Positions 1 through 64,000 of a DNA stretch of 64,000 nucleotides are shown in pieces. A program made the translations under genes and the position numbers. Origin of the DNA: Patescibacteria group bacterium (GTDB taxonomy: Bacteria; Patescibacteriota; Minisyncoccia; Phycocordibacterales; PALSA-1337); NCBI GenBank assembly GCA_018971685.1, contig JAGXAG010000006.1, positions 62-64,061 of the forward strand, read 5' to 3'. A model generated the notes under the pieces. That model worked only from the letters and a program-made list of their open reading frames with translations, did no database searches and was not told the origin of the DNA. How positions within the stretch are numbered: position 1 is the stretch's first letter; each line of letters opens with the position of its first letter.

Positions 1-775
1 ATGCGTTGCCATCTCCGTCGAAGGATCTGAATGTGTCGGCGAACACCGACAGCTTCAATGTGTAGGCGCCATTCAGAGACGATGAATTAGTAATGATGTC
101 GGTCGGGAGCTCCAGGAACCCCTGCGAGTCGATCAGACTCGTCATCTGATTGTTCGGATCATCGTTTCTGCTGTCGATGATTTCGAACGGCGTCTGATTT
201 CCCCTATTGCTCACTTCCAGCCTTGCCCACTTCAGATTGGGGATGTAAAAGGAGATCTTTCCTCCCAAGGCCGTGGAGAAACCAGACATGTCCGGTACCG
301 TGTACACTCCCTTGACCAGAACGGGTTTGATCAGTATATTCGATGGGGTGTAAAACAAGTACCATAAACCTTCGCCAAACCCATTCACGATTGTATTCCA
401 ATACACATACGCCGTCATGCCTTTCCCCTTGTCGGGGTTGAGGATCGGCGCCGTGTTTGTTAGAAAGTTCTGGAAAACAAACGCCATTTGGCCGGCAACG
501 AACCGGTCCATGGCCAATTTGTTGGTGAAATACCCTTCTTGTCCGGTCTGCCAACCGCCGGAATAGTAAAGTATTTTCTGACCATTGGTGTCATACGCCC
601 ACATACCTAGACTAACGGCGTTTGCTTTTGACACCGCATAGTCCGTCACCTTCTGAACTGTTCCCAGCGATAGAGACTGAGGCTGTCCGCCCGCGTTCCG
701 CGGAGAACAGACACTCATCACCATAGTCAAAGCGATCGCGAGGATCGCGGGAAAACCAACACGAGTCGTTCTCAT
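1..775 (-). CDS. Secreted hypothetical protein, runs off the window edge (>258 aa)
   Basis: Not in the ORF track. Manual translation from ATG at 775 (MRTTRVGFPAILAIALTMVMSVCS...) stays open to position 1. It has an AAAGGAGG RBS and a signal-peptide-like N-terminus. Confidence 0.8.
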   Translation of the reverse strand, partial: MRTTRVGFPAILAIALTMVMSVCSPRNAGGQPQSLSLGTVQKVTDYAVSKANAVSLGMWAYDTNGQKILYYSGGWQTGQEGYFTNKLAMDRFVAGQMAFVFQNFLTNTAPILNPDKGKGMTAYVYWNTIVNGFGEGLWYLFYTPSNILIKPVLVKGVYTVPDMSGFSTALGGKISFYIPNLKWARLEVSNRGNQTPFEIIDSRNDDPNNQMTSLIDSQGFLELPTDIITNSSSLNGAYTLKLSVFADTFRSFDGDGNA

Positions 776-854
776 ACGACCCTCCTTTCTTTCTTTTCAG
801 GTTAATGAGTGGCTCCGTCGACGGTTGTCAACGAACTAGCCAATCTGGTTATAC

Positions 855-892
855 TTATAGCATATCTGATGTATTTTGTAAAGGGTGGTGTG
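855..892 (-). promoter_or_regulatory. sigma70-type promoter for the 775 gene
   Basis: Minus strand reads TTTACA-17 nt-TATAAG with extended -10 TG. Confidence 0.55.
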
Positions 893-930
893 GGGACAGC
901 GCGAGAGATAGCTGCAATCAAGGATCGTCA

Positions 931-1065
931 TTTTTCATCTCCACTCATAGAGGCAAGTCTGTTTTTCTGGAAATCAACTGTAACGGACAATGGGCGTGGA
1001 TTGAAGCCATGACGGGGCAACCGATATCCGCCAAGATTGCAGAAGTTCTGTCGAAAGGCTTGTGA
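931..1065 (+). pseudogene. C-terminal remnant of a RimK/MvdC-like ATP-grasp ligase
   Basis: VFLEINCNGQWAWIEAMTGQPISAKIA matches the FLEvNPnGQWxWiE..tg.pis tail of graspetide ATP-grasp ligases; the N-terminal part is absent. Confidence 0.6.
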
Positions 1066-1084
1066 TTGTGAGTATTAAAGACCG

Positions 1085-1125
1085 AGCCGTACTGTGGTAT
1101 CATTACGGTACGGCTTTTGTTTTTT
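1085..1125 (+). terminator. Intrinsic terminator
   Basis: AGCCGTACTGT...ACGGTACGGCT stem followed by a T tract. Confidence 0.65.
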
Positions 1126-1372
1126 ATGAATGATGAACTCATAAAAATATTCAAGGAAGACCAAGACGACTTATGCCACCTGCGTAGACAGGCTGCTTAT
1201 CCGCCAAGGCAAGAAGCAAAAATTCGGCACGCAGTATTTCAAGAAAGACGCCGAAACGCCGTGGAGATTATTGCCGGTCGATCCTAATGTTTCCGATGAA
1301 GAAAGATTCAAATTCGGTTTACCGTCGTCGGCGGAGATGAAGAAGCGCGTGGAAAAATTGAACAAAAAATGA
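1126..1372 (+). pseudogene. DUF6624-like gene with internal deletion/frameshift
   Basis: N-terminal MNDELIKIFKEDQDD, then in another frame YATCVDRLLIRQGKKQKFGTQY...ERFKFGLP (DR...G..Q.yGTQ motif). Confidence 0.55.
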
Positions 1373-3144
1373 ACCTGCAGAAAGGAAAAATATATATCGG
1401 CTTCGCGGTACTTTTGCGCTACATGGGGAAATACAAGCGGGACATCATAATACTTTCGATCATGGGCGTGATTTCCGCGATCGGCAACGGCACCATACCT
1501 TATATCGCCGGCAAATTCTTCGACGCCGTGACCGGATCGGCCGCGGTTACATTCATGGACCAAACCATGCCTCTGTATATCGCCGTGCTTGCGCTCTGGA
1601 CCGTGATCCAGCTCGCCACTTACTTCATGGACTGGCGAATAAATATCATGAGCGAATATTTTTCCAACGCCGTCTGGCTCGATTATTTGGCGAACGGATT
1701 TGGATTCTTGCTGCTCTTGCCGATGTCGTTCCACAAGAAGCACAAAATCGGCGAGATCGGCAATAAAATAGGCATGGCCGCCGGCTCGCTCGAGACTATT
1801 GCCGGCAGGATCGTCATCGATTTGGCGCCGCAGATCCTGTCGATAGTGATCGCGCTCGGCATCGCCTTTTATATGAAGCCGATCATGGCGGCACTGCTCT
1901 TGGCCGGCCTGATCGTCTATTTGTTCGTCCTCGTACGCAAGATCAAACCTCTGGCCGGTTACCAAAAGGCGTATTATGATATCGTCTCGACCGCTGTTTG
2001 GGGAGACAATTATGACACTATCGGCAACGCCATCGCCGTGAAGCAGGCCACGGCCGAAGAATACGAGCGGGCCAAAATGTCCAGAAACGCCAAGAAGGCC
2101 TTGCCGCTGTGGATGCGGCTGACCAAAGTTTGGGGTAACTTGAGTTTGTACCAGCGGCTGACGATACTTTCGACGCAGGTGGTTATATTTATTTTGTCGG
2201 CCATCTTCATCCGGGCGGGTACGATGACTATCGGCGAATTGATCGCGTTCAATGCTTACGCCGCGATGATATTCGGGCCGTTCGTGACTATAGCCAGGAA
2301 TTGGCAGACGATCCAGAACGGCGTGGTCAATATCAACGAGACCGAGAAAATCCTGGAAATGGAGCCGGAAAACTACCGTCCGAAACGCGCGGTCGATTTT
2401 GAGATCAAGGGCGGCATATCGTTCCGGAATGTTAGCTTCCAATACGACAGCGGCAAACCGGTCTTGGAGGACATTTCCTTCGAGGTGAAGCCCGGCGAAG
2501 TGGTTGCGCTGGTCGGAGAGTCGGGGGTGGGCAAGAGCACGCTGGTCGACCTGGTGTCGGGTTACCATTTCCCGGACAAAGGAACGGTGGCGATCGACGG
2601 GCACGATATCCGCGAAGTCGATTTGCGCAAGCTGCGGTCGAAGATAGCGGTGGTGCCGCAGGAGGTGGTTTTATTCAACGACACGATCGAAATGAATATC
2701 AAATACGGCAACTTCGAAGCGCCGGCGGAGCGCCTGGCGGAAGCGGCGCGCAAGGCGGATGCCGTCGGCTTCATCGAGAAATTCCCGGACAAGTGGCGGC
2801 AATTGGTGGGCGAGCGCGGCATCAAGCTTTCGGTCGGCCAGAAGCAGAGGGTTTCGATCGCGCGGGCGATCTTGCGGGATCCGGTCATACTCATTCTCGA
2901 CGAACCGACCTCGGCGCTGGATGCCGGCACGGAAAAGACGATCACGGGTTCATTGGACGGATTGATGCGCGGCAAGACGACCTTCATCATCGCTCACCGC
3001 CTGTCGACAGTCCGCCGCGCGGATATCATTCTGGTCTTCAAAGGCGGCAAGATCATCGAGCGCGGCCGCCACGAAGAGTTGTTGAAAATCGCCGGTGGCG
3101 AATACAGACGGCTGTATGAATTGCAGATAGGGCTGCACGGGTAG
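1369..3144 (+). CDS. ABC transporter, fused permease/ATPase (MsbA/MdlB-like exporter)
   Basis: TM domain, Walker A GESGVGKS, LSVGQKQR signature, ILDEPTS. Confidence 0.95.
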   Translation: MNLQKGKIYIGFAVLLRYMGKYKRDIIILSIMGVISAIGNGTIPYIAGKFFDAVTGSAAVTFMDQTMPLYIAVLALWTVIQLATYFMDWRINIMSEYFSNAVWLDYLANGFGFLLLLPMSFHKKHKIGEIGNKIGMAAGSLETIAGRIVIDLAPQILSIVIALGIAFYMKPIMAALLLAGLIVYLFVLVRKIKPLAGYQKAYYDIVSTAVWGDNYDTIGNAIAVKQATAEEYERAKMSRNAKKALPLWMRLTKVWGNLSLYQRLTILSTQVVIFILSAIFIRAGTMTIGELIAFNAYAAMIFGPFVTIARNWQTIQNGVVNINETEKILEMEPENYRPKRAVDFEIKGGISFRNVSFQYDSGKPVLEDISFEVKPGEVVALVGESGVGKSTLVDLVSGYHFPDKGTVAIDGHDIREVDLRKLRSKIAVVPQEVVLFNDTIEMNIKYGNFEAPAERLAEAARKADAVGFIEKFPDKWRQLVGERGIKLSVGQKQRVSIARAILRDPVILILDEPTSALDAGTEKTITGSLDGLMRGKTTFIIAHRLSTVRRADIILVFKGGKIIERGRHEELLKIAGGEYRRLYELQIGLHG

Positions 3145-3244
3145 GGAGATGGCCGACGATTTTCGGCATAAAATAGCCGATTATCCACAAATTAGTACCC
3201 AATTTGTGGACTTTACTCCACAAATTTGGTAGTATTTGGGTACT

Positions 3245-4372
3245 ATGTATCCGAGAACATTGGCTAAAATTGTCGCCGAGTCCTTCAAAACCGGTTTTAT
3301 AACTGTTATTTATGGCGCCAGGCGCGTGGGTAAGACGGTTTTATTGGAACAGGTGAGGGCACTCATGAAAAACGACAAAGTCATCTCTTTCAATGGCGAT
3401 ACATCAGAAGCCGTAAACGCCTTGAGCACCAATTCCGAAGTGCGCCTGAGCGGACTCGTAAAAGACCGCGATGTGATATTCGTCGACGAAGCCCAGAAGA
3501 TTCCGGGCATTTCCCTGGCCCTGAAGATTATCATAGACAAATATCCGGAAAAAAAAATCTTGGTCACCGGTTCCTCGTCGCTCGATCTTTCGCGCGGCGC
3601 GCACGAGAATCTTACCGGCAGATATCGGCCGTTCATCCTGTTTCCGCTCAGTACCGGAGAATTGTCTTACGACATGGAACCTTTCCAGAGACAAGCGCTC
3701 CTGGAAGACCAGCTCGTTTTCGGCGGATATCCCCATGTTTACGCGCTTCGTGACAGGGAAGAGCGGAAAAAATATCTTACCGATGTCGCAAGGGATTATC
3801 TTTTCAAAGACATTCTGGAATTGGAACAGCTGAGACAACCGGATGGCCTGAAGAAATTGGCCGCCATGATTGCTTTCCAAATCGGCCAAGAAGTGTCTTT
3901 GAACGAATTGTCGAGCAGTCTCGGCATGAGCGTAAAAACCGTGGCCAAGTATTTGAGCCTGCTGGAGAAAAGCTTCGTACTCTTCAAACTCGACGCATTC
4001 TCGACCAATCCGCGCAAAGAAATCGCCAAAAGCAAAAAATACTACTTTTACGATTTGGGCATCCGCAACGCCTTGGCCGAACAATGGCAGCCGCTCTCTT
4101 CGCGCGCCGATGTCGGCCAGTTGTGGGAAAACTTTCTCATGATCGAGCGGATGAAAGCGAAGGAATATTCCGGCCGGATATCATCCAGCTATTTTTGGAG
4201 GAATTACTCCGGCGCCGAGATAGACTTGATCGAATCGGCAGACGGGAAAATATCGGCATACGAATTCAAATGGAGCAAAGACGGCGCCAAGACGCCGAAC
4301 AGTTTCAAAGAGAATTACGGCATCGAAGCTGAGACGGTGAACCGGGACAATTATTTGCCGTTCGTGTCATAA
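3245..4372 (+). CDS. AAA+ ATPase (AAA_14 + DUF4143)
   Basis: GARRVGKT, FVDEAQ, TGSSS, GGYP, KYYFYDLG, EIDLI...EFKW. Confidence 0.9.
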   Translation: MYPRTLAKIVAESFKTGFITVIYGARRVGKTVLLEQVRALMKNDKVISFNGDTSEAVNALSTNSEVRLSGLVKDRDVIFVDEAQKIPGISLALKIIIDKYPEKKILVTGSSSLDLSRGAHENLTGRYRPFILFPLSTGELSYDMEPFQRQALLEDQLVFGGYPHVYALRDREERKKYLTDVARDYLFKDILELEQLRQPDGLKKLAAMIAFQIGQEVSLNELSSSLGMSVKTVAKYLSLLEKSFVLFKLDAFSTNPRKEIAKSKKYYFYDLGIRNALAEQWQPLSSRADVGQLWENFLMIERMKAKEYSGRISSSYFWRNYSGAEIDLIESADGKISAYEFKWSKDGAKTPNSFKENYGIEAETVNRDNYLPFVS

Positions 4373-4531
4373 GAGCCATATACAGTGAAGTTTAGCTCGT
4401 AAAGAGCAGGATAATATGCAAAATTTTGTCCTGATTTTCGGAAACATCTTTCATAATCGTATCATTTAACGCCCGTAACCGTATCATTTTGATACGATTG
4501 CGGCGATCTTTTGCTATAATTAACGCAAACA

Positions 4532-4716
4532 ATGTCGAAAAAAGTCATAGATCTGTTTTCCGGCGTAGGCGGTTTGAGCTACGGCTTTGCCAATGACCGC
4601 AATTTCGAGATCGTCGCGGCCAACGAAATATTGCCGAACATGGCGAAAGCGTACTCGCTCAATCATCCGTCGGTGAAGATGTACGCGGAAGACATTAAAA
4701 ATTTCACCGCCGACAG
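4532..4716 (+). pseudogene. N-terminal fragment of a C5 cytosine DNA methyltransferase
   Basis: Motif I DLFSGVGGLSYGF, then ANEI...YSLNH, then DI; the gene breaks off before the catalytic PC motif. Confidence 0.85.
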
Positions 4717-4975
4717 ATTGGCTATACAGCCATTGATACTGCTTCAAGGTGGAGATATCTGAAAGTATACAGTGACCAAACCACACACAACTCAATTAGA
4801 TTTTTGGAGGAAGTCATGAGTAAATTTCCACACAGAATACATGCAATCAAATCTGATAATGGAAGTATATTTACTAACTACTACTTAGGCACAAACAAAC
4901 GAAGTGATGCGACTGTAAAAACGATGCATGCATTAGATGTGTTCTGTACACAAAACAACATCATTCACTACCCTC
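4717..4975 (+). mobile_element. IS481-like DDE integrase-core fragment
   Basis: GYTAIDTASRWRYLKVY...FLEEV...FPHRIHAIKSDNGSIFTN carries two of the DDE aspartates; AT-rich and truncated at both ends. Confidence 0.75.
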
Positions 4976-6641
4976 ACCCCATTGGCAGCCATATAACCGC
5001 CCGGGCGCCGAGATCTTTGCCTTTTGACTCTATCTTGAACTCGCCGCGGTGCGCTTTGACTATGGCTTTGACGACGGAAAGCCCGATGCCCATGCCGATG
5101 GGATTGAGCTCGCGCGCTTGATGGCCGCGGAAGAACAGGGAAGTGCCGATCTTCCCGCGCTCTTCAGGACTGATGCCTATGCCGGTATTCTCGATTGCGA
5201 TCTCGAATAAGCCGCCGCGCTTGCCGGTGGTTATGGAGACAGAACCGTTCCGGCGGTTGTATTTGACGGCGTTCTCGACCACGATGAACAAACATTCCCG
5301 CATCTTATCGTAATCGACCGGGAATTCCGGCCAGGCGTCGGCATTCATGGGATACGATACGGCTATGCCGGACCGCTCTATGTCCAAGTGCAATTCGTCA
5401 ATCACTTCCCGGACGGCCGGCATGAGGCTGCCCACGGAAGTATTCAGGATATTGGTGCCGGCCTTGATGGCGGTTATGTCCAGGAAGTCGTCCACGATAT
5501 GCGTCAGGCGGTCTACTGAGCCGCTTGCCTCCATGAGCGCTTGCCTGGCTTCGCCGTCGATCTCCCCGCGCTCTCCTTTGAGCAGAGATTCTATTTCCCA
5601 ACGGATGCCGGTTATGGGCGTGCGCAAATGGTGCTGGGTGATCATGATGAACTGGTCTTTGGTCTCGTTCAACCTCTCCAGGTCCTTCCGCGCTTTTTTC
5701 TCCATCTCGTACGCGTGCTTCACTTCGGCGGTCTGGTCGGCCACTTTTTGCTCGAGATTTTTGTTGAGGTCGGAAAGTTTGGCGCGCTGTTCGGCTTCGC
5801 GCAGGGAAATCTTCAGCAAATATGTTGCCAGGGCGATGAATACGATGAAAGTCGCCGCGCGGCCGGCGATTCCCCAAGACAGGTCGATGAATATGTTCAC
5901 GAAAAATATGACCGTCATGCCGATCGCCAGCACCTCCGTCGCCACTGCCCGGACATTCATTTGGCGGTATTTGATGATGGAGTAGGCTATGAACGGTATC
6001 CAAACTATCTCCGTCACGGGTCCCAACCAATTAAGGCCGAAATATCCGAATCTGGGCAACACTATGCACATGAGGCTCGGCGGCGTGGCCCCCACGATTA
6101 TCGTCAATAGCATGTATTTCAAATTTCCTTTGGTGTTTTTGTCGGAATAGTATTTGTATTTTCTATAAAGTATCGCCACGCCGTAAGCGAAAAATCCGAA
6201 AAAGACCAACTCAAACAGAAACGACAACGATCCGAAACGCCATCCCCACGGATGCGCGGCGCTTATCGGAAATTCGCTGTAGATTATCTTATCCGTGAAT
6301 AAGAACAGGTAGCAGAATATGATCTGTAAAATTACCAGCGACCAAGTGAACAGAGTGCTCGGCTTCTTGTCTTCGGGGTAAGTGATGAAGAAATATAGAA
6401 ACGCTGTCGCTATGGTGCTGCCCAAGAAATAAGTCAGCCGAGAATAAAAAAGAGCGCTTTGGTAATCTCTGGAAGACACGAACAATCCCACGCAAAATAT
6501 CCAAATCGTGACCCATAATATACTGTGCGCGAATGCGCGCGACGACAAATTTTTACTTCCCAAAAATACCACTAATGCAAGACTGCCGATCAGAATTGAT
6601 GTAAACCAAATTAGCGTGCCGTATATGGTTATTTCAGGCAT
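4974..6641 (-). CDS. Sensor histidine kinase with N-terminal 7TM (HisKA_7TM-like) domain
   Basis: Multi-TM N-terminus, H-box QHHLRTP, ENAVKY, NTGIGI, GIGL. Confidence 0.9.
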   Translation of the reverse strand: MPEITIYGTLIWFTSILIGSLALVVFLGSKNLSSRAFAHSILWVTIWIFCVGLFVSSRDYQSALFYSRLTYFLGSTIATAFLYFFITYPEDKKPSTLFTWSLVILQIIFCYLFLFTDKIIYSEFPISAAHPWGWRFGSLSFLFELVFFGFFAYGVAILYRKYKYYSDKNTKGNLKYMLLTIIVGATPPSLMCIVLPRFGYFGLNWLGPVTEIVWIPFIAYSIIKYRQMNVRAVATEVLAIGMTVIFFVNIFIDLSWGIAGRAATFIVFIALATYLLKISLREAEQRAKLSDLNKNLEQKVADQTAEVKHAYEMEKKARKDLERLNETKDQFIMITQHHLRTPITGIRWEIESLLKGERGEIDGEARQALMEASGSVDRLTHIVDDFLDITAIKAGTNILNTSVGSLMPAVREVIDELHLDIERSGIAVSYPMNADAWPEFPVDYDKMRECLFIVVENAVKYNRRNGSVSITTGKRGGLFEIAIENTGIGISPEERGKIGTSLFFRGHQARELNPIGMGIGLSVVKAIVKAHRGEFKIESKGKDLGARAVIWLPMG

Positions 6642-6664
6642 AGTGTGATTTAATTATAACACTT

Positions 6665-7789
6665 ATGAGAACTTATATTCTTACCGGAGGAACTGGATTT
6701 TTGGGTTTATATCTATCACGAGAAATTCTCAATCATGGAGACCGTATCATATTCATAGGAAGAGCCAGAAATGGTTTGTCTTTCAGGGAAAGAATGTCCA
6801 ATGCGTTAGGGAGCTATGAAGCCAGATCTGCGGAATTCGTCGAAGCTGACATAGTCGACGGTGAAGTAAAATCAATGATTGAATCTGTATCCCGAATACC
6901 TTGGCCCGTAGATGGAGTATGGCACCTTGCAGCTGATCTGAGCTTTAATCCAAAAAACAGAGAGCGGGTCTTTAGTGTAAATATCGGCGGCACAAGGAAT
7001 GCCATAAAGCTGTCAGAAAATTTGAAATGCCCGTTGTATTACATTAGCACCGCTTATGTACATGGACGAAGATCTGGCGTTGCCTTTGAGAGATATGAGG
7101 CACGGCCAAAAAAATTCAATAATGCTTATGAAGAGAGCAAGTTTGAAACGGAGCAACTGATAAAAAATGCCTCCAATCTGAAGACGGTTATATTCAGGCC
7201 GAGCATTCTGATAGATCATGATACCAAGCGTACAAGCAATTTCGGATATTATTCGTTTATCGTGAGCATGTTGCAGTTCCGCGACGCGTTGAAACTAAAC
7301 GATTATCAGATTGCTTACATACCATTTCCATTTTTTTATTACAGTAAATCACTTCTAAATCTGATGCCGGTTACTACAGCTGTCACTATGATGTATCGCA
7401 TATCTCAAGATGCGAGGTCTCAAGGAAAAATATTCCACATTTGTAATCCAAACCCTTTTCCTGTGGGTGATATATTTAAGCAGACTCTGGACGCTCTCTG
7501 CGTCAGAATACCCCTATTCGGAGTACCTAAAGCAATCGCACTGGTCTACTTTGTCATGTTTAGCTTTTTCGGATCATTTATGAAATCTTTCCGGTCGATC
7601 GCAAAGAGGATTAAATATTTCAAATGGTATATTATTGAACGCATATCGTATGATATGACCAACACTAAAGAGTTGTCTGGAGATAATTTTGGCGATTCTT
7701 TTAAATTTCCATCAGATTACATATATATCACAGCATCGTCTTTTTGTAGTAGAATAAGGTCACAATCACATGAAAACATTAAATATTGA
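6665..7789 (+). CDS. Extended SDR oxidoreductase (thioester reductase/male-sterility-like)
   Basis: TGGTGFLG, HLAA, YISTAYV, YEESK, FRPSI. Confidence 0.88.
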   Translation: MRTYILTGGTGFLGLYLSREILNHGDRIIFIGRARNGLSFRERMSNALGSYEARSAEFVEADIVDGEVKSMIESVSRIPWPVDGVWHLAADLSFNPKNRERVFSVNIGGTRNAIKLSENLKCPLYYISTAYVHGRRSGVAFERYEARPKKFNNAYEESKFETEQLIKNASNLKTVIFRPSILIDHDTKRTSNFGYYSFIVSMLQFRDALKLNDYQIAYIPFPFFYYSKSLLNLMPVTTAVTMMYRISQDARSQGKIFHICNPNPFPVGDIFKQTLDALCVRIPLFGVPKAIALVYFVMFSFFGSFMKSFRSIAKRIKYFKWYIIERISYDMTNTKELSGDNFGDSFKFPSDYIYITASSFCSRIRSQSHENIKY

Positions 7790-8903
7790 TTCTATAATAC
7801 CGTCTTTCGGTATTGAAACAGTTACGGAAAGCAATTTTCCAGCGTATGTAACATTTAAAAAACAAGTAGAAATCCCCTCGCCTACTTATTGGTACTATCG
7901 CTTTCTATTATTCCTAATAAAAGTAATCGTCAAAATACGGTTGGGTATAATAGGCCAGTCGTATAAGAAATATAGAAGCCCAAAACATCTTAACAATGAT
8001 GAGGTTGAGAAAGTGTACAATAGAGAAGCGGACAGCTACGAACGCAAACACCATTTGACGACAAATTTTCGTGATACTTGGTGGAGGAGACAGAGCGGTC
8101 TGGATGTGATTTCTTTTGTTCAGGAAAAAAGCAGGATGGGAGAAGAAGTAAATTTGTTAGATATTGCCACAGGAGTCGGGCTTTCAATTGAAGAGATGTT
8201 AAGAGTCTTTAGGCAATATTCCGTAAGACTTAATATAACCGCAATCGATTACAACAAAGAAATGCTTCGCGTGGCCAACGACATAGTCTTGGCTAGAATA
8301 CGAAAATCCGGCACGCTTGATGGCGGGAACCGGCTGAGATTCGTCCGCGGTGATGCTCGCTCATTATCTCGTGCTTCAGATGGAGACGGCAATACTTCGG
8401 AGGAATTCGTCAAATTCAAAGAAGGATCCGTAGACTGTATAACTATTATGTTCGGTATCGGCGGCATACATGATTTTATCGATTCTTACAGAGAACAGTT
8501 GAAAATTCTGAAGTGCGGCGGTATAGCTTCAATCAATGATATGCATAAACCCGTCTTTGATTTTTCCGAAAAATGGCCTTTTTACATAGGCCGAAAGACT
8601 CGCGACATATTCAGCATGATGGCATGGGAAATAGCGGCCAAACCCTTGGCGTTGGGAACACTATGGGGTTGGCGAGATCCAAGCATTGATTTCCATATTC
8701 TCCCTTACATTTGCATCAGTGATCAAAAAAATAATAAATACTACGGCTTTAAGCAAAAATATTTTTCGTTGAACAATGAATTTTGGTGGTTCAAATTACC
8801 TGTCGTCTCGACTGCGCGTATAATTCTTGAAAAGGTCGAAATTGATAGGCCGGAGTTCGAACGGAGAAATGCCATAGTTGAAAGTATATTTGCCAGTAAT
8901 TAG
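7770..8903 (+). CDS. Class I SAM methyltransferase (UbiE-like)
   Basis: LLDIATGVG, AIDYNKEML, GDA, DCITIMFG. Confidence 0.85.
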   Translation: MKTLNIDSIIPSFGIETVTESNFPAYVTFKKQVEIPSPTYWYYRFLLFLIKVIVKIRLGIIGQSYKKYRSPKHLNNDEVEKVYNREADSYERKHHLTTNFRDTWWRRQSGLDVISFVQEKSRMGEEVNLLDIATGVGLSIEEMLRVFRQYSVRLNITAIDYNKEMLRVANDIVLARIRKSGTLDGGNRLRFVRGDARSLSRASDGDGNTSEEFVKFKEGSVDCITIMFGIGGIHDFIDSYREQLKILKCGGIASINDMHKPVFDFSEKWPFYIGRKTRDIFSMMAWEIAAKPLALGTLWGWRDPSIDFHILPYICISDQKNNKYYGFKQKYFSLNNEFWWFKLPVVSTARIILEKVEIDRPEFERRNAIVESIFASN

Positions 8904-8921
8904 TAAATCCTCGACAAATAA

Positions 8922-10532
8922 ATGGATTTAGTAAACCTATCGCTTCTTATAGTTTTTGCTATCATATTTGCTTTGGCGTGCTTCCTAGTCGCGAACAGAA
9001 AAATCTCTTCGGCGATATCATATTTCTCGCTCGTTTCATACAGCGCCAGTGTATGGGTGTTGTCAATGTATCTGTTCAGGAACGGCGAGTTTGTTCCGCT
9101 TATAGTCTCCACCAAAGCTTTGTATGTAGCGGGCATACTCATCACGCATTATTTCCTGTATTTTACGGATTGTTTTTTGGTGAATAAGAAAATAAACCGA
9201 ATATGGCCCCAATTGAGAAATGTGGTGACGGCAATTATCGTCGTCCTGGTTATATTTACGAATCTGATTATTAATGGCGTTTCTACTTTTCCGGCTAACT
9301 CGGTGTCTTTCGGCTATCTCTATCCTGTATATGCTTTCTTTGTATCATTTTATTTCTTTCTGAGTTTCGTGAATCTGTTCCACAATCACGCTTTCTTCTC
9401 CAGGAACAAAGGGGCTGATAATTCCATAAAGGTCAGACAACTTGAATACATAATCATAGCGACAATAATACCGTCATCCATAGGAGTGCTCTTTGATATA
9501 TTCTTGCCATACTACGGCTTCTTCGAACTTTATTGGTTCGGGCCGGCGGTGGTTATAATCTTCGTCGTCTTTAATGTGTATGCGATATTCAAACACAAAC
9601 TTCTTGACATAAAGTTGATTACCGCCGAGCTTTTTACAATATTGATATGGATAACAACACTTGTACACACAATGCTGTCAGAGAATACGCAAGATCAATT
9701 AATAAACGGTTTTGTATTTATCCTCGTGACGATTTTCGGAATCTTACTATTAAGGGGAATGTTCAAAGAGATTGCCCAGCGCGAGCGCATCGAGAAACTG
9801 GCGGGGGAGTTGGAGGTGGCGAATATGGGGCAGCAGGAGTTTCTGCATTTCTTATCGCACGAGGTCAAGGGATACTTCACGGTTGTCTCCGCGCTCTACG
9901 ATGCCATCCTTACGGACCCGGATTACGGGCCGGTGTCGGAAGAATTGCGAAAACTGGTATCGACCGGATTGGCCAGGAATAAGAAAGCCGTCGGCGACAT
10001 CGAGGACATACTCGTTTCCGCGGATCTGCAGAATGGCAAGGTGTCATACGAATTGAAGCCGACAGACGCCAAAGCCGCCCTGCTCGAATTGGTAAAGGAG
10101 ATGAAGCCCGAAGCCGATGAAAAAGAATTGGTCCTGCAAGTCGCCGCCGACGATGGCCCGGATTATTCCGTCATGGCCGACAAGAAGTACCTGTTCGGCC
10201 ACGCCGTCAGGAACCTGATAGAGAATGCCATCATATACACCGAAAAAGGCGAAATCATGATCACGCTTTCGCGCCACGGCGGCAATGTCACTTTGGCGGT
10301 GGCCGACAGCGGCGTTGGGCTTTCCGACGACGACAAGACCAAACTGTTCACCCGCGGCGGCCGAGGCGCCGAGTCCGGCAAGATAAACGCTCACTCGACC
10401 GGCCACGGCTTGTACATCACGAAAATGATCATCGTCGCGCACCAAGGCAGAGTCTGGGCCGAATCCGCCGGCCGCGGCAAGGGCTCGATCTTCTTCGTCG
10501 AGTTGCCGGCCGTGAATAAGGGCGCGGCGTGA
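8922..10532 (+). CDS. Sensor histidine kinase with 7TM sensor
   Basis: Multi-TM N-terminus, SHEVKG, NLIENAIIY, DSGVG, TGHGL. Confidence 0.9.
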   Translation: MDLVNLSLLIVFAIIFALACFLVANRKISSAISYFSLVSYSASVWVLSMYLFRNGEFVPLIVSTKALYVAGILITHYFLYFTDCFLVNKKINRIWPQLRNVVTAIIVVLVIFTNLIINGVSTFPANSVSFGYLYPVYAFFVSFYFFLSFVNLFHNHAFFSRNKGADNSIKVRQLEYIIIATIIPSSIGVLFDIFLPYYGFFELYWFGPAVVIIFVVFNVYAIFKHKLLDIKLITAELFTILIWITTLVHTMLSENTQDQLINGFVFILVTIFGILLLRGMFKEIAQRERIEKLAGELEVANMGQQEFLHFLSHEVKGYFTVVSALYDAILTDPDYGPVSEELRKLVSTGLARNKKAVGDIEDILVSADLQNGKVSYELKPTDAKAALLELVKEMKPEADEKELVLQVAADDGPDYSVMADKKYLFGHAVRNLIENAIIYTEKGEIMITLSRHGGNVTLAVADSGVGLSDDDKTKLFTRGGRGAESGKINAHSTGHGLYITKMIIVAHQGRVWAESAGRGKGSIFFVELPAVNKGAA

Positions 10533-10659
10533 GGGAATTTGTAATGCGTAGGTTCTGCCAGTCTCCATGCTCTAGCGGAAGCAATGTCGTATTTTCCAAG
10601 TATGTTACCAATTAGCAGTGTTTGCGGTTTGTTACGAAAGACGGTATTATTTTGCAATC

Positions 10660-11424
10660 ATGACTAGCACAACAGAAGCTTCGGTGATGGCCGGAGCGGT
10701 TGCCGGAGCGCGAGACCATGCCGATACCTCGATCTGCAAAATAGCCAAGAGAGAACGGGCGATCAACGCCTTCGCGCGCGTTACCCAATTCCTGGACTGG
10801 CCGATCGCCTTTTTGGTTTTCGGCGCTTTCTTCAGGGTGCGGATCGCCGGCCGCGAAAACTTCAAGGCCGTGAAGAGCCCGTTCCTCATCGTATCCAATC
10901 ACATCGCGTTCTATGACAGCTTTTTATTTCGTCTGGCGCTCGGCTTGTTCACGCCGCATCTGCCGCTCCGGTTCATGGCTGTGGACAAGTTCGAATGGAA
11001 ATTCTTGAATTTTCTGGCGTCGATCGGCGTGATCGAGTTTGTTTATTCGCTATTCGGCGTGTTTATCGTAGTACCCGGCCTCGGCATCGAGCGCAATCTG
11101 GAAAAAGCCAAGGAAATCATCAAAGTCGGCGGCAATGTGGCCATATATCCCGAAGGCAAAATCTTCACTCGAGGCGGCATTGGCCAGTTCAAGAAGGGTG
11201 CCGCGGTCCTGGCCAAGCATACCGGCGTGCCGGTAGTGCCGGTGGCTTTCCGGCTCGGCCCGAAGCATTGGCTGCGCCGGGAATTATCGATCAATATAGG
11301 TGCGCCGGTGCGCATGTCGCCGCGGGACTCGGACGAATCCGCGGCGGGGTCGCTCAGGGACGCGGTGACGAAGCTGTACGAGTCGGCTATTCACAGTCCG
11401 TCTGCCCGCGCTGTGGTACAATAG
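10660..11424 (+). CDS. Lysophospholipid (1-acyl-glycerol-3-phosphate) acyltransferase family protein
   Basis: NHIAFYD (HX4D), YPEG, FKKGA, VPVVPV. Confidence 0.9.
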   Translation: MTSTTEASVMAGAVAGARDHADTSICKIAKRERAINAFARVTQFLDWPIAFLVFGAFFRVRIAGRENFKAVKSPFLIVSNHIAFYDSFLFRLALGLFTPHLPLRFMAVDKFEWKFLNFLASIGVIEFVYSLFGVFIVVPGLGIERNLEKAKEIIKVGGNVAIYPEGKIFTRGGIGQFKKGAAVLAKHTGVPVVPVAFRLGPKHWLRRELSINIGAPVRMSPRDSDESAAGSLRDAVTKLYESAIHSPSARAVVQ

Positions 11425-11428
11425 ATCC

Positions 11429-11809
11429 ATGAAAAAGATCATGTTTGTGGATGACGACAAGTTTTTGATGGACATGTATTCCACGAAATTTTCCAAAGCC
11501 GGATACGAAGTCAAAGCGGCCGATTCCACCGAAACGGCGCTCAAGATATTGCGAGACAGCTATGTTCCAGACATAATGCTCGTCGATGTCGTCATGCCCG
11601 GCATGGACGGGCTTGACCTGGTCGCGGCGGTACGGCGCGAGAAGCTGGCGCCGGGCGCGATCATCATCATGCTTTCCAACCAGGGCGCTTCCGAAGATAT
11701 CGAACGGGCCAAGAAGTTGGGCGTAGAAAGTTATATAGTAAAGGCGACAACCATACCGTCGGATGTGCTGAAGGAAGTGGAGGAAATCTTGGCAAATAAA
11801 AAACCGTAA
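11429..11809 (+). CDS. Single-domain response regulator (CheY-like)
   Basis: VDDD, DVVMPGMDG, LSN, YIVK. Confidence 0.93.
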   Translation: MKKIMFVDDDKFLMDMYSTKFSKAGYEVKAADSTETALKILRDSYVPDIMLVDVVMPGMDGLDLVAAVRREKLAPGAIIIMLSNQGASEDIERAKKLGVESYIVKATTIPSDVLKEVEEILANKKP

Positions 11810-11838
11810 TCATTATTTATTATCTGATCTCCGTTTTC

Positions 11839-12918
11839 ATGGGGATGACAAACACAACAATGGACTACAAAAAAGAACTAGACGATCTGGTGAACCTGAT
11901 AATAAAGGAGGGCGCTTCCGACCTGCATTTGTCGCCCGGCCGGCCGCCGATCATCCGTTCTGCCGGCAACTTGATACCGCTTGTCCGCAAAGCCGTCCTT
12001 TCCGAAGCGGACATGAAGGGGTTCCTGGGCGTGCTGTTGACGGCGCCCAACAAGGAACTCCTTGAAAAAGACAAGAATGTCGATTTTTCCTACAACTTGA
12101 CGCACGCGCGCTTCCGCGGCAACGCCTATTTCCGCCAGGGCGCGGCGGCTGTGGCGCTCCGCCTCATACCCAAAGCCATTCGCACACTTTCCGAACTCAA
12201 TCTGCCGCCGATATTGGAATCGTTTACCCGCAAGCCCCAAGGATTTTTCCTCGTTGTCGGCCCTATCGGCCAGGGCAAGACCACCACGCTTTCGACCTTG
12301 ATCGAAATCATCAACCAAACCAGGAATGAGCATATCCTCACCATCGAAGATCCGATCGAATACCAATTCGATTCCAAAAAGTCCATTATAGACCAGAGAG
12401 AAGTGCGTTTGGACACGCCGGACTTCAGGGACGCTCTGACCGCGATGTTCCGCGAAGATGTCGATGTCTGCATGGTCGGCGAAATGCGCGACACAGACAC
12501 CATGGCCACCGCCGTAACCGCCGCCGAGACCGGCCACCTCATATTCTCAACCCTGCATACCAATAACGCCGCCCAGACCGTCAACCGCATCATCGATTCC
12601 TTCGCGTCGTCACAGCAAGACCAGATACGCATCCAGCTGGCCGGCTCGCTTACGGGCATATTCTCGCAAAGGCTCATACCCAGGATCTCCGGCGGCCTTA
12701 TTCCGGCCTATGAGCTTCTGATCAACAACAGCGCCGTGTCCAATCTGATCCGCGAAAAGCGCGTCCACGAAATACAGACAGTCGTCGAAACCAGTTCGCA
12801 GGAAGGCATGGTGGACATGAACAGGTCGCTGGCCGAGCTTGTGCGCGCCGGAGAGATCACCGTGGAAAGCGCGTACCTGAATTCACTTAGCCCGAAAGCG
12901 TTGGAGAGGATGATTTAA
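11839..12918 (+). CDS. pilT: Type IV pilus retraction ATPase
   Basis: ASDLHL, GPIGQGKTTT, TIEDPIEY, GEMRD, AAETGHL..STLH. Confidence 0.93.
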   Translation: MGMTNTTMDYKKELDDLVNLIIKEGASDLHLSPGRPPIIRSAGNLIPLVRKAVLSEADMKGFLGVLLTAPNKELLEKDKNVDFSYNLTHARFRGNAYFRQGAAAVALRLIPKAIRTLSELNLPPILESFTRKPQGFFLVVGPIGQGKTTTLSTLIEIINQTRNEHILTIEDPIEYQFDSKKSIIDQREVRLDTPDFRDALTAMFREDVDVCMVGEMRDTDTMATAVTAAETGHLIFSTLHTNNAAQTVNRIIDSFASSQQDQIRIQLAGSLTGIFSQRLIPRISGGLIPAYELLINNSAVSNLIREKRVHEIQTVVETSSQEGMVDMNRSLAELVRAGEITVESAYLNSLSPKALERMI

Positions 12919-12922
12919 AGCC

Positions 12923-14134
12923 ATGTTATTCGATTATTCAGCCGTAGACCAATCAGGAGCCAAGAAGTATGGCTCGATCGACGCCGTCAATGTCGACATA
13001 GCCATCTCGTCGTTGCAGAGAAGAGGCATGGTTGTGACAGAAATAAAAGAAGCCGGGGCGTCATCGTCGTTTTTGTCAAAAAATGTCGCCATTTTCGACC
13101 GTGTTTCGACCAAGGATATTGTCATATTGTCGCGCCAACTCTCGACTCTATTCGAAGCGCAAGTGTCGGCTCTGCGCATATTCCGCCTGCTGGCGGCCGA
13201 AACGGAAAACGCCGTTCTGGCGCGCAAACTGACGGAAGTTGCCGACGATATCCAAAGCGGCAGTCCTATTTCGGGCGCGCTCGCCAAGCACAAGAAGATC
13301 TTTTCCGACTTTTATGTGAGCATGGTAAAGGCCGGCGAAGAATCGGGCAAACTGAATGAAACCTTCTTATATCTGGCTGATTACCTGGACCGCAGTTACG
13401 ACCTGTCTTCCAGGGTAAAAGGCGCGCTTATATATCCGGCTTTCGTGATCGTCACTTTCGTTACGGTCATGATCCTCATGTTTACCATGGTTATACCGAA
13501 GATCAGCTCGATCCTGACGGATTCCGGCGCGGACATACCGATATACACCAAGGTGATCATGGGTATCAGCAACTTTCTGGTCAGTTACGGTTTTGTCCTG
13601 CTGGCCTTGCTCGTAGTCGGCGGTTTCTTCCTGGTGAGATTTATCCGCACGCCGGCCGGCCGTTTTGCCTATGACCGCTTCAAACTGAGCGTGCCTTATG
13701 TGAGCGGCTTGTTCCGCAAGCTGTACTTGGCGCGTATGGCGGATAATATGGCGACGATGCTTGCTTCCGGCATTACGATGGTCCGGGCTCTGGAATTGAC
13801 CTCGAATGTTATCAGCAACAGCGTCTATAAAACCATTCTCTCCGACGCTGTGGAATCGGTCAAAGGCGGCAAGACGCTCTCCGACTCTCTGTCCGTCGAT
13901 CCGCAAGCCATTCCGGGCATCATGACGCAGATGATGAAAGTGGGCGAAGAGTCCGGCGAATTGGGCAATATCTTGAAGACGGTGGCGAAGTTTTATAGCA
14001 GGGAAGTGACGACGGCGGTTGACTCGCTGGTTTCGCTCATCGAACCGGCGCTTATTGTATTTTTGGGCGGCGGCGTGGCGATCTTGCTGGCTTCCGTGCT
14101 GATCCCGATATATAACATCGCGAGCGCGCAGTAG
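12923..14134 (+). CDS. pilC: Type IV pilus platform protein (T2SS F family)
   Basis: Two GEESG.L repeats, ALIYP, LIEP. Confidence 0.93.
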   Translation: MLFDYSAVDQSGAKKYGSIDAVNVDIAISSLQRRGMVVTEIKEAGASSSFLSKNVAIFDRVSTKDIVILSRQLSTLFEAQVSALRIFRLLAAETENAVLARKLTEVADDIQSGSPISGALAKHKKIFSDFYVSMVKAGEESGKLNETFLYLADYLDRSYDLSSRVKGALIYPAFVIVTFVTVMILMFTMVIPKISSILTDSGADIPIYTKVIMGISNFLVSYGFVLLALLVVGGFFLVRFIRTPAGRFAYDRFKLSVPYVSGLFRKLYLARMADNMATMLASGITMVRALELTSNVISNSVYKTILSDAVESVKGGKTLSDSLSVDPQAIPGIMTQMMKVGEESGELGNILKTVAKFYSREVTTAVDSLVSLIEPALIVFLGGGVAILLASVLIPIYNIASAQ

Positions 14135-14153
14135 TGCAAGTTTTGCCGGATCC

Positions 14154-14190
14154 GCATACAAAAACCGTCTCCAGGCGGTTTTTTGTGTGC
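14154..14190 (+). terminator. Intrinsic (bidirectional) terminator after pilC
   Basis: GCATACAAAAACCGTC-TCCA-GGCGGTTTTTTGTGTGC. Confidence 0.75.
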
Positions 14191-14316
14191 TTCCAGTTAT
14201 CCCCATAGTTATTTGCGCCACTTTTCGCCGTTTTTGCTATAATTAAGCACGAACAACCTTGGTTAAAGGTCTGTATCAATTATTAGCAAGTTTATTAATA
14301 ACATCATATTTACAAT

Positions 14317-14799
14317 ATGAAAAAACTACAAAGTTACGCGCGCGGCTTCACCTTGATCGAATTGCTCGTCGTCATCGCCATCATTGGTATCTTGGCGTCC
14401 GTCGTGTTGGTGAGCTTGGGGAGTGCGAGACAGAAGGGTGCGGATGCTAAAATTCAGGAAGAATTGGGTCAAGCTAGATCGGCTGCAGAGATATTTAGTT
14501 CAAATAACGGTAATTCTTATGGTACCGCGCCTACATCCGGAATCTGTACTACTGGAAGTATGTTTACGGATGGTGTTTCAGGTATGCGCCAAGCGTTGTC
14601 TGCTATATCTACAGCTACAGACTGTGGTTCAAACGGTACAGCCTATTCGATAGCTGCTGCCTTAAATACGAGCGGTCAATATTGGTGTATAGACTCAACG
14701 GGTGTATCTAGAAATACCACTGCAGCTGGTTCGTTATATGCAGGCTTAACAGGGGCTTCTGGCGCTCATGCTGCAGCAGGTGCGACAGTATGCAATTAG
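14317..14799 (+). CDS. Type IV pilin (probable major pilin)
   Basis: RGFTLIELLVVIAIIGILA. It has its own TGnTATAAT promoter (about 14235-14243) and its own terminator. Confidence 0.93.
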   Translation: MKKLQSYARGFTLIELLVVIAIIGILASVVLVSLGSARQKGADAKIQEELGQARSAAEIFSSNNGNSYGTAPTSGICTTGSMFTDGVSGMRQALSAISTATDCGSNGTAYSIAAALNTSGQYWCIDSTGVSRNTTAAGSLYAGLTGASGAHAAAGATVCN

Positions 14800-14823
14800 T
14801 TTGATTTAGTCTGGTTTTACTTT

Positions 14824-14851
14824 AGCCACCCGCTTGAAGCGGGTGGTTTTT
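14824..14851 (+). terminator. Intrinsic terminator after pilin
   Basis: AGCCACCCGC-TTGAA-GCGGGTGGTTTTT. Confidence 0.8.
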
Positions 14852-14891
14852 ATTCTTGCGTCAAGAAGCCGTAATTGATAATATTATACAA

Positions 14892-16088
14892 ATGAAATTA
14901 AGAAAGATTTCCACGGCTAGATATTTACCTATTGAATTCTATGTTTTATTGTTGCCTTCAATTGTTATATTTATAACACTCCTCATCATCAATGCTCCAT
15001 TTGTATCTATAATAGAACATTTTTTCATGGCGCAATCGATTAACGCCATAATATACGGTGATAAGATTCTCTTATCTGTTTTTTTTGTCATGGCGGTGTA
15101 TATTACCATGAAGGTCGTGGTGAGTGCATGGCGAGCTATGTATATATTGGCAAAAAATGGTAGCAGGAGTTGGGCTAAAGAAAGCGTGATAAAAGGTACA
15201 ATATCTGTAAGCAGAAGCGCAGTTTTTGTTTTTCTTACATACAGTCTGACCAGTGTTGTTTTAGTAGCTTTACTACTTCAAATTTTTGGTGCAGTAAGTT
15301 TTGTCAATGTCGTCAAATCAACTATTACTCTAACTAATATCGATAGTTTAATATTTGGTGGTTATTTACCGTCCGTTATACACTCTCTAAGCCGTATACC
15401 ATATCTCGAACAAGCAATAGTTCGATCATATTTGTCTTTAGTTATAATAACGCCGGTAATTTTGGCGTTATTATTCTTGTTCAACAGAAGACTGTTCCGT
15501 AAATTTACGATTAGTTTTTTTTTGGTCTTCTTGATAGCTTTGCCGTTTTGGCAGCTAATTCCGGCTGTGTCCCCCAGCGCCATGTATAGATTCAATCTTT
15601 TCCAGGTACCTATACCCCCGAACATTGAGTCGAGCATGGTCAAATATCCTATAAGTCCGTATTTGAAAAATAATATAATCTCCATTGAGGATGACTTCAT
15701 AAATCCGTCTTATAGATCTATCGCCGTAAGCACTTTTCCTAGTATGCATGCTGCTTGGGCTATGATTGTTGCATATTATGGTACGATTTTGTTCTGGCCT
15801 TTGGGTGTATTGTTAGTGCCATGGGCGATTTTCAATTCATTTGGGGCAATATATGTGGAGCAGCATTACGGTGTTGATGTGATATTTGGCGTACTTGTAG
15901 CAGTAACCGCTATAATTTCTGTCAGTTATTTATTAAAAGTAGAAGAAAAATACTTCAATGATAAGTATAATTTATTTGCCGTTATAGATATGGCAAATAC
16001 TGATATGCGGAACTTGTTGAGAAAAGCAAACAATTTACATGCAAGATTGCATATGTGGATAAGGCAATCTGTAAATAATTCCAAATAA
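14892..16088 (+). CDS. PAP2 superfamily membrane protein (AUR1/IPC-synthase-like)
   Basis: Multi-TM, PAVSP, FPSMH, QHYGVD. Confidence 0.8.
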   Translation: MKLRKISTARYLPIEFYVLLLPSIVIFITLLIINAPFVSIIEHFFMAQSINAIIYGDKILLSVFFVMAVYITMKVVVSAWRAMYILAKNGSRSWAKESVIKGTISVSRSAVFVFLTYSLTSVVLVALLLQIFGAVSFVNVVKSTITLTNIDSLIFGGYLPSVIHSLSRIPYLEQAIVRSYLSLVIITPVILALLFLFNRRLFRKFTISFFLVFLIALPFWQLIPAVSPSAMYRFNLFQVPIPPNIESSMVKYPISPYLKNNIISIEDDFINPSYRSIAVSTFPSMHAAWAMIVAYYGTILFWPLGVLLVPWAIFNSFGAIYVEQHYGVDVIFGVLVAVTAIISVSYLLKVEEKYFNDKYNLFAVIDMANTDMRNLLRKANNLHARLHMWIRQSVNNSK

Positions 16089-16095
16089 GGTTATA

Positions 16096-16707
16096 ATGGT
16101 TAAGATGAACAGCATAAAATTCAAGGCAAATGATCGCGGCTTCACTCTCATCGAACTCCTGGTGGTTATCGCCATCATAGGCATACTGGCTTCTGTAGTC
16201 CTCATAAGCCTAAGCACCGCCCGATCAAAGGCCATGGATGTCCGGATAAAATCAAACTTGTCGCAAATGAGAAACCAGCTGGAACAAGATTACGCGAACG
16301 GGGCTTATGTGGATCTTTCGGCCGGGCAGAACAACACGGCCAATATAAATCCGACTATGCCAGGTGGCGCCAACCTGCTTGTGCTCGTCAACGATACCGG
16401 CAATCTGAACGGCCACGCGCAATTGACCAACTTGGCTTCCGGCGGCAATGTAGACTTGTTTGCCACCACCAGCGGTTCTACCGTCGGCCCCAATGCCGGC
16501 GATCCGTCATATTTGGATTCCGGCCTGGTTATATTTACATCCGCCGCCTCCGGCAATTCCGTTCAAGATTATGCCGTTTATGCCACCACTACGGCCGGCT
16601 ATGATTGCGTCGATTCTGCCGGGAATAATGTGACGGATGGTACCGCCGTAACTATGCCGATAACTTCCGTCCCTCTGGACACCAACAATAAAGTTGTTTG
16701 CAAGTGA
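16096..16707 (+). CDS. Type IV pilin
   Basis: RGFTLIELLVVIAIIGILA. Confidence 0.92.
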   Translation: MVKMNSIKFKANDRGFTLIELLVVIAIIGILASVVLISLSTARSKAMDVRIKSNLSQMRNQLEQDYANGAYVDLSAGQNNTANINPTMPGGANLLVLVNDTGNLNGHAQLTNLASGGNVDLFATTSGSTVGPNAGDPSYLDSGLVIFTSAASGNSVQDYAVYATTTAGYDCVDSAGNNVTDGTAVTMPITSVPLDTNNKVVCK

Positions 16708-16810
16708 TTTTCGGGGCTTCGAGCCGCGATACCGTGCCGGTTTTGCCGATCCTGCGCGGTTAGTTATGCCTGTGGACAATCCCCATCGACACTTGTGATA
16801 CAATAACACC

Positions 16811-17338
16811 ATGAAAAAGCATCAATTCTCCCGGGCGTTTACTCTTATCGAACTTCTGGTTGTCATCGCAATCATAGGCATTTTGACTGCCATAGTTATC
16901 ACCAACCTCGCCACTTCCCGAGCCAAAGCGCGCGATGCCAAAAGGGTTTCCGACTTAGGACAGATCCAGTTAGCCCTGGAATTGTATTTCGACCGGTGCA
17001 AGCAGTATCCGGCCTTTATAGCGGGAACTCCCGGTTCCGGCACGGGATCTGTAACTCTAAACACCAGTTTCAATAATAATTGCCCTTCCGGCGTAAGCCT
17101 GGGAACATATATTTCGCAAATTCCAAAAGATTCTTCCGGTGCCAATTATGACTATTATGTAGATAATATGTCCGGGCCGTCTGATTACATTTTGCACGCC
17201 ACGCTTGAATATCCCAATAGCGCGGTCCAAAACGGCCTGGACTCTTCTAATTTACCATCGTGGGCAAGCGGCATGACCCCTCCACCCACATGCAGTAATG
17301 CAAGCAATTCGACAAATTATTGCCTCGGACCCAAGTGA
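16811..17338 (+). CDS. Type IV pilin (GspG-like)
   Basis: RAFTLIELLVV, ARDAKRVSDL..IQLALELY. Confidence 0.92.
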   Translation: MKKHQFSRAFTLIELLVVIAIIGILTAIVITNLATSRAKARDAKRVSDLGQIQLALELYFDRCKQYPAFIAGTPGSGTGSVTLNTSFNNNCPSGVSLGTYISQIPKDSSGANYDYYVDNMSGPSDYILHATLEYPNSAVQNGLDSSNLPSWASGMTPPPTCSNASNSTNYCLGPK

Positions 17339-18135
17339 TGGACACGCTTTCATCAATATTTTCATTCCTGTTCGGCGCCATCGTTGGCAGCTTTTTGAAT
17401 GTCGTTTCTTTGCGGTACAAAACTGGCAGGAGCGTAGGCGGCCGGTCAAAGTGTATGGCGTGCGGCAAGGAATTGGCGTGGCTGGAATTGATCCCGATAT
17501 TGAGCTTTTTCATGCAGGGCGGATCTTGCCGGAAATGCAAGAGCAAGATCTCATGGCAATATCCGCTGGTGGAATTCTCGGCCGGCGCTTTATTCGTGCT
17601 TATTTTCTTCAAATTTCCGCCGGTTTCATATGAAGCCGCGCTGGTTACGCTCTTATATGTTTTTGCCGCCTGTTTGCTCGTCGTGATCACTGTCCATGAT
17701 ATCAAGCACAAGATCATTCCGGATCCGTTCGTCTGGTCTTTCGATGTGCTGGCGCTCGTAAGCTTGTTCGTCGGCGGCAACTCGTGGTGGCATATTCCAA
17801 GTTACGAGAATTTGATCGCCGGCCCTTTATTGGCCGTGCCGTTCGCTTTGATCTGGCTTGTATCCCGCGGCAGATGGATGGGCTTGGGCGACGCCAAGCT
17901 GGTCCTGGGCATCGGCTGGTTTTTGGGGGTAAATCTCGGCGTGAACGCGCTGATTTTATCTTTCTGGATCGGCGCGGCGGTATCGGTCGGCTGGCTGTTC
18001 GCGACTTACAAGAAGTTCAAGCGCAACCAGGAAATACCTTTCGGCCCGTATTTGATCCTGGGCATGTATTTGGTCTTGATCTTCGGCATTCAGGTGATCG
18101 ATATGGGCATGGTCCGGCAGGTAATGGGCGTTTGA
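17338..18135 (+). CDS. pilD: Prepilin peptidase
   Basis: GSFLNV, CMAC/CRKC, ELIPILS, GLGDAKL, IPFGPYL. ATG overlaps the upstream TGA. Confidence 0.93.
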   Translation: MDTLSSIFSFLFGAIVGSFLNVVSLRYKTGRSVGGRSKCMACGKELAWLELIPILSFFMQGGSCRKCKSKISWQYPLVEFSAGALFVLIFFKFPPVSYEAALVTLLYVFAACLLVVITVHDIKHKIIPDPFVWSFDVLALVSLFVGGNSWWHIPSYENLIAGPLLAVPFALIWLVSRGRWMGLGDAKLVLGIGWFLGVNLGVNALILSFWIGAAVSVGWLFATYKKFKRNQEIPFGPYLILGMYLVLIFGIQVIDMGMVRQVMGV

Positions 18136-18166
18136 ATATGGATAGGCCTGCAGTATAATAATTACT

Positions 18167-18781
18167 ATGTCACACCGAAATTCTCCCAAAGGATTCACCC
18201 TCGTCGAACTTTTGGTGACGGTCTCGATCTTCGTCTTCATGACAGCTCTTATGCTGGCCAAATACGGCAATTTCAACCAGAGCGTGCTCCTCACTAACCT
18301 TGCCTATGATGTGGCGTTGACCATCCGCACCGCGCAGACTTACGGCATCAGCGTACGCGGCACAGATGTGAACGGTACACAGAATTTTTCCACGGCTTAC
18401 GGAGTAGATTTTAACGACGCCGCTACCCCCGCCTGCGACAGCTATTCGACCAAGTACGCATTTGCCATGTTCGCGGATTCTACGCTGAACGGCTGGTGTG
18501 ACACGGGAGAAGCCATGTCTGACCATATATACCATATAACACGCGGCGATTTTATATCGGCTCTTTGCACCGGTTCTGATGAAAACAATTGTTCTACGGT
18601 GGTCAATGAGTTAGGCATATCATTTTTGCGTCCCAATCCCGAAGCTAAGATTTGCTCTGGTGCCGGTTCCGGCCCTGTCGATTGCACCGCCACATATGCG
18701 AGAATTACCATAAGCGCTCCGGACAATAGCACGCGTACCGTGTCAGTGAGGAGCAACGGACAGATATCAGTGGGCAATTAA
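18167..18781 (+). CDS. Minor pilin (FimT/GspH-like)
   Basis: KGFTLVELLV. Confidence 0.88.
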   Translation: MSHRNSPKGFTLVELLVTVSIFVFMTALMLAKYGNFNQSVLLTNLAYDVALTIRTAQTYGISVRGTDVNGTQNFSTAYGVDFNDAATPACDSYSTKYAFAMFADSTLNGWCDTGEAMSDHIYHITRGDFISALCTGSDENNCSTVVNELGISFLRPNPEAKICSGAGSGPVDCTATYARITISAPDNSTRTVSVRSNGQISVGN

Positions 18782-18789
18782 AACACGCC

Positions 18790-19476
18790 ATGCGCACTTC
18801 CGGCAATAAAATCAGCGGATTTACTCTCATAGAGATGATCGTCGCTCTCGGCTTATTTTCGGTTGTGGCGGTGATCGCTCTCGGTTCTTTGGTCAAGATC
18901 ATTTCCGCCAATCAGAAAGCGCAGGCTTTACAGGCGACTTTCACCAATCTCAACTTTGCCCTGGAGTCGATGTCCAGAGAATTGCGCATGGGGACCGTCT
19001 ATCACTGCGATCTTACCCCAAATACCTACCAGGGTTCTACTCTTACCGCTTTAGGGTGCTCTATCAACGATACTGCCGTCAATCAGAACAATCAGTATCA
19101 GAATCCTATGTCGACGATCGCCTTCTTGTCGTCTAGGGTCGGCACAGACCCGACAACCGGCCTGCCATGCGGCCTGGCCACAGCTTACCGGTTCGAAAAT
19201 ATCAGCGGGTTCATCCATCTGCAAAAAGCCGAACAGACTGCCTGTGGCACACCCATCGGTGATGCTTACGGTTATGCTCATTTTTATGATATCGTCTCGC
19301 CGAACGATGTGTCGCTCACGGATTATCGCATGGGAGTTATTACTACAGATTCTGTGGGTAATCAGCTTATATATCCGCGAGTGTTCATCAGGCTCATCGG
19401 ATCGGCCGGAGCCAAAGCGAATATAAAAACCGACTTTGATATACAGACGACCATATCACAAAGAGTGCGAAATTGA
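18790..19476 (+). CDS. Minor pilin (PilW/GspJ-like)
   Basis: SGFTLIEMIV, MSRELR. Confidence 0.88.
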   Translation: MRTSGNKISGFTLIEMIVALGLFSVVAVIALGSLVKIISANQKAQALQATFTNLNFALESMSRELRMGTVYHCDLTPNTYQGSTLTALGCSINDTAVNQNNQYQNPMSTIAFLSSRVGTDPTTGLPCGLATAYRFENISGFIHLQKAEQTACGTPIGDAYGYAHFYDIVSPNDVSLTDYRMGVITTDSVGNQLIYPRVFIRLIGSAGAKANIKTDFDIQTTISQRVRN

Positions 19477-19479
19477 CCA

Positions 19480-20055
19480 ATGAACCGCAAACCGAAAACA
19501 ACTTATTACGGATTTACTATCGTTGAAACGCTGGTGGCTATCGCTGTGCTCATGATCGCCGTGTCCGGGCCGCTGGTCGTAGCCAACAAAAGCCTGGCGG
19601 CGGCCATATATGCCAAGGACCAGACTACCGCGGCATATCTGGCGCAGGAAGGTATGGAACTTATCAGGAGCGCGAAAGACAACGATATCGCGGCCGGGAA
19701 TGATTGGAATAATACAATAAAGGGCAATAGTACTTGTAAACAGAACGGTTCCACCAATAATCCGACCGAATGTGCGATCGGTGTCGATAGTAGCGGCTAT
19801 ATACAAACCGGGGGTTGCGGTATATTTACGAACAACTGTGTGTTAAAAGTTGGCAAGATTGCATATTCATATTATGACACTCTAGGTAACAACGGCATCT
19901 TTAATACCGCACCTAACTCTATTTTCACCCGTTATTTTTACATAACGCCGATCAGCTCAAACGAAGAACAAGCGACAGTGATAGTCGATTGGAATGAAGG
20001 ATCAGTGCCGAATGAAGTAAAATTTACCACTGAGATTACCAATAGCACGCTATGA
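19480..20055 (+). CDS. Minor pilin (PilV/GspI-like)
   Basis: YGFTIVETLV, YLAQEGMELIR. Confidence 0.88.
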   Translation: MNRKPKTTYYGFTIVETLVAIAVLMIAVSGPLVVANKSLAAAIYAKDQTTAAYLAQEGMELIRSAKDNDIAAGNDWNNTIKGNSTCKQNGSTNNPTECAIGVDSSGYIQTGGCGIFTNNCVLKVGKIAYSYYDTLGNNGIFNTAPNSIFTRYFYITPISSNEEQATVIVDWNEGSVPNEVKFTTEITNSTL

Positions 20056-20540
20056 TCTCCATGAACAAAAAAAGGAAACAATCCGGCTACGCTCTCCTCT
20101 TTGCGGTGTTAACCGCCGTACTTGTCATGGGCGTGGCGGCATTCATCTTGGGCGTGGCTAAAAAGCAGTATGCCATTTCAGCCATTGCCCGCGACTCCAT
20201 GTATTCTTTCTACAACGCGGACAGCGCCATTAGCTGTATAGAGCAAAGTTGGAACCCATCCGCTAGTAATCCGAGTGTTACTTGCGACAACAAAATCATA
20301 TCTCCGACGCAATCGCAATCAACGAGCCCGTTATTTTCAGGCAACCCCACAAGATATCAAGGAGCCATAGATTTTGACACTGCAGGGTGCGCATTATTCA
20401 ATATATGGGTCGGTACCGATCCTGTAACTAACAATCCCAAGACCGTCATTGAAACACGCGGTTACAATGTGTGCGGCGGCAATCCTTTGGCGCCTACCGC
20501 GACCGCTGTTGAACGCGCCATCCGCCTGACACAACAGTGA
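20052..20540 (+). CDS. PilX-like minor pilin
   Basis: SGYALLFAVL lacks E5; SFYNADSA; C-terminal ERAI. Confidence 0.8.
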   Translation: MISMNKKRKQSGYALLFAVLTAVLVMGVAAFILGVAKKQYAISAIARDSMYSFYNADSAISCIEQSWNPSASNPSVTCDNKIISPTQSQSTSPLFSGNPTRYQGAIDFDTAGCALFNIWVGTDPVTNNPKTVIETRGYNVCGGNPLAPTATAVERAIRLTQQ

Positions 20541-20543
20541 CCG

Positions 20544-20570
20544 TTTTACACCGGTCCGACCGGTGTAAAA
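20544..20570. repeat. Perfect 27-bp palindrome directly before ligA
   Basis: TTTTACACCGGTC-C-GACCGGTGTAAAA. Confidence 0.8.
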
Positions 20571-22838
20571 ATGAATGCCATGCCCAAAAAAGCCCCGAAA
20601 GAGGCGGTAGAACGCCTAAATAAGCTCAAAGAGGCGATAGAGAAGCATCGCTACAACTATTATGTGCTAGACCAAACCGAGGTCTCCGACGCGGCATATG
20701 ATTCGCTGGTACATGAATTGGCGGAAATAGAAGCGGAATATCCGGAATTATTCACGCCTGATTCGCCGTCGCAGAGAGTCGGCGGCGAGCCGTTGCCGGG
20801 ATTCAAGAAGGTCAGGCACGAAGTGCCGCAATGGTCTTTCAACGACGCTTTCACGCCCGAGGAGATGCGCGATTTCGACGCGCGCGTCAAGCGATTCTTG
20901 GCGCAGGCGGGCGCCAAGGGAAGCGGCGAAGACGCGGGCGCGCCAAGGCCTTCGTACACCTGCGAGCACAAGATCGACGGGCTAAAGATCGTGCTTACTT
21001 ACGAAAACGGAATTTTGAAACAAGCGGCGACCCGGGGCGACGGCACCGTCGGCGAAGATGTGACGGAAAATGTTAAGACGATCAGGTCGGTGCCGTTGCG
21101 GCTCCGTGAACCGATTTCGATGATCGTCGAGGGCGAAGCCTGGATAGCGAAGAGCACGCTCGAATCCTTAAATAAAACGCGGATTGAAAACAGCTTGGAG
21201 CCGTTCGCGAACCCGCGGAATCTGGCGGCGGGATCGATCCGGCAGTTGGATCCGAAGGTGGCGGCTGAGCGTAGACTGGACTCCTTTATTTACGAGATGG
21301 CGACGCCGGCCTCTCCCTCCTCGCCGCGACGAAGTGTCTCACATCCGGCTTCGTCTCGTTCGACACTTGCCGCCGGCTCGACGGTCGAGGCCGGCTTCCC
21401 GCGGACGCAATGTGAAGAATTGGAATTTTTGCGCCGCATGGGATTCAAGGTCAATAAAAACTTCGAGCATTGCAAAGACATCGATGAAGTAATCGCGTAC
21501 TGGGAAAAATGGCGCGGCAAAATGAAAGATCAGGACTACTGGGCGGACGGGATCGTGGTGAAAGTGGATGAACGGAAATATCAAGAGGCGCTGGGCTATA
21601 CCGGCAAGGCGCCGCGATGGGGCATAGCGTTCAAATATCCCGGCGAAGAAGTCACGACCGTCTTGGAAGACATCGTCTTCCAAGTCGGCCGGATGGGCAC
21701 GATCACGCCGGTGGCGGTATTGAAGCCGGTTTCAGTCGGCGGTTCGACGGTTTCAAGGGCGACTCTGCACAATGAAGATGAAATCAAGCGACTGGATGTG
21801 CGTATCGGCGACACGGTCGTATTGCGCAAAGCCGGCGATGTTATCCCGGACATCGTGTCGGTGGTGAAAGAGCTCCGGGTGGCGTCGAGCAAACCGTTCG
21901 TCTGGCCTTCGCGGGTGGCGGCTTGCGGCGGCGACGGCAAGATCGAGCGCGTGCCGGGCGAAGCGGCTTGGCGGTGCGCCGACCGCAATTCATTCGAGCA
22001 ACAAAAAAGAAAACTTTATTATTTCACTTCGAAACACTGCTTCGACATCGACGGCATGGGGCCGAAGGTGATCGATTTGCTCTTGGAGCACGGCCTTATC
22101 TCTTCGCCGGCGGACATTTTCACCTTGAAGAAAGGCGATTTGGAGAATTTGCCGCGCATGGGAACAAAGTCGGCCGATAATTTGATGCGGGCTATCGAGA
22201 AAGCGCGCACGGTTACTTTGCCGCGATTCATCGCTTCGCTCTCTATTCCGCAAGTCGGCGAAGAGACGGCGTATGATCTTGCGCGACATTTCAGTGCCAC
22301 TACATCCCCGTCCGTTGTGGAGGACCTTCGGGACACGCCGTCGGCGCCTGCTGGCGCCGCGGCTGGCTCTCGGCCGCCTTCGCGACCTCCGAGGCGTCCC
22401 TCAGGTCTCTCCACGACGGACAGGGCGACTATCCTGTTGCGTGAAATGTTTGCAGCAGGTGTCGATGATTTTGAGAAAATCAATGGAGTCGGGCCGAAAG
22501 TTGCGCAGTCAATAGTCAGTTGGTTTGGAAATCAGGACAATCGCCGATTGGTCCACAGATTATTGAAGCTTGTGACGATCGAAATCGAGAAAGAAATAAC
22601 AGGATCGGCAAACTCACTCGCCGGCAAATCGTTCGTCTTTACCGGCACATTGCCGACTCTGCAAAGGGAAGAGGCGCAAAACATGGTGCGCCGAAACGGC
22701 GGCAGTGTTTCGAACTCGGTTTCCAAGAAAACTTCGTTTCTGGTCGCCGGCGCCGACGCCGGTTCGAAATTGGACAAAGCGCGCGAATCGGGCGTCAAGG
22801 TTATTTCCGAAGATGAATTCTTGAAAATGATAGGATAA
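20571..22838 (+). CDS. ligA: NAD-dependent DNA ligase with two in-frame palindromic insertions
   Basis: EHKIDG, TRGDG..GEDVT, FANPRN, DGIVVK, HhH motifs, BRCT (GKSFVFTGTL). Confidence 0.97.
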   Translation: MNAMPKKAPKEAVERLNKLKEAIEKHRYNYYVLDQTEVSDAAYDSLVHELAEIEAEYPELFTPDSPSQRVGGEPLPGFKKVRHEVPQWSFNDAFTPEEMRDFDARVKRFLAQAGAKGSGEDAGAPRPSYTCEHKIDGLKIVLTYENGILKQAATRGDGTVGEDVTENVKTIRSVPLRLREPISMIVEGEAWIAKSTLESLNKTRIENSLEPFANPRNLAAGSIRQLDPKVAAERRLDSFIYEMATPASPSSPRRSVSHPASSRSTLAAGSTVEAGFPRTQCEELEFLRRMGFKVNKNFEHCKDIDEVIAYWEKWRGKMKDQDYWADGIVVKVDERKYQEALGYTGKAPRWGIAFKYPGEEVTTVLEDIVFQVGRMGTITPVAVLKPVSVGGSTVSRATLHNEDEIKRLDVRIGDTVVLRKAGDVIPDIVSVVKELRVASSKPFVWPSRVAACGGDGKIERVPGEAAWRCADRNSFEQQKRKLYYFTSKHCFDIDGMGPKVIDLLLEHGLISSPADIFTLKKGDLENLPRMGTKSADNLMRAIEKARTVTLPRFIASLSIPQVGEETAYDLARHFSATTSPSVVEDLRDTPSAPAGAAAGSRPPSRPPRRPSGLSTTDRATILLREMFAAGVDDFEKINGVGPKVAQSIVSWFGNQDNRRLVHRLLKLVTIEIEKEITGSANSLAGKSFVFTGTLPTLQREEAQNMVRRNGGSVSNSVSKKTSFLVAGADAGSKLDKARESGVKVISEDEFLKMIG
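21305..21395 (+). repeat. Palindromic element family A, copy 1 (in frame in ligA)
   Basis: Ends GCCGGCCTC/GAGGCCGGC; the 81-nt core is 76/81 identical to the 23159-23247 copy. Confidence 0.9.
22306..22425. repeat. Palindromic element family B (120 bp, in frame in ligA)
   Basis: CCCCGTCCGTTGTGGAG pairs with CTCCACGACGGACAGGG; nested GACCT/AGGTC and GGGAC/GTCCC. Confidence 0.85.
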
Positions 22839-22854
22839 GTGGTAGAATCGCATC

Positions 22855-23148
22855 ATGATAACCGAAAAAGAACTTGAACGCCTGGCGATTCTGGCCAGAA
22901 TAAAATTGTCGGAAGGCGACAAAAAGTCGCTGGTCAAGGAATTCGACTCGATTTTGGGCTATATCGACCAATTAAAGAAAGTTGAGGTTTCCCTCGACGC
23001 TTCCGCGCGCGTCGGATCCGTCAAGAATGTTACCAGGCCCGATGTTGTCGAAAATACCAGCCGAGAAGATCGTGAGCGATTGTTGAACGAAGCGCCCGAC
23101 CGCCAAGGCGATTTTATTGCTGTGAAAAAAATCTTGAATAACACTTAG
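22855..23148 (+). CDS. gatC: Asp/Glu-tRNA amidotransferase subunit C
   Basis: LAILARIKL, ILGYIDQL, NVTRPD; adjacent to gatA. Confidence 0.93.
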   Translation: MITEKELERLAILARIKLSEGDKKSLVKEFDSILGYIDQLKKVEVSLDASARVGSVKNVTRPDVVENTSREDRERLLNEAPDRQGDFIAVKKILNNT

Positions 23149-23158
23149 ATTCGCGCCA

Positions 23159-23247
23159 GCCGCCTCGACCGTCGAGCCGGCGACAAGTGTCGAACGAGGC
23201 GAAGCCGAATGTGAGACGCTTCGTCGCGCCGAGGAGGGAGAGGTGGC
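23159..23247 (-). repeat. Palindromic element family A, copy 2 (intergenic gatC-gatA, inverted)
   Basis: Its reverse complement matches the ligA 21310-21390 insert. Confidence 0.9.
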
Positions 23248-23277
23248 GGTCGAATTACCCAAGTTGAATTAATTAAA

Positions 23278-24726
23278 ATGAAAATCGATTTGAAATCACT
23301 CACGATCAAAAAAGCCTCCGATCACTTGAAAAAAGGCGATTTTTCCGCCGTTGAATTGACCCAAGCATACCATGATGAAATCACCAAGAAGAACAAGGAC
23401 ATTAACGCCTACCTGGAAGTTTTCGACGACGCTCTGGATGCCGCCAAGCAGGCCGATGAAAAGATCGCCGACGCCCGGAAAACCCGCAAGGAAATAAGCC
23501 CGCTTGCCGGCATTCCATGCGGCGTGAAAGACAACATCCTCATAAAAGGCAAAATCGCCAGCGCCGCTTCCAAAATCCTGGAAAATTATCATGCCACTTA
23601 TGACGCCACCGTTATAAAAAAATTAGCCGCGAATGGCGCCGTATTTCTCGGCCGCACCAACATGGATGAATTCGCCATGGGCGGCTCGACCGAGAATTCC
23701 GCTTTCGGCGTGACCAAGAACCCGTATGATTTGGGCAGAGTCGCTGGCGGCTCTTCCGGCGGTTCGGCGGCGGCGGTTGCCATGGACGGCGCTTTGTTCG
23801 CCTTGGGTTCCGATACCGGCGGTTCTATCCGACAGCCGGCGAGCTTTTGCGGCGTGGTCGGATTGAAGCCGACTTACGGCGCGGTTTCCAGGTACGGCGT
23901 CATGGCCATGGGATCTTCGCTCGACCAGATCGGCCCGATCGCAAAAACCGCCTCCGACGCCGAGATCGTATTCAATGCAATCAAGGGCAACGATCTGAAA
24001 GACGGCACGATGATCAAGGATAACACTTATACCAAGAAAAGAATCGGCAAAAACAAGCCGGTTATAGGCGTACCGCGGCATTTTCTAGCCGGCGACGGCA
24101 TAGACCATGAAGTGTTAAAGGCGTTCAATGAAGCCGTTGATTTATTCAAGGCCAAAGGATATGAGATGAAAGAGATAAAACTGCCGAATATTTCCTATGC
24201 GCTCATGGTCTACTACATCATCATGCCGGCGGAAGTGTCGTCGAATTTGGCCAGGTTCGATGGCGTGAAATACGGCTTGCGCAAAAACGGCAAAGACGGC
24301 ATTGACGATTATTTTGAAACGAGGCGCGTCGGTTTCGGCCGGGAAGTGATACGCCGCATTCTGCTCGGGACTTATGTGCTGTCGTCCGGTTATTACGACG
24401 CCTACTACAATCGCGCCAACGCGGTGCGTCGGATGATTACCGGCGATTTCCTGAAAGCGTTCGAATCGGTTGACGCGATCGCCATGCCGACCGCACCCTC
24501 TCCGGCTTTCAAGATCGGCGAGAAGGCCAGCGACCCGGTTGCCATGTATCTGGAAGATATTTTTACGGTTACCGCCAATCTGACAGGCTTGCCGGCCATT
24601 TCGATCCCGTGCGGCTTCGCGGAAAACAGCGGGAAAAAATTACCGGTGGGCTTGCAGCTCACCGCGCGCCACGGCGACGAGTCGACGCTGTTTGAAACCG
24701 GCAAAGACTTTTTGGGCGAGTCGTGA
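23278..24726 (+). CDS. gatA: Asp/Glu-tRNA amidotransferase subunit A
   Basis: KDNI, NMDEFAMGGSTENS, GGSSGGS, GSDTGGSIRQPA, LARFDG. Confidence 0.97.
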   Translation: MKIDLKSLTIKKASDHLKKGDFSAVELTQAYHDEITKKNKDINAYLEVFDDALDAAKQADEKIADARKTRKEISPLAGIPCGVKDNILIKGKIASAASKILENYHATYDATVIKKLAANGAVFLGRTNMDEFAMGGSTENSAFGVTKNPYDLGRVAGGSSGGSAAAVAMDGALFALGSDTGGSIRQPASFCGVVGLKPTYGAVSRYGVMAMGSSLDQIGPIAKTASDAEIVFNAIKGNDLKDGTMIKDNTYTKKRIGKNKPVIGVPRHFLAGDGIDHEVLKAFNEAVDLFKAKGYEMKEIKLPNISYALMVYYIIMPAEVSSNLARFDGVKYGLRKNGKDGIDDYFETRRVGFGREVIRRILLGTYVLSSGYYDAYYNRANAVRRMITGDFLKAFESVDAIAMPTAPSPAFKIGEKASDPVAMYLEDIFTVTANLTGLPAISIPCGFAENSGKKLPVGLQLTARHGDESTLFETGKDFLGES

Positions 24727-24765
24727 TCGCGCGCCTGCCGCGCGCGAACGATTTTTTGCTATAAT

Positions 24766-25359
24766 ATGGTCATGCAACCTGCACTCGAGATCCCATACAT
24801 CGATTTCGGTTCATTCTTCAAGTCGATCGGCTCAGCCACCGTTGATTTCTATCCGCATTTAATCCAAGGCATAAAGGATGTAGCCGGCATACTGATAGGC
24901 ATTTCCATACCGTTGTCGCTCTTTTTCCTTATCGTCATCATCTACAGTACCGAGCAATTGAAGCGCATACGCAAGAAAGAGGCCGAAGCTTTCGACCTCA
25001 AGGTCGTGCCCGCATATGAAAAGACCGAAGGCGGCGATCCCGAAACCGCCAAACGCTGGCGGGACATTGTCGAGCACATTTCTTCGAACAACTCCAACGA
25101 TTGGCGTCAAGCTCTGATCGATGCCGACATTATTCTCGATCAGACGCTTACCAAAATGGGCTATCAAGGGCAAACCGTCGGCGACAAACTTCAGCGCGTG
25201 GCCAAAGGGGACTTCAATACGATCGACGACGCCTGGAAGGCGCACAAAGTCAGGAATCAGATCGCGCACGAGGGCTCCGGTTTCGAGCTCAATCACCACG
25301 AAGCCAAAAAAGCGTTCGACGCGTACCGCCGAGTGTTCGAGGAGTTTTATTACATTTAA
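24766..25359 (+). CDS. Conserved hypothetical membrane-anchored protein
   Basis: One TM helix, then W..A.IDAD..LD and AW.AHKVRN.IAH motifs. Confidence 0.85.
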   Translation: MVMQPALEIPYIDFGSFFKSIGSATVDFYPHLIQGIKDVAGILIGISIPLSLFFLIVIIYSTEQLKRIRKKEAEAFDLKVVPAYEKTEGGDPETAKRWRDIVEHISSNNSNDWRQALIDADIILDQTLTKMGYQGQTVGDKLQRVAKGDFNTIDDAWKAHKVRNQIAHEGSGFELNHHEAKKAFDAYRRVFEEFYYI

Positions 25360-25386
25360 CGAGGACTAACCTCGAAGTTCTGCTTG

Positions 25387-25458
25387 TTGCGGGGGCCGGA
25401 ATCGAACCGGCAATCTTCAGGTTATGAGCCTGACGAGCTACCGTTACTCTACCCCGCG
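25387..25458 (-). tRNA. tRNA-fMet (CAT), initiator-like
   Basis: Cloverleaf with C1:A72 mismatch; anticodon arm TCAGG-CT-CAT-AA-CCTGA. Confidence 0.93.
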
Positions 25459-25549
25459 ATAATTACCAATAGTATTGCACACATGTCTAATCGGCGCAAT
25501 ATGTGATGTGAACATGACTCGAACCATGGTATACTACTAATTATACAAT

Positions 25550-26260
25550 ATGTCGAAGTTCGAATTAAAGCCTGAAGTCATCAAGCTGAGAAAGTCTGGC
25601 AAAAGTATTTTTGATATATCTAAAGCAATGAGAATATCCAAAAGTACCGCATCCATATGGTGCAGGAATATCGTAATGACCGTTTCTCAGAGAAATAATC
25701 TTATCGATAGAATGATAAAAAGCGGTCATGCCGGTCGTATCAAGGGGGCGGAAGCCAATAGAAATAAGAAATATATAGTGCAAGAGGAGGCAAAGGTGTG
25801 GGCGAATAAAACAGTATCGCAGATATCTTTGCGCGACAGATTGATAGCTGGACTCGCTCTGTATTGGGCAGAAGGTAGCAAAGCGGATTCCACTTTTGGA
25901 TTCGTCTTTGTAAACTCTGATCCCGTTATGGTCAGATTCATGTTAGATTGGCTTGTCGAGATCATGGATGTGCCAAAAGAGCAGATTACCGCCGCGGTGT
26001 CCATAAATATGATGCACAAGTCAAGAGATAAAGAGGTTTTGAATTTTTGGTCGCATCTGCTAGACTTGCCTTTAAGCTCCTTTTCCAAGACATTTTTTGC
26101 TTCCTCAGTGCGACGAAAGATATATGCAAATCACTCCAGACATTTCGGTGTGCTAAGATTGAGCGTCAGGAAAAGCAGTCGGTTGAAATATAAGGTAATT
26201 GAGATGATAAATGTGTTAAAAGCCGGTGTAGCTCAGGTGGTTAGAGCGAACGCTTCATAA
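25550..26260 (+). CDS. Hypothetical protein with N-terminal HTH and LAGLIDADG-like core; overlaps a tRNA
   Basis: LRKSGKSI..I...ISKST.S.W, AGLALYWAEGSK, FVNSDP, FWS. Confidence 0.75.
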   Translation: MSKFELKPEVIKLRKSGKSIFDISKAMRISKSTASIWCRNIVMTVSQRNNLIDRMIKSGHAGRIKGAEANRNKKYIVQEEAKVWANKTVSQISLRDRLIAGLALYWAEGSKADSTFGFVFVNSDPVMVRFMLDWLVEIMDVPKEQITAAVSINMMHKSRDKEVLNFWSHLLDLPLSSFSKTFFASSVRRKIYANHSRHFGVLRLSVRKSSRLKYKVIEMINVLKAGVAQVVRANAS

Positions 26261-26295
26261 GCGTTAGGTCCCTGGTTCAAGTCCAGGCACCGGCA
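26222..26295 (+). tRNA. tRNA-Met or Ile2 (CAT)
   Basis: Cloverleaf; AACGC-TT-CAT-AA-GCGTT. Confidence 0.92.
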
Positions 26296-26418
26296 CAAGG
26301 TCCTGTGCTTATGGGCTTCGCATACAACAGTCACATATAATGCTGGTACGAAACAGGCCCGCCCTTTTCTTGTTTTTTATAGAATTTTTGATAAACTGAT
26401 TTTGTCCGATCTTTTTAT

Positions 26419-26493
26419 GCGCCCGTGGTGTAGCCTGGCTAACACGTTCCCCTGTCACGGGAAAGATCGTGGGTTCAAATCCCATCGGGCGCG
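26419..26493 (+). tRNA. tRNA-Asp (GTC)
   Basis: TTCCC-CT-GTC-AC-GGGAA. Confidence 0.95.
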
Positions 26494-26514
26494 CAGTTCG
26501 TTTAAAATTCAGTT

Positions 26515-26590
26515 GCCAATGTAGCTCAGTTGGTAGAGCAGCCCCATGGTAAGGGGCAGGTCGCCAGTTCAATTCTGGCCATTGGCTCCA
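26515..26590 (+). tRNA. tRNA-Thr (GGT)
   Basis: GCCCC-AT-GGT-AA-GGGGC; CCA encoded. Confidence 0.95.
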
Positions 26591-26614
26591 GAATATGCGC
26601 GAAGTCGCAGACGC

Positions 26615-26690
26615 GCCAAAGTAGCTCAGTTGGTAGAGCACCGCTTTCGTAAAGCGGGGGTCGTGGGTTCAAGCCCCACCTTTGGCTCCA
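26615..26690 (+). tRNA. tRNA-Thr (CGT)
   Basis: CCGCT-TT-CGT-AA-AGCGG; CCA encoded. Confidence 0.95.
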
Positions 26691-26700
26691 AGGCAAATTT

Positions 26701-27666
26701 ATGGACAAAGAAAAAACACAACAGAAGATCGCCGAACTCGAGAACGCCATGAATGCGCCGGATTTTTGGGCGGACAAGGCGAAGGCGCAGGAGGCCATAC
26801 GGGAGTTGAAGAAATTGAAAGAGGAACTCGAAGGCGCGGGGAAATATGACAGGGGGGACGCCATATTGTCGATCCTTTCCGGCGCCGGCGGCGACGATGC
26901 CGAAGATTTCTCCGCCATGCTCGCACGCATGTACCGCAAGTATTGCGAGTCAAACGGTTGGAGTTGGAATATTGTTCACACCAATGAAAATGACCATGGC
27001 GGTTACAGGAACATCACTGTTGAAATAAGCGGTGGTCCGATCGTGGTCAGACCGGCCCAAGGCTCGGTCGGTAAGGATTCAAATCACGAAAATTTGAATG
27101 ACAATACAGCCGTGAAAACCGGCCCATACGGAGTTTTGAAGAACGAATCCGGAGTACATCGGCTGGTTCGGATTTCGCCGTTTAACGCCAATGAAAAAAG
27201 GCACACTTCATTCTCGCTGGTGGAAATATTGCCGAAATTCGAGAAAACTTCCGAGGGCGACATCGTGATACCGGAAAGCGATATCGAAGTGTCGATCGCC
27301 AAGTCCGGCGGTCCCGGCGGACAGAATGTCAACAAGCGCGAAACCGCCGTGCGCCTTTTGCACAAGCCGACCGGCATTTCCATACATGTTACTTCCGAAC
27401 GGTCGCAGGCCCAGAATAAAGAAAAGGCAATGGCGATCTTGCGCGCCAAGCTGTGGAAAAAGGCAGAAGATGACAGAGTTGCCAAGGAGCGCGGCATGCA
27501 GATCTCCTCGACCACTTTGATCGAATGGGGCAATCAGATACGGTCGTATGTTTTACATCCTTATAAGATGGTGAAAGACCACAGAACCGATCATGAGACT
27601 TCGCAGGTGGATAAAGTCTTGGATGGGGATATTCAAGGATTTATTGAGGCTGAATCACAGTTGTAA
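26701..27666 (+). CDS. prfB: Peptide chain release factor 2 (short N-domain, no frameshift)
   Basis: [35 protein letters not shown]. Confidence 0.92.
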
Positions 27667-27779
27667 AATCCCTTGCTCTTTTGCTTCGAATACTCTCGTT
27701 TCGTAAACCCATCATCCTGCTCCGCTAAGGCTTGCTCCGCGAGGTATTCTCAGCAACGAGCAAGGGATTTTCAATTGTG
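27656..27779. repeat. Long intergenic hairpin element between prfB and ftsE
   Basis: Perfect 14-bp IR AAAATCCCTTGCTC (27665-27678) / GAGCAAGGGATTTT (27758-27771), extended by imperfect inner and outer pairing. Confidence 0.8.
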
Positions 27780-27781
27780 CT

Positions 27782-28474
27782 ATGATTAAACCGATGATTT
27801 ATTACGACAAAGTCACCAAAGTTTATCCGGACAAATCAATTGCACTAGAGGAAGTCACTTTTGGGGTCGAGCCCAAGGAATTTGTGACGATAGTCGGACA
27901 TTCGGGCGCGGGCAAAACTACTCTGATGAAACTTTTGATCGCCGAAGAGAGGCCGAGCGGCGGCGCCGTCTTCTTCGAATCGAGCAATATACACCGTTTG
28001 GGCAAGCGCGACATGAGCAAGATACGCCGCCGGATAGGCACCATATTCCAGGATTACCGGCTGATACCGACTAGGACCGTCTATGAGAATATCTCTTTTG
28101 CCATGGAAGCGGCCGGGCGGGGAGACGGTGAAATCGCCGCCGATGTGCCGCATGTGCTCGAACTGGTCAATCTCGGGCACAAGATATGGAATTTTCCACG
28201 CGAATTGTCGGGCGGCGAACGGCAGAGGGTCGCTATCGCGCGCGCCATTGTCAATCAGCCGGATATCGTGATCGCCGATGAGCCGACCGGCAACCTCGAT
28301 CCCGAAAACACCTTTGAAATAGTCAGGATTTTGCGTAAAATTAACGAATTGGGCACGACCGTATTGCTGACGACGCACAATAAAGGAGTGGTGGATACGG
28401 TCGGCGGCAGGATTATTACGATGGAGAGAGGAAGGGTTGTGAAAGACGATAAAAATGGGAGATATGTTTTGTAG
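27782..28474 (+). CDS. ftsE: Cell division ATPase
   Basis: GHSGAGKTT, FQDYRL, LSGGERQR, ADEPTGNLD; upstream of ftsX. Confidence 0.93.
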   Translation: MIKPMIYYDKVTKVYPDKSIALEEVTFGVEPKEFVTIVGHSGAGKTTLMKLLIAEERPSGGAVFFESSNIHRLGKRDMSKIRRRIGTIFQDYRLIPTRTVYENISFAMEAAGRGDGEIAADVPHVLELVNLGHKIWNFPRELSGGERQRVAIARAIVNQPDIVIADEPTGNLDPENTFEIVRILRKINELGTTVLLTTHNKGVVDTVGGRIITMERGRVVKDDKNGRYVL

Positions 28475-28477
28475 TTT

Positions 28478-28504
28478 GTCATTCCCGCGAAAGCGGGAAT
28501 CCAG
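28478..28504 (+). repeat. dRS3/RPE-like short palindrome
   Basis: GTCATTCCCGCGAAAGCGGGAATCCAG (ATTCCC-N8-GGGAAT). Confidence 0.8.
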
Positions 28505-28525
28505 AATAAAAAACATTGCGATGTT

Positions 28526-29494
28526 ATGATCAAACCTATGATTTTCACCACATTCAAAAGAATAACCAAGACGGGCTTCGTCAACTTCTGGCGCAACGGA
28601 TTCCTGTCATTCGCGGCGATCGTGGTCATCACGCTGTCGCTGTGCGCCTTCGGCGGACTTTTGTTCGCCAGCGCGTTCGGACGATCGCTCATCGCCGATG
28701 TCAAAGACAAAGTGGATATCAATGTGTATTTTACGCTTTCGACGCCGGAGTCGAACATTCTGGCTTTGCAAAGCGATTTGAACGGCTTGCCGGAAGTCGC
28801 CAGCACCACCTATATATCGAGCGATCAGGCGCTTGCGTCATTCAAGGACAAGTGGCAGGACAACGCGCTCATCATGCAAGGGCTGGATGAAATCGGCAGC
28901 AATCCATTCCCGGCGTCGATCAATATCAAAGCCAAAGATCCGGGGCAGTACGGCGCGATCGCGGATTATCTGACGAGCAAAAATCCGACCGATTCTTCGG
29001 GCACGCCGATCATCGAAAAAGTCAATTACGCGCAAAACAAGCTTATCATTGATCGTTTGAGCAAAATAATTCCGGCGGTAGAGCAAGCGGGGGCGGTTTT
29101 GGCGATCATTCTGGTTCTGGTGGCGATGATCGTGGTCTTCAACACGATCCGGCTGATCGTCTATACCAGCAAAGACGAGATTGCAGTCATGAAGCTGGTC
29201 GGCGCGAGCAATGTGTTCGTGCGCGGGCCGCTGGTTGTCTCGGGCATCATGTATGGCGTCATTTCCGGGATTATCACGCTCGTCCTCATGGCGGCTTTCG
29301 CCTATTGGAGCGACGCCCTCATCTTGCGTTTGGCGGGCGTCGACGTGGCTTCCAATTTCGAGCTGGTCGTGAACCTTCTATCCAACTATTTTGTGCGCAA
29401 TTTCACGCAGATATTCCTGATCGTCATGGGCGCCGGAATTATTCTCGGCGGAGTGTCGAGTTATATTGCGGCCAGGAGGTATTTGAGAGTATAA
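28526..29494 (+). CDS. ftsX: Cell division permease
   Basis: Four TM helices, NPFPAS, NTIRL...EIAVMKLVGA. Confidence 0.93.
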   Translation: MIKPMIFTTFKRITKTGFVNFWRNGFLSFAAIVVITLSLCAFGGLLFASAFGRSLIADVKDKVDINVYFTLSTPESNILALQSDLNGLPEVASTTYISSDQALASFKDKWQDNALIMQGLDEIGSNPFPASINIKAKDPGQYGAIADYLTSKNPTDSSGTPIIEKVNYAQNKLIIDRLSKIIPAVEQAGAVLAIILVLVAMIVVFNTIRLIVYTSKDEIAVMKLVGASNVFVRGPLVVSGIMYGVISGIITLVLMAAFAYWSDALILRLAGVDVASNFELVVNLLSNYFVRNFTQIFLIVMGAGIILGGVSSYIAARRYLRV

Positions 29495-29522
29495 AAACCG
29501 CCGGACGATCGGTCGTCCGGCG
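29493..29522 (-). terminator. Terminator between convergent genes
   Basis: CGCCGGACGA-TCGG-TCGTCCGGCG with an adjacent A tract. Confidence 0.6.
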
Positions 29523-29546
29523 CGACAGGTGACGCTTGTCATCAGA

Positions 29547-30164
29547 TCATCGCGGCAATTTCATGCCGCCCATTACCGCGTACATGAACGGTTGGGCGTC
29601 GTATCTGTGTATGGGCACCCAATCGAAGTAGATTGTTTTGACGCCGGCTTGCACTTCTTTGTATCCTTCATGTCGATAAAGAAATTTCGGCACCACACAG
29701 ACAAAGAAGTATCTTTGGCGGAAAGTCCTTAGGTGCGGATATGACCGGGTACCTCCGGTGATCACCGGATCACAGCCGATCGCGGCCATCGAGTAACCAC
29801 CTTTCCTGAAGTCGTCATTGAGTTCTTCGGCCAGTGCCCGGTGCGCGGCTTCTTCCGGTTTTTCTCCCGGCATTAATTTTTCGCTGACACTGGTGTCACG
29901 GCGTATTTTTCTTACCCGGCCGTCATTAAAGACTTGCCGGGTTTCGCGGAGGAAGTGCAAAGTCTGATCAGACAACGGATAGTAAACATAAATCGCGGCC
30001 ACCTTGATGCATCTGACCAAAAAGCCGTTTACGAACCGGAATACGGCTTCACCGGCGTTCACTTCCTTGAGCAGGTGCTCGACCTTTTTGGCTTCGCCGC
30101 GTCCCCAAGAATCGATAGGGATGCGGTGTTCCACTAGCAGTTTTTCCAATTGTTCAATGTTCAT
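29547..30164 (-). CDS. NUDIX-like hypothetical protein
   Basis: SEKLMPGEKPEEAAHRALAEEL is a variant Nudix box. Confidence 0.75.
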   Translation of the reverse strand: MNIEQLEKLLVEHRIPIDSWGRGEAKKVEHLLKEVNAGEAVFRFVNGFLVRCIKVAAIYVYYPLSDQTLHFLRETRQVFNDGRVRKIRRDTSVSEKLMPGEKPEEAAHRALAEELNDDFRKGGYSMAAIGCDPVITGGTRSYPHLRTFRQRYFFVCVVPKFLYRHEGYKEVQAGVKTIYFDWVPIHRYDAQPFMYAVMGGMKLPR

Positions 30165-30240
30165 AATTTATCTTACCCTGACACAATTCACGGAAAATAG
30201 CAATATTGGAATTTTCCTCGGGGTTTACTACAATGCAGGC

Positions 30241-32037
30241 ATGGCAATACGCGCCCTAAAGAATCACCACAAGTATATCTTCGTGATCGGCGGAGTGATG
30301 TCGGGCGTGGGCAAAGGCATAGCGACATCATCGATCGGCACGCTGCTTACCGCGAAAGGGTATCGCGTCAATCTGGTCAAAGTCGATCCATACTTGAATG
30401 TTGACGCCGGTACCATGAATCCCACCGAGCACGGCGAGGTTTTCGTATTGAATTCCGGATTGGAGACCGACCAGGATATGGGCAATTACGAAAGATTCCT
30501 CGGCAGGGATTTGACGGCGGACGATTATATTACGAGCGGCATGGTCTATAAGCATGTCATAGAGAAAGAGCGCGCTTTGGAGTTCGGCGGCAAATGCGTG
30601 GAGGCGATCCCGCATATCCGCGATGAAATAGTGCACCGGTTCGAACATTCCGCCAAAGTCAATAAGTCTGACATTTCGATCATCGAGATCGGCGGCACGA
30701 TCGGCGATTACCAGAATGTCATGTTTATCGAAGCCGCGAGGGTGCTTAAGATGCGCCATCCGAACGATGTTTTGTTCATTATGGTTTCGTATCTGCCGAC
30801 GCCGGGCAAACTGGGTGAAATGAAATCGCGGCCGACCCAGAACGCCGCGCGCCAGCTGGCGGGTTACGGCATCAATACCGATTTTATCATCGCGCGCGCG
30901 GAAAGCCCACTCGACCATAAGAGGAAGGAGAAAATCGCGGTCTCTTGCAATATTCCGTGCGAGCGGGTGATATCGGCGCCGGACATAGAGAGCATTTACG
31001 ATGTGCCGGCGAATTTCGAGAAAGATAAGCTCGGCATCTTGCTTCTGGACGCGCTCGGCCTGAAATCAAAAAAGCCGGACAAATCATTCGAGGCTTGGAA
31101 AAGAATGGCGCGGGGGATCAAGAACCATTCGAACCGTGAGGTGAATATTGCGATCGTGGGAAAATATTTCAATACCGGAGATTTTATTTTGTCGGATGCA
31201 TACCTGTCTGTGCTGGAGGCGATCAAATTCTCGGCCTATGAGGCCGGAGTGAAAGCGGTTATCCATACGGTGAATTCGAGGGACTTCGAGGGAAATGATG
31301 TCGGGAGGCCTCTCCCTCCTCGGCGCGACGAAGTGTCTCACATTCGATCCGCCCATCCGACACCCGTTGCCGCCTCGACGGGAGAGGCGCAGGCAGCCGG
31401 TTTCGAGGTACTCGATAAGTATGACGGCATTATAGTGCCGGGCGGATTCGGCGAGTCGGGAATTGAAGGCAAATTGAATGTGATCAAGTACGCACGCGAG
31501 AACAAAATACCGTATTTTGGACTGTGTTACGGCATGCAGCTCATGACTATAGAATATGCCAGGAATGTTTTGGGCCTGAATGAGGCGCATACGGCGGAAA
31601 TAAACCCACGAAGCCCCCATCTTATCATAGATATCATGCCGGACCAGAAGAAAAAACTGGCGGAAGGCAATTACGGCGGATCGATGCGTCTGGGATTGTA
31701 TCCGGCAAAATTGGCGAAAGATACGATCGCGCAAGAAGCGTATTCATATTTCCAAGGCAAGCGGTTGCCGAAGCCGACGGCAATGATCAAAGAGCGGCAC
31801 AGGCATCGTTATGAAGTCAATCCCAAGTACATCGAAAGGCTGGAGAAAGGCGGCTTAGTATTCTCGGGCTGTTCACCTGACGGCCGTTTGATGGAGATCG
31901 CTGAATTACCGCGCGAAGTCCACCCGTTTTTCCTGGGCACGCAATTTCATCCCGAATTTTTGGCGCGGCCTTTGCAACCGCATCCGCTATTCACCGCGTT
32001 TGTAAAAGCGGCAAAGGTCAGGCTCGGCGGCCGATGA
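30241..32037 (+). CDS. pyrG: CTP synthase with an in-frame palindromic insertion
   Basis: GGVMSGVGKG, DPYLNVDAGTM, VPGGFG, GLCYGMQ, ERHRHRYE, QFHPEF. Confidence 0.97.
   Translation: MAIRALKNHHKYIFVIGGVMSGVGKGIATSSIGTLLTAKGYRVNLVKVDPYLNVDAGTMNPTEHGEVFVLNSGLETDQDMGNYERFLGRDLTADDYITSGMVYKHVIEKERALEFGGKCVEAIPHIRDEIVHRFEHSAKVNKSDISIIEIGGTIGDYQNVMFIEAARVLKMRHPNDVLFIMVSYLPTPGKLGEMKSRPTQNAARQLAGYGINTDFIIARAESPLDHKRKEKIAVSCNIPCERVISAPDIESIYDVPANFEKDKLGILLLDALGLKSKKPDKSFEAWKRMARGIKNHSNREVNIAIVGKYFNTGDFILSDAYLSVLEAIKFSAYEAGVKAVIHTVNSRDFEGNDVGRPLPPRRDEVSHIRSAHPTPVAASTGEAQAAGFEVLDKYDGIIVPGGFGESGIEGKLNVIKYARENKIPYFGLCYGMQLMTIEYARNVLGLNEAHTAEINPRSPHLIIDIMPDQKKKLAEGNYGGSMRLGLYPAKLAKDTIAQEAYSYFQGKRLPKPTAMIKERHRHRYEVNPKYIERLEKGGLVFSGCSPDGRLMEIAELPREVHPFFLGTQFHPEFLARPLQPHPLFTAFVKAAKVRLGGR
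31308..31388 (+). repeat. Palindromic element family A, copy 3 (81 bp, in frame in pyrG)
   Basis: Ends GCCTCTCCC/GGGAGAGGC; the first 38 nt are 37/38 identical to the gatC-gatA copy. Confidence 0.88.
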
Positions 32038-32067
32038 CCGCGCGCAACGAAAAAACCGCCTAATTTT

Positions 32068-32613
32068 TCACTTTTTTCCAGTCAACGGAAAGGTCTTCAA
32101 TACTTTCCACGCGCGGTCTTCGCGGTTTTCTTTTACGAATACGGTAAGATTGTCGAATGAAATTTCAAATTTTGGCGCGGGCGCGGATTGCAGGTGTTTC
32201 CATACAGCTTCGAATTGCTGCGGTTTCAAAAATCGCGCGACGGACATATGGATATGCGGATCAATCTCTTGCGGTGTCAAATTCAGGCCGATATTGCGCA
32301 ATTTGGACTGAGCCTTCTTTATAAAGGATTTGAGTTCGGCCGGCGGCTCTGGCGCGTCGACGAATATTGTGCGCGAATGGAAGCTGTTCCAACCGGAGAG
32401 AGCGAGCGGTATCGCCGGCGCCTCGGCGGCCGATGAAAGAATCTCATCAATGGCGTCGGCGTTCGGCTGGTCAAAAGGAGATTTTACGGTTATGTGCGGC
32501 GGCACGATGGCCGACACATCTTCCACGCCAAATCTGGCCGAAAGATCGGCACAAGTGGCCTTATAATATTCCGCCGCTTCGCCCCTGATGATGTTTCCGA
32601 CGAAAAAACGCAT
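32068..32613 (-). CDS. 2H phosphoesterase (2'-5' RNA ligase family)
   Basis: PHITV and PHIHMSV (two H-x-T/S-like motifs). Confidence 0.8.
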   Translation of the reverse strand: MRFFVGNIIRGEAAEYYKATCADLSARFGVEDVSAIVPPHITVKSPFDQPNADAIDEILSSAAEAPAIPLALSGWNSFHSRTIFVDAPEPPAELKSFIKKAQSKLRNIGLNLTPQEIDPHIHMSVARFLKPQQFEAVWKHLQSAPAPKFEISFDNLTVFVKENREDRAWKVLKTFPLTGKK

Positions 32614-32730
32614 ATGAAAGCATCCTAGCATATAGGCTGCGCGGTTGCCAAGAAGCCGGAAAATTGGTAGTTTTATAGGCGGACTTCACAGGAAAAATCA
32701 ACAGGCTGTCTGGCCTAGAAAGGAGATGAC

Positions 32731-33228
32731 TTGAAAAAGCTGCTTCTGTTTTCTTGGCCGATTGTGGCCGAGAAATTGTTCGCTGGCCCGATGTATTACC
32801 TCGGGTTCCCGCTCACATTCCATGAATTGGGACCATGGTACGGCTACGCGGCGATCACTGTAGTTGTGTGGTTGCTGTCGGTGACATTCATGATCGCTTA
32901 CGATCGGAAAAGCATCGATTTTCTCAAGGTGCGTGATGCGAGAGAAGCTGCCGCGAATTTTGCCTGCCGTTTCACCAAAAGATTTTTCGGTCGCGATTAC
33001 TTGAAGCATGCCGATTTTATCGTCACGCTGATCGTAATGTGGCAGTTTTTCCCGCCATACTCGATCCTGGCACGCAGGGAAAAAGGGAGATGGGGGATCA
33101 CATACAGGGAACTTTTACTATTGACGGCCGTCACCCTGATCTCGAACGCGTATTGGACATTGGTGGCCTATTCCGAGATGTTCTCGGTCTCGGGCCTGTG
33201 GCACCTTGTAAAGAGGTTAGTTTCGTAG
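32731..33228 (+). CDS. Hypothetical membrane protein
   Basis: AAAGGAG RBS and several TM segments. Confidence 0.65.
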   Translation: MKKLLLFSWPIVAEKLFAGPMYYLGFPLTFHELGPWYGYAAITVVVWLLSVTFMIAYDRKSIDFLKVRDAREAAANFACRFTKRFFGRDYLKHADFIVTLIVMWQFFPPYSILARREKGRWGITYRELLLLTAVTLISNAYWTLVAYSEMFSVSGLWHLVKRLVS

Positions 33229-33273
33229 CATCGCTTCTCTATATGATAACAAGTGGAAAAGAAGCGATTTTAT

Positions 33274-33344
33274 TGCGGGATCATCTAGTGGTAGGATGCG
33301 ACTCTCTGAAAGTCGTCACCTTGGTTCGAATCCAAGTCCCGCAG
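33274..33344 (+). tRNA. tRNA-Gln (CTG)
   Basis: CGACT-CT-CTG-AA-AGTCG. Confidence 0.93.
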
Positions 33345-33917
33345 CATTCTAGGATTTTTGGAATAAATTTCTCCAGAATCCTTTATGGTTCCTTGCTTTT
33401 TGCTCAGTTCTAACATTTCAGAAATGAGCCAAAGCTCGTCATGGATGTTTTCGAGCGGTAGAAGCAAATCGTCCAATGAAATTCTAAGTTTTCCGCGATC
33501 GAGCAAGTAGTTCGAACCTATTCCGGTGAAGACCTCTTTCTTCATGTCTGCATTATTAGAAGACACAGCCTTCTTCATGACCCGGACGGCCTTCTCAGCA
33601 AAGTTGAACCCACGCTCGGCAATATCAAGCCAATTCTCGACTCTTTTATCGACATCTTTGAGTAAGGTAAACAGCCTTTCTTTCTCCTGGGTAAGCTCAA
33701 TTTTCTTCCTCTTGAATTCTTCCTCACTAATCTCGCTGTCAGCACGCATATCAATGAGCTTGTCGATCTTGCGCAGGCAGGCGTCATAATCTTTCTGCTG
33801 TTTGCCGAATATGCGGTCACGGTCCTCAATTTCTCTGTGATTAAGCTCCTTGAGAGTAGTCATGGCCCATTTCTTGAAATCTTCAGGGATCTCAAATTTG
33901 GCTACGATTTTATTGAT
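33285..33917 (-). pseudogene. C-terminal remnant of a large serine recombinase, ending antisense within tRNA-Gln
   Basis: IPEDFKKWA, coiled coil LIDM...EISEEEFKRKK..L, K.E....IGSNY.L, ending MLRDLDSNQ in the tRNA T-arm. Catalytic N-terminus absent (in-frame stop at about 33920). Confidence 0.7.
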
Positions 33918-34207
33918 CTATCCATGGTAATAGTAATTTCTTCCAATCTACACTTTTTCAGAAAAAAAGAAATAGTGATGCGGACCGTGGGGTAGAGGTT
34001 AAGCTTGGAAATATGGCTTAGAATCGAACATGCGTGAATTTGCCGAATTTTGCCTCACACGGCCGAGAAGAAATCCGTAGCCGTAACGTTGGGCCATTCG
34101 GTTTGGAAAATGGCACACCGGGGCGAACAGGTGGCAAGAATGGTGTGAAGAATCCGAGGAGAGACCTGGGACCGAGCAATAGAGCCGTATAATGGTCTGG
34201 ACAGCGC

Positions 34208-34237
34208 TTGACTTTTGTTATGTAATTATGCTATAAT
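34208..34237 (+). promoter_or_regulatory. Strong sigma70 promoter heading the cassette-like array
   Basis: TTGACT-18 nt-TATAAT with extended -10 TG. Confidence 0.75.
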
Positions 34238-34374
34238 ATACAACGTAAGCACTACGAAAAACCGTGCTGAACCGCACAGGAATCTTTCTCGGATTCCTAT
34301 CATATGCCTCTAGAGTGTTTCTGGAGAAATGATTCCAATTATGGAGCGTGGTAAATCTCTGAAAGGAGATAAAA

Positions 34375-34986
34375 ATGAGAGAGTACATTGTTAACCTTAC
34401 GAATAACCTCATTGGCGAACACCAGTTCGACTCGATGATGGCCAACCTGACTAACGAGGGCGAGTTTATATTGCAAGCTTCTCGTGAGTTGTTGGTTCAG
34501 AATGTTTCGCGCATGTCCCCCGAAACTCTCGGTAGGATTCTGTGCGAACTGGATGGCGATGATATCAAGCCCGGGGTGCATTTCGAGCTTTCGGTTAACG
34601 AGAAGTGCGAGCGTTCGATACGCATTCTCGTTTCCGGATTGCTCGCACAGAGCATCTACAACCGTCTTTCGGGCAGAATCCCTTGCGGATACACCCGTCG
34701 CGGCACTGTCAGCCCGGAATTCAAGGCACTCATCGGCCAATTCGTTCAGCGCCGTCAGGATTATCTGGCCGGACTCAAATCCGGATCGTCCATGCTTAAG
34801 ATCACTTACCAGGGCAAGCAATTGACCTGCGTATATCTGAGGCATACCCAGGACACAGTTACGGTCCAGACGACGAAAGAGATCGTAGATCACCTGTTCA
34901 ACAATGGCACGCTGTGCCTCTCTGGTCCCTTCACTGACATGGCAGTTAAGTTCAAGTTGAACGAGGTCCAGATCGCCAATGGTTAG
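34375..34986 (+). CDS. Hypothetical protein (array gene 1)
   Basis: AAGGAG RBS, 203 aa. Confidence 0.75.
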   Translation: MREYIVNLTNNLIGEHQFDSMMANLTNEGEFILQASRELLVQNVSRMSPETLGRILCELDGDDIKPGVHFELSVNEKCERSIRILVSGLLAQSIYNRLSGRIPCGYTRRGTVSPEFKALIGQFVQRRQDYLAGLKSGSSMLKITYQGKQLTCVYLRHTQDTVTVQTTKEIVDHLFNNGTLCLSGPFTDMAVKFKLNEVQIANG

Positions 34987-35013
34987 TCACTTTCGAGATT
35001 GAATGCAATCTCG

Positions 35014-35090
35014 GCCTCACAGAAATGTGGGGCACTCTAATGGATTCACGACACGGCGTCGCGGATCCTGAAAGTTTCAGTTCTTTAAAC
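35014..35090 (+). repeat. Array spacer element, copy 1
   Basis: GCCTCACA/TGTGGGGC hairpin, then ACTCTAAT-GGATTCACGAC..GTCGCGGATCC-TGAAAGT, then AGTTCTTTAAA. Confidence 0.85.
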
Positions 35091-35112
35091 CAAAATACGG
35101 AAGGAGTAGTGA

Positions 35113-35706
35113 ATGAATTCGAATCAAGTTCTGATCTGGCTGAGCAGCCTCATTGCGCTGCTCCTGTACTATCCACTGATCTCCGGAATCCTCAAGGGCG
35201 AAATTAAGCAAAGTGTCGCCACATGGATCCTCTGGGTTTCTCTGGATACGATTGCCCTCGTCAGCATCATCATGCAAAAAGGCAACTATCTGCTTCTGGT
35301 GTTCTACTGCACCTGCGGCACTATAGTCACCTTATCCCTCGTTTACAAGCGACTGTTCAGTTGGACAAGATTCGAGAGCTTTGTTCTCGGACTTGTTGTC
35401 ATCTGTCTTGTTGTTTGGGGCTTGAGTGGATCGAGGTGGGCTACAATCGCAAGCACTATCGCCGTGTGCATTTCCGGTGCTCCGCAGATCCGTGATTCAT
35501 GGCGGACACCTGATCGGACTACCGGATTGATCTACATGGGATACGTTCTCGCGAATAGCCTCTCCTTTTTCGGAGGCAAGACGTGGACGATCGAAGAGAG
35601 ATTCTATCCGGGAATGATGGCGCTTCTTTGTCTGACGATTGCTACGGCGTCGTTCAGGAAGAAAGACCAGAAGTCTCCGGTGATCTCCGTAACCGCGCCG
35701 CTTTGA
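35113..35706 (+). CDS. Multi-pass membrane protein, PQ-loop-like (array gene 2)
   Basis: About 7 TM helices, TWILW, APQIRDSW..P; AAGGAG RBS. Confidence 0.8.
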   Translation: MNSNQVLIWLSSLIALLLYYPLISGILKGEIKQSVATWILWVSLDTIALVSIIMQKGNYLLLVFYCTCGTIVTLSLVYKRLFSWTRFESFVLGLVVICLVVWGLSGSRWATIASTIAVCISGAPQIRDSWRTPDRTTGLIYMGYVLANSLSFFGGKTWTIEERFYPGMMALLCLTIATASFRKKDQKSPVISVTAPL

Positions 35707-35720
35707 AAAACGCGCAACCC

Positions 35721-35810
35721 GGGTAATATGTTAGCGGCATATTACCCATTCAACTGGATTCATGATGGTTAGTCATGATCGTGGATCCTGAGAGTTATAG
35801 TTCCTTCAAA
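35721..35810 (+). repeat. Array spacer element, copy 2
   Basis: GGGTAATATG/CATATTACCC, then ATTCAACT-GGATTCATGAT..ATCGTGGATCC-TGAGAGT, then AGTTCCTTCAAA. Confidence 0.85.
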
Positions 35811-35829
35811 CATCGAACCCCTTAATCGT

Positions 35830-36174
35830 ATGGACGAATATGATGCAGTAAGAGCTGCGTCCGATTGGGGCTATAGGTTGGCTGACGCACACAAGTCGCA
35901 GGCTCGAATGTGTTCTGACACTCAACGCACGGAGGCGTGCCGGGAATCAGCATATGTTTCGATGTCTGGATCCTATGTAAGGATGGCTAAAATGGTTGTC
36001 GGGTTTACCAAAAGCGCTCCATATTCAAGTGCTACCGATGCGACTTTGGCGGTTATCTGCCAATGTCCAGGGTGCAAGGAGTTGTATTGGTACCACATCA
36101 ACAAGGAAGCCGTCCAAGCATTTGTGTTGCATTGCCCATCGTGGCCGCCGGAGCAGAAAGATAAGTTTAAGTGA
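35830..36174 (+). CDS. Small Cys-rich hypothetical protein (array gene 3)
   Basis: CQCPGCKELYWYH, a possible zinc-binding motif. Confidence 0.7.
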   Translation: MDEYDAVRAASDWGYRLADAHKSQARMCSDTQRTEACRESAYVSMSGSYVRMAKMVVGFTKSAPYSSATDATLAVICQCPGCKELYWYHINKEAVQAFVLHCPSWPPEQKDKFK

Positions 36175-36180
36175 TGTTTA

Positions 36181-36254
36181 GGGGCAAGGTTCTATTCCTT
36201 GCCCCACTCAATTGAGTCTACGACTGAAGTCGCGGATTCATAGAGTTCTTTGAG
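36181..36254 (+). repeat. Array spacer element, copy 3
   Basis: GGGGCAAGG/CCTTGCCCC, then ACTCAAT-TGAGTCTACGAC..GTCGCGGATTCA-TAGAGTTCTTTGA. Confidence 0.85.
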
Positions 36255-36272
36255 TCGACAATTCAACCAGGA

Positions 36273-36578
36273 GTGAAAATGAATATTGAAATGCATGGAC
36301 TGCCGGATGATGAAGGCATTGTGTCCAACGTTGGCGAGGCAATCTGGCGTCAGCTCATTGTTACGCTGCCGGCGGCAGAATCGCGAGAATGTGCGGTGAC
36401 GAACGTCCCCTCACATTCGTTCAACCACGAGGGTATGCGTGTGCCGTTCCTGCGAATTTATTCTGACAAGAAGGCTGATTTCGCAACGGCTCGCAAACTG
36501 CTCAAACCTATCCGCTTGCCGGGCACGCAAAAGAAATTTGTCGAATGTGTGCTCCTCGCAGATTGCTGGGAAGAATGA
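36273..36578 (+). CDS. Hypothetical protein (array gene 4)
   Basis: AGGAG RBS, about 100 aa. Confidence 0.7.
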   Translation: MKMNIEMHGLPDDEGIVSNVGEAIWRQLIVTLPAAESRECAVTNVPSHSFNHEGMRVPFLRIYSDKKADFATARKLLKPIRLPGTQKKFVECVLLADCWEE

Positions 36579-36585
36579 GTGTACA

Positions 36586-36667
36586 GGAGCAAGGTCCAAT
36601 CCCTTGCTCCACTCAATTGGATTTACGATCATGACGATCGCGAATCCTGAGAGTTCAGTTCTTTAAA
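36586..36667 (+). repeat. Array spacer element, copy 4
   Basis: GGAGCAAGG/CCTTGCTCC, then ACTCAATT-GGATTTACGATC..GATCGCGAATCC-TGAGAGT, then AGTTCTTTAAA. Confidence 0.85.
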
Positions 36668-36711
36668 TACGGTTTTAATTAGGTGTACCGAAACAATACA
36701 CCAGTTTAGGA

Positions 36712-37134
36712 GTGAATATGAAAACGGTGAAAATCTTCGTGCATGTTTCAAGTTCAGGCGCACGCTCATATTTCCCTCAGGATAAAAACGTAGGGAGATT
36801 GTGTGAGCAAGACGGTCTTCAGTTCATGCCGAAAAAGCCGCGTGGACAATGGGGAGTGATCTCCTTCAGCGAGGCCAGGCGTCGAGACAAGAAGGCTGAG
36901 GCCAAAGTGGGTGAAAATGGCTTCAAGATCATCCGGCATATTGCCGAGAATCCATGTGGCAAACACCTGGTCAACGGTCGGATTGTGAGCTGTCGCCAGA
37001 TTACGGCCGAATTCACCAATCGTCTATCAGCGAGTCGCGTCGACAAACTCGTAACGGATGCTATCGGGACCGCACTTGGTGTTCACACGGAAATCGTTCA
37101 TGTGAGCTCGCTCGCTGAAATGAAATTCGTGTAA
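36712..37134 (+). CDS. Hypothetical protein (array gene 5)
   Basis: AGGAG RBS, about 140 aa. Confidence 0.7.
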
Positions 37135-37149
37135 ATTCTGTTTCTTTCA

Positions 37150-37179
37150 AAGGGCCTCGCTAACGGCGCGGCTCTTTTT
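37150..37179 (+). terminator. Intrinsic terminator closing the array
   Basis: AGGGCCTCGC-TAACG-GCGCGGCTCT followed by TTTT. Confidence 0.6.
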
Positions 37180-37195
37180 GTTGTATACTAAAATC

Positions 37196-38584
37196 ATGAA
37201 AAAAGTTAATTTCACTAAGCTCAAAGACCGGCCGAAGATTGAAGATAGGCTTTTTCATAGCAAAGTCATTGAAAGTGTAATTCGAGAAAAAAGAGATTTA
37301 ATAAAAGACCCTGAGCTGTCGAAGATGTTCAACCAATGTTTTCCGAGCACTCTGGATACAACGGTCTATTATCGAGAGGATAATGAAAGTAATCCGGATA
37401 CATTTATTGCAACTGGAGATATTGCGGCCATGTGGCTTAGAGATTCAACCAATCAGGTTTGGCCATATTTGAAATATATCAAAGAAGACGACGATTTGAA
37501 GAAGATGATTCAAGGATTAATATATCGCCAAGCCCGTTGTCTACTTATTGATCCATACGCAAATTCGTTTGAAGATCTGTCAGCCAAACATCCCGTAAAA
37601 AATCCATGGTGGCCACACGGTAAGCATTGGAAAAAAGGAGTTTGGGAAAGAAAATTTGAAATAGACAGCATTGCAGCATTTTTTAGATTGTCTGCAGGCT
37701 ATTTTTCAACAACAAACGATAAGGCTCCTTTTAATTCCTCATGGGTGTCTGCAGTTAAATCTTGTTTGGAAATCATAAGAAAGGAACAAGAGACATTGAA
37801 TAAGTCGGGGGTGAAGGATTTGTTTCGATTTATCATGGCAACTGGTAAGACATTTCCATCTGTTCGACTTTCTGGATATGGTTATCCTGGAAAAAAGTGC
37901 GGATTAGTCAGAAATATTTTTAGACCATCCGATGATGAAGCAGTATTTCCATACTCGATACCATCAAATGCGATGCTTGTAGTTACAATGCGCAATATTG
38001 TTCCAATTCTCAAGGGGCTGGACAATAACTTAGCAGATTCGATCTTGAAGCTAGCGGACGAAATTGATAGTGGCATAAAGAAATATGGCATCGTGAAGCA
38101 TCCAGAGTTTGGAAATATTTATGCATACGAAGTTGACGGCTTTGGCTCTGTCTGTCTCATGGACGATCCGAACGTTCCAAGCCTTCTAAGCCTGCCATAT
38201 CTTGGATATTGTTCGATCGACGATCCTGTATATGTCGCAACTCGCAAATTTATATTTAGTGAGTGGAATCCATTTTATGCAAAAGGGGAAGCAGTATCTG
38301 GGCTTACAAGCCCTCACACAGGAGTTGTGGATCACTTTTGGCCAATGGCCACAATTATCCAAGCCCTTACATCGAGAGATGAGTCAGAAATAATTTCCTG
38401 TCTTAAAGATTTAAAGGAAACTCATGCTGGAACCCATTTTATTCATGAGAGCGTTAATGTCGATGCTCCGCAAAAATTTACTCGGCCATGGTTCGGATGG
38501 GCCAACTCATTATTCGGTGAGCTTATACTCAATGTTCTAGACAATCATCCAACGGCATTAAATTACAATGAACGAGTACTATAA
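37196..38584 (+). CDS. Glycoside hydrolase family 125 (exo-alpha-1,6-mannosidase-like)
   Basis: [54 protein letters not shown]. Confidence 0.92.
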
Positions 38585-39035
38585 AAATCTGCCAAAAAAG
38601 AGAATGGGTGCTGGAGCTCTCTTTTTGAATGATGATGAGGAAGTGTTGATCGTAAAACCGAGCTATAAGGACCACTGGTCAATTCCAGGTGGAACAGTGG
38701 ATGATAACGAATCTCCGAAAGCTGCCTGCATCCGCGAGATAAAGGAGGAGATCAATCTAGATGCAAGCCACGTTACTTTTCTGTGTGTTGATTATTCTCC
38801 CCGAGAAAGCGACGAAAAGAACGAGTCTCTACGGTTTATCTTTTATGCCGGAGTTCTTACAGATTCAGAAATTTCCAATATTAAGCTCGACAATAAGGAG
38901 TTAGTCGAATTTCGGTTTGCCCCAGTTTCCGAAGCTGAAAAATTGCTAGGTCATAAACTGGCACGACGTTTACCGAAGTGCATGGATGCCATAAAGACCG
39001 GTACCTCGATATACCTCGAGAACGGAAATTTTTGA
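38568..39035 (+). CDS. NUDIX hydrolase
   Basis: [22 protein letters not shown]. Confidence 0.92.
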
Positions 39036-39036
39036 T

Positions 39037-39951
39037 ATGCAAAAGCGACAGCATACGGTCCCGAGGTGTTATCTTGAAAATTTTGCAGACAAGGATGGAT
39101 TTGTGTGGGTCCTCGATACAAAAGACAATATATTCAAAATCCGACCTGAAAATATTCTGGTCGAGAATAATTTCTATACAGTCAAATTGAAAAATGGTGA
39201 CAAGAGTCTCATTGTTGAGGACACTCTCTCCAATATTGAGGCGGCTTACGCATCCATTTTCAGAGATAAGATTTCCCAGGACAAATCTCTCACAGATGAG
39301 GAACGCGCTAAAGTCGCAGTCTTTTTCGCAGCACTCATGCTTCGGACGCGGCCTTACCGGGAAAATATGCGTAGGGCTTTCACTACTCTCAAGGTCAGTA
39401 TGCAGGAATGGAAAAAACAATTTGAGACTATTCCGAAAGAGAAGAGAAGGGCTTCAGTCATGTCGAGTGATGGAGAATCCATAACTATGGATGAGGTGGA
39501 TGCTTATCTTGGAAATTTTGATGAAGAACATTCTGTAAACGTCCTTACGAATCTGCCCGAAATCGCTCAAATAATCTTCAATATGAAATGGGCCGTGCTC
39601 GTAAGTTCTGGCGATAAATATGTTACTTCAGATGATCCTTTGGTCCTATTGAGGCCTGAAGCGTTGAATAAGTACGGACCAAAAGTTATCGGCAGTCAGC
39701 CCGGATTGATGTACAAAGATGTCGAGTTGACACTCGCTCTTTCCAAGGACCGTCTGTTGCTTGCCGGATGGATTCTCGAGCAGGATTCGTATCTGCCAGT
39801 CGATAACGACATGGTCCGGCAAATGAACCACCGGACTATCATTCGATCCTCTGAAAGAATAATCACCTCATCGGAGGATCAGGCAAAGGCAATACGGGAC
39901 CGTTACACCGAGACGGCGCACAAAAATAAAATGCCGACTGATAAAGTATAA
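39037..39951 (+). CDS. DUF4238 family protein
   Basis: QHTVPRCYL..F, NFY, E..LS.IE, TSDDP. Confidence 0.8.
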   Translation: MQKRQHTVPRCYLENFADKDGFVWVLDTKDNIFKIRPENILVENNFYTVKLKNGDKSLIVEDTLSNIEAAYASIFRDKISQDKSLTDEERAKVAVFFAALMLRTRPYRENMRRAFTTLKVSMQEWKKQFETIPKEKRRASVMSSDGESITMDEVDAYLGNFDEEHSVNVLTNLPEIAQIIFNMKWAVLVSSGDKYVTSDDPLVLLRPEALNKYGPKVIGSQPGLMYKDVELTLALSKDRLLLAGWILEQDSYLPVDNDMVRQMNHRTIIRSSERIITSSEDQAKAIRDRYTETAHKNKMPTDKV

Positions 39952-40190
39952 TGTTGTGAAGGGTGGGTCAGATAAGTGCCAAATCTTTTCGATAAGCAAA
40001 GAGTGTACGGCCTTCGAGAATAACAGTTCTGACTTGGTCCAAAGCGTCCAGCAATTTCGCAGAAAACTCGGAATCGCCCGAAATCGCACCGTCGCAAACC
40101 ACAGGCGGAGGGCGAGCCAGTGTATGAAATTTGGGGTCCGGGCAAACGCTCTAGAGAAATAAAAACACACTTATATTTAGTTGTCAAATG

Positions 40191-40277
40191 CGGAGAGGAA
40201 GGGATTCGAACCCTTGATGCCCTTTCGGACATACATCCTTTCCAGGGATGCCCATTCGACCGCTCTGGCACCTCTCC
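40191..40277 (-). tRNA. tRNA-Ser (GGA)
   Basis: CATCC-CT-GGA-AA-GGATG; long variable arm. Confidence 0.95.
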
Positions 40278-40425
40278 TTATCGATTGTCGATCAAGTGAA
40301 GAGTATCAAAATTCACGCAATTTTTCCATTCATACGACATGTCATCATTGTAGTTATACACAGGGATGATTGAATTTGCGGCTAGTCGAGCTATAATTGT
40401 TCCAAACAATACAGAAAGGACACTT

Positions 40426-40698
40426 ATGATAGATTCAGGACTGTTCTTGGAGTTCTACAAAGGATTGCGCGAAGACATCAACGGAGAGATCAATTCGTAC
40501 TTTGCAGGTCTTGCGTTCGGGCATAGCCCGTCGTTTGAGGAAAAATTGGTCCATTTTATGGCAAACGGCGGGCTGGCCGAATATCGCCGCAGGTTTTTCG
40601 CGAAGCATCCTCAATTTGCGGCTTCGGTTAGCCAAGCCGCAAACAGTCAGGCGATCTCAACTGCGAGATCGCTTTTGTTGTGCAAGCGGAGTGCCTGA
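40426..40698 (+). CDS. Hypothetical protein
   Basis: AAAGGA RBS upstream of ATG. Confidence 0.55.
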   Translation: MIDSGLFLEFYKGLREDINGEINSYFAGLAFGHSPSFEEKLVHFMANGGLAEYRRRFFAKHPQFAASVSQAANSQAISTARSLLLCKRSA

Positions 40699-40722
40699 AA
40701 ATTCCAGAATCTAGACATAAAA

Positions 40723-41136
40723 TCACCTCCATGCGCCGATGATCGCCCCACCGATGACGAGGTTGAGTAGGACTGAAACAACATCTATGAGCGCCAGTTT
40801 GAAGGTTTTCTTTTCCCAGAGAATGCCGCTGGTTGCTGTAGTGGCGGTGAAGCCAAGCCAAACAATGAAGCCGAAGAATGCGCCGTTTGAGCCGCCGACC
40901 GCATTGGTCGATGCTATGATGAAAGCCAAAATGAAGAAGGATATAACAGTGACGACAAATTGAGTCACATAAAGTTTCCAGACCCCGCCCGCCCTGGCCT
41001 CCGCCAGATCACTATCGGTCGTCTTTGTAAGCGCCGCCCACTCTCCGCCGAAAAGCATCGGCGAATACCACAAGGCGCCGATGCCAAAAGCTACGATTGA
41101 AGCTACCAAAATCGGCCAAAGATTGATCGTGTACAT
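40723..41136 (-). CDS. DUF1761 family membrane protein
   Basis: IN...IL...GALWYSP.LFG..W. Confidence 0.85.
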   Translation of the reverse strand: MYTINLWPILVASIVAFGIGALWYSPMLFGGEWAALTKTTDSDLAEARAGGVWKLYVTQFVVTVISFFILAFIIASTNAVGGSNGAFFGFIVWLGFTATTATSGILWEKKTFKLALIDVVSVLLNLVIGGAIIGAWR

Positions 41137-41246
41137 GTTATTTTTTTATTAGGTTAATATTGTATAATATTAAGGATTCACCTTAATATTATACGGTACC
41201 CATGCTATACTAATAGTAGCATATTGTCACTCAAACACTATTCTTC

Positions 41247-41399
41247 ATGTATATTCCTGTAATTTTTATCATCGTCGGCGTTTATTTTCTCTTCCGTAAT
41301 TACGGCTGGCCGCCCGACTTTACCTTGAGTTGGAGTTTTTATTGGTCGATTGCGCTTGTACTGATCGGCCTGATTTTGCTTTTGAAAAGACGCGACTGA
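41247..41399 (+). CDS. Small membrane protein (DUF5668-like, 50 aa)
   Basis: Not in the ORF track; MYIPVIFIIVGVYFLFRNYG...YWSIALVLIGLILL. Confidence 0.7.
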   Translation: MYIPVIFIIVGVYFLFRNYGWPPDFTLSWSFYWSIALVLIGLILLLKRRD

Positions 41400-41411
41400 T
41401 TTTTACGCGCA

Positions 41412-42035
41412 ATGATGATTTTTATGGAAGGTCCAAATGAACAATCGAATAATTCCGGCCTGATGAAATCGATCGCGATAATCACAGGCATCATTGCGGT
41501 TTTTGCGTTGGCCGGATATCTGGTATCGTCAGGCGAATTTCCCTCACTCGATGAATTTATCGCCAGCTCGACAGATCTAACTGCAAGCCCGGCGCCGGTT
41601 GTACAAGCCGGACATGCGCGCGAGGATAAAACCGTATCGGTCCGGCCGGCCAGTGCGGATACATTGCCCGACTATTCATATTCTACCACTACGGTTGGAG
41701 CGCCGCGCGGTTCCATCCAAGCTCTTGTTTCCAACAATCCGGCCAAGAGGGAACTGGGCTTGAGTTACCGGACATCGTTGCCGGCCGATGCCGGCATGCT
41801 TTTCATTTTCCCATCGCCGGGCAATTATGGTTTTTGGATGAAAGATATGAATTTTCCGCTCGATATTGTTTGGGTCCGTTCCGATCGCGTCGTCGTCGGC
41901 GTCGAGAGGTCCGTTTTGCCGGACACTTATCCCGAAACTTTCTATCCGCCGTCGCAAATCCAGTTTGTCCTTGAATTGAATGCCGGCGAAAGCGACCGGT
42001 TTGGCATAGCCGCGGGGACGGTGTTGAAATTTTGA
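41412..42035 (+). CDS. DUF192 family protein
   Basis: GLSYR, GMLFIF, FWMKDMNFPLDI, VLELNAG. Confidence 0.92.
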   Translation: MMIFMEGPNEQSNNSGLMKSIAIITGIIAVFALAGYLVSSGEFPSLDEFIASSTDLTASPAPVVQAGHAREDKTVSVRPASADTLPDYSYSTTTVGAPRGSIQALVSNNPAKRELGLSYRTSLPADAGMLFIFPSPGNYGFWMKDMNFPLDIVWVRSDRVVVGVERSVLPDTYPETFYPPSQIQFVLELNAGESDRFGIAAGTVLKF

Positions 42036-42110
42036 CCCGCTCCGGCTATGGCCGAGGTCGTCCTTTTGGGACTACTACTTCCGGTTTCTTTTTTTTCGTG
42101 TCATAAATCG

Positions 42111-42119
42111 TTATCCACA
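42111..42119 (+). promoter_or_regulatory. Perfect DnaA box upstream of nrdJ
   Basis: TTATCCACA. Confidence 0.45.
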
Positions 42120-42219
42120 GTTTTTTATTTGGTAAGCGTAGAGTAAAATGAGACTAACGGTCAGAAAAATTATCATTAACAACAATTAAGCATTCGCGGC
42201 GCACCGCCTGCAACGCAAT

Positions 42220-44547
42220 ATGCCAAAAAAGAAAAAAGCCGCTTCGGGGCAAGCGGCGAAGGCCACTTCCATCCCCACGATTATCAAGCGAGACGGTCGA
42301 ATAGTGCCTTTTGATGTGGAAAAGATAGCCAATGCTGTCCGAAAAAGTTTCGGCACGACCGGAGAAGGGTCGGATGACGATGCCAAGATGGTCGCCAGTC
42401 AAGTCTTCGCCGAGCTTACGCGCATCAAGCGCAAGTTCAAGAACTTTATTCCTACGGTCGAGGGCATCCAAGACATCGTCGAAACGGAATTGATGCGCGC
42501 TGATTTCGTAAAAACCGCCAAACATTATGTCCTGTACCGCGAAGAGCGCGCCAAACTCAGGGCCAAGGGTCTCGAAGTGCCCGAGCATGTGCGCAAGTTG
42601 GCTGCGGAATCGCAAAAATATTTCAAAAACGCCTTGGGAGAATTCGTGTACTATCGAACATATTCGCGCTGGATCGAAAAGGAGCAGAGAAGGGAAACAT
42701 GGATCGAAACCGTCGGGCGCTTCATGGATTACATGAAGGAAAATCTCGGCGGTAAGCTCAAGGAAAAGGAATATGCCGAAATTCGGCAATATATTCTGGA
42801 ACAAAAATCGATCCCGTCGATGCGTTTGATGCAATTTGCCGGCATCGGCGCGCGCGCCACCAATGTGGCCGCTTACAATTGTTCCTACATAGCGCCAGAA
42901 TCGTTCCAGGACATGTCAGAGATCATGTACATTTCCATGTGCGGCACCGGCGTCGGCTTTTCCGCCGAAAGCGCCAATGTGCAGAAATTCCCGCAGATAA
43001 TGGTGCAGACCGGCGAGAAACTGCCGACGCATACGGTCGAAGATTCAAGGGATGGATGGGCGCATGCCTTCGTGGTCGGTGCGAACGCTTGGGCCGCCGG
43101 CAAAGATATAGATTTTGATTTCTCCAAAGTACGGCCGTACGGCGCCAGGTTGAAAACCCTCGGCGGCAAAGCGTCCGGTCCGGAACCGCTCAATCGTCTG
43201 CTCAATTTCACCAAGCAAATAATCCTGGACAGGCAAGGCAGGCGTTTGCGCAACATAGATGTTCACGACATCATCTGCATGATGGGCGAATGCATCGTCT
43301 CCGGCGGCGTCAGGAGAAGCGCGCTCATCTCGCTTTCCGATCTGGACGATCCGGAGATTCGCGATTCCAAGAAAGGCGCGTTCTATATCACCCATCCGCA
43401 CCGGTCGCTGGCGAACAATTCGGCGGTTTATGTTAACAAGCCGACCAATGAAGAATTCCTGAAAGAATGGATGGCGCTTATAGAGAGCCATTCCGGCGAA
43501 AGGGGGATTTTCAACCGCGGTTCGCTGGCAAAAACTCTGCCGGAAAGGCGCGTCAAGGCTCTCAAGGAATACAAAGGATATTTCGACGCTTCCGGCGAGC
43601 ATGTGATCGGTCTCATCGGCGCCAATCCGTGCGGTGAAATCATCTTGCAATCGAAACAGTTCTGCAATCTTTCGGAGGTCGTAGCTCGGCTGGATGATAC
43701 CGAAGCTACGCTCATGAAGAAGATTCGCATCGCTTCTATTCTGGGCACTTACCAATCGACTTTGACGAATTTTCCGTATCTTTCCAAAGAATGGAAAGAG
43801 CACTGTGACAGGGAACGGTTGCTGGGAGTATCGATCACCGGCCAATGGGACTGCCCGGCGGTCCGCAAACCGGAAGTGATGAAGAGGTTGCGCAATGAAG
43901 CGATCAAGGTGAACAAAGAATACGCCAAAAGGTTCGGGATCAATGAGTCCACGGCGGTGACTTGCGTCAAGCCTTCCGGCAACGGCTCGCAGACATTCAA
44001 TTGTTCTTCCGGCATGCACCCGCGCCATTCGAAGTATTATATCCGCCGCGTGCGCATATCTTCGCATGACTCGCTCTTCAAAATGCTCAAGGATCAGGGC
44101 GTGCCTTATTTCCCCGAAGTCGGCCAGACAGCGGAAAGCGCTACCACTTTTGTCTTGGAATTTCCGGTCATGTCGCCCAATGGCACCACTACCTTCAAGG
44201 ATGACCAAACGGCCATGGAACAATTGGAATATTGGAAAATGGTCAAGGAGAATTTCACCGAGCATAATCCGTCAGTCACTATTTCCGTCGGCGACGACGA
44301 GTGGATAGAGGTGGCGAACTGGGTTTACAAGAACTGGGATATTATCGGCGGCCTTTCATTCTTGCCCAGGGAGAAGCATGTGTACAAACTGGCCCCGTAC
44401 GAAGCGATTGACGAGAAAACTTACAAGGAGATGTTGAAACGCTTCGAACATATCGATTATTCCAAAATCTTGACCTACGAGAAAATGGATGAGACCGAAG
44501 TCAAAAAAGAGCTTGCCTGTGCCGGCGGCGTCTGTGAGATAGTGTGA
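42220..44547 (+). CDS. nrdJ: Class II (adenosylcobalamin) ribonucleotide reductase with ATP cone
   Basis: ATP cone IIKRDG..VPFD, YRTYSR, YNC, GGVRRSA, NPCGEI, TCVKPSG, C-terminal CAGGVCE. Confidence 0.93.
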   Translation: MPKKKKAASGQAAKATSIPTIIKRDGRIVPFDVEKIANAVRKSFGTTGEGSDDDAKMVASQVFAELTRIKRKFKNFIPTVEGIQDIVETELMRADFVKTAKHYVLYREERAKLRAKGLEVPEHVRKLAAESQKYFKNALGEFVYYRTYSRWIEKEQRRETWIETVGRFMDYMKENLGGKLKEKEYAEIRQYILEQKSIPSMRLMQFAGIGARATNVAAYNCSYIAPESFQDMSEIMYISMCGTGVGFSAESANVQKFPQIMVQTGEKLPTHTVEDSRDGWAHAFVVGANAWAAGKDIDFDFSKVRPYGARLKTLGGKASGPEPLNRLLNFTKQIILDRQGRRLRNIDVHDIICMMGECIVSGGVRRSALISLSDLDDPEIRDSKKGAFYITHPHRSLANNSAVYVNKPTNEEFLKEWMALIESHSGERGIFNRGSLAKTLPERRVKALKEYKGYFDASGEHVIGLIGANPCGEIILQSKQFCNLSEVVARLDDTEATLMKKIRIASILGTYQSTLTNFPYLSKEWKEHCDRERLLGVSITGQWDCPAVRKPEVMKRLRNEAIKVNKEYAKRFGINESTAVTCVKPSGNGSQTFNCSSGMHPRHSKYYIRRVRISSHDSLFKMLKDQGVPYFPEVGQTAESATTFVLEFPVMSPNGTTTFKDDQTAMEQLEYWKMVKENFTEHNPSVTISVGDDEWIEVANWVYKNWDIIGGLSFLPREKHVYKLAPYEAIDEKTYKEMLKRFEHIDYSKILTYEKMDETEVKKELACAGGVCEIV

Positions 44548-44593
44548 TCCGGTTTTTCGAGGCGAGTTATTGATGAATACAAAACAAGTGTAC

Positions 44594-44622
44594 TTGTCAA
44601 GAGCGGCAAAATCGTATATATT
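44594..44622 (+). promoter_or_regulatory. rnpB promoter
   Basis: TTGTCA-17 nt-TATATT. Confidence 0.65.
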
Positions 44623-44629
44623 GCCATTA

Positions 44630-44957
44630 GCTGCACTAGACAACCGCTCCGATTTAATATCGGAGAGGAAAGTCCGAACACCGCCCCGTGGAACCTTTGG
44701 TGAAGCGGGTGAGCAAAGTAACGGGTAACGCCCGCCGGGTAACACCCAGAGGTGCGAACAGAGACGCGTTTGCCGGAAACGGCGAACGGATCCTTCGGGA
44801 TCAGCTTTTGCAGAAATGCAAAAGGTGCAACGGCCAAATCCTTATTTCGGTGCAAGGTCGTGTCCCGATCAAAATCGGGAAGAACCGCTTGACCCCGAGC
44901 GCAAGCGAGGGGCTAGACATATGGTTGTCAAATACAGAATTCGGCTTATTGTGCGGC
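44630..44957 (+). ncRNA. rnpB: RNase P RNA
   Basis: GAGGAAAGTCCGAAC, GGTAAC, ACAGA, TGCAACGG, ACAGAATTCGGCTTA; P1 GCTGCAC/GTGCGGC. Confidence 0.95.
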
Positions 44958-44964
44958 GACATGA

Positions 44965-44992
44965 GAACACTTCTCCACAAGAGGGGTGTTTT
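44965..44992 (+). terminator. Terminator after rnpB
   Basis: GAACACTTCT..AGGGGTGTTTT. Confidence 0.6.
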
Positions 44993-45070
44993 CATTTATC
45001 CGCATTGGTTATATAATTGAACTGGTATTATTAATTATTATTAATTTTAAATAATATTTTTTTGAATTAA

Positions 45071-47566
45071 ATGGACTATAATCATAATTCGTCGATATCC
45101 GGTGAATCCGTGCAGTTCAACCGCCAACAAAAACAGCACCAATTCCAACAACCTCCTAAGCAACCGGACCAAGCAGCGATCGCAAATCGGGATAAGCCGC
45201 CGAAAGTGCCGGCGGGCGGCCTGTCGAAAGCGGCATATTATATTTTCCTAGCCACGGTAATATTGGCGCCAATAGTGTTTATTCCCAGCCAATATCTGGC
45301 GCTCGATCTCGCAAAGACTGTCGTGATCGTGATGGGCGTTCTGGCTTCAGCCGTGTGTTACGGCATTGTGATATTGAAAGAGAGGGAAATCACCCTGCCG
45401 CCCAAAACTATTTTTTGGACGAGTATACTCATCGCAATCTCTCTCGTCGTATCTTCTTTGATTTCCATTCATGTCGGAAAATCTTTATTCGGGCAAGGAT
45501 TCGAAGTAGGGACTGCCGGGTTTATCTTGGCTCTGTTCGTGTCCGCACTGGTTGCCTTTGAAACCATTCGCAGAGATCAAGGCCGAACGCTCGCCGTTTA
45601 CGGGATATTGGGCATAATATTCGCAGTGTTTTTCGTTCTTCACGCTCTAAGGCTTCTGATCGGGCCGTCGTTTTTGTCGATGTCCGTATTAACCGCCGCC
45701 ACATCGACCCTTTTGGGCAATTGGAACGATTTGGGCATGTTCTCGATAATGATTTTGATTATTTCCTCAAGCGCGCTGTTCCTGTTGCCTCTCACAAAGA
45801 AGATGAAGTGGATTTACGGCATCGTTGCTTTGTCGGCCATAGCAAGCGCATTTCTGATCAATCAATCGCTTGCTTGGGTTGCAGCCGCTGCGACATTTGC
45901 GCTTGTTTCGGTCGCGGTGTGGCGCGCAAATGCCGATAATGCCGCAATGGTTGACGCGTCGAACAAAAGATCGTGGATAAAAAATATAGTATGGTTGCCG
46001 GTTGCATTGGCGGTTTTGTCGTTGATCCTGGCGTGGAAAGGCAATGTGTTAGCCGGCCCCGCCATTCAAGGCACAAATACGCAGTATGTGGAACTCAATC
46101 TGCCGTGGCAAATGACGATAGATATAGTTTCCGGTGCCGTTAAAAACTTTCCATGGTTCGGCGTCGGGCCAAACCATTTTGCGCAAGCGTTCATGGCTTA
46201 CAAGCCGTCCGGGTTCAATCTGACGGATGCCTGGTCAGTTGAATTTGGTTCGGGTTTTGGTTTTATTCCAACTCTGTTCGCGGCCGAAGGCGGAATAGGC
46301 ATCGTGCTGTGGATTTTGTTCTTTGTCTTTCTCGGCATCGCATCAGCCAAATATTACAAGCGATTGCCGGCAGATCCGGTGAAACGGTTCATTGCGGTGT
46401 CCTCGTGCGGCGCGATGACATTTTTGTGGATAATGGCCATCTTGTATGTGCCGTCGCATGCGATCCTATTCCTGGCTTTCGTCATGACGGGCATACATAT
46501 CGCTTCTTTGGTTTCTAATGGCGATGTCAAAGCCTTGAAGTTGGCGCCGGCCCAAGGCACCGTCAATCGTAAAGTCATCTTGCCGGGCGCGCTTGTCATC
46601 CTTATTTTCGTCGCAGTGATCTGGGGCATGGTCTATGTGAAAAAGACAATAGCGCTCGCCTATTTCGCTTCGGGCGTCAAAGATGTCAATTCCGGTCAGG
46701 ATTACCAATCGGCGGACGCGGCTTTCAAAAAAGCGCTTTCGTTCGACCTGTCGGATGTTTACTATCAAGCGTTGGCGGAGAATGACCGCATGGAAGCCAG
46801 CCGGATCATCGGTACCGCCACTTCGTCCACGCCGGAGATTGCCAATAAACTCTCAACGCTCATAAACGCAGGCATATCGGCTGCCAGGCAGGCGATCGCT
46901 TACGATCCGACGAATTATTACAATTATGTTTCCGAAGCGCGCATCTCGAGCCTGGCGGCGCAATTGAAAATACCGAATGCTTATGACAATGCGGTCGCGG
47001 CTTATACCAATGCCATCCGCGCCAATCCGCTCAACCCGTCGCTCTACCTGAGTTTGGCGCAGACGCAGGCGGCCGAAGGCAAACTTGATGACGCGCTTGC
47101 AACCTTGGGTTCGGCATTGCAGGTAAAAAACAATTATCTTGACGCGGTATTCTTCCTCTCGCAGGTCCAGGCGGCCAAAGGCGACCTGCCGAATGCTATT
47201 ATCTCGGCGCAAGTGGCGGTACAGATCAATCCGCAAAATCCGCTTCTTTATTTCCAGCTCGGCCTTCTCGAATACAATGCCAAAGCTTATGACCAGGCGG
47301 CCCAGGCCCTGGCGAAAGCGGTCGAACTGCAGCCGCAATACGCCAATGCCCAATACTTCCTGGGCTTATCATATGTGCGCCTGAACAAGATAGCTGATGC
47401 TATCACCCAATTTGAAGATCTGGCCAAGACCAACCCGGACAACCAAGAAATCTCTTTCATCCTCTCCAACCTCCGCGCCGGCAAGTCTCCATTTGCCGAC
47501 GCCAAACCGCCGGTAACCTCAACACCCGAGAAGAGGGCGAGCCTGCCGGTTAAGGAGGGCAAATGA
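45071..47566 (+). CDS. Polytopic membrane protein (O-antigen-ligase-like) with C-terminal TPRs
   Basis: Many TM helices, PWFGVGPNHF, TPR repeats. Confidence 0.85.
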   Translation: MDYNHNSSISGESVQFNRQQKQHQFQQPPKQPDQAAIANRDKPPKVPAGGLSKAAYYIFLATVILAPIVFIPSQYLALDLAKTVVIVMGVLASAVCYGIVILKEREITLPPKTIFWTSILIAISLVVSSLISIHVGKSLFGQGFEVGTAGFILALFVSALVAFETIRRDQGRTLAVYGILGIIFAVFFVLHALRLLIGPSFLSMSVLTAATSTLLGNWNDLGMFSIMILIISSSALFLLPLTKKMKWIYGIVALSAIASAFLINQSLAWVAAAATFALVSVAVWRANADNAAMVDASNKRSWIKNIVWLPVALAVLSLILAWKGNVLAGPAIQGTNTQYVELNLPWQMTIDIVSGAVKNFPWFGVGPNHFAQAFMAYKPSGFNLTDAWSVEFGSGFGFIPTLFAAEGGIGIVLWILFFVFLGIASAKYYKRLPADPVKRFIAVSSCGAMTFLWIMAILYVPSHAILFLAFVMTGIHIASLVSNGDVKALKLAPAQGTVNRKVILPGALVILIFVAVIWGMVYVKKTIALAYFASGVKDVNSGQDYQSADAAFKKALSFDLSDVYYQALAENDRMEASRIIGTATSSTPEIANKLSTLINAGISAARQAIAYDPTNYYNYVSEARISSLAAQLKIPNAYDNAVAAYTNAIRANPLNPSLYLSLAQTQAAEGKLDDALATLGSALQVKNNYLDAVFFLSQVQAAKGDLPNAIISAQVAVQINPQNPLLYFQLGLLEYNAKAYDQAAQALAKAVELQPQYANAQYFLGLSYVRLNKIADAITQFEDLAKTNPDNQEISFILSNLRAGKSPFADAKPPVTSTPEKRASLPVKEGK

Positions 47567-47639
47567 AATCGCAACAAATGAAATATTTCGTGTTAAAATA
47601 ATCCTGACTTCCCGGAACGAAAAACGCGGAAAAACAAAA

Positions 47640-49319
47640 ATGGTCAGGCGATGGTTTTCATTCATAGGCAAGGAAATACGCGGACTCCATGAGGCCGCGT
47701 ATCTTCTGGCCTTTTTCGCGCTATCGTCGCAACTCTTGGCATTGGTCCGCGATAAACTTCTCGCCTATTCGTTTGGCGCCAGCCATCAGCTTGACATATA
47801 TTATGCGGCGTTCAGGATACCAGATGTCATATTCGCGTCCGTAGGCTCGCTGGTGTCCGCATCGATACTCTTACCTTATTTCATCGAGCGGTTCGAAAAA
47901 GGGCACAAAGAAGGCAAATCGTTTTCAGATGCCATATTCACCGTCTTTTTTGCGACTATTGTCGTGGCGAGCGCCATTATATACATATCTGCACCATGGC
48001 TTGTGCCGAAAATAATTCCGGGATTTGCCAATGATCCGTATCTGCCGCAGCTCATAATGTCTGTAAGAATAATGCTTTTGTCTCCTTTATTTTTGGGCCT
48101 CTCCAACCTGTTTTCGTGTTTGACTCAGATGAGGCACAGATTTTTGGTATATGGCGCCAGCCCGGTGGTTTATAATATGGGCATTATATTCGGAGTGTTA
48201 TTCATATATCCGTTGTTCGGAATTTCCGGACTGGCGATCGGCGTGGCGTTCGGGGCGTTTTTGCATATGGCCATACAAGTGCCGTTCATGGCGCATGAAG
48301 GATTGGTACCAAAATTTTCAAAAGCGATCGAATGGGTGAAAATAAAGAGCATTATTTTCAATTCTTTGCCGCGCACCATAACCCTATCCGCCAATCAGCT
48401 GGCATCGTTCGTGCTTGTCGCCATGGCTTCTCTCATGGCGCCGGGCTCGATATCCGTCTTTACCTTTGCTTTCAATCTGCAAGGCGTGCCATTGACTATT
48501 ATCGGAGCCAGCTACTCTTCGGCGGTTTTTCCCACGCTGTCAAAATTGTATTTCCAAAAGAATTCAAAAGAATTTTTGGATAAAATGATTGTCTCCGCCC
48601 AACACATCATATTCTGGTCTATGCCGTTAATGGTGCTTTTTATCGTTTTGCGCGCGCAAATCGTGCGTACCGTTCTTGGCGCCGGCAAATTTGATTGGGC
48701 AGATACCAGACTGACCGCCGCCATGCTTGCCCTGTTCGTTGTTTCGACGATTGCGCAGAGCCTGATCGTCCTGTTTGTGCGCGCCTTTTACGCCGAAGGC
48801 AAGACGGCCAGGCCGCTCCTCATAAATGCCATATCGGCGTCGACGATTGTCGTATCTGGATACTTGCTACTCAAAGTTTTTTACGCATGGCCGGTTTTCC
48901 GATTTTTCGTCGAAGATTTGTTGAAGGTGAGCGGCCAATCCGGCACGAGCGTACTCATGTTAGGATTGGCGTATTCGCTTGGAGCCATACTGAACTTGAT
49001 CCTGCACTGGTATGTTTTCAGCAAACATTACAAAGGCTTTACCAAGCCGGTACTCGCGACTATGTTCCATAGTTTTGCGGCGTCGGTCATCATGGGCTAC
49101 GCGGCTTTCCTGAGTCTGCGCGTTTTCGACGGCATATTTCCGCTTACAAAAATATGGGGCGTCTTCATGCAAGGCTTCTCGGCCGGCATATTCGGCCTTG
49201 CCGTCGGCGTCGTCATCTTGATCTTGCTCAAGAATAAGGAGCTGGCGGCGGTCTGGGCGACCATCCACCACAAGATTTGGAAGACGCAAATTCCACCGGC
49301 GGAAGTGGAGAGGATGTGA
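47640..49319 (+). CDS. murJ: Lipid II flippase MurJ/MviN
   Basis: LALVRD, DIYYAAFRIPD, P.VYN.GII, RAFYA. Confidence 0.9.
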   Translation: MVRRWFSFIGKEIRGLHEAAYLLAFFALSSQLLALVRDKLLAYSFGASHQLDIYYAAFRIPDVIFASVGSLVSASILLPYFIERFEKGHKEGKSFSDAIFTVFFATIVVASAIIYISAPWLVPKIIPGFANDPYLPQLIMSVRIMLLSPLFLGLSNLFSCLTQMRHRFLVYGASPVVYNMGIIFGVLFIYPLFGISGLAIGVAFGAFLHMAIQVPFMAHEGLVPKFSKAIEWVKIKSIIFNSLPRTITLSANQLASFVLVAMASLMAPGSISVFTFAFNLQGVPLTIIGASYSSAVFPTLSKLYFQKNSKEFLDKMIVSAQHIIFWSMPLMVLFIVLRAQIVRTVLGAGKFDWADTRLTAAMLALFVVSTIAQSLIVLFVRAFYAEGKTARPLLINAISASTIVVSGYLLLKVFYAWPVFRFFVEDLLKVSGQSGTSVLMLGLAYSLGAILNLILHWYVFSKHYKGFTKPVLATMFHSFAASVIMGYAAFLSLRVFDGIFPLTKIWGVFMQGFSAGIFGLAVGVVILILLKNKELAAVWATIHHKIWKTQIPPAEVERM

Positions 49320-49343
49320 TATTTCTGCTATATTCAATGGACG

Positions 49344-51365
49344 ATGAACCCCGCCCAAATACGCAATTTCTCTATTATCGCGCACATAGACCACGGCAAG
49401 TCCACCTTGGCCGACCGGATGTTGGAGTTGACCGGCACCATAGAGAAGCGCAAAATGCAGGCGCAGGTGTTGGATTCCATGGAATTGGAGCGTGAGCGCG
49501 GCATAACCATCAAACTCCAGCCGGTCAGGATGAAATGGTCATTGAAAGAGACCATCGCCGGCGCGCCCGCGGGCGAGTATGTGTTGAATCTAATAGACAC
49601 GCCCGGACACATCGATTTTTCCTATGAAGTATCCAGGTCGCTCAAAGCCGTCGAAGGATCCATCTTGCTCGTCGACGCCACCCAAGGCGTCCAGGCTCAG
49701 ACCCTAACCACCCTCAATATGGCGCGCGAGGCCGGCCTGGTCATCATTCCCGTCGTTTCCAAGATCGATTCGCCGCTGGCGCAGATCGAAGAGACCGTCA
49801 AAGAGATCAGTCAGCTTTTGGGTTGCCATGAATCCGAAGTCATCAAAGTTTCCGGCAAAACCGGCGAGGGCGTCGAACATTTACTCGACAAAATTATTAG
49901 TAAAATCCCGCCGCCATCCTGTGCCAGCCCCGCCCGAAACAAAGGAAGTTTCGCGAGCTCCGCGACTCTGCCGCGAAGCAATCCGTCGTTGCGTTTCCCG
50001 GACGGCAAGGGCGTGCATGTCCGAGAGCCATTGCCGGCCGCGGAAACGCCGACGGTTGCGAGCGGCATTCGCGGAGCTCGCGAAACTTCCTTTGTTTCGG
50101 GCGGGGCGACTGAATCTTTTTCGGCCGCCGAATCATTCAAGGAACCATTCCGGTCCCTCGTTTTTGACTTCCAATACTCCAACCACACCGGCATGATCGT
50201 CTATGTCCGCGTGTTCGACGGACAAGTCCGCAAACATGACAAATTGCAGTTCAAAATAGCCGGCAAAACATTCGAGGCCATCGAAGCAGGAATATTCGCT
50301 CCCCAGGAAACCCCCGTCGAATACATTGGCGCCGGCGAGATCGGCTATATCGTGACCGGCATCAAGGAGCCTGGCATTGCTTCCGTCGGCGATACCGTAG
50401 CCTCGATCAGAGACAATCAGCCGCCGCTATCCGGTTACCAAAGTCCAAAACCCGTTGTCTGGGCGTCGATCTATCCCGAAAGCCAAGACAATTTGCCCCT
50501 TTTGCGCCAAGCCCTCGCGCGCTTGCGCCTGTCCGATGCCGCTTTTACTTATGAAGAGGAGGCGTCCGGCACGCTCGGCAAAGGGTACCGATCAGGGTTC
50601 CTCGGCATGTTGCACCTGGAAATAGTCACCGAGCGCTTACGCCGCGAATACAACCTTGAACTGGTCGTTACCATGCCAACCATCATTTATTCCGTCAGAT
50701 TGAAAAACGACAAAGAGACCAAAATTTATTCGCCGGCGCTGTTCCCCGACGATCACGATATCATGTCTGTGAGCGAACCGGTCGTAACCATGAAGATAAT
50801 CACTCCACCGCCATATATCGGCGGATTGATGAAGTCAATTTATGACCACGAGGGCGAGATCGTCTCTACCGATAACTTCGGCGATAGCCGTACGATATTG
50901 GCCTTGAATATGCCGCTACGCGAGCTGATGCGCAACTTCTTCGACGAAGTCAAGAGCGTTTCTTCCGGTTACGCGTCGATTTCTTACGACATAACCGGCG
51001 CGAGGCAAGCCGATGTCACCAGGCTGGATATTTTGGTTGCCGACGAACCCGTGCCGGCTTTTGCCAGGGTTGTATCCAGGAGAAGAGTGCAAGAAGAGGC
51101 GGAATCTGCCGTCGAAAGGTTGCACAAACTGCTGCCACGCGAATTGTTCACTTTCAAAATCCAAGCCAAGGCCCACGGTCGTATCCTGGCTTCGCGCACC
51201 CTTTCCGGCATGAAAAAGGACGCCGCCGGTACGCTCTCCGGCGGCGATATCACCCGCAAGATGAAATTGCGCGAAAAACAAAAAGAAGGCCGCAAACGGC
51301 TGAAGGCGCGCGGCAAAGTGGCGATAGCGCAGGATGTTTTCGTGAAGATGATGCGCGCCGATTAG
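49344..51365 (+). CDS. lepA: Elongation factor 4 with an in-frame palindromic insertion
   Basis: IRNFSIIAHIDHGKSTLADR, DTPGH.DF, GFLGMLHLEI, GGDITRKMKL. Confidence 0.97.
   Translation: MNPAQIRNFSIIAHIDHGKSTLADRMLELTGTIEKRKMQAQVLDSMELERERGITIKLQPVRMKWSLKETIAGAPAGEYVLNLIDTPGHIDFSYEVSRSLKAVEGSILLVDATQGVQAQTLTTLNMAREAGLVIIPVVSKIDSPLAQIEETVKEISQLLGCHESEVIKVSGKTGEGVEHLLDKIISKIPPPSCASPARNKGSFASSATLPRSNPSLRFPDGKGVHVREPLPAAETPTVASGIRGARETSFVSGGATESFSAAESFKEPFRSLVFDFQYSNHTGMIVYVRVFDGQVRKHDKLQFKIAGKTFEAIEAGIFAPQETPVEYIGAGEIGYIVTGIKEPGIASVGDTVASIRDNQPPLSGYQSPKPVVWASIYPESQDNLPLLRQALARLRLSDAAFTYEEEASGTLGKGYRSGFLGMLHLEIVTERLRREYNLELVVTMPTIIYSVRLKNDKETKIYSPALFPDDHDIMSVSEPVVTMKIITPPPYIGGLMKSIYDHEGEIVSTDNFGDSRTILALNMPLRELMRNFFDEVKSVSSGYASISYDITGARQADVTRLDILVADEPVPAFARVVSRRRVQEEAESAVERLHKLLPRELFTFKIQAKAHGRILASRTLSGMKKDAAGTLSGGDITRKMKLREKQKEGRKRLKARGKVAIAQDVFVKMMRAD
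49927..50107. repeat. Palindromic element family C (181 bp, perfect 39-bp terminal IR, in frame in lepA)
   Basis: 49927-49965 is the exact reverse complement of 50069-50107. Confidence 0.95.
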
Positions 51366-51493
51366 TACCTCCACACAGGGAAGTACAAAAGGATCATGCT
51401 GATGATAACCAATATGCTCACAACGATGAATCCTATGTTTAGCTTTTTTCTGGTTTTTTCATGAAATAGCATGCTTATAGTATACTTATTTGC

Positions 51494-51877
51494 ATGAAGC
51501 ATCGCAACCGTTATTCCTGGAGCCGATTTTTGTCTTCGCCGATAGCGATTATCATCTTGGCGATATTATTGATTTTCATGCTTCGAGGCGTCTGGGGCGT
51601 TTACGGTAAATCTTCCGCCGCCGCCGACAGATTGGCGCAAGCCCAAGCGTCGCTCGATGCCTTGAAAGCTCATGAATCGGATCTGGAACGGCAGGTTTCG
51701 TATCTTTCAACCGACCAAGGCGTCGAATCAGAGATCAGGAGCAAATTTCGCGCCGCCTTGCCCGGCGAATCGGTTGCGGTTATTATTGACGGAACGCCGA
51801 CATCGACCGATAATGTGCCGGTCGTTGTTCCGGCGAAATCGTGGTGGATGAAATTATTGAGTGTGTTTGGGTTGTAG
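51494..51877 (+). CDS. Septum formation initiator (FtsB/DivIC-like)
   Basis: One TM helix, coiled coil, GVESEIRSKF...PGE. Confidence 0.8.
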   Translation: MKHRNRYSWSRFLSSPIAIIILAILLIFMLRGVWGVYGKSSAAADRLAQAQASLDALKAHESDLERQVSYLSTDQGVESEIRSKFRAALPGESVAVIIDGTPTSTDNVPVVVPAKSWWMKLLSVFGL

Positions 51878-51882
51878 CGCAG

Positions 51883-51953
51883 GCGGGTATAGTTTAGTGG
51901 CAAAATGACTGCTTCCCAAGCAGTAGATCGGAGTTCGATTCTCCGTACCCGCA
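51883..51953 (+). tRNA. tRNA-Gly (CCC)
   Basis: ACTGC-TT-CCC-AA-GCAGT. Confidence 0.95.
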
Positions 51954-51989
51954 CCCGAAGTCGAAAAAAGCGTCCGATTGCGCGCTTTG

Positions 51990-52229
51990 CTAACTTATTC
52001 CCAAAGACGACTTTAACTTTTCTTCGTTGAAGCCGACCACGATCTCTCCGCCGAGATCAATAACCGGCACCCCCATCTGTCCGGTTTTATCTATCATCTC
52101 TTTGCGCTTATCCATGTCGCTGGCCACATTGTACTCGGTATAATCGACATTGTTTGTTTTGAAAAAAGACTTCGCCATGTTGCAATACACGCAAGTCGGC
52201 GTCGAATAAATAGTTACGGTTTTTTGCAT
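51990..52229 (-). CDS. Glutaredoxin-like (NrdH/YruB)
   Basis: CVYC, GQMGVPVI, VGF. Confidence 0.92.
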   Translation of the reverse strand: MQKTVTIYSTPTCVYCNMAKSFFKTNNVDYTEYNVASDMDKRKEMIDKTGQMGVPVIDLGGEIVVGFNEEKLKSSLGIS

Positions 52230-52373
52230 ATTATTGTTTTTTTAAGTTATTGCCCTTGTAAACCAAGGCTTCTATTAGGGTTTGATTATAACTACAAAGT
52301 TAACCGCTTTGCAAGCAGGCGCTTGTTGATTTCCTGTGGAAAATGGAGAATTTCGGTTGCAATGGATTCGCGG

Positions 52374-52445
52374 TGCCCTCGGCAGGAATTGAACCCACAT
52401 CAATCCCTTAGGACGGGACTGTTCTATCCGTTGAACTACGAGGGC
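52374..52445 (-). tRNA. tRNA-Arg (CCT)
   Basis: GTCCC-GT-CCT-AA-GGGAT. Confidence 0.93.
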
Positions 52446-52501
52446 GATACGATCAAATTAGCACACTTTCGCCGAAATAATAAATCTGTTATATTAGTCG
52501 T

Positions 52502-52768
52502 ATGACGCCCGAAGAGAGATCATTGCTCGAAAATACGCACAAATTGGCCGAAGAGAACAACGAAATCCTTCGCAGCATCCGCCGGTCAAACAGGTTTTCA
52601 ACGGCGATGAAAATAGCGTATTGGGTGCTCATTATAGGTTTGTCGGTCGGTGCGTATTATTTGATCCAGCCATATATGACTTTTCTTTCCGGCCTGTCCG
52701 GCGGACAGTCGCTCAACTTGAATAACGCGCAGAATGCCGCAGACCAGCTGAAAGATCTTTTGAAGTAA
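52502..52768 (+). CDS. Small conserved membrane protein
   Basis: L.EENN.IL..IRR followed by a TM helix. Confidence 0.8.
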   Translation: MTPEERSLLENTHKLAEENNEILRSIRRSNRFSTAMKIAYWVLIIGLSVGAYYLIQPYMTFLSGLSGGQSLNLNNAQNAADQLKDLLK

Positions 52769-52771
52769 CTT

Positions 52772-52844
52772 GCCGAGATAGCTCAGTCGGTAGAGCATTC
52801 CCCTGAAGAGGGAAGGGTCGCCAGTTCGATCCTGGCTCTCGGCA
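52772..52844 (+). tRNA. tRNA-Phe (GAA)
   Basis: TTCCC-CT-GAA-GA-GGGAA. Confidence 0.95.
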
Positions 52845-52865
52845 CAGTGAAAGTTTGCCGCAGGA

Positions 52866-53336
52866 TTAAGCGGTTCTCACCTTTAATTTCGATTGCTTCT
52901 TCTTGTCCAGTTTCGGAAGCATCAGAATGAGCAGACCGTGCTTCTCGACGGCTTCGGCTTCGTCGACATCGATCTCTTCCGGCAATTGGACCGTGCGCGA
53001 GAACGAACCCCAGTACAATTCCCGCAGAAAATAATCGTCGTCGTTTTCGATGCGCTCTTCTTCGCGCTTGCCGCGTATGGTAACCAAGTCGCGAGTAATC
53101 GTAACATCAAGGTCTTCGGGCCTGACGCCGGCTATCATGCTTTTTATGACGATTGAATCGGGCGTTTGATAGACATCGACGGTCAATTCGCCCTCCTTCT
53201 CCGTCTCCTCGTCTATCCATGAAGCCAAGTCACCGCCGTTCTTTTTGGACGGCTTTAATTCCGGCTCATGTTCATCGCCGTTCATCCTGACAGCGCCGGT
53301 CAATCGTTCGAAAAAAGTTCTTTTATCTTTGGTCAT
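52866..53336 (-). CDS. Hsp20 small heat shock protein
   Basis: VDVYQT, ELYWGSFSR...LP, GLL...LPK. Confidence 0.92.
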   Translation of the reverse strand: MTKDKRTFFERLTGAVRMNGDEHEPELKPSKKNGGDLASWIDEETEKEGELTVDVYQTPDSIVIKSMIAGVRPEDLDVTITRDLVTIRGKREEERIENDDDYFLRELYWGSFSRTVQLPEEIDVDEAEAVEKHGLLILMLPKLDKKKQSKLKVRTA

Positions 53337-53355
53337 GTTTTATTTATTAATATGA

Positions 53356-54048
53356 TTATACGATTAATTTCGGTCTTACCGCTTTTACTTCTTCGAACAG
53401 AATCATCAGTATCACCACGGCGATCCAGATCCACAGGAAAGATTTCAAAGTATCGGACGGCGATGAGCTAATTATAGACAAATTGAATCCGGCATGCAAA
53501 GCGATGGCTGTGATCAGGCCGAGCGTGCCGGAGACGATCTTGAATATCCTGCCGCGATAAAACGCCAGGCCGAGTGCGAAGCCGACCGTGGCGGAACTGA
53601 CGATGTGTACGAGTGTGGCGCCGACGAACCTCATGCTGCCCGTCACGATACTCTGGGTTATTTCACCGTTAGACAGCGGGCTGAGCACGAACAAGGTGTT
53701 TTCGATAGCCGAGAATCCCAAAGCTACGGTAATAGCATATATCATGGCGTCTATCGGTTCGTCATTCCATCTGGTTCTAAGCGCCACCATTCCAACAGTG
53801 CCAAACTTGATGATTTCTTCAACCGCCGCCCAGAGAGTATAGCGGCCGGTTTCGTTGGCGACGGCGTCGGATATGTATTTTTCGGCGAATATGGCGACTA
53901 TCACCGACAATGCTCCGGCCAAGAATGCCCCGGCGATGAGCCATCTTGGTTCCGGGTGCTCTATGTCTTCGTGGAGCCAGAAAGTGAGCCAAATAAAGGC
54001 GGGGATCAGCCCGGCCAAAATGGCGTAAAGAAATGCATCATAATTCAT
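53356..54048 (-). CDS. PrsW family intramembrane protease
   Basis: PEP, EEIIK, GFSAIEN, H...H motifs. Confidence 0.9.
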   Translation of the reverse strand: MNYDAFLYAILAGLIPAFIWLTFWLHEDIEHPEPRWLIAGAFLAGALSVIVAIFAEKYISDAVANETGRYTLWAAVEEIIKFGTVGMVALRTRWNDEPIDAMIYAITVALGFSAIENTLFVLSPLSNGEITQSIVTGSMRFVGATLVHIVSSATVGFALGLAFYRGRIFKIVSGTLGLITAIALHAGFNLSIISSSPSDTLKSFLWIWIAVVILMILFEEVKAVRPKLIV

Positions 54049-54215
54049 ACTGTTATTATTATAGCTCATAGCCTTGAATTTCATACTGTTGACAAATATC
54101 CGAGGTGTTATATGGTGCTAGTAGAGTAACAAAGCTGGTTCTTGCTCAACAGTTATTGTGTCGCCGGACGGCGGCTATGTTGAGCTGGAATTGGTTGAAA
54201 AATTGATAGGTGTTT

Positions 54216-55202
54216 ATGAACATTGTAAGTTTGGCATTGTCTCTGGTTGTTGCGTTTGGAATGTTTTCGGCCAAGGCGGCCCAGTCGCCGACTGTCGGCG
54301 ATTCAGCAAAATCAACGGCACCCGGTGCTAACAACGGAAACCGCCAACCGAAAGGTCTGATCGGCGCCGGCAGTCCGGTAATCGTCGTTACGCCGGTTTT
54401 ATTGGCGGCCCAGCCGTCGGCTTCGTGGGCGGCGGGTGCGGATATGGTCATCGCCGACGCGCTCGCTGGCGGATTGAAGTCGAACACAGCCGTGACAAAT
54501 CCGTCCGATTATGCGGTGTGCAATCACCACATCGGTTGGCAAAATCTGGTCTATTCGACCGGCGCGTACATGTGGGACGGAATGTTGAATCCCGTCGCGC
54601 CGTTCAACGCCGAATACGGCCATGTCGTATGGGCGTTGGTTGATGCCAGATCCGGCACAGGCAATGACGATCTGTCATTAGACATGCTACAGGTTGTTAC
54701 GGCGTCAAACGACGGTAACGCACTGGGCGGCACCAATGGTTTTTCCGGCGACAATTATACGGCTCGTGCCGTGGCAGTCAAAAAAGACGGTACTGTGGTT
54801 GAAAGCGGCACCGCATCACAGGAAGGCGTACGGGTGCTTGTGCTGGTCCAGTCGCCTTTATTCAACAATGGCGGGACTCAGGCCGGCCTCGACCAAGTGA
54901 AATCATGGGTGATGAGCCAGGGCAACTACAGTTTGACATATGTTGCCGAAGTCGTCGGCAATAACGCTACGGCGTCGGCGGCGTCTGTAACTGTGAACGG
55001 CGGTGTGCCATCTGTGAATCTGCGATTCATGCCGAACGGCCAATTGTCGGTTGTCGCCGGAGACACGGATCGTACCTATGTTCTCTATTCCACGGCAACT
55101 TTGCCCGGCGTATGGAAATTTGCCGGGACCTTGAATGGGACAAATGCTGTTACAGTCCAATTCACGAACACGGCGATGTTTTTCAAAGCCGTGGCCCAGT
55201 GA
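54216..55202 (+). CDS. Secreted hypothetical protein
   Basis: Signal peptide (..AKAAQ), beta-rich body, own TTGACA promoter and terminator. Confidence 0.8.
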   Translation: MNIVSLALSLVVAFGMFSAKAAQSPTVGDSAKSTAPGANNGNRQPKGLIGAGSPVIVVTPVLLAAQPSASWAAGADMVIADALAGGLKSNTAVTNPSDYAVCNHHIGWQNLVYSTGAYMWDGMLNPVAPFNAEYGHVVWALVDARSGTGNDDLSLDMLQVVTASNDGNALGGTNGFSGDNYTARAVAVKKDGTVVESGTASQEGVRVLVLVQSPLFNNGGTQAGLDQVKSWVMSQGNYSLTYVAEVVGNNATASAASVTVNGGVPSVNLRFMPNGQLSVVAGDTDRTYVLYSTATLPGVWKFAGTLNGTNAVTVQFTNTAMFFKAVAQ

Positions 55203-55229
55203 ATGGTAACGGATCGGTAACATTTTGCG

Positions 55230-55268
55230 ATCTCCCGGGGACGCACGCGCGTTCCCTGGGGATTTTTT
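55230..55268 (+). terminator. Intrinsic terminator
   Basis: ATCTCCCGGGGAC..GTTCCCTGGGGAT followed by a T tract. Confidence 0.65.
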
Positions 55269-55387
55269 ATATAACATTGACAAATTCTAATGGTATTATA
55301 AGGTTCACGAAAGAGATACGCCCAAAAATACGGTTTGCACAGTAAATGAGTCATATTTATCAAGAAAATTAATAAAATTACATCAAA

Positions 55388-56332
55388 ATGAACAAAAAAC
55401 TGCTAATTTTAGCCATTTCAGCCACAATAATCGCTTTGCCGGCACTAGCCGCGGCGCAACCGACGACTGACAACAGCCTCTCTAGCGCGGCTCCGGCCGC
55501 TAAACCGTCTGTCGGCGATTCTTCTTCCAGTGCCGCTCCGACAGCTCCGCCGGCGGGTAATTCTTCTTCCAGCGCGGCACCAGTTACGCCTCCTGCCGGA
55601 AACTCTTCTTCGAGCGCAGCGCCGTCGACTCCTCCTACGGGAGGGTCATCTTCCAGCGCCGCTCCGGCCTCAACTCCTTCACCTGTCCCTCCCACCCCTC
55701 CTTCTTCCGGCGGCGGATCGACTTCAAGCTCAGGCAGTTTTATAGGCGGTGGATTCAGCGCCGTGCCTCTGGCGATCAGAACCGCAACTTCAACCGCAAC
55801 GGCTTCGGCGGATTGTCCGCTTATAACTGCTTACATGAAGCTTGGCTGGAACAATCCGGCCGATCAGGTTGCCAAGTTACAAGCATTTCTGAAAAATTCC
55901 GAGCATCTGAATGTTTCCGTAACCGGCATATTTGACCAGCAAACCGAACAGGCTGTCGAAGCTTTCCAGAGGAAATATCTTGAGACTATCATGGGTCCGT
56001 GGAGCGCCACCAAGCCTTCCGGTACCGTCTACATTACGACCATCAAGAAAATCAACGAAATCGCCTGCAATCAGCCGCTTACGCTCGATCCGAAAGAACT
56101 GTCCACCATCGCGCAATATGTGAAAAATCTGGCTTCCGGTGCGCGAAATGAAACGGCTCAAACTATTGAAGTCGGCGCCGTCAGCAGTTCAACAACGGTT
56201 TCCGGCCCTGTCGTACCGATAGGCCCGGCTCTCATAGGCCAGAATGTAACGGCCAGCTCGTCAAACGCCGCCGCTGTTGGCAATGCCTCTGTCATCCAAA
56301 GATTTTGGAGTTTCATAAAAAGCATCTTTTAG
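55388..56332 (+). CDS. Secreted Ser/Pro-repeat protein with peptidoglycan-binding domain
   Basis: Signal peptide, 5x GxSSSSAAP repeats, V.KLQ.FL...TG.F...TE.AV..FQ. Confidence 0.85.
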   Translation: MNKKLLILAISATIIALPALAAAQPTTDNSLSSAAPAAKPSVGDSSSSAAPTAPPAGNSSSSAAPVTPPAGNSSSSAAPSTPPTGGSSSSAAPASTPSPVPPTPPSSGGGSTSSSGSFIGGGFSAVPLAIRTATSTATASADCPLITAYMKLGWNNPADQVAKLQAFLKNSEHLNVSVTGIFDQQTEQAVEAFQRKYLETIMGPWSATKPSGTVYITTIKKINEIACNQPLTLDPKELSTIAQYVKNLASGARNETAQTIEVGAVSSSTTVSGPVVPIGPALIGQNVTASSSNAAAVGNASVIQRFWSFIKSIF

Positions 56333-56373
56333 CGATCAGGAGGGATGTACTATAACGCGTCTGATGTGAAGCG

Positions 56374-56403
56374 GAGGGACGCCCTATATATAGGGCGTCC
56401 CTC
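56374..56403. terminator. Perfect palindrome between convergent genes
   Basis: GAGGGACGCCCTATATATAGGGCGTCCCTC. Confidence 0.6.
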
Positions 56404-56411
56404 TGTATTTA

Positions 56412-57548
56412 TCACGCCAATTTTTTTGTGCCGTGAGCTGTTATATCACCGCTTGATTCTTCAATGCCGCGCATTGCTCCCGCAAGTGCTATCATAAGGG
56501 CGTTGTCGCCGGATATGTGTTTTGATGGCAGGAATAAAGGAATGTCTAATGAATACGCCAGCCGAGCCAATCGTTCGCGGATCAGGCGGTTCGCGGAGAC
56601 GCCGCCGCCCAGAATGAGTGATTTGGCGGAAGTTTGGTCTATGGCCGCGCGAGTCTTCGACTCGAGGACTTCGGTAACGGCGCGTTCAAACCCGAGGGCC
56701 ATGCCTTTTTTGAAGTCGTCGTCCAGCCGGCCGTCTGCATCCGCCCGGGTTTTTTCCGCCTTTTGGATGGCGTAGAGTACGGCGGTTTTCAAGCCCGAGA
56801 ATGAAAAATCAAGCGAACCGTTTCTAATCATAGGCCTGGGCAGATCTACCGGCGGTTCGATCCCTTCTTCTTCGGCTTTTTGCGCCAGCACGGAAATATG
56901 CGGTCCGCCCGGATAGGGAAGTCCGAGTAGGCGCGCGACTTTGTCGAACGCTTCTCCCGCGGCATCGTCGCGGGTGGCGCCGAGGATTTCATATTTCCAT
57001 AGATTTTTTTTGACATATGTGCCGGCTTCTCCGCGCACGCTTTCGATTTTCACCAACTCGGTGTGTCCGCCGCTTACAAGCAGTGCCACCGACGGCAAAG
57101 GCAACGGTTTCAATTCTTGCCAAGTGCCATAAGGCGCGTCTGATCCCAAAAGTGATCCGACGATGTGGCCTTCCATGTGATTTACGGGAGTGATCGGGAC
57201 TTTCCACTTTTCGGCCAGATCTCGCGCGAACACGATGCCGGTCCACAAAGCAGGCTCCAGGCCCGGGCCTTCCGTAACAGCGATGCGGTCTATGCCCGGC
57301 CTTTTTTCCAGAAAATCATAGCCGTAAAGCGGCTCCATGAGTTTTGTCAAAAGCACCGGCAGATTCTTTTGGTGTTCCCGTTTGGCCAGGTTAGGGTATA
57401 CGCCGCCATACGCGCTGTGCAGTTCGGCTTGCGAATGAACCAGCGAATTTATCACGCGGCATTCGAATTTTCCCGCCGCTTCTCTGGTTTCGATGATGGC
57501 GAGCGCCGTCTCGTCGCAACTTGTTTCTATGCCCAAGATGGTTGTCAT
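56412..57548 (-). CDS. tsaD: tRNA t6A synthase TsaD
   Basis: GIETSCDET, GPGL, HMEGH, SGGHT, DDAAGEAFDK, FSFSGLKT, DNA.MIA. Confidence 0.96.
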   Translation of the reverse strand: MTTILGIETSCDETALAIIETREAAGKFECRVINSLVHSQAELHSAYGGVYPNLAKREHQKNLPVLLTKLMEPLYGYDFLEKRPGIDRIAVTEGPGLEPALWTGIVFARDLAEKWKVPITPVNHMEGHIVGSLLGSDAPYGTWQELKPLPLPSVALLVSGGHTELVKIESVRGEAGTYVKKNLWKYEILGATRDDAAGEAFDKVARLLGLPYPGGPHISVLAQKAEEEGIEPPVDLPRPMIRNGSLDFSFSGLKTAVLYAIQKAEKTRADADGRLDDDFKKGMALGFERAVTEVLESKTRAAIDQTSAKSLILGGGVSANRLIRERLARLAYSLDIPLFLPSKHISGDNALMIALAGAMRGIEESSGDITAHGTKKLA

Positions 57549-57552
57549 TCGG

Positions 57553-57625
57553 TGCGCGCTGTAGGACTTGAACCTACGACCCTTCCCACGTCAAGGGAAT
57601 GCTCTACCAACTGAGCTAAGCGCGC
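57553..57625 (-). tRNA. tRNA-Val (GAC)
   Basis: TTCCC-TT-GAC-GT-GGGAA. Confidence 0.95.
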
Positions 57626-57637
57626 CGGTCACGAAAA

Positions 57638-58693
57638 TCAATTTACCACATCAGATAAGATAATGCCACGGCCGGGATCGTCTTTTACCCTCAAAGTATC
57701 TACATGGTCAAGCGTCGGCTTGCCGTTACCCGGCGATATGTACAATTCAACCAGCAACCCCTCCATGGTCTTGGCAGAGAAGTATTGATCGAACAGGAGA
57801 TTGCCAAGCGAATAATAAACCGGCACTTCGCCAAGCCACTCATTGTCTCCGATTACATGCGAATGTGCGCCGACGATAGCGCCGGCGCCGGCCGCGGCCA
57901 ATTCCCGGGCCTGCTTGCGCATAGTATCTGTCGGATGCGGCGAATATTCCACGCCCCAGTGCGGCATGACCACGACAAAATCGCCCTTGGCCTTTAATTC
58001 TTGGACGCGCGAGACGATCCGTTCGAAGCCTGATTGGAAAGCGTGATAACCGACCAAAGCGACGCAAACGCCCTTTTTGCATATGACCGCTTCGCTGGAA
58101 GTGGCGTTCCATGGCGTGCCGAACCACTCCACGCCCGCCGCCGAGAGGTATTTTCGTGTCTGCTCGATGCCGCTTGCGCCGAAGTTGTCGCTGTGGTTAT
58201 TGGCCATGCTGACGGCATCCAAGCCGGCCCGCGCCAGCGCACCGGCGGTTTCCGGCGCAAATGTGAAGGCGAAAGAATCGGTCGTTGCGCCACGGTCGTT
58301 CAATGTTTTCGACGGTTCCGCCGTTATGGGCCCTTCGAGGTTTGCCACGGCGATGTCGGCGGCCCTGAATGTGGGAGCGACCTCGGCAAACAGGGTATCA
58401 TAGCCTTTGATCTCGCCGAGCCGCCTTATAGCCCTGTCCATCATGATATCGCCGCCGATGATAACGGTGATTGTCTTGTCAGGAGAATTGTTACTTGCGG
58501 CAGTGCCGCCGGCGTAATCGGTTTTGCCGGGAGAAAATGCCGGCAGAATTGCCGCGGCTGTTTGCAAAAGATTTTTGCCGCCGTTCGCCGTCCTCGCCAG
58601 TTCTCCCACGCCCCGCGATATCGCCAACGCGCCGCCCCAGCCGACGGCAAGAGCCATAAGCGTTGCGAACATTACGCCAAAGCGATTTTTCAT
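57638..58693 (-). CDS. CapA family metallophosphoesterase
   Basis: GDIM, NLEGP, ANNHS.., HWGVEY, GAHSH, YSLGN..FDQ. Confidence 0.92.
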   Translation of the reverse strand: MKNRFGVMFATLMALAVGWGGALAISRGVGELARTANGGKNLLQTAAAILPAFSPGKTDYAGGTAASNNSPDKTITVIIGGDIMMDRAIRRLGEIKGYDTLFAEVAPTFRAADIAVANLEGPITAEPSKTLNDRGATTDSFAFTFAPETAGALARAGLDAVSMANNHSDNFGASGIEQTRKYLSAAGVEWFGTPWNATSSEAVICKKGVCVALVGYHAFQSGFERIVSRVQELKAKGDFVVVMPHWGVEYSPHPTDTMRKQARELAAAGAGAIVGAHSHVIGDNEWLGEVPVYYSLGNLLFDQYFSAKTMEGLLVELYISPGNGKPTLDHVDTLRVKDDPGRGIILSDVVN

Positions 58694-58744
58694 GCAAGTT
58701 CATTATATATCGCACGGCCTTTTATTAAAATAGACTCTGCCGAT

Positions 58745-59467
58745 TCACGGCCGGCCATGTTTCTGCGCCAGGAAATACGCGCTCGGGCCGAACCATATGC
58801 CGGCAAACGGCGCTTGGACCAGCTTCTCCAAAAAGAGCAGGAATGAAATCGGCATAACCCTTTTCAAGAATAACCATCGGAAATTGGACACGCTCTTTTT
58901 TGCCAGGATATTAAATCCCACAGTGGTCAGCATGAGCGATATTTCATCCGGAATATGATTGATGAAGGCATTGTCAGGAACTATGGCAGTATCTATCGGC
59001 CTTTTGCGCCCGAACAGTTCGCGGAATTTGTTCTTGAAATGTTTCTTATTCGGTATCTCCAATATGAGATAGCAACCGGGCTTCAACACCCGATATATCT
59101 CTTTTATGGCTCGATCCGGCTCTTCGATGTAATGGAATACTCGCACGCACACGACCGTATCGAAATTTTTGTCCGGAAACGGCATGTCTTCCGCGATCCC
59201 GATCTCAAAATCCGCATCAGTCCCGCCATTCAATGTTTTCTTTGCGTGCCCCAATTGTTCTTTTGACGGATCGACGACTGTTATCTTGTCGGCGCGAGAC
59301 ATATACAATCCGATCATTCTACCGGTCCCTCCGCCTATGTCGGCCACTGCGCCGAGCTGGCCGGGAATCCGCGACAAAAGATCAGACACGGCTATTTTAT
59401 CCGCCATATTTTCGTATTCACGCCCATTCCAGAACGCAGCGTAATCATATCCGTCGTATGAGACCAT
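58745..59467 (-). CDS. Class I SAM methyltransferase
   Basis: DIGGGTG, MPFPD..FD, RVLKPG. Confidence 0.9.
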   Translation of the reverse strand: MVSYDGYDYAAFWNGREYENMADKIAVSDLLSRIPGQLGAVADIGGGTGRMIGLYMSRADKITVVDPSKEQLGHAKKTLNGGTDADFEIGIAEDMPFPDKNFDTVVCVRVFHYIEEPDRAIKEIYRVLKPGCYLILEIPNKKHFKNKFRELFGRKRPIDTAIVPDNAFINHIPDEISLMLTTVGFNILAKKSVSNFRWLFLKRVMPISFLLFLEKLVQAPFAGIWFGPSAYFLAQKHGRP

Positions 59468-59478
59468 CGAAATTATAG

Positions 59479-60054
59479 TTATGCTGACTTTTTATCTCGC
59501 CTGTATTTGAAAGCCAGGAAAAACATGGCCAGAAATATCGGCTCGCCCAAAGCGACCGGCAAAACCGCTCCGGGGTTTAAATTTTGTTTCGGCGCCACAT
59601 GAAAATATGTAATGGCGCTGCCTATGGGCTTGTCGTAATCTTTGACGACGGCCAGGATTGACAATGCGTAATCTCCCGAAGTCACGAAATGAATTTTCCA
59701 ATCAAGAGGCAGGGTGGCCGCGCCGCCGATGGTTCCGACGAACAGCCCTTTTTCAACGCTCCAATCCTCCAAATCAACAGGCATATGAGTTTTTGTGTCC
59801 ACCAGGGACAAATACGCGGTCACATCGGTTATCGGCTTGGATGCGGCGTTCTTTATGTCACCGTGCACTTCAACAAAATCGCCGGCCGTTCCGCTAAGTG
59901 TTCTTGAAGAAGAGATTTCCAAAATAATCGGCGGCATGGCGGGATCGCCGGCCGCGGTTTGGGCGGAGGAAATATTCGGCGCAAAAACGGCGAAACTTAT
60001 TACCGCGGCCGAGATTGTGAAAAAATATTTTGTTTTCAGTAATTTATCTTTCAT
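59479..60054 (-). CDS. Secreted/anchored Ig-like hypothetical protein
   Basis: Signal peptide, beta-rich domain, C-terminal TM helix. Confidence 0.75.
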   Translation of the reverse strand: MKDKLLKTKYFFTISAAVISFAVFAPNISSAQTAAGDPAMPPIILEISSSRTLSGTAGDFVEVHGDIKNAASKPITDVTAYLSLVDTKTHMPVDLEDWSVEKGLFVGTIGGAATLPLDWKIHFVTSGDYALSILAVVKDYDKPIGSAITYFHVAPKQNLNPGAVLPVALGEPIFLAMFFLAFKYRRDKKSA

Positions 60055-60058
60055 TTTT

Positions 60059-60826
60059 TTATTCTTTTATCACCCCGCGCTTTTCAAATATCCTGACCGA
60101 CACGAATAAAAAAACGCCGGCTGCGGCCGAAAAACCGAGAATGGACAGCAAATACGGCCAGTTAGCGGACAACGAGGCGTGATAATCAACCAAGACATTA
60201 TCCAGAGAGGCAAAAGCGGCATCAAGCGGATTTATGGCCGTTATGACGCTCGCGACAATGCCGGTTTTAAGGGTGGCCGCGAACAAAGCCGGAATGCCCG
60301 CCGCCAAAAAAAGAACAAGCGAGGTGGTCAGAGTATTCTTGAAAGAGCGGTATAAAAATGACAATCCGAAAACCAAAACCGTGAATCCGGCGATAAGCAA
60401 AGTCCCGTAAAGCGCCGCGTAAGCCAGAAACACCGCCGACAGGTTGCTTCCGGCGGAGGAAACGAGCACATACGGCACGGCCACGGCATACATAAGAGCC
60501 CAAACGGACATAACGGTTAAAAATTTCCCCAGGATAAAATCGCGGACCGGCAAAGGCGACAAAAACAAGTCTTCAATCGTTTCTTGTTCAAATTCCGTCG
60601 TGATAAGCGACGAAGCGTCTATGATCGCCACGAGAAGGGACGCGCCGATGATTATTTTTCCTAAGAGCCAGAGCATTTCGGTCTGATCAAGCAAGCTCAA
60701 TTCTTTGTTCGTCAAAAGCAAATAGCAAGTGACACTGTAAATAAGAGCTGTCAAAAGGAGCCACAGGGCGCTTTTCCAGGTGTAGATTTCGGCGAGAATG
60801 TCTTTTTTCCAAATGAGTTTGTGCAT
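60059..60826 (-). CDS. ABC-2 type permease
   Basis: EFEQETIE.LFLSPL....ILGK. Confidence 0.88.
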   Translation of the reverse strand: MHKLIWKKDILAEIYTWKSALWLLLTALIYSVTCYLLLTNKELSLLDQTEMLWLLGKIIIGASLLVAIIDASSLITTEFEQETIEDLFLSPLPVRDFILGKFLTVMSVWALMYAVAVPYVLVSSAGSNLSAVFLAYAALYGTLLIAGFTVLVFGLSFLYRSFKNTLTTSLVLFLAAGIPALFAATLKTGIVASVITAINPLDAAFASLDNVLVDYHASLSANWPYLLSILGFSAAAGVFLFVSVRIFEKRGVIKE

Positions 60827-60831
60827 AATGA

Positions 60832-61551
60832 TTATTTGGTTAAGGCGAGGAAAATATCACGCAGGTCTTCTTTTTTTGTTTGTCGTCTCAAATCTTCAAG
60901 CGTGCCGTCGGCAACGAGCGCGCCGTCCGCGATGACGGCCATTCTATTGCACAAGCGGGAAACTTCGTGCAGAAGGTGGGATGAATAAAAAATGGTCATG
61001 CCTTTGTCATTCATCTTTTTCAACAGCCGCTGGATATCTTCCTGGCCCTGCGGATCCAGGCCCAGTGTCGGCTCGTCCAAAAAAAGGATTTCGGGATCAT
61101 TGGCGATGGCCCGGGCAAGCTTCAATCTCTGTTTCATTCCCCTGGAATATGACAAGACCGGCGAATCGGCGCGATCAGCCAATCCGACCGCCGCGAGCAA
61201 TTCATCAATCCTGCCATTCAAATTTTTTACGCCGTAAAGCGAAACAAAAAAACGGAGAAACTCCCGGCCGGTCATCCATTCGTAAAGCCCCTTGCTTTCG
61301 GAAAGGACGCCGATTTTATCCGAGCGGTGCGATTTTTCCGAAACCGGTTTTCCGGATATTTCAATCTCGCCCGTATCCGGTTTCAAAATTCCGGTCATAA
61401 GGCGGATGGTCGTCGTCTTGCCGGCGCCGTTCGGCCCCAAAAATCCGAAAAATTCGCCTTTGGCAACCGACAAGTTCAAATCACGGACAGCCTGCCTGCC
61501 GCCGTATGACTTATTCACTCCGTTCATCTTGATAATCTCGTTTGATTGCAT
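60832..61551 (-). CDS. ABC transporter ATPase
   Basis: GPNGAGKTT, YSRGMKQR, LDEPTLGLD. Confidence 0.95.
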   Translation of the reverse strand: MQSNEIIKMNGVNKSYGGRQAVRDLNLSVAKGEFFGFLGPNGAGKTTTIRLMTGILKPDTGEIEISGKPVSEKSHRSDKIGVLSESKGLYEWMTGREFLRFFVSLYGVKNLNGRIDELLAAVGLADRADSPVLSYSRGMKQRLKLARAIANDPEILFLDEPTLGLDPQGQEDIQRLLKKMNDKGMTIFYSSHLLHEVSRLCNRMAVIADGALVADGTLEDLRRQTKKEDLRDIFLALTK

Positions 61552-61569
61552 GTTATTTCCGGAAAAAAA

Positions 61570-61755
61570 CTAGCGCGGCCTGTTCGGCTCGGTCCAGAAT
61601 AAATTGATAAGCAGGCTTGAAACGCCGATTACAACCAGAAACCAGCCGGTGAAAAAATTGACGGTGATTTGCGAATCCGGCACATCGTAAATAAATTCCA
61701 GATACCATCCGAAACAGAGGACGGCGATCGATATGGCGTAAAAAATGTATCTCAT
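61570..61755 (-). CDS. Small two-TM protein
   Basis: 61 aa, within the operon. Confidence 0.6.
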   Translation of the reverse strand: MRYIFYAISIAVLCFGWYLEFIYDVPDSQITVNFFTGWFLVVIGVSSLLINLFWTEPNRPR

Positions 61756-61776
61756 AATGATTTGATATGATTCGCG

Positions 61777-62448
61777 TTACTGATCCCAATGAAAACTGCC
61801 GACGACGGCGTCGAAGACTTTCGCCGCCCGCTGCCAGTCTGTTTCGGACGCGGACAAGTCTATGAGCGCGGCGTGGTCTTGCCCGGTCACATACACCCGT
61901 TCGTGTTCCAGGCTCTGCCCGCCGGCGGATGTTTTGTAAATTTTATAGACAAGCTTGTAAGAGAGGTTGCCGTTCACTTTGGCCGAACCGTAACTCACGC
62001 GCGCATATCCGGGAAGTTTTTTCAGGGCCGGCTCTTCCTGGCTCAATATGAACAGTTCCGGCGTGCTGTTGTCCGGAATATCTATTAGCCCAATGGTTCC
62101 CGATCCGCCGGAATAGGAAACAGCGTATTTCCCCGGAGCGATTGAGCCGGCATGCCAATCGGCCGGAATGGAAATGCGGTAATGATTCTGGGCCATATCC
62201 CGGTTGCGGAATTCTTGGACCAGCGCCGCATTTCCAAACGGGCTCGAAGTCGCCGCGGCCGCCGAAGTTGATGCTGACGCCGTAGAGACCGTCCCGCCGG
62301 CCGCGCCACTTGTGATAATCGGTTTTGCCGAAGCCGGATTGATGGATAATGCCGTCCGCAAGCCGGCAAGCGGACCGAATGAGTAGAGATAAACGGCCGC
62401 CAGGGCGACGATGGTCAGTCCGAAAATGGCTATTATCTTTTTATTCAT
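61777..62448 (-). CDS. Exported PsbP/Mog1-like protein
   Basis: N-terminal TM helix, YRISIPADW, FDAVVGSF. Confidence 0.65.
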   Translation of the reverse strand: MNKKIIAIFGLTIVALAAVYLYSFGPLAGLRTALSINPASAKPIITSGAAGGTVSTASASTSAAAATSSPFGNAALVQEFRNRDMAQNHYRISIPADWHAGSIAPGKYAVSYSGGSGTIGLIDIPDNSTPELFILSQEEPALKKLPGYARVSYGSAKVNGNLSYKLVYKIYKTSAGGQSLEHERVYVTGQDHAALIDLSASETDWQRAAKVFDAVVGSFHWDQ

Positions 62449-62454
62449 AGCCGT

Positions 62455-62487
62455 ATGATAAATCGGCTATTGTAAAGATTTTGTAAA
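62455..62487 (-). promoter_or_regulatory. OmpR/PhoB-type direct repeat plus -10 box
   Basis: TTTACA-5 nt-TTTACA-10 nt-TATCAT. Confidence 0.6.
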
Positions 62488-62529
62488 CAGCATCGCGCGA
62501 ATAATTTATCATCAGTATAAAAAACCGCG

Positions 62530-62562
62530 AAAAACGGCCGGCGATTATGGCCGGCCGTTTTT
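62530..62562. terminator. Bidirectional terminator
   Basis: AAAAACGGCCGGC..GCCGGCCGTTTTT. Confidence 0.7.
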
Positions 62563-62602
62563 CAATCATAGATAATATATTTAGCTTATAATGATTCAGT
62601 CT

Positions 62603-62977
62603 TTATTCCGCGCCGTTGAACTGATGGTCAGAGTTGCCGGTTGTCGTCGCGGTTTCATCCTGATGTCCGCCCGGACCATCTTTTTCCGCGCCGGTTTTTT
62701 CGGTATCCGCTCCGGCGCCGTCGGGAACTTCTTTGCCGTTTTCCGCCGAAACCGATCCGCCGGCCGGAGCGGTAACCGTTCCGCCGGATATATTATCGGG
62801 CTTATCGGCGGCATCGTTTTGAACCCCGCTTGAAACATCCTGTTTGATGACAGCCGGATTGGCCGTGCCGGATTGGCCGGCGGCGCTCGCTTGCAGAGCG
62901 ATTGAACCGGCGGCGCCGAATAAAACGGCGACGGCAAGAGCTCCGGACGCGATAATGGTATTTTTATTCCATTTCAT
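62603..62977 (-). CDS. Secreted low-complexity acidic protein
   Basis: MKWNKN plus signal peptide; DGPGGHQD...DHQFNG.E. Confidence 0.75.
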   Translation of the reverse strand: MKWNKNTIIASGALAVAVLFGAAGSIALQASAAGQSGTANPAVIKQDVSSGVQNDAADKPDNISGGTVTAPAGGSVSAENGKEVPDGAGADTEKTGAEKDGPGGHQDETATTTGNSDHQFNGAE

Positions 62978-63085
62978 ATTTTTTTTCAAATTAAAATAAT
63001 AATTAAGACTGCCCGACCGGCATTTCAGGAAGACGCGACCGGCGAACACCGCGCGCCGACACCCGAAACGCCCCGTCTCGCCTTA

Positions 63086-63118
63086 AATATAAAATATGGC
63101 GGGTAAAAAGCCTGTAAA
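63086..63118 (-). promoter_or_regulatory. OmpR/PhoB-type direct repeat plus -10 box
   Basis: TTTACA-5 nt-TTTACC-10 nt-TATATT. Confidence 0.55.
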
Positions 63119-63123
63119 GGATT

Positions 63124-64000
63124 TCAGTTTGAACTTAGCGGGATCTTGATCGCCACCGTCGTGCCGGCGCCAGGCTCGGAATTTACGGATGCCGTGCCGC
63201 CGTGTTCAACGGCGATTTGTCTGACAATGGAAAGGCCGAGGCCGGCGCCGCGAGAGCCGGCGCTCTTGTAAAATCTGTCGAAAACATACGGCAAGTCTTT
63301 TTCGGCGATGCCGGAACCGGTGTCGGCAATCGATATTTTCACCGCGCGCCCGTCTTTTTCGGCTTTCAATGTTATCATCCCGCCGGCCGCCGTATGATCC
63401 AAAGAATTCTGGATGAGATTGAAAATAACTCTTTCAATCTCAGCTTCACGGCAAAGAATCGGCGCCGGAAAATCTCCGGCTTTGATTTCCAAGCCAAAAT
63501 TGATATCCCGGCTTTCCGCCAGCCCTTTCATTTTTTCACCGGCCTTTCGGACAATCGCCGCGGCGTCGATTTTTGCCTTGGTCTCTTTTTCGATCGCGCC
63601 GGAACGGGCCACGGCGAGCAAACTGCCGGCAAGATCCGACAGCCGGTCTATTTCTTCAATGTTGCTCTCAAGCGTCCGGCGAACGCTTTCTTTGTCGGTA
63701 ACCGGCCGGCGCAGCAATATCTCCGCGTCGCTCCGCATCACCGCGAGCGGCGTCCGCAATTCATGAGAAGCGTTTTCGGCGAAAGATTTCTGGTCGTCAA
63801 GAACTTTCCGTATCGGCTTCAGGGTGTAGCCGGCCAATATGTAGCTCAGAAATCCGGAGACGATGAATATGACCGAATCCAGAGCGATGATATCGTTTTT
63901 TATGAATGACAGAGTATGATCGGTAAATTCGGTTTGCGACTGCTCGTCGGTAAAATTTCCGTCAGTCGTGTCTTTGATATCGGACTGGATGGATAAATAC
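63124..64000 (-). CDS. Sensor histidine kinase (OmpR-partner type); 5' end outside the window
   Basis: F..NASHELRTP, NL.QNS, DTGSGI, FDRFY, GLGL. Confidence 0.92.
   Translation of the reverse strand, partial: YLSIQSDIKDTTDGNFTDEQSQTEFTDHTLSFIKNDIIALDSVIFIVSGFLSYILAGYTLKPIRKVLDDQKSFAENASHELRTPLAVMRSDAEILLRRPVTDKESVRRTLESNIEEIDRLSDLAGSLLAVARSGAIEKETKAKIDAAAIVRKAGEKMKGLAESRDINFGLEIKAGDFPAPILCREAEIERVIFNLIQNSLDHTAAGGMITLKAEKDGRAVKISIADTGSGIAEKDLPYVFDRFYKSAGSRGAGLGLSIVRQIAVEHGGTASVNSEPGAGTTVAIKIPLSSN

Follow-up and report, generated by a model that had tools for sequence, protein, structure and literature searches.

Rickettsia palindromic elements (RPEs), whose families go back to Ogata et al. 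(2000, 2002; as summarised in PMC10969869 and PMC1779305), are interspersed repeats of about 100–150 bp that are found in intergenic regions and also within protein-coding sequences (PMC1779305). REPINs are described as extragenic elements that flank the single-copy gene of a family-specific RAYT (Y1/HUH) transposase (PMC3337134). In Nematomorpha, mitochondrial genes contain coding palindromes, with perfect repeats of up to 284 bp (PMC6649704). Prokaryotic MITEs, whose defining traits are terminal inverted repeats, target-site duplications and relatedness to an IS, can also give rise to in-frame fusions, as reported for BOX, ERIC, QMITE1 and the Anabaena MITEs (PMC10969869). For CPR bacteria, a literature search found no description of in-frame palindromic elements like those presented here.

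The repeats belong to a Saccharibacteria-like CPR genome, a metagenome-type assembly of 14 contigs, and were noticed in one stretch of it, 64,000 nucleotides long and called the window below; coordinates are window positions unless a contig is named.

The repeat family and its copies in the window

An earlier note on this DNA had pointed to a hairpin element with copies in ligA, between gatC and gatA, and in pyrG. All three copies are present where they had been placed, and the family is larger than noted: the covariance model R1, which was also used to set the copy boundaries, finds 11 copies in the 750,657 bp of the genome (all E ≤ 5.6e-12), imperfect palindromes of about 85–115 nt. The loci in the window are the following:

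20571..22838, + strand: ligA, NAD-dependent DNA ligase, 755 aa; Pfam DNA_ligase_aden is split into two stretches by the insert, with OB, HhH and BRCT after it in the same frame
21298..21401, + strand: element copy in ligA, in the gene's orientation (R1 E 2.3e-21); read as ...TPASPSSPRRSVSHPASSRSTLAAGSTVEAG..., LigA aa ~245-275
22307..22423, + strand: second hairpin insert in ligA, from another repeat family; in frame, aa ~577-620, read as ...GAAAGSRPPSRPPRRPS...
22855..23148, + strand: gatC (Pfam GatC)
23152..23255, − strand: element copy in the gatC–gatA spacer, in the opposite orientation to the ligA copy (R1 E 2.7e-22)
23278..24726, + strand: gatA (Pfam Amidase, E 9e-145)
30241..32037, + strand: pyrG, CTP synthase, from its likely start (Pfam CTP_synth_N and GATase; N-terminal alignment and translation)
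31296..31398, + strand: element copy in pyrG, in the gene's orientation (R1 E 1.2e-16); 5' half read in a second frame as RPLPPRRDEVSHI..., 3' end in the common frame as ...VAASTGEA

The pyrG ORF (677 aa) is open from 30004, and its orthologues start near the ATG at 30241. The likeness of the three window copies is far above chance. In whole-genome BLASTN, the ligA copy matches the spacer copy at 93.9% over 82 nt (E 8e-31) and the pyrG copy at 79.8% over 84 nt (E 4.5e-15), while the spacer and pyrG copies match at 84.3% over 83 nt (E 2.6e-18). A repeat search of the window also returned inverted arms at 21301–21391 and 23162–23252 (91 nt, 90% complementary) and direct copies at 21308–21347 and 31307–31346 (40 nt, 95%).

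Across the genome, eight of the 11 copies lie in frame within housekeeping genes and three are intergenic, two of them within operon spacers (gatC–gatA and groES–groEL). The hosts are LigA, PyrG, a class-V aminotransferase (Aminotran_5), FtsK, PyrD (DHO_dh), MnmA, a GT4 glycosyltransferase and TopA; their ORFs are 376–813 aa long and have Pfam domains on either side of the insert. No copy breaks a frame (0 of 11), none of the eight in-gene copies contains a stop, and these are divided equally between the orientation of the host gene (four) and the opposite one (four). The host genes are intact, with all residues that are invariant among the aligned orthologues kept in this genome. Since the copies are just 74–94% alike in pairwise comparisons, present-day mobility can only be inferred.

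The hairpin is real but imperfect. Paired cells make up 89.3% of the 11-copy alignment, against 82.4 ± 1.1% in shuffled alignments (reached in 0 of 500) and 29–62% with slid partners, and changes on both sides occur in eight of 22 pairs against 3.0 ± 1.3 in the shuffles (1 of 500). The description as a hairpin element thus stands as far as pairing is concerned, which exceeds both controls; the palindrome is not perfect, and the RNA-fold z-scores are modest (ligA copy −1.85; gat copy −3.78 and −0.68 on its two strands; pyrG copy −2.65). One strand folds better by 9–11 kcal/mol in 10 of the 11 copies here and in all 31 copies examined in relatives; the modelled pairs account for this asymmetry only in part, and it is shared by descent.

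Frame use is not random. The insert peptides quoted earlier are correct, and translation bears out that the 5' half of the pyrG copy is read in a different frame; a 2-nt length difference then restores the frame in which the ftsK copy is read (...VAASTGEA...). Where a copy runs in the direction of a Pfam-identified host gene, in this genome or a relative, its 3' half is read as a ...TLVAxSTVEA-like peptide in every case (11 of 11). Both the frame-restoring length change in pyrG and the single frame of the 3' half are signs of selection at the level of translation. That the DNA element rather than the peptide is conserved, as had been proposed, is borne out by its two orientations, its use of more than one frame and its intergenic copies, with the qualification that the frames are used in a biased way.

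Empty sites, predicted loops and distribution

Most orthologues are without the inserts. At the first-insert site of LigA, 25 of 30 aligned sequences have fewer than 15 extra residues, as do 25 of 31 aligned pieces at the PyrG site. In G034, the nearest of the relatives that have the element, ligA has an empty site, as does topA in five of five relatives. Several orthologues do carry insertions at the same sites; as these are different hairpin sequences, the segments themselves are not general among orthologues, a circumstance on which the earlier note had made its reading depend. The divergence between filled and empty sites is too great for a target-site duplication or defined termini to be read.

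The AlphaFold models are confident elsewhere and reach their lowest confidence in the two inserts. LigA residues 250–274 (pLDDT <50) lie between strand 237–248 and helix 280–289, and PyrG residues 355–385 (pLDDT 25–32) between strand 338–345 with helix 346–349 and helix 388–393. Both inserts are therefore predicted to be disordered loops between well-predicted elements, compatible with the protein fold.

LigA alone holds two inserts, and the second is the same phenomenon with a sequence unrelated to the first. A 153-nt stretch there folds at −89.3 kcal/mol (z −6.4), the site has fewer than 15 residues in 20 of 30 aligned LigA sequences, and residues 581–612 have a pLDDT below 50. Its peptide resembles an insert in IF-2, and its repeat family is common to IF-2 and SMC. 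At least three further hairpin families occur in frame in PolA, LepA, SecA, SMC, IF-2, UvrD and others, and from species to species the same few loops are filled by different families.

The first family is patchy within its genus, being present in three of the 36 other genomes searched, and it was found in none of 24 genomes from other families of the order. Its exact core occurs in only one other species-representative genome, an uncultured Candidatus Saccharibacteria MAG that shares the ligA–gatC–element–gatA synteny at 80–82% protein identity, and in four metagenome contigs, but in none of the viral contigs searched. The MAG and its synteny give indirect support to placing the present genome in the CPR. 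Of 34 matches in relatives, 12 lie in frame within hosts identified by Pfam (UvrB, PNPase, RsmH, PfkB, PheT, FtsK, PyrD, GT4, LepA twice, a methyltransferase and SecA), counted as such because the host frame runs through them. The gatC–gatA spacer copy is present in three assemblies (this genome, L010 of G034 and metagenome contig L166), and the ftsK copy recurs at the orthologous site in an independent assembly.

Origin and spread of the repeats

The family has probably spread as non-autonomous selfish DNA, with in-gene copies translated as extra disordered surface-loop peptide in the manner of RPEs; translation and mobility are both presumed here. The earlier note had proposed an RPE-like selfish repeat that adds peptide to essential enzymes, and as a mode of action this is supported by the in-frame majority of copies, the mostly empty orthologous sites, the patchy distribution and the predicted disorder. 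Copies would have arisen by insertion, possibly through a single-stranded hairpin intermediate, and those seen today would be survivors of selection that kept the frame, lacked stops, encoded a hydrophilic peptide and fell into one of few permissive loops. Copies within a genome may then have been homogenised or replaced, which would explain why those at orthologous sites look like their genome-mates.

A search of the genome for Y1, IS3, PF01609 and PF07282 linked no mobilising enzyme to the family. The single Y1 (IS200/RAYT-like) gene (C11:87274-87495) lies 14 kb from the nearest copy (C11:73010-73122) and carries a different hairpin family at its ends; its protein scores 27 bits with PF01797 (cut-off 23) and 23.6 bits with the RAYT model REP_Tyr_transpos of NCBIfam (cut-off 80). 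Among 61 relatives, 32 have Y1 genes, regardless of whether they have the element, and the search found none in G034. There is one IS3 transposase, in whose region genome-wide BLAST with the element gave no match at E ≤ 10, and PF01609 and PF07282 were not found in the genome. The outer arms of the element pair yet differ from copy to copy.

Alternatively, the loops could be old inherited sites. Gene conversion or recombination among the hairpins already there, or homing beside them, would then be the main way in which the sequence spreads, instead of insertion into naive sites. Several observations fit this. Copies within one genome (93–95%) resemble one another more closely than copies that occupy orthologous sites in different genomes (gat 87.9%, ftsK 84.6%), loop variants are genome-specific, and at pyrD the orientation of the element in this genome is opposite to that in G034. 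Another relative (G021) has a different hairpin family at the sites in LigA, the aminotransferase and MnmA, two sites in G034 have the element next to a second hairpin and are arranged alike, and the two outer arms of the gat copy match arms of two different sister copies. Same-site re-use by different families could thus represent recombinational replacement instead of fresh transposition, and insertions of at least 15 aa are confined to four sites in LigA and three in PyrG among the aligned sequences; few permissive loops together with selection, however, also explain such re-use. The empty ligA site in G034 and the empty topA sites mean that some copies entered sites that are insert-free in the nearest relatives, and many orthologues have minimal loops at these positions. 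As the main route of spread, exchange between residents is for these reasons considered unlikely.

It is quite improbable that the selfish element is instead kept for a service to its host, whether as an mRNA-stabilising or attenuating hairpin in the gatC–gatA and groES–groEL operons or as a useful linker peptide. The two operon-spacer copies, the recurrence of one of them in three assemblies, the better-folding strand and the biased frame use would suit such a role, but most members of the genus lack the family, the hosts have unrelated functions and read the element in either orientation, disorder is predicted for the inserts, and the strand asymmetry is inherited and only partly explained by the modelled pairs.

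Hop-type elements in coding genes exist elsewhere, and the repeat is a structured hairpin inside an mRNA, so that proteins might be made without the insert through intron-like excision or ribosomal bypass. About two thirds of removed elements would be expected out of frame, whereas all eight in-gene copies here are in frame without a stop, the 12 copies in relatives, counted on that criterion, are also read through, and the pyrG copy has its compensating length change; no Rfam family, ribozyme or intron matched at E ≤ 1 in window positions 20500–32100. Removal during expression is therefore highly improbable. The chance that repeat-induced misjoins put the element inside genes is negligible, as copies sit at orthologous sites (ftsK, gatC–gatA) in independent assemblies and all in-gene copies keep the frame with host domains on both sides, even though the assembly is of the metagenome type and the contig of one relative ends at the pyrG site.

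Relation to described repeats and significance

With selfish insertion as the preferred reading, RPEs are the closest parallel. Both are short palindromic repeats, intergenic and in frame in unrelated housekeeping genes of a small, reduced genome, with several families, lineage-specific proliferation, fold-compatible inserts and no known transposase, as far as described in PMC10969869 and PMC1779305. The likeness seen is one of behaviour, and Rfam gave no match at E ≤ 1 in window positions 20500–32100. The RPE hosts named there are Rickettsiales, members of another phylum, and the present element is at or just below the RPE size range. Loop re-use by different families, genome-wise homogenisation and opposite orientations at an orthologous site are not among the RPE features given in these two sources.

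REPINs, as presented in PMC3337134, are likewise non-autonomous, hairpin-forming repeats of about 90 nt with several families per genome, a conserved stem and otherwise variable parts, a single-copy Y1-type gene in the genome and one better-folding strand; unlike them, most copies here are inside genes, none flanks the Y1 gene, and the Y1 protein stays under the RAYT cut-off. The Nematomorpha palindromes are also long inverted repeats in frame in protein-coding genes with both arms translated, but they belong to organelle genomes, and a dispersed family with intergenic copies is not stated in the account in PMC6649704. Small size, lack of autonomy and an occasional position within ORFs, adding peptide, are shared with the MITEs of PMC10969869. 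Of the traits that define MITEs, a related IS was not found here, the IS3 transposase region showing no likeness in the genome-wide BLAST; the outer arms pair but vary, and the junctions are too diverged for a duplication to be read.

New are the use of the same loop by different hairpin families, the resemblance among genome-mates, the orientation flip at pyrD, the second ligA hairpin and the further families, at least three in number. It is possible, if far from certain, that several hairpin families form a turnover community in shared permissive loops of essential proteins in this Saccharibacteria genus, in which new elements home to or replace residents, flip, form composites and become homogenised in each genome, perhaps via a single-stranded hairpin intermediate handled by the Y1-type enzymes of the lineage. 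If so, the differing lengths of core enzymes in these ultra-small genomes would in large part be the work of selfish palindromes.

RPEs have so far been regarded as peculiar to Rickettsia and its relatives, and an unrelated ultra-small CPR genome now displays this behaviour to at least the same degree, with one family in eight housekeeping genes. The suggestion is that, where a reduced genome has little room between genes, selfish hairpins are pushed into the few tolerant loops of essential proteins; the lineage-specific insertions that CPR proteins often show thereby gain a concrete source. In practical terms, the inserts make proteins longer, interrupt homology matches and contigs, and could pass for functional domains, while the loops that are used repeatedly map out, in a natural way, where LigA, PyrG, TopA and other enzymes tolerate insertions.

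Copies of the element in the source genome

The three stretches singled out in the earlier note, in ligA, in the gatC-gatA spacer and in pyrG, are present in the sequence and align with one another. In the window, the repeat search paired the ligA copy with the gatC-gatA copy as inverted arms of 91 nt (90% complementary) and with the pyrG copy as a direct repeat of 40 nt (95%). Inter-copy E-values range from 8e-31 to 4.5e-15 when the whole source genome (G000; 750,657 bp in 14 contigs, containing the window) is searched with BLASTN. With iterated nhmmer the family grows to 11 copies, and the covariance model built from these copies, R1, recovers the same 11 at E <= 5.6e-12, together with one doubtful match (E 0.047). 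At E <= 1, none of the copies has an Rfam match.

Genes were called as stop-to-stop ORFs combined with Pfam, which identifies NAD-dependent DNA ligase, CTP synthase, GatC and GatA. Eight of the 11 copies lie wholly within ORFs of 376-813 aa, four in the direction of the host gene and four opposite to it. Their hosts are LigA, PyrG, a class-V aminotransferase, FtsK, dihydroorotate dehydrogenase, MnmA, a GT4 glycosyltransferase and topoisomerase I; the three intergenic copies are found between gatC and gatA, between groES and groEL, and downstream of the gene of the CCA-adding enzyme. The insert breaks the Pfam match of the LigA adenylation domain into two stretches. In pyrG, 79 open codons (window 30004-30240) precede the ATG where orthologues start, and the 677 aa of the ORF probably overstate the length of the protein, which would be about 598 aa.

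In the alignment of the 11 copies, the share of cells that pair is 89.3%; shuffles give 82.4 +/- 1.1%, with 0 of 500 as high, and slid partners give 29-62%. Both sides are changed in eight of the 22 pairs. The outermost stem is copy-specific in sequence, yet pairs with itself inside each copy, and the single-sequence fold z-scores are modest. In 10 of the 11 copies, and in all 31 relatives' copies folded, the same strand has the more stable fold, the margin averaging about 9-11 kcal/mol, independently of host gene direction. This asymmetry gives a hint of a single-stranded intermediate and was not retained as a sign of one: it is real, but common by descent, and the modelled pairs account for it only partly.

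Empty sites and distribution

LigA was found in 40 of the 41 genomes searched. Most orthologues are without the insert, which bears out the empty sites sought in the earlier note: fewer than 15 extra residues stand at the site in 25 of 30 aligned LigA sequences, many of them with a loop of 4-6 residues, and in 25 of 31 aligned PyrG pieces. The closest element-bearing relative, G034, whose proteins are about 63-90% identical to those of G000 depending on the gene, carries the element where G000 does in the gatC-gatA spacer and in FtsK; in LigA it has an empty site. For TopA, all five relatives examined have an empty site.

Of 36 further genomes of the genus, three have R1 matches (16, 16 and 2), and the 24 genomes searched from the order's other families have none. 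Twelve of the relatives' 34 matches are in frame in Pfam-identified hosts, namely UvrB, PNPase, RsmH, a PfkB kinase, PheT, FtsK, PyrD, GT4, LepA (twice), a methyltransferase and SecA. Among about 185,000 species genomes, the exact core is present at 10 loci, all in one MAG labelled as uncultured Candidatus Saccharibacteria, which shares the ligA-gatC-element-gatA synteny with G000 and whose GatC and GatA are 80-82% identical. Four metagenome contigs also carry the exact core, one of them again in the gatC-gatA spacer, and a vector search of viral contigs returned no exact core match.

Because sites are empty and the distribution is patchy, the copies would have arisen by insertion; the filled (G000) and empty (G034) ligA and topA DNA is too diverged for junctions, termini or a duplication to be placed.

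Hairpin families sharing the same loops

A second hairpin, from another family, is inserted in frame in LigA at window 22307-22423 (aa ~577-620; peptide ...GAAAGSRPPSRPPRRPS...), with a fold of -89.3 kcal/mol (z -6.4). Its site has fewer than 15 residues in 20 of 30 aligned LigA sequences and is occupied by other hairpins in two relatives, G021 and G003. A genome-wide inverted-repeat scan of G000 uncovered further in-frame families.

Inverted repeats of other families in G000, in frame in genes except where marked intergenic (C, contig)
window 49927-50107: LepA (ORF window 49344-51362), aa 194-254; 181 nt, 39-nt perfect arms, 103-nt centre
C11:29922-30094: PolA, same family as in LepA
C11:138325-138495: Pif1-like helicase, same family as in LepA
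C3:8224-8393: intergenic, fourth copy of the LepA family
C4:34167-34331: TraG/VirD4-like protein
C4:62369-62539: SecA
C12:36606-36745: SMC
C12:71732-71861: IF-2
C7:6940-7066: second class-V aminotransferase
C11:57892-57941: UvrD

The window also holds three 92-nt direct repeats (14347-14438, 16141-16232 and 16838-16929) encoding FTLIELLVVIAIIGIL-like segments, which we take to be type IV pilin-like N-termini, two 49-nt direct repeats (36175-36223 and 36580-36628), 80% alike and each with a GGGGCAAGG...CCTTGCCCC hairpin, and a cluster of five tRNA genes (25387-26687; Rfam tRNA, 64-71 bits).

Different hairpin families use the same loops. At the ligA site of the element, other strong hairpins are found in G021 and G019 (z -6.4 and -10.2), and at the pyrG site in G016, G002 and G021 (z -7.6, -6.6 and -7.0). 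G021 has a family of its own (...TGYR.QGT...TLNP.P; peptides ...TGYRLQGT...TLNPVP...) at the LigA, aminotransferase and MnmA sites (loci L040, L117 and L123), where G000 has R1. The LepA gene of G014 carries two R1 copies in place of the G000 repeat, and the insert in the second class-V aminotransferase lies at a site corresponding to that of the R1 copy in the paralogue. Across the alignments, insertions of at least 15 aa are confined to four sites in LigA and three in PyrG, and seven of 17 and four of 13 such inserts, respectively, fold at z <= -4.5.

The copies also resemble one another genome by genome: those at orthologous sites are 87.9% and 84.6% alike between genomes, against 93-95% for copies within a genome, and loop variants are genome-specific. 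At the pyrD site the element has opposite orientations in G000 and G034. The re-use of sites and the genome-wise similarity of copies allow for the main, less likely rival to insertion, recombinational replacement of resident hairpins; the empty sites and the patchy distribution are what point to insertion. In the gatC-gatA copy (window 23152-23255), the outer 5' arm resembles the aminotransferase copy and the outer 3' arm the ftsK copy, and both sister copies compared with it (C14:18601-18704 and C3:25887-25990) are perfectly self-complementary, as if one arm had been rebuilt from the other or copies recombined.

In G034, the R1 copies in pyrD and GT4 (L018:1370-1625 and L102:1380-1640) each have another, different hairpin after them, arranged alike at the two sites, pointing to a composite element about 200 nt long. 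The two hairpins of these composites lie side by side, which does not fit nested insertion into an older hairpin; one G000 spacer copy, carried on the tip of a ~20-bp stem formed by local sequence, is suggestive of nesting but not decisive.

Two mobile-element genes, one Y1 (IS200/RAYT-like) and one IS3 transposase, were found in G000, and PF07282 and PF01609 were not. Neither is linked to the family: the Y1 gene has a weak PF01797 match and adjoins no copy, and among 61 relatives Y1 genes do not go together with the element; the IS3 transposase (PF00665) has no similarity to the element. Both ends of the Y1 gene carry another short hairpin family (...TGGTGQTG... / ...PVRPV...).

Y1 gene and the hairpin family at its ends in G000
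C11:87274-87495 (L142:1312-2106), minus strand: Y1 (IS200/RAYT-like) gene, single copy, 264 aa
C11:97383-97440: Y1-end hairpin family
C4:35715-35762: Y1-end hairpin family, in a GT4 gene

Predicted translation and likeness to known systems

The reading frame is kept in all eight in-gene copies of G000, and, by our reading, five of the six frames of the consensus are free of stops. Copies in the orientation of the host are read as ...SPSSARRSVSH...STLVAAST..., and those opposite to it as ...TVEPATSV...ETLRR.EEGE.... The pyrG copy is entered in another frame (RPLPPRRDEVSHI), and a 2-nt length difference brings it back to the common one. The 3' half is read in one frame by all 11 same-orientation copies in identified hosts (four in G000, five in G034 and one each in G014 and G016), which are partly non-independent, as two FtsK copies share one site in G000 and G034. 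The third frame of the 5' half, hydrophobic and cysteine-bearing, is used by none of the 11. If the element were spliced out or skipped in expression, frame and stops would be irrelevant and about two thirds of the in-gene copies should be out of frame; because none is, and because the pyrG copy holds a compensating length change, we infer that the insert, with the predicted stretch SPSSPRRSVSHPASSR, is probably translated as part of the host protein.

Overall confidence is high in the AlphaFold2 models, for which alignments of orthologues were used (mean pLDDT 80 for LigA and 82 for PyrG). The inserts, which the earlier note expected in surface loops, map to low-pLDDT stretches between predicted secondary-structure elements: residues 250-274 of LigA (pLDDT ~30) between strand 237-248 and helix 280-289, and residues 355-385 of PyrG (pLDDT 25-32; residue 1 is the ATG at window 30241), flanked by strand 338-345 / helix 346-349 on one side and helix 388-393 on the other. 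Residues invariant across the aligned orthologues are all kept in G000, including LigA K134/D136/G137, which we take to be the adenylation motif, and PyrG C429/H570/E572, presumably the glutamine amidotransferase triad.

Copy number, frame, empty sites and patchiness support the earlier reading of an RPE-like repeat that adds peptide to essential enzymes. The features of REPIN/RAYT systems (PMC3337134) are mostly absent, as the copies here are not extragenic and flank no RAYT. The behaviour of the element matches the RPE descriptions in PMC10969869 and PMC1779305; by lineage it stands outside the RPE, and the likeness is drawn from those descriptions. None of the top-ranking literature matches described repeats of this kind from CPR, Patescibacteria or Saccharibacteria. 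The element is an RPE-like coding palindrome in a new phylum, and what it adds, the re-use of hot spots and the apparent genome-wise homogenisation of copies, is worth following up.

Follow-up and report, generated by a model that had tools for sequence, protein, structure and literature searches.

The spacers between five small genes in a Patescibacteria bacterium carry a repeated structured element, which we read from its sequence, with a probability of roughly 55%, as a genus-wide module that would process or insulate mRNA, provide a boxA-like leader and double as portable homology for cassette shuffling. The array lies in a 64,000-nucleotide stretch (the window) of a 750-kb genome rated 100% complete (G000). 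As the preliminary description had claimed, one architecture is present in 4/4 spacers (IG1-IG4): a GC hairpin of variable sequence and without a U-tract (hp1) abuts ACTC or ATTC, and is followed by a conserved imperfect hairpin (hp2) and a tail, AGTTCTTTRAA, which in IG3 is without CAGT. The hp2 pattern is ACTC-AAYT-GGATTYACGA-loop-TCGCGRATCC-TGA-GAGT, and the hp1-hp2 and hp2-tail junctions are always exact (Table 1).

Table 1. Features of the array and its left border (positions in the window).
Feature	Position	Strand	Basis
tRNA-Gln(CTG), left border of accessory stretch	33274..33345	+	ARAGORN, Rfam
Large serine recombinase gene, C-terminal remnant	33346..33924	-	tblastn
~100-nt conserved sequence 5' of promoter; further copies in genome and genus	34040..34160	+	sequence matches
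Array promoter, variant of genus-wide array promoter module	34208..34237	+	11/12 positions and TG
Gene 1 5' leader	34238..34374	+	alignment with G007:C21 (conserved there); leader comparison
Gene 1, 203 aa, no family	34375..34986	+	ORF, family searches
IG1 hp0 and hp1, portable terminator-type double hairpin, here without U-tract	34994..35033	+	sequence matches
hp2 copy 1 (ACTC..GAGT)	35034..35075	+	covariance model R1, 71.6 bits
Tail 1, TTCAGTTCTTTAAA, boxA-like	35076..35089	+	sequence
Gene 2, 197 aa, membrane protein by sequence	35113..35706	+	ORF
IG2 hp1	35721..35747	+	comparison with G010 homologue
hp2 copy 2 (ATTC..GAGT; A-U replacing A.C)	35748..35795	+	R1, 67.4 bits
Tail 2, TATAGTTCCTTCAAA	35796..35810	+	sequence
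Gene 3, 114 aa, no family	35830..36174	+	ORF, family search
IG3 hp1	36181..36205	+	fold
hp2 copy 3 (GAGTCT/GGATTC variant)	36206..36246	+	R1, 58.8 bits
Tail 3, shortened, TCTTTGAG	36247..36254	+	sequence
Gene 4, 99 aa, no family	36279..36578	+	ORF, family search
IG4 hp1	36586..36610	+	fold
hp2 copy 4	36611..36654	+	R1, 78.4 bits
Tail 4 (TCAGTTCTTTAAA) and 5'-UTR hairpin module	36655..36717	+	sequence; array comparison
Gene 5, 138 aa, no family	36718..37134	+	ORF, family search
Canonical intrinsic terminator closing array	37149..37185	+	fold -16.3 kcal/mol, then T-run

The array promoter, TTGACT-18-TATAAT with an extended TG, is the sole strong promoter-like site in 33860-37300, in agreement with the single promoter proposed earlier. 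Homologous promoter sequences are present on contigs C2 and C11 of the same genome and in L035, L037, L038, L044, L048, G010, G007 and G117. The conserved sequence upstream of it has copies in G000 at C3:63543(-), C6:71738(-) and C11:22117(-), each with a promoter-like site downstream; it gives short matches across many genomes of the genus and is kept in G007. The five short co-oriented ORFs and the one closing terminator (hairpin 37149-37177, then TTTTTGTTG) were likewise recovered. Searches of Pfam and PHROGs gave no match at E ≤0.001 for any of the five ORFs, the best family matches being two sub-threshold Pfam hits (E ~0.06-0.07). Gene 1 is a mosaic, with one set of homologues in other genomes for its N-terminal half and another for its C-terminal half, and an 88% identical homologue of gene 2 is the first array gene in G010:C11. 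The surroundings had been labelled a tRNA island, fairly in our judgement, as the array adjoins tRNA-Gln and what is left of a large serine recombinase gene. Contig C11 carries an intact 546-aa recombinase gene, and its C-terminal part matches the decayed remnant at 38% identity across 174 aa (tblastn, E 3e-25).

The 44-nt double hairpin of IG1 (hp0-hp1) also occurs elsewhere, with T-runs next to it in L094, L095 and L096, forming a canonical terminator, and with ACTC-hp2 next in seven other contexts. In IG2, hp1 covaries with that of the G010 homologue (GGGTAATATG/CATATTACCC versus GGTCAATACT/AGTATTGGCC). The first-hairpin covariation noticed previously, GGGGCAAGG/CCTTGCCCC versus GGAGCAAGG/CCTTGCTCC, is correct, and 36 distinct hp1 sequences strengthen the case: the base just 5' of ACTC is paired in the MFE fold of 38/41 copies (median z -3.2), three of these 38 stems being weak (z -0.6 or higher). 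The stems contain 14 G.U pairs versus 3 A.C, counted over copies that are not independent. Judged by these sequences, hp1 is a terminator-type hairpin whose U-tract has been replaced by hp2.

A covariance model built from six copies of hp2 (R1) matched exactly six places in the 750-kb genome (E 1e-12 to 2e-18) and found copies in 25/101 genomes searched, our own counted, and in 23/60 genomes of the same genus. The element is without a match in Rfam, and no Rfam ribozyme matched hp2 at E up to 5. With a length of 36-50 nt (median 43) and 14 paired positions, hp2 contains an A.C/U.G tandem, a 4x3 internal loop and unpaired AAY/TGA, and about ten of its unpaired or mismatched bases are near-invariant. 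The A.C mismatch, described before as kept, is found in 3/4 window copies and 32/37 family copies. The loops (5-26 nt) vary in length and sequence, which favours a hairpin and argues against a double-stranded DNA site. Pairing had been said to persist as the stem sequence changes, and this covariation is real but moderate: among 41 copies, both-sided changes occur at 6/14 pairs and in 18 cells, compared with 7.2 ± 2.0 in shuffles (0/500 as high). Paired cells make up 89.9% of the alignment and 17-48% of slid controls, the alignment having been fitted to the model and so leaning towards structure. A co-oriented ORF lies upstream of 32/34 elements and downstream of 32/34. The sense strand of hp2 is the more stable in 26/41 copies (p = 0.054); with so little thermodynamic difference between the two strands, orientation was assigned from context.

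In sister arrays the slot of hp2 can be filled by a hammerhead. Array L054 has two matches to Hammerhead_3 (RF00008), at 2757-2810(-) (52.4 bits, above the cut-off) and 5413-5467(-) (46.2 bits). The type III hammerhead family was found in 24/93 genomes of the genus and 0/14 control genomes, with only two matches above Rfam's cut-off and most below it. Hammerhead and R1 matches alternate on one strand in seven contigs (G024:C22, G015:C93, G004:C22, G035:C50, G005:C38, G021:C11 and G026:C114), and AGTTCTTT, one mismatch allowed, follows within 45 nt of 19/33 distinct hammerhead cores. R1 and hammerheads occur together in 11 genomes, R1 alone in 12, hammerheads alone in 5 and neither in 32 (odds ratio 5.9, Fisher p 0.006, with related genomes not independent). 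In the hammerhead-like copy of our own genome, on C5, a GC hairpin abuts the closing stem ACUCU/AGAGU, the same frame as in the ACUC/GAGU stem of hp2. Bacterial intercistronic self-cleaving ribozymes (hammerhead type III, twister) lie near each other, and processing of polycistronic mRNA has been proposed for them, according to the passages concerned in PMC6765202. Since hp2 shares their slot in the same arrays and the same downstream tail, the spacer is likely to be an RNA-processing signal.

It is conceivable, on analogy, that hp2 itself cleaves. An uncatalogued, conserved, structured RNA with the slot (shared probably with twister too), closing-stem frame and downstream context of hammerheads suggests that hp2, alone or stacked on hp1, might be a new class of small self-cleaving ribozyme, a proposal we hold to be rather unlikely. 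Twister-sister, pistol and hatchet were discovered through the same signature, nearness to known ribozymes. Unlike a hammerhead, hp2 is a single stem-loop without the three-stem core (CUGAUGA / GAAA / cleavage triplet); searching the window with RF00008 at E up to 5 left hp2 unmatched, and it contains no known catalytic core.

The same comparison raises another origin. Set beside the hammerhead-like copy on C5, the 3' strand of hp2, CCUGA then GAGU, resembles the start of a hammerhead core joined directly to stem III; hp2, itself an imperfect palindrome, lies in transcribed DNA between genes, in a genus that holds further portable hairpin repeats. It might be a decayed hammerhead minus stem II, or a REP-like selfish or neutral palindrome, in either case without a role of its own beyond homology recombination. 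REP/BIME elements occur in many copies and both orientations, with a RAYT transposase flanked by copies. The genome does contain one weak Y1 transposase-like match (27 bits), but no hp2 copies flank it; hp2 numbers six copies here and 1-4 in relatives and is always in sense orientation. Its near-invariant unpaired bases and compensatory changes are kept over more than 20 species and, with the exact junctions, make this origin improbable, a shade more so than the ribozyme.

Downstream of hp2, the tail resembles boxA, whose consensus, GYTCTTTAANA, is bound by NusB-S10 in rrn-type antitermination, as stated in the relevant part of PMC5725501. Against this consensus, as that part gives it, 2/39 tails are perfect, 20/39 have at most one mismatch and 32/39 at most two, compared with 0%, 0.065% and 1.4% of random 26-mers from the same genome; at ≤1 mismatch the motif is ~300-fold or more above random sequence. 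In the genus, 11/19 rrn leaders have a hairpin and then GGN[AT]CTTTGAAA. Scored with a weight matrix of these leaders, 23/38 tails exceed the 95th random percentile and just 10/38 the 99th, and some positions of the tail differ from the genus's own rrn boxA (TTCTTT versus ACTTTG). The tail or a homologous motif also lies directly 3' of the conserved promoter in G010, G117, L035, L037, L044, C2 and C11; among 11 promoters examined, a clear motif is absent after two, including the window's own, and partial after two more. The leader of gene 1 begins GTAAGCACTACGAAAAA, a degenerate version of this promoter-proximal motif, and the UTR hairpin module of tail 4 is placed after the array promoter instead in G117 and G049. 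Genes for NusB and RNase III are present in the genome. A search of this genome, rated complete, did not find the Rho RNA-binding domain, hence boxA-dependent antitermination may lack its usual target here. By its sequence, the tail is a probable boxA-like antitermination leader.

A U-rich stretch after a hairpin (UCAGUUCUUU) could also be taken as a leaky intrinsic terminator or attenuator that grades expression along the array, and the intercistronic position fits such polarity control. However, the U-run is broken and begins 2-6 nt past the hp2 stem, and terminal hp2 copies, which stop exactly after GAGAGT (G000 C11; G007), have no tail. The tail is found after promoters and hammerheads as well, in places with no terminator hairpin before it. 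Arrays close with canonical terminators, showing that the organism does use ordinary ones. We regard attenuation by hp2 and its tail as very unlikely.

Under the processing reading, hp2 would mark or cause a cut in the RNA, by itself or via a nuclease such as RNase III. The cut would free an upstream mRNA bearing a protective 3' hairpin, and the downstream mRNA would then begin at a standard leader; through the tail, RNA polymerase would be loaded anew with the NusB/S10 (Nus) complex. Each cut would untie the previous boxA from the polymerase, and we propose that each cistron needs its own boxA for this reason.

The cassette-like layout noted at the outset is borne out by relatives, in which both the ORFs and their order differ between conserved spacers, with break points inside the element. 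Gene 2 has another position and other neighbours in G010 than in G000; the same holds for gene A in G017 versus G117 and for gene B in G017 versus L061. L079 and G037:C69 have their cassettes in inverted order relative to each other. In two public runs, close relatives are missing genes 2 and 4, or have genes 2-3 replaced, with the joints inside elements, and at a syntenic site upstream of a PL14 lyase gene the array differs between G007 and G035. The genes are nearly all unrelated orphans: 4/49 array ORFs reach a Pfam cut-off, and blastp connects hardly any of them from one array to another.

Gene turnover delimited by the element would be expected of a recombination site as much as of an RNA module. 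Like integron arrays and CALINs, these arrays have one promoter, co-oriented orphan cassettes and, behind each cassette, an imperfect folded site whose base is conserved, and their content varies among relatives. Thus hp2 might be an attC-like DNA site, and the promoter-proximal tail attI-like, with an unrecognised recombinase moving [tail-gene-hp1-hp2] cassettes; the exact end of the terminal copies fits this, as may the stem base, the most conserved part, in which ACTCAAY resembles R'' (RYYYAAC; full match in 12/38 copies, mean 6.0/7 positions). The sites had nevertheless been described as not fitting attC, with no IntI near, and we concur. The R' box GTTRRRY is found in 0/38 copies at the paired place (TGAGAGT) and in 2/38 at any position within 35 nt; AAY and TGA do not pair, and hp2 is shorter than attC, which spans ~57-141 nt with extrahelical bases. 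In integrons every cassette, the last too, has its own site. Here the last gene is without hp2 both in the window (5 genes, 4 elements) and on C2 (2 genes, 1 element), giving N-1 sites, and both arrays end in an ordinary terminator. IntI adjacency is not required for a CALIN. No tyrosine recombinase is encoded by the 108 ORFs that flank the mapped array loci (0/108 Phage_integrase), and other contigs hold all of the genome's two tyrosine and eight serine recombinases, both G000 Phage_integrase genes being on C11, away from arrays. Hammerheads, which act on RNA, occupy the same slot. An integron-like site is in our view about as doubtful as a new ribozyme. Of the two readings offered in the preliminary description, RNA processing/antitermination is favoured, given hammerheads in the slot, the U-less hp1 and the boxA-like tail; a dedicated gene-capture mechanism, for which no co-occurring recombinase was found, is the less probable.

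For many genome-encoded bacterial ribozymes the role is described as largely unknown in the part of PMC6765202 that addresses it. Within a single genus, the position between small orphan genes is taken interchangeably by hammerheads, a probable twister and an uncatalogued hairpin, all sharing one boxA-like leader downstream and one conserved promoter upstream. This interchangeability supports the idea of polycistronic processing, which is now directly testable, with hp2 as a candidate for self-cleavage. The link to antitermination offers a possible reason for a new Nus loading site after each cut. Finally, these minimal genomes appear to exchange accessory genes by cassette without an integron.

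The module can be compared with three further systems. Early genes of phage T7 have RNase III sites between cistrons, formed by about two turns of dsRNA with an internal loop. The array likewise has a conserved hairpin with an internal loop between cistrons of one transcript, and its upstream mRNA would keep a 3' hairpin; it differs in that hp2 has only 14 pairs. The internal loop of hp2 is 4x3, and hp1 may stack on the hairpin. As far as the pertinent passages of PMC5725501 describe rrn boxB-boxA, the likeness is a hairpin and then a boxA-like motif in a transcribed leader, and here the tail follows hp2, hammerheads and the array promoter, just as the genus's rrn leaders are hairpin-CTTTGAAA. 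In contrast to the rrn signal, which is confined to the leader, the array signal recurs after every gene, and the sequence of hp2 is conserved whereas that of rrn boxB is not. PeSL elements, at which cassettes are swapped in T4-type phages (Arbiol et al. 2010, PMC2839356, in the portion dealing with these elements), combine an early promoter with a working terminator, whereas the array module has no promoter and a disarmed terminator, and its host is a cellular chromosome. No promoter-like site lies within the four spacer elements; a weak 9/12 site at 35703-35732 straddles the boundary between gene 2 and IG2. PeSL, as portrayed in that portion, and the array module are alike in being short conserved regulatory modules between orphan genes of hypervariable stretches, where insertions, deletions and replacements between relatives are bounded by the element; being repeated and conserved, the array module would also offer portable homology for swapping gene cassettes in a PeSL-like manner.

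At the head of the array stands a single strong promoter that matches 11/12 positions (TTGACT-18-TATAAT, extended TG). The array comprises five ORFs in the same orientation, 99-203 aa long, and Pfam and PHROGs yielded no match to any of them at E <= 0.001. The same three-part spacer architecture, a GC hairpin (hp1) followed by a conserved imperfect hairpin (hp2) and a tail, is present in 4/4 intergenic spaces, and the preliminary description of one promoter, five ORFs, a closing terminator and uniform spacers proved accurate. Gene 1 is mosaic, with residues 1-128 similar to genes of two other genomes, G007 and G014, and residues 105-203 similar to genes of G018, G037 and others. Conservation with G007 extends over the promoter, the leader and the first ~25 codons.

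Coordinates of the array, its spacer parts and further features (plain positions, window; C, contigs of the window's own genome; L, loci extracted from the genomes)
Feature	Location	Strand	Description
Array, promoter to closing terminator	34208-37185		
hp1			GC-rich hairpin, sequence individual to each spacer, without U-tract
hp2			conserved imperfect hairpin, directly abuts hp1; ACTC-AAYT-GGATTYACGA-loop-TCGCGRATCC-TGA-GAGT
Tail			close to (TC)AGTTCTTTRAA
Closing terminator	37149-37177 + T-run		canonical
Tail-like motif GTTTCTTTCAAAGG	37139-37153		between gene 5 stop codon and closing terminator hairpin
Gene 1	34375-34986		mosaic
IG1 double hairpin	34994-35033		44 nt, first spacer
~100-nt conserved sequence	34040-34160		core GGGCGAACAGGTGGCAAGAA
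Other copies of ~100-nt sequence	C3:63543; C6:71738; C11:22117	-	
Serine recombinase C-terminal remnant	33346-33924	-	beside tRNA-Gln
Further decayed recombinase remnant	C2:4153-4485		
Hammerhead-like copy	C5:20922-20964 (L154 1470-1545)		31.8 bits
NusB domain	C12:33489-34855		in 306-aa open frame, RNase III gene directly after
L5-L6 region (L003)	C11:134000-148000		ribosomal protein genes separated by about 5 kb
16S rRNA gene	C4:3621-5543		1923 nt
Winged-helix protein gene	L001 2923-3525	+	
LOOT RNA (RF03000)	L036 11442-11561		91.9 bits

The structure of hp2 was assessed on 41 aligned copies. In this alignment, which was fitted to the covariance model of hp2 built from six copies (R1), 89.9% of cells are paired, both-sided changes occur in 6/14 pairs, and cells with such changes number 18 vs 7.2 +/- 2.0 in shuffles, so the covariation noted in the preliminary description lies above the shuffled level. 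When the partner was slid by 1-3 columns as a control, pairing fell to 17-48%. An A.C mismatch is conserved in 32/37 copies and adjoins a frequent U.G pair, and near-invariant bases include U6, U11, G12, U15, A18, A21, U61, C70, A73, A75 and G76. The loops range from 5 to 26 nt and are variable in sequence; such freedom in length is easier to reconcile with a folded single strand than with a double-stranded protein site. Minimum free energy does not decide between the two strands, 26/41 copies favouring the sense strand (p = 0.054). On the opposite strand the tandem U.G/A.C becomes C.A/G.U. Readings of hp2 as a K-turn, a put-like element or a hairpin-ribozyme-like fold were rejected by eye, as the required GA pairs or loops are absent.

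In the 750-kb genome R1 has six matches and no more. Four lie in the window, a fifth separates two small genes on contig C2, and the sixth is terminal, without a tail, on contig C11. Across 101 genomes R1 matches in 25, the window's own included, with 23/60 same-genus genomes vs 1/40 in other genera; the other matching genomes contain 1-4 copies, commonly spaced by 400-700 nt. Scanning one genome per species for the exact pattern returned 31 loci, ~19 of them in Patescibacteria records that carry the element (labelled Taylorbacteria, Paceibacterota or similar), and true matches are limited to such records. The remainder, roughly a dozen from unrelated phyla, were judged collectively from titles and gap lengths to be chance. 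A pattern scan of viral contigs gave a single match, also chance, given its coding-like context and its lack of fit to the model. Rfam at gathering scores reported 11 tRNAs and nothing else in the whole window, and at E up to 5 three chance-level matches in the array region; the element itself has no match at either setting. We found the element described neither in Rfam nor in literature searches on integrons or attC in Patescibacteria and on CPR intergenic hairpin repeats.

In the 55 nt upstream of hp2 the fold pairs the base just before ACTC in 38/41 copies (median z -3.2; three of the 38 are weak stems with z -0.6 or higher), and 36 distinct hp1 sequences are represented. Their stems contain 14 G.U pairs vs 3 A.C, an excess which, in copies that are not independent, speaks for the sense strand. 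In the two homologues of gene 2, in the window and in genome G010, the hp1 sequences differ by several compensatory changes that keep the stem paired. The IG1 double hairpin recurs in other genomes of the genus at about 84-97% identity, followed in 3 contexts (loci L094, L095 and L096) by a T-run, as an ordinary terminator, and in 7 by ACTC-hp2. It follows that hp2 occupies the place of the terminator U-tract, and that hp1 is a hairpin of terminator type lacking this tract. That hp2 is itself a leaky terminator we regard as very unlikely. Another hp1 type, GGAGCAAGG..CCTTGCTCC, has 4 further copies genus-wide, all followed by hp2-like hairpins and none by a T-run. With its T-run the 44-nt double hairpin stands as a terminator behind unrelated genes, and it appears to spread as a portable module of its own.

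The tail was compared with the boxA consensus GYTCTTTAANA, as quoted in PMC5725501. It departs from this by <=1 mismatch in 20/39 copies and by <=2 in 32/39, the corresponding figures for random 26-mers of the genome being 0.065% and 1.4%. Of 19 rrn leaders in the genus, 11 have a hairpin with GGN[AT]CTTTGAAA after it, and with a weight matrix from those eleven 23/38 tails score beyond the 95th random percentile and 10/38 beyond the 99th. The rrn boxA signal and the array tail, itself a leader motif resembling boxA, both lie behind a hairpin in the leader. A NusB gene is present in the genome, which is rated 100% complete and in which a Rho RNA-binding domain was not found. The 16S rRNA gene probably carries an insertion, given its length vs the 1533-position model.

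The promoter is also conserved across arrays, close to GGACAG..TTGACTTTTATGTTGTGATATGCTATACT, and the tail or a homologous motif lies right behind it clearly in 7 of the 11 promoters inspected and partially in 2, being absent in 2; the window's own promoter is among those with a weak motif. Two 5'-UTR modules were each found both behind promoter plus motif and behind hp2 plus tail, which makes the two contexts interchangeable. The ~100-nt sequence lies upstream of promoter-like sites at four genomic places, has short matches in many genus genomes, and may represent either a regulator site or one end of an integrative element. The roughly 5-kb interruption between the L5 and L6 genes carries a PIF1-type helicase and an FMN reductase and, in the opposite orientation, an array that includes the conserved promoter and a terminal hp2.

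An Rfam scan of sister arrays, followed by a genus-wide search with RF00008, revealed type III hammerheads in the same slot. In one array (G035:C50) four R1 copies share their strand with two hammerheads, one of which scores above the Rfam cut-off. RF00008 matches occur in 24/93 genus genomes vs 0/14 control genomes; no more than 2 pass the cut-off, though the cores are complete. Seven contigs show hammerheads in alternation with R1 copies, on a single strand and at gene-sized spacing, and the AGTTCTTT tail follows within 45 nt behind 19/33 distinct hammerheads, some of which also share the same UTR module. Genomes carrying R1 tend to carry hammerheads (odds ratio 5.9, p = 0.006, with related genomes not independent). 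One such array also contains a twister-P1-like match at 50.6 bits, below the cut-off of 67.2. Bacterial ribozymes lie near one another, which has led to new classes, according to PMC6765202, where ribozyme processing of polycistronic transcripts is suggested rather than established. The boldest reading, that hp2 is a new self-cleaving ribozyme, seems unlikely. The hammerhead-like copy on contig C5 has a core complete by eye; a GC hairpin abuts its stem III (ACUCUUC/AGAGU), and its closing stem ACUCU/AGAGU is the frame of hp2. That the element is a hammerhead relic or a functionless repeat we hold to be quite unlikely.

One leader motif can stand behind any of three elements: a promoter, a hammerhead or hp2. 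Promoter and hammerhead each give rise to an RNA 5' end, and by the simplest inference hp2, too, marks or produces an RNA cut. The upstream mRNA would then end in hp1 as its closing hairpin, and the downstream mRNA would begin at a standard leader. Such a cut would also untie the previous boxA from the polymerase, which is why a repeated leader would make sense if the motif is a true boxA.

Genes between the elements turn over in kind and order. Only 4/49 array ORFs reach the Pfam cut-off (Clp protease, methyltransferase, GNAT and Gcw_chp), and blastp between arrays of different genomes gives almost no links. Gene 2, second in the window, has an 88%-identical homologue that is first in G010, directly behind promoter and tail, with a different next gene. 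One gene lies behind the element in G017 and behind the promoter in G117 (91% DNA identity), another follows the element in both G017 and locus L061 after different genes, and two cassettes are in inverted order in L079 vs G037:C69. In two public DNA runs, contigs of close relatives, for the most part 90-95% alike, have tRNA-Gln, the recombinase remnant, the promoter, gene 1 and the first element in common and diverge thereafter. With break points resolvable only to within the conserved element, one relative has 624 other letters in place of 35088-36201; in the other, position 35052 is followed directly by 35779 and position 36182 by 36589, so that genes 2 and 4 are lacking, and the contig continues after the second joint with 826 other letters and another element. 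Two terminal copies stop exactly after GAGAGT. Relatives thus carry different genes and orders between conserved spacers.

Such turnover might also arise if hp2 were an integron-like DNA site. This too is unlikely, since the attC features named below are lacking and no recombinase accompanies the element. The genome encodes 2 tyrosine and 8 large serine recombinases, the latter within 750 kb, but a search for these and for Y1 transposases found none on the window's contig except the decayed remnant. Among 108 ORFs flanking mapped array loci there were 0 tyrosine recombinases and one serine-recombinase domain. The co-occurring recombinase contemplated earlier was not found, and the earlier judgement that the sites are not attC and lack a nearby IntI holds. 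A LOOT RNA near an array in G017 adjoins a serine recombinase gene. A divergent winged-helix protein (~190-200 aa, Pro/Glu/Ala-rich N-terminal part, C-terminal winged-helix motif; loci L001, L035, L036 and L037) is encoded upstream of several arrays and in 21/93 genus genomes, its place being held by TrmB-type regulators in L040 and L042. It was rejected as the element's partner, since the two are only weakly associated: 7 genomes carry both, 16 the element alone, 8 the gene alone and 29 neither (odds ratio 1.6, p = 0.54).

Compared with integrons, the R' box is absent at the paired place in 38/38 hp2 copies, hp2 is only 36-50 nt, and the arrays carry N-1 elements. Besides its proposed part in an RNA cut, the hp1-hp2-tail module as repeated DNA would account for the shuffling of cassettes by homology, for which PeSLs of T4-type phages offer a precedent (PMC2839356).

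Follow-up and report, generated by a model that had tools for sequence, protein, structure and literature searches.

The lepA gene at 49344..51365 (+ strand) of the window, a term used here for the whole analysed stretch of 64,000 nucleotides, raises the question of what a 181-nt hairpin with perfectly paired arms is doing inside an open reading frame, and how it came to be there. The source genome, G000, comprises 750,657 bases in 14 contigs and its completeness is rated at 100%. The 673-codon frame is assigned to lepA (elongation factor 4) by its top matches among solved structures, which are EF4/LepA (E 3e-161), and it remains free of stop codons through the hairpin before continuing into domain II. 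An extra stop-free segment of about 70 aa between the G domain and domain II had been pointed out in a preliminary description of this DNA, and both the relatives and a structural alignment bear it out. This linker (49920..50141, + strand, residues 193-266) exceeds that of the shortest relatives by about 70 aa, the distance between fixed anchors being 105 aa in G000 and 35-37 aa in those relatives, and residues 189 and 194 of Thermus EF4 (5imq) align with residues 192 and 267 of the G000 protein. About 60 of the ~70 extra residues come from the hairpin, while about 29 of the 210 extra linker bases fall outside it. Besides, LepA of the G000 group carries KDAAGTLSGGD in the C-terminal domain (window ~51215-51260) and SKID as G4 motif, where the bacterial consensus is KDVLAKCYGGD and NKID, respectively; both variants are common in relatives.

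The linker is a permissive place. Its length ranges from 35 to 105 aa over 97 distinct LepA sequences, which, together with the 5imq alignment, identifies the insertion site as an inter-domain linker of the length-tolerant, exposed type. Eight of the ten other long LepA linkers (at least 147 nt) fold as hairpins at z -2.5 or below, and none of the ten matches the lepA hairpin by BLASTN. In near relatives, the same linkers of lepA and of two further genes discussed below, polA and a helicase gene, are occupied by unrelated hairpins. The closest LepA shares 83% identity over the whole protein, and the data hold no empty lepA allele among close strains. Since none of the other long linkers matches and polA uses the other strand of its copy, the insert is neither ancestral nor conserved at the protein level, and the LepA linker appears, from these sequences, to accept inserts repeatedly. 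As separate observations, the LepA linker of the relative G021 (L049/L082) is filled, in frame, by a short palindromic repeat that has an exact 29-base match at window positions 28476-28504 and may resemble RPE-4/dRS3-type repeats, and another GC-rich repeat with three copies in the window (21301-21391, 23162-23252, and 31307-31346) is related to the insert of the L005 LepA linker.

The hairpin itself (49927..50107, + strand) was delimited by arm search, folding, and frame check. It has a GC content of 66% and all six of its frames are open. As first described, its arms are perfect: the left arm (49927..49965) and its exact reverse complement, the right arm (50069..50107), are 100% complementary over 39 nt with a spacing of 103 nt, and such an arm pair within 300 nt is expected by chance about 6e-17 times in 64 kb. 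The 241-nt stretch around the element folds as a single rod at -157.3 kcal/mol, compared to -92.8 +/- 4.65 for 200 shuffles (z -13.9), none of which folds as well, and the interior stems named in the preliminary description are all present in the computed fold. A promoter scan gave no hit, and two terminator-like matches were found where 1.1 would be expected by chance. In the Rfam scan, the lepA copy gave sub-threshold generic hairpin matches and none at the gathering score, and eight loci from eight relatives gave no match.

Could the hairpin be an artefact in which a read or an assembly folded back on itself? Such hairpins do break short-read assemblies, as the division of one copy between the ends of two contigs attests (see below), and contig depth is lower in the interior than in the flanks, a measure that cannot rank the parts of a gene. 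Against this, short-read contigs from five runs (X1-X5) tile the lepA flank, arm, and interior with zero differing letters in every run that contains lepA. In four of the five runs, at 95%, the arm is collapsed into one 39-nt piece, which is what a true inverted repeat gives in such assemblies, and no joint bypasses the hairpin. In addition, the interior is imperfect and conserved within a family, and the frame continues into domain II. We thus give practically no credence to a fold-back artefact, a danger of which the preliminary description had warned. The five runs possibly represent the very samples from which the genome was obtained, and X3 and X4 appear to be a single data set deposited twice, so that they establish that the sequence is real but not that it is widespread. 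Another run, X8, contained distant relatives only and gave no cover on the insert. Short-read contigs cannot fix the orientation of the hairpin interior.

The idea of a mobile repeat implied other copies, and BLASTN located the interior at four more places in G000 (gene names other than lepA are our reading of translated open reading frames). One complete copy lies in a gene for a Pif1-like helicase (C11:138325-138495) in the same frame as in lepA, another, also complete and in frame, in polA (C11:29922-30094) on the strand opposite to the lepA reading, and a third in the homologous linker of typA, where it is split over the ends of contigs C1 and C5 and has one base less than the lepA copy. 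The fourth (C3:8224-8393) lies between genes and has diverged; it is rich in AT, keeps its stems by compensation, and has the same tip. A dispersed palindromic repeat of 100-200 nt is therefore present in frame in unrelated genes, complete in lepA, polA, and the helicase gene, and split in typA. The interiors differ at 3 of 102 positions between lepA and typA (97% identity) and at 4 of 103 between the helicase gene and polA (96% identity), whereas the arms outside their inner 11 nt share 14 of 25 and 9 of 23 positions, respectively. The perfect arms of the four in-gene copies (39, 36, 34, and 29-35 bp) are alike only in these inner 11 nt, the outer part being mostly copy-specific. The complete in-gene hairpins measure 181, 173, and 171 nt, not all multiples of three, and the encoded peptide differs between copies, which suggests selection on the fold and the frame, not on the residues. 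These complete copies have a GC content of 62-66% and 4-6 open frames out of six, compared to a mean GC of 47% and 72 open frames out of 318 in the 53 remaining full-length copies.

Other hairpins of this genome deserve mention in their own right. The whole of G000 holds 24 inverted-repeat pairs with perfect outer arms of at least 16 bp and a span of 90-260 nt, eight of them within long open reading frames, and several of its hairpin families share one plan, a conserved core on a variable perfect stem. A second family, with two copies and a similar tip word, lies at C3:48779-48951 and C7:7696-7854; its C3 copy sits between a dihydrofolate reductase-like gene and rplK, a gap that in the relative G087 is occupied by a lepA-family copy (L134). 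The preliminary description had held the lepA hairpin to be unrelated to a repeat called family A. This stands as far as BLASTN and both covariance models (see below) are concerned, but three other G000 hairpins, two of them taken as family A, have the outer-loop words of the lepA family's intergenic copies.

Beyond G000, BLASTN of the lepA element gave no match in 92 other genomes of the genus, and relatives of the element are detectable by covariance models only. Model R1, built from four copies, finds the family in 15 of the 92 genomes, and model R2, built from 54 of 67 matches, in 26, with up to 13 matches per genome and 135 matches outside G000, a few of which are fragments or both-strand duplicates. 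The remaining 66 genomes, many of them incomplete, have no R2 match. On a LepA tree of 46 rows, many of whose branches are weak, the carriers occur at scattered places. Outside the genus, R2 had no match in a sample of 149 genomes of the order. Neighbouring genera (20 genomes, four of them of the same taxonomic family) gave a single weak match (E 0.0025), discarded for its lack of the hairpin anatomy, and a weak match with this E value, in L008, lies outside the linker. The tip pattern gave three single matches in 400 genomes of the order, none within a hairpin, and in at least 120 metagenome and 71 viral stretches, a loose symmetry filter retained 5 of 191 loci, all of them rejected since none had the family fold. 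A two-part pattern was absent from the metagenome contigs, and the box pattern from the viral contigs and from 400 other genomes of the phylum. Among the Patescibacteria genomes searched, the hairpin family is thus restricted to one genus.

The 56 full-length copies have a median length of 171 nt and a median arm of 30 bp, and share one anatomy. From the outside, a variable perfect arm is followed by an internal loop, CGAGGA facing CCGCAG, and then by a stem. Further inward come a GAA/GA loop and a near-invariant box, CATTTTCCAAA paired to TTTGTGAAAATG around one bulged base, and, innermost, a variable stem that carries one of two tips. In lepA, the R2 match covers 49953..50081 (+ strand; 81.7 bits, this copy having been in the training set). 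Within it, fold and alignments place the purine-rich GAA loop at 49975..49977, facing GA at 50060-50061, and the 5' half of the box, the most conserved element, at 49991..49998, pairing with 50042-50049 next to a bulged base at 50041 (helix 5). The conserved tip loop GTGCATGTCCGAGA (50013..50026) is common to copies in G014, G016, G069, G085, and G087. The great length of the lepA arm is partly due to the outermost loop, which has closed into perfect pairing in the in-gene copies of G000. Double-sided changes occur in 27 of the 32 pairs, a level reached by none of 500 shuffles, and slid controls give 0.07-0.12 compared to 0.55, figures to be read knowing that the structure was drawn from the same alignment and that the copies are kin. 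Isolated core mismatches, counted once per genome, are G-T in 22 cases and A-C in 3, and folding favours the + strand in 12 of 13 genomes when computed as RNA and in 13 of 13 as DNA; here again, p-values are overstated as the copies are kin. As a side observation from alignment A3, the tip-II loop of some genomes is complementary over 8-9 bases to the 5' strand of the outer loop, and an alternative fold may be possible.

The arms behave in the opposite way to the core. Within genomes, their identity is 0.51-0.80 (0.47-0.56 when shuffled), compared to 0.85-0.95 for the cores, and nevertheless 1571 of 1615 arm positions are Watson-Crick pairs, a share that is partly circular since arms are delimited by their own pairing. 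In G093, G067, G069, and G000, the arms barely exceed shuffled identity, whereas G066, G018, and G014 show a clear likeness between the arms of copies at unrelated sites (0.70-0.80 versus 0.52-0.56 shuffled); across genomes, the arm pattern is loose, with a T-tract by the core and a C-rich stretch. Perfect arms had been taken in the preliminary description to suggest a recent insertion or selection on the RNA structure. The former is not supported, as arms are near-perfect in diverged copies genus-wide and their perfection does not date the insertion. Template switching during DNA replication is described, in the portions of the literature consulted, as homogenising arms, inverting spacers, and creating perfect stems (PMC8604942, PMC8794818, PMC7202029). 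In one G086 copy, the outer-loop module is inverted between normal arms and a normal core, and spacer inversion in quasi-palindromes is given as a known outcome of template switching in the cited part of PMC8604942. Searches for MutS and SbcD gave no match in G000. From E. coli genetics, the absence of these proteins is permissive for hairpins, and a genome in which neither is detected would be permissive to them. Two further observations concern the arms: copies L504, L506, and L507 of G089 are nested, with a second outer-loop-like module farther out in the arm, as if stems grew in rounds, and a hairpin at L554:4870-5000 (G093 C34), with perfect arms of ~39 bp and a short unrelated interior, adjoins a family copy with a similar arm start, so that arms may be shared between cores.

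As to position, the three complete in-gene copies of G000 are the only ones among the first 67 matches to lie inside long open reading frames, and none of 64 copies from 10 relatives, an overlapping set, does so. Among these 64, 22 are in sense and 19 in antisense orientation between co-directional genes, 11 lie between divergent and 8 between convergent genes, and 4 are at contig edges; copy orientation thus shows no bias with respect to transcription (22 versus 19). Many copies lie within 40 nt of a stop codon. Both flanking genes are shared by only five cross-genome pairs of these copies, where a rough estimate gives about three by chance, and in the same-neighbour pairs that could be displayed the arms or cores differ, which indicates that most sites are independent. 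Two filled/empty comparisons are available: a G085 copy faces a single base between the same genes of G087, whose DNA is 82% identical, and a G093 copy faces about 20 bases in G067. Neither empty site contains the element or any arm-like sequence. A third candidate comparison, G024 with G005, was too diverged and rearranged to be read. The absence of a target-site duplication, already remarked upon at lepA, extends to the whole family: 56 copies show no excess over 500 shuffles at 2, 3, 4, or 5 nt, direct repeats of at least 3 nt occur at the ends of 3 of the 56 copies where 7.2 are expected, and there is none at the G085/G087 site.

The transposase with matching ends envisaged in the preliminary description did not emerge: no linked enzyme was found among the Y1, IS110, reverse transcriptase, and tyrosine recombinase families, to which the search was confined. 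None of 31 Y1-transposase loci (30 of 63 matches listed, plus that of G000) holds a family copy. Y1 genes are present in 11 of 15 R1 carriers and 37 of 77 other genomes (p 0.09), and are missing from carriers with 4-7 copies. IS110 was absent from five genomes, and crude nuclease motif patterns gave nothing within 3.6 kb of the copies at 60 loci. The lagging-strand bias that a single-stranded-DNA transposase might give was not seen (19 versus 28, p 0.24, crude GC3 skew). Three genes of G000 were set aside as partners: the Y1/RAYT-like gene (C11:87085-87879), flanked by unrelated short ACCGGTCGGACCGGT palindromes that recur in the genome; the reverse transcriptase (C11:128019-132721), whose gene layout resembles a diversity-generating retroelement; and a non-Xer recombinase, whose island holds no family copy. 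At C11:128019-132721, the reverse transcriptase is accompanied by a four-helix-bundle-like gene, and the end of the upstream gene recurs as a template-like repeat. Possible resemblances to an integron attC site, a hairpin ribozyme, a retron, a kink-turn, and a DnaA box in the 3' box were likewise set aside.

Several explanations compete for these data. The hairpin could serve the host, as a structured RNA or single-stranded DNA signal under selection copy by copy (for instance a site of RNase III processing or mRNA decay, or a rod bound by a protein) that would tune expression in lepA. The strong covariation, the G-T bias on one strand, the constant overall length, and the frequent proximity to stop codons all fit such a role. 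Moreover, RNase III is present in G000, which makes cutting of the lepA message possible, and a precedent exists in Neisseria, where MITE-bearing transcripts are cut by RNase III according to the cited part of PMC10969869. A host signal is nonetheless unlikely, given that orientation is random with respect to transcription, the polA copy being reversed, that 66 of the 92 genus genomes, many incomplete, have no match, that positions mostly differ between genomes, and that no Rfam family matches at threshold. RNase III, the core-gene location, and a 39-bp stem joining both ends would equally suit an intron-like or bypassed segment, lost from the RNA so that a LepA of normal length is made. Yet stop codons, abundant in the intergenic copies, are absent from the host frame of all three complete in-gene copies, a contrast indicative of selection for read-through. 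In addition, the lengths of these three copies do not all divide by three, no match to an intron or ribozyme family was obtained, and the in-frame stop that ribosomal bypassing features is lacking. An intron-like or bypassed segment is accordingly very unlikely.

The remaining alternatives bear on how the element moves. A classical MITE, mobilised by a DDE transposase binding its terminal inverted repeats, would agree with the size, terminal inverted repeat, stable stem-loop, and absence of coding capacity given in the consulted parts of PMC10969869 and PMC3184786. The first reading of the locus as MITE-like was right in that the element is inserted, repeated, hairpin-forming, and in frame, but not as regards its ends: the terminal repeats differ between copies, the arms being the least conserved part, end direct repeats do not exceed shuffles, and no long copy enclosing a gene occurs among the matches examined. 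The classical MITE reading is therefore largely refuted and, in our view, extremely improbable. Alternatively, host sequence next to the target could be copied in inverted form during insertion and so yield the outer arms, the inner module alone being mobile. In favour of this, the outer end of the lepA right arm and the next bases resemble the end of an unrelated G085 linker hairpin (~16 of 24 bases, by eye), the polA arms of G000 and G069 have a 9-base word in common around unrelated cores, and in four genomes, as noted above, arms barely rise above shuffled identity. The empty sites of both filled/empty comparisons are devoid of arm-like sequence, however, and the arms are alike at unrelated sites in G066, G018, and G014 and follow a loose pattern across genomes, so that wholly host-derived arms seem quite unlikely. 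The origin could also be mixed, with an element-borne inner part and a host-derived rim, and part of the outer arm may be host sequence.

Taken together, these data make it probable that the lepA hairpin, one copy of a genus-restricted family of ~170-nt elements, is a selfish, non-autonomous arrival tolerated as a translated linker extension, with arms kept perfect by DNA template switching. The family with its anatomy, its scattered positions, the two filled/empty sites, the four in-frame copies of G000 (one split), and the tolerance of the site are observed, while we infer the steps of spread, in-gene survival, and arm upkeep, as follows. Working on one folded strand (single-stranded DNA or RNA), an enzyme would read the inner loops together with the bulged box and the tip, and would copy the unit into new sites without target duplication. 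Most copies would persist only between genes, whereas a GC-rich, nearly stop-free sub-lineage would persist inside the lepA, typA, polA, and helicase linkers of G000, survival in genes acting as a filter on stop-free copies; in lepA, judging from the open frame, the hairpin is likely translated as a tolerated extra loop. One arm would repeatedly be re-templated from the other during replication, in a genome without a MutS or SbcD match, so that arms drift fast yet stay paired.

The best-known palindromic repeats of this in-frame kind are those of Rickettsia and Wolbachia. The best reading is that the lepA family would work like the Rickettsia palindromic elements (RPEs), with which it is compared by description (PMC10969869, PMC3767692, PMC3184786). 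RPE-1 to RPE-3 and the Wolbachia palindromic elements are, in the cited parts of PMC3767692 and PMC10969869, 100-150-bp hairpin repeats found between genes and in frame in open reading frames, at solvent-exposed regions, in small-genome, host-dependent bacteria. The consulted part of PMC3767692 adds that Rickettsia orthologues can bear different repeat groups at one site, just as unrelated hairpins occupy the same linker in relatives here. RPEs nonetheless belong to another phylum and are described as encoding a conserved peptide, whereas in the lepA family the peptide varies, both strands are used, and a copy-specific outer stem surrounds a conserved looped core. REP/REPIN elements with RAYT (Y1 HUH) transposases are likewise non-autonomous hairpins and are comparable in size; they fold as single-stranded DNA or RNA and lie mostly between genes, with occasional copies inside replication and repair genes, according to the portions used of PMC8049555 and PMC3733652. 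They differ in having conserved inverted REP arms and a diverse spacer, where the lepA family has a conserved centre and diverse arms; no GTAG/CGTC end tag was found on lepA-family copies, and the RAYT system has its repeat flanking the transposase gene, as opposed to none of the 31 Y1 loci here. Prokaryotic MITEs (Correia, ERIC, QMITE, Nezha) resemble the family in being under 500 bp, with inverted ends, a stable stem-loop, no transposase gene, and a location near gene ends, and the lepA family is indeed short and non-coding with such ends and stem-loop, but has no conserved terminal repeats, no target-site duplication, and no cognate IS among the families searched. The lepA family thus fails two REPIN features and two defining MITE features. 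Template switching at quasi-palindromes, as presented in the parts cited of PMC8604942, PMC8794818, and PMC7202029, explains the perfect, fast-changing stems and the inverted G086 module; it is, however, a mutational process and not a mobile element, and leaves unexplained the sparing of loops, bulge, and tip and the arrival at new sites. In the coding palindromes of horsehair-worm mitochondria, the arms encode conserved protein according to the consulted part of PMC6649704, unlike those of the lepA family. No description of such repeats in Patescibacteria was found in the literature searched, most subscription journals and the original RPE papers being outside that search.

A bolder reading, which we regard as doubtful, is that the family represents a mobile element of a new class. 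The unit recognised would be a rod-shaped fold of a single strand in which internal loops, bulged box, and tip are fixed; it would sit on a ~30-bp stem whose sequence is replaced with each move or shortly afterwards, and its spread would involve neither recognition of terminal repeats nor duplication of the target. The enzyme would be one not yet tied to any repeat, and the family would be one of several feeding new peptide loops into Patescibacteria core proteins.

As regards the wider meaning of these findings, perfect arms taken alone are no sign of recent insertion or of RNA function, and, in genomes of Patescibacteria, hairpins of this kind disrupt short-read assembly within genes and add to the length of proteins. 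The family offers a tractable case of in-frame palindromic repeats in another phylum, with intergenic copies across the genus, a GC-rich sub-lineage in four core genes of one species, and both filled and empty sites. Finally, its anatomy is the opposite of that of MITEs and REPINs, the looped centre being conserved and the perfect stem variable, and, in showing which bases an enzyme would read, it makes the question of mobilisation testable.
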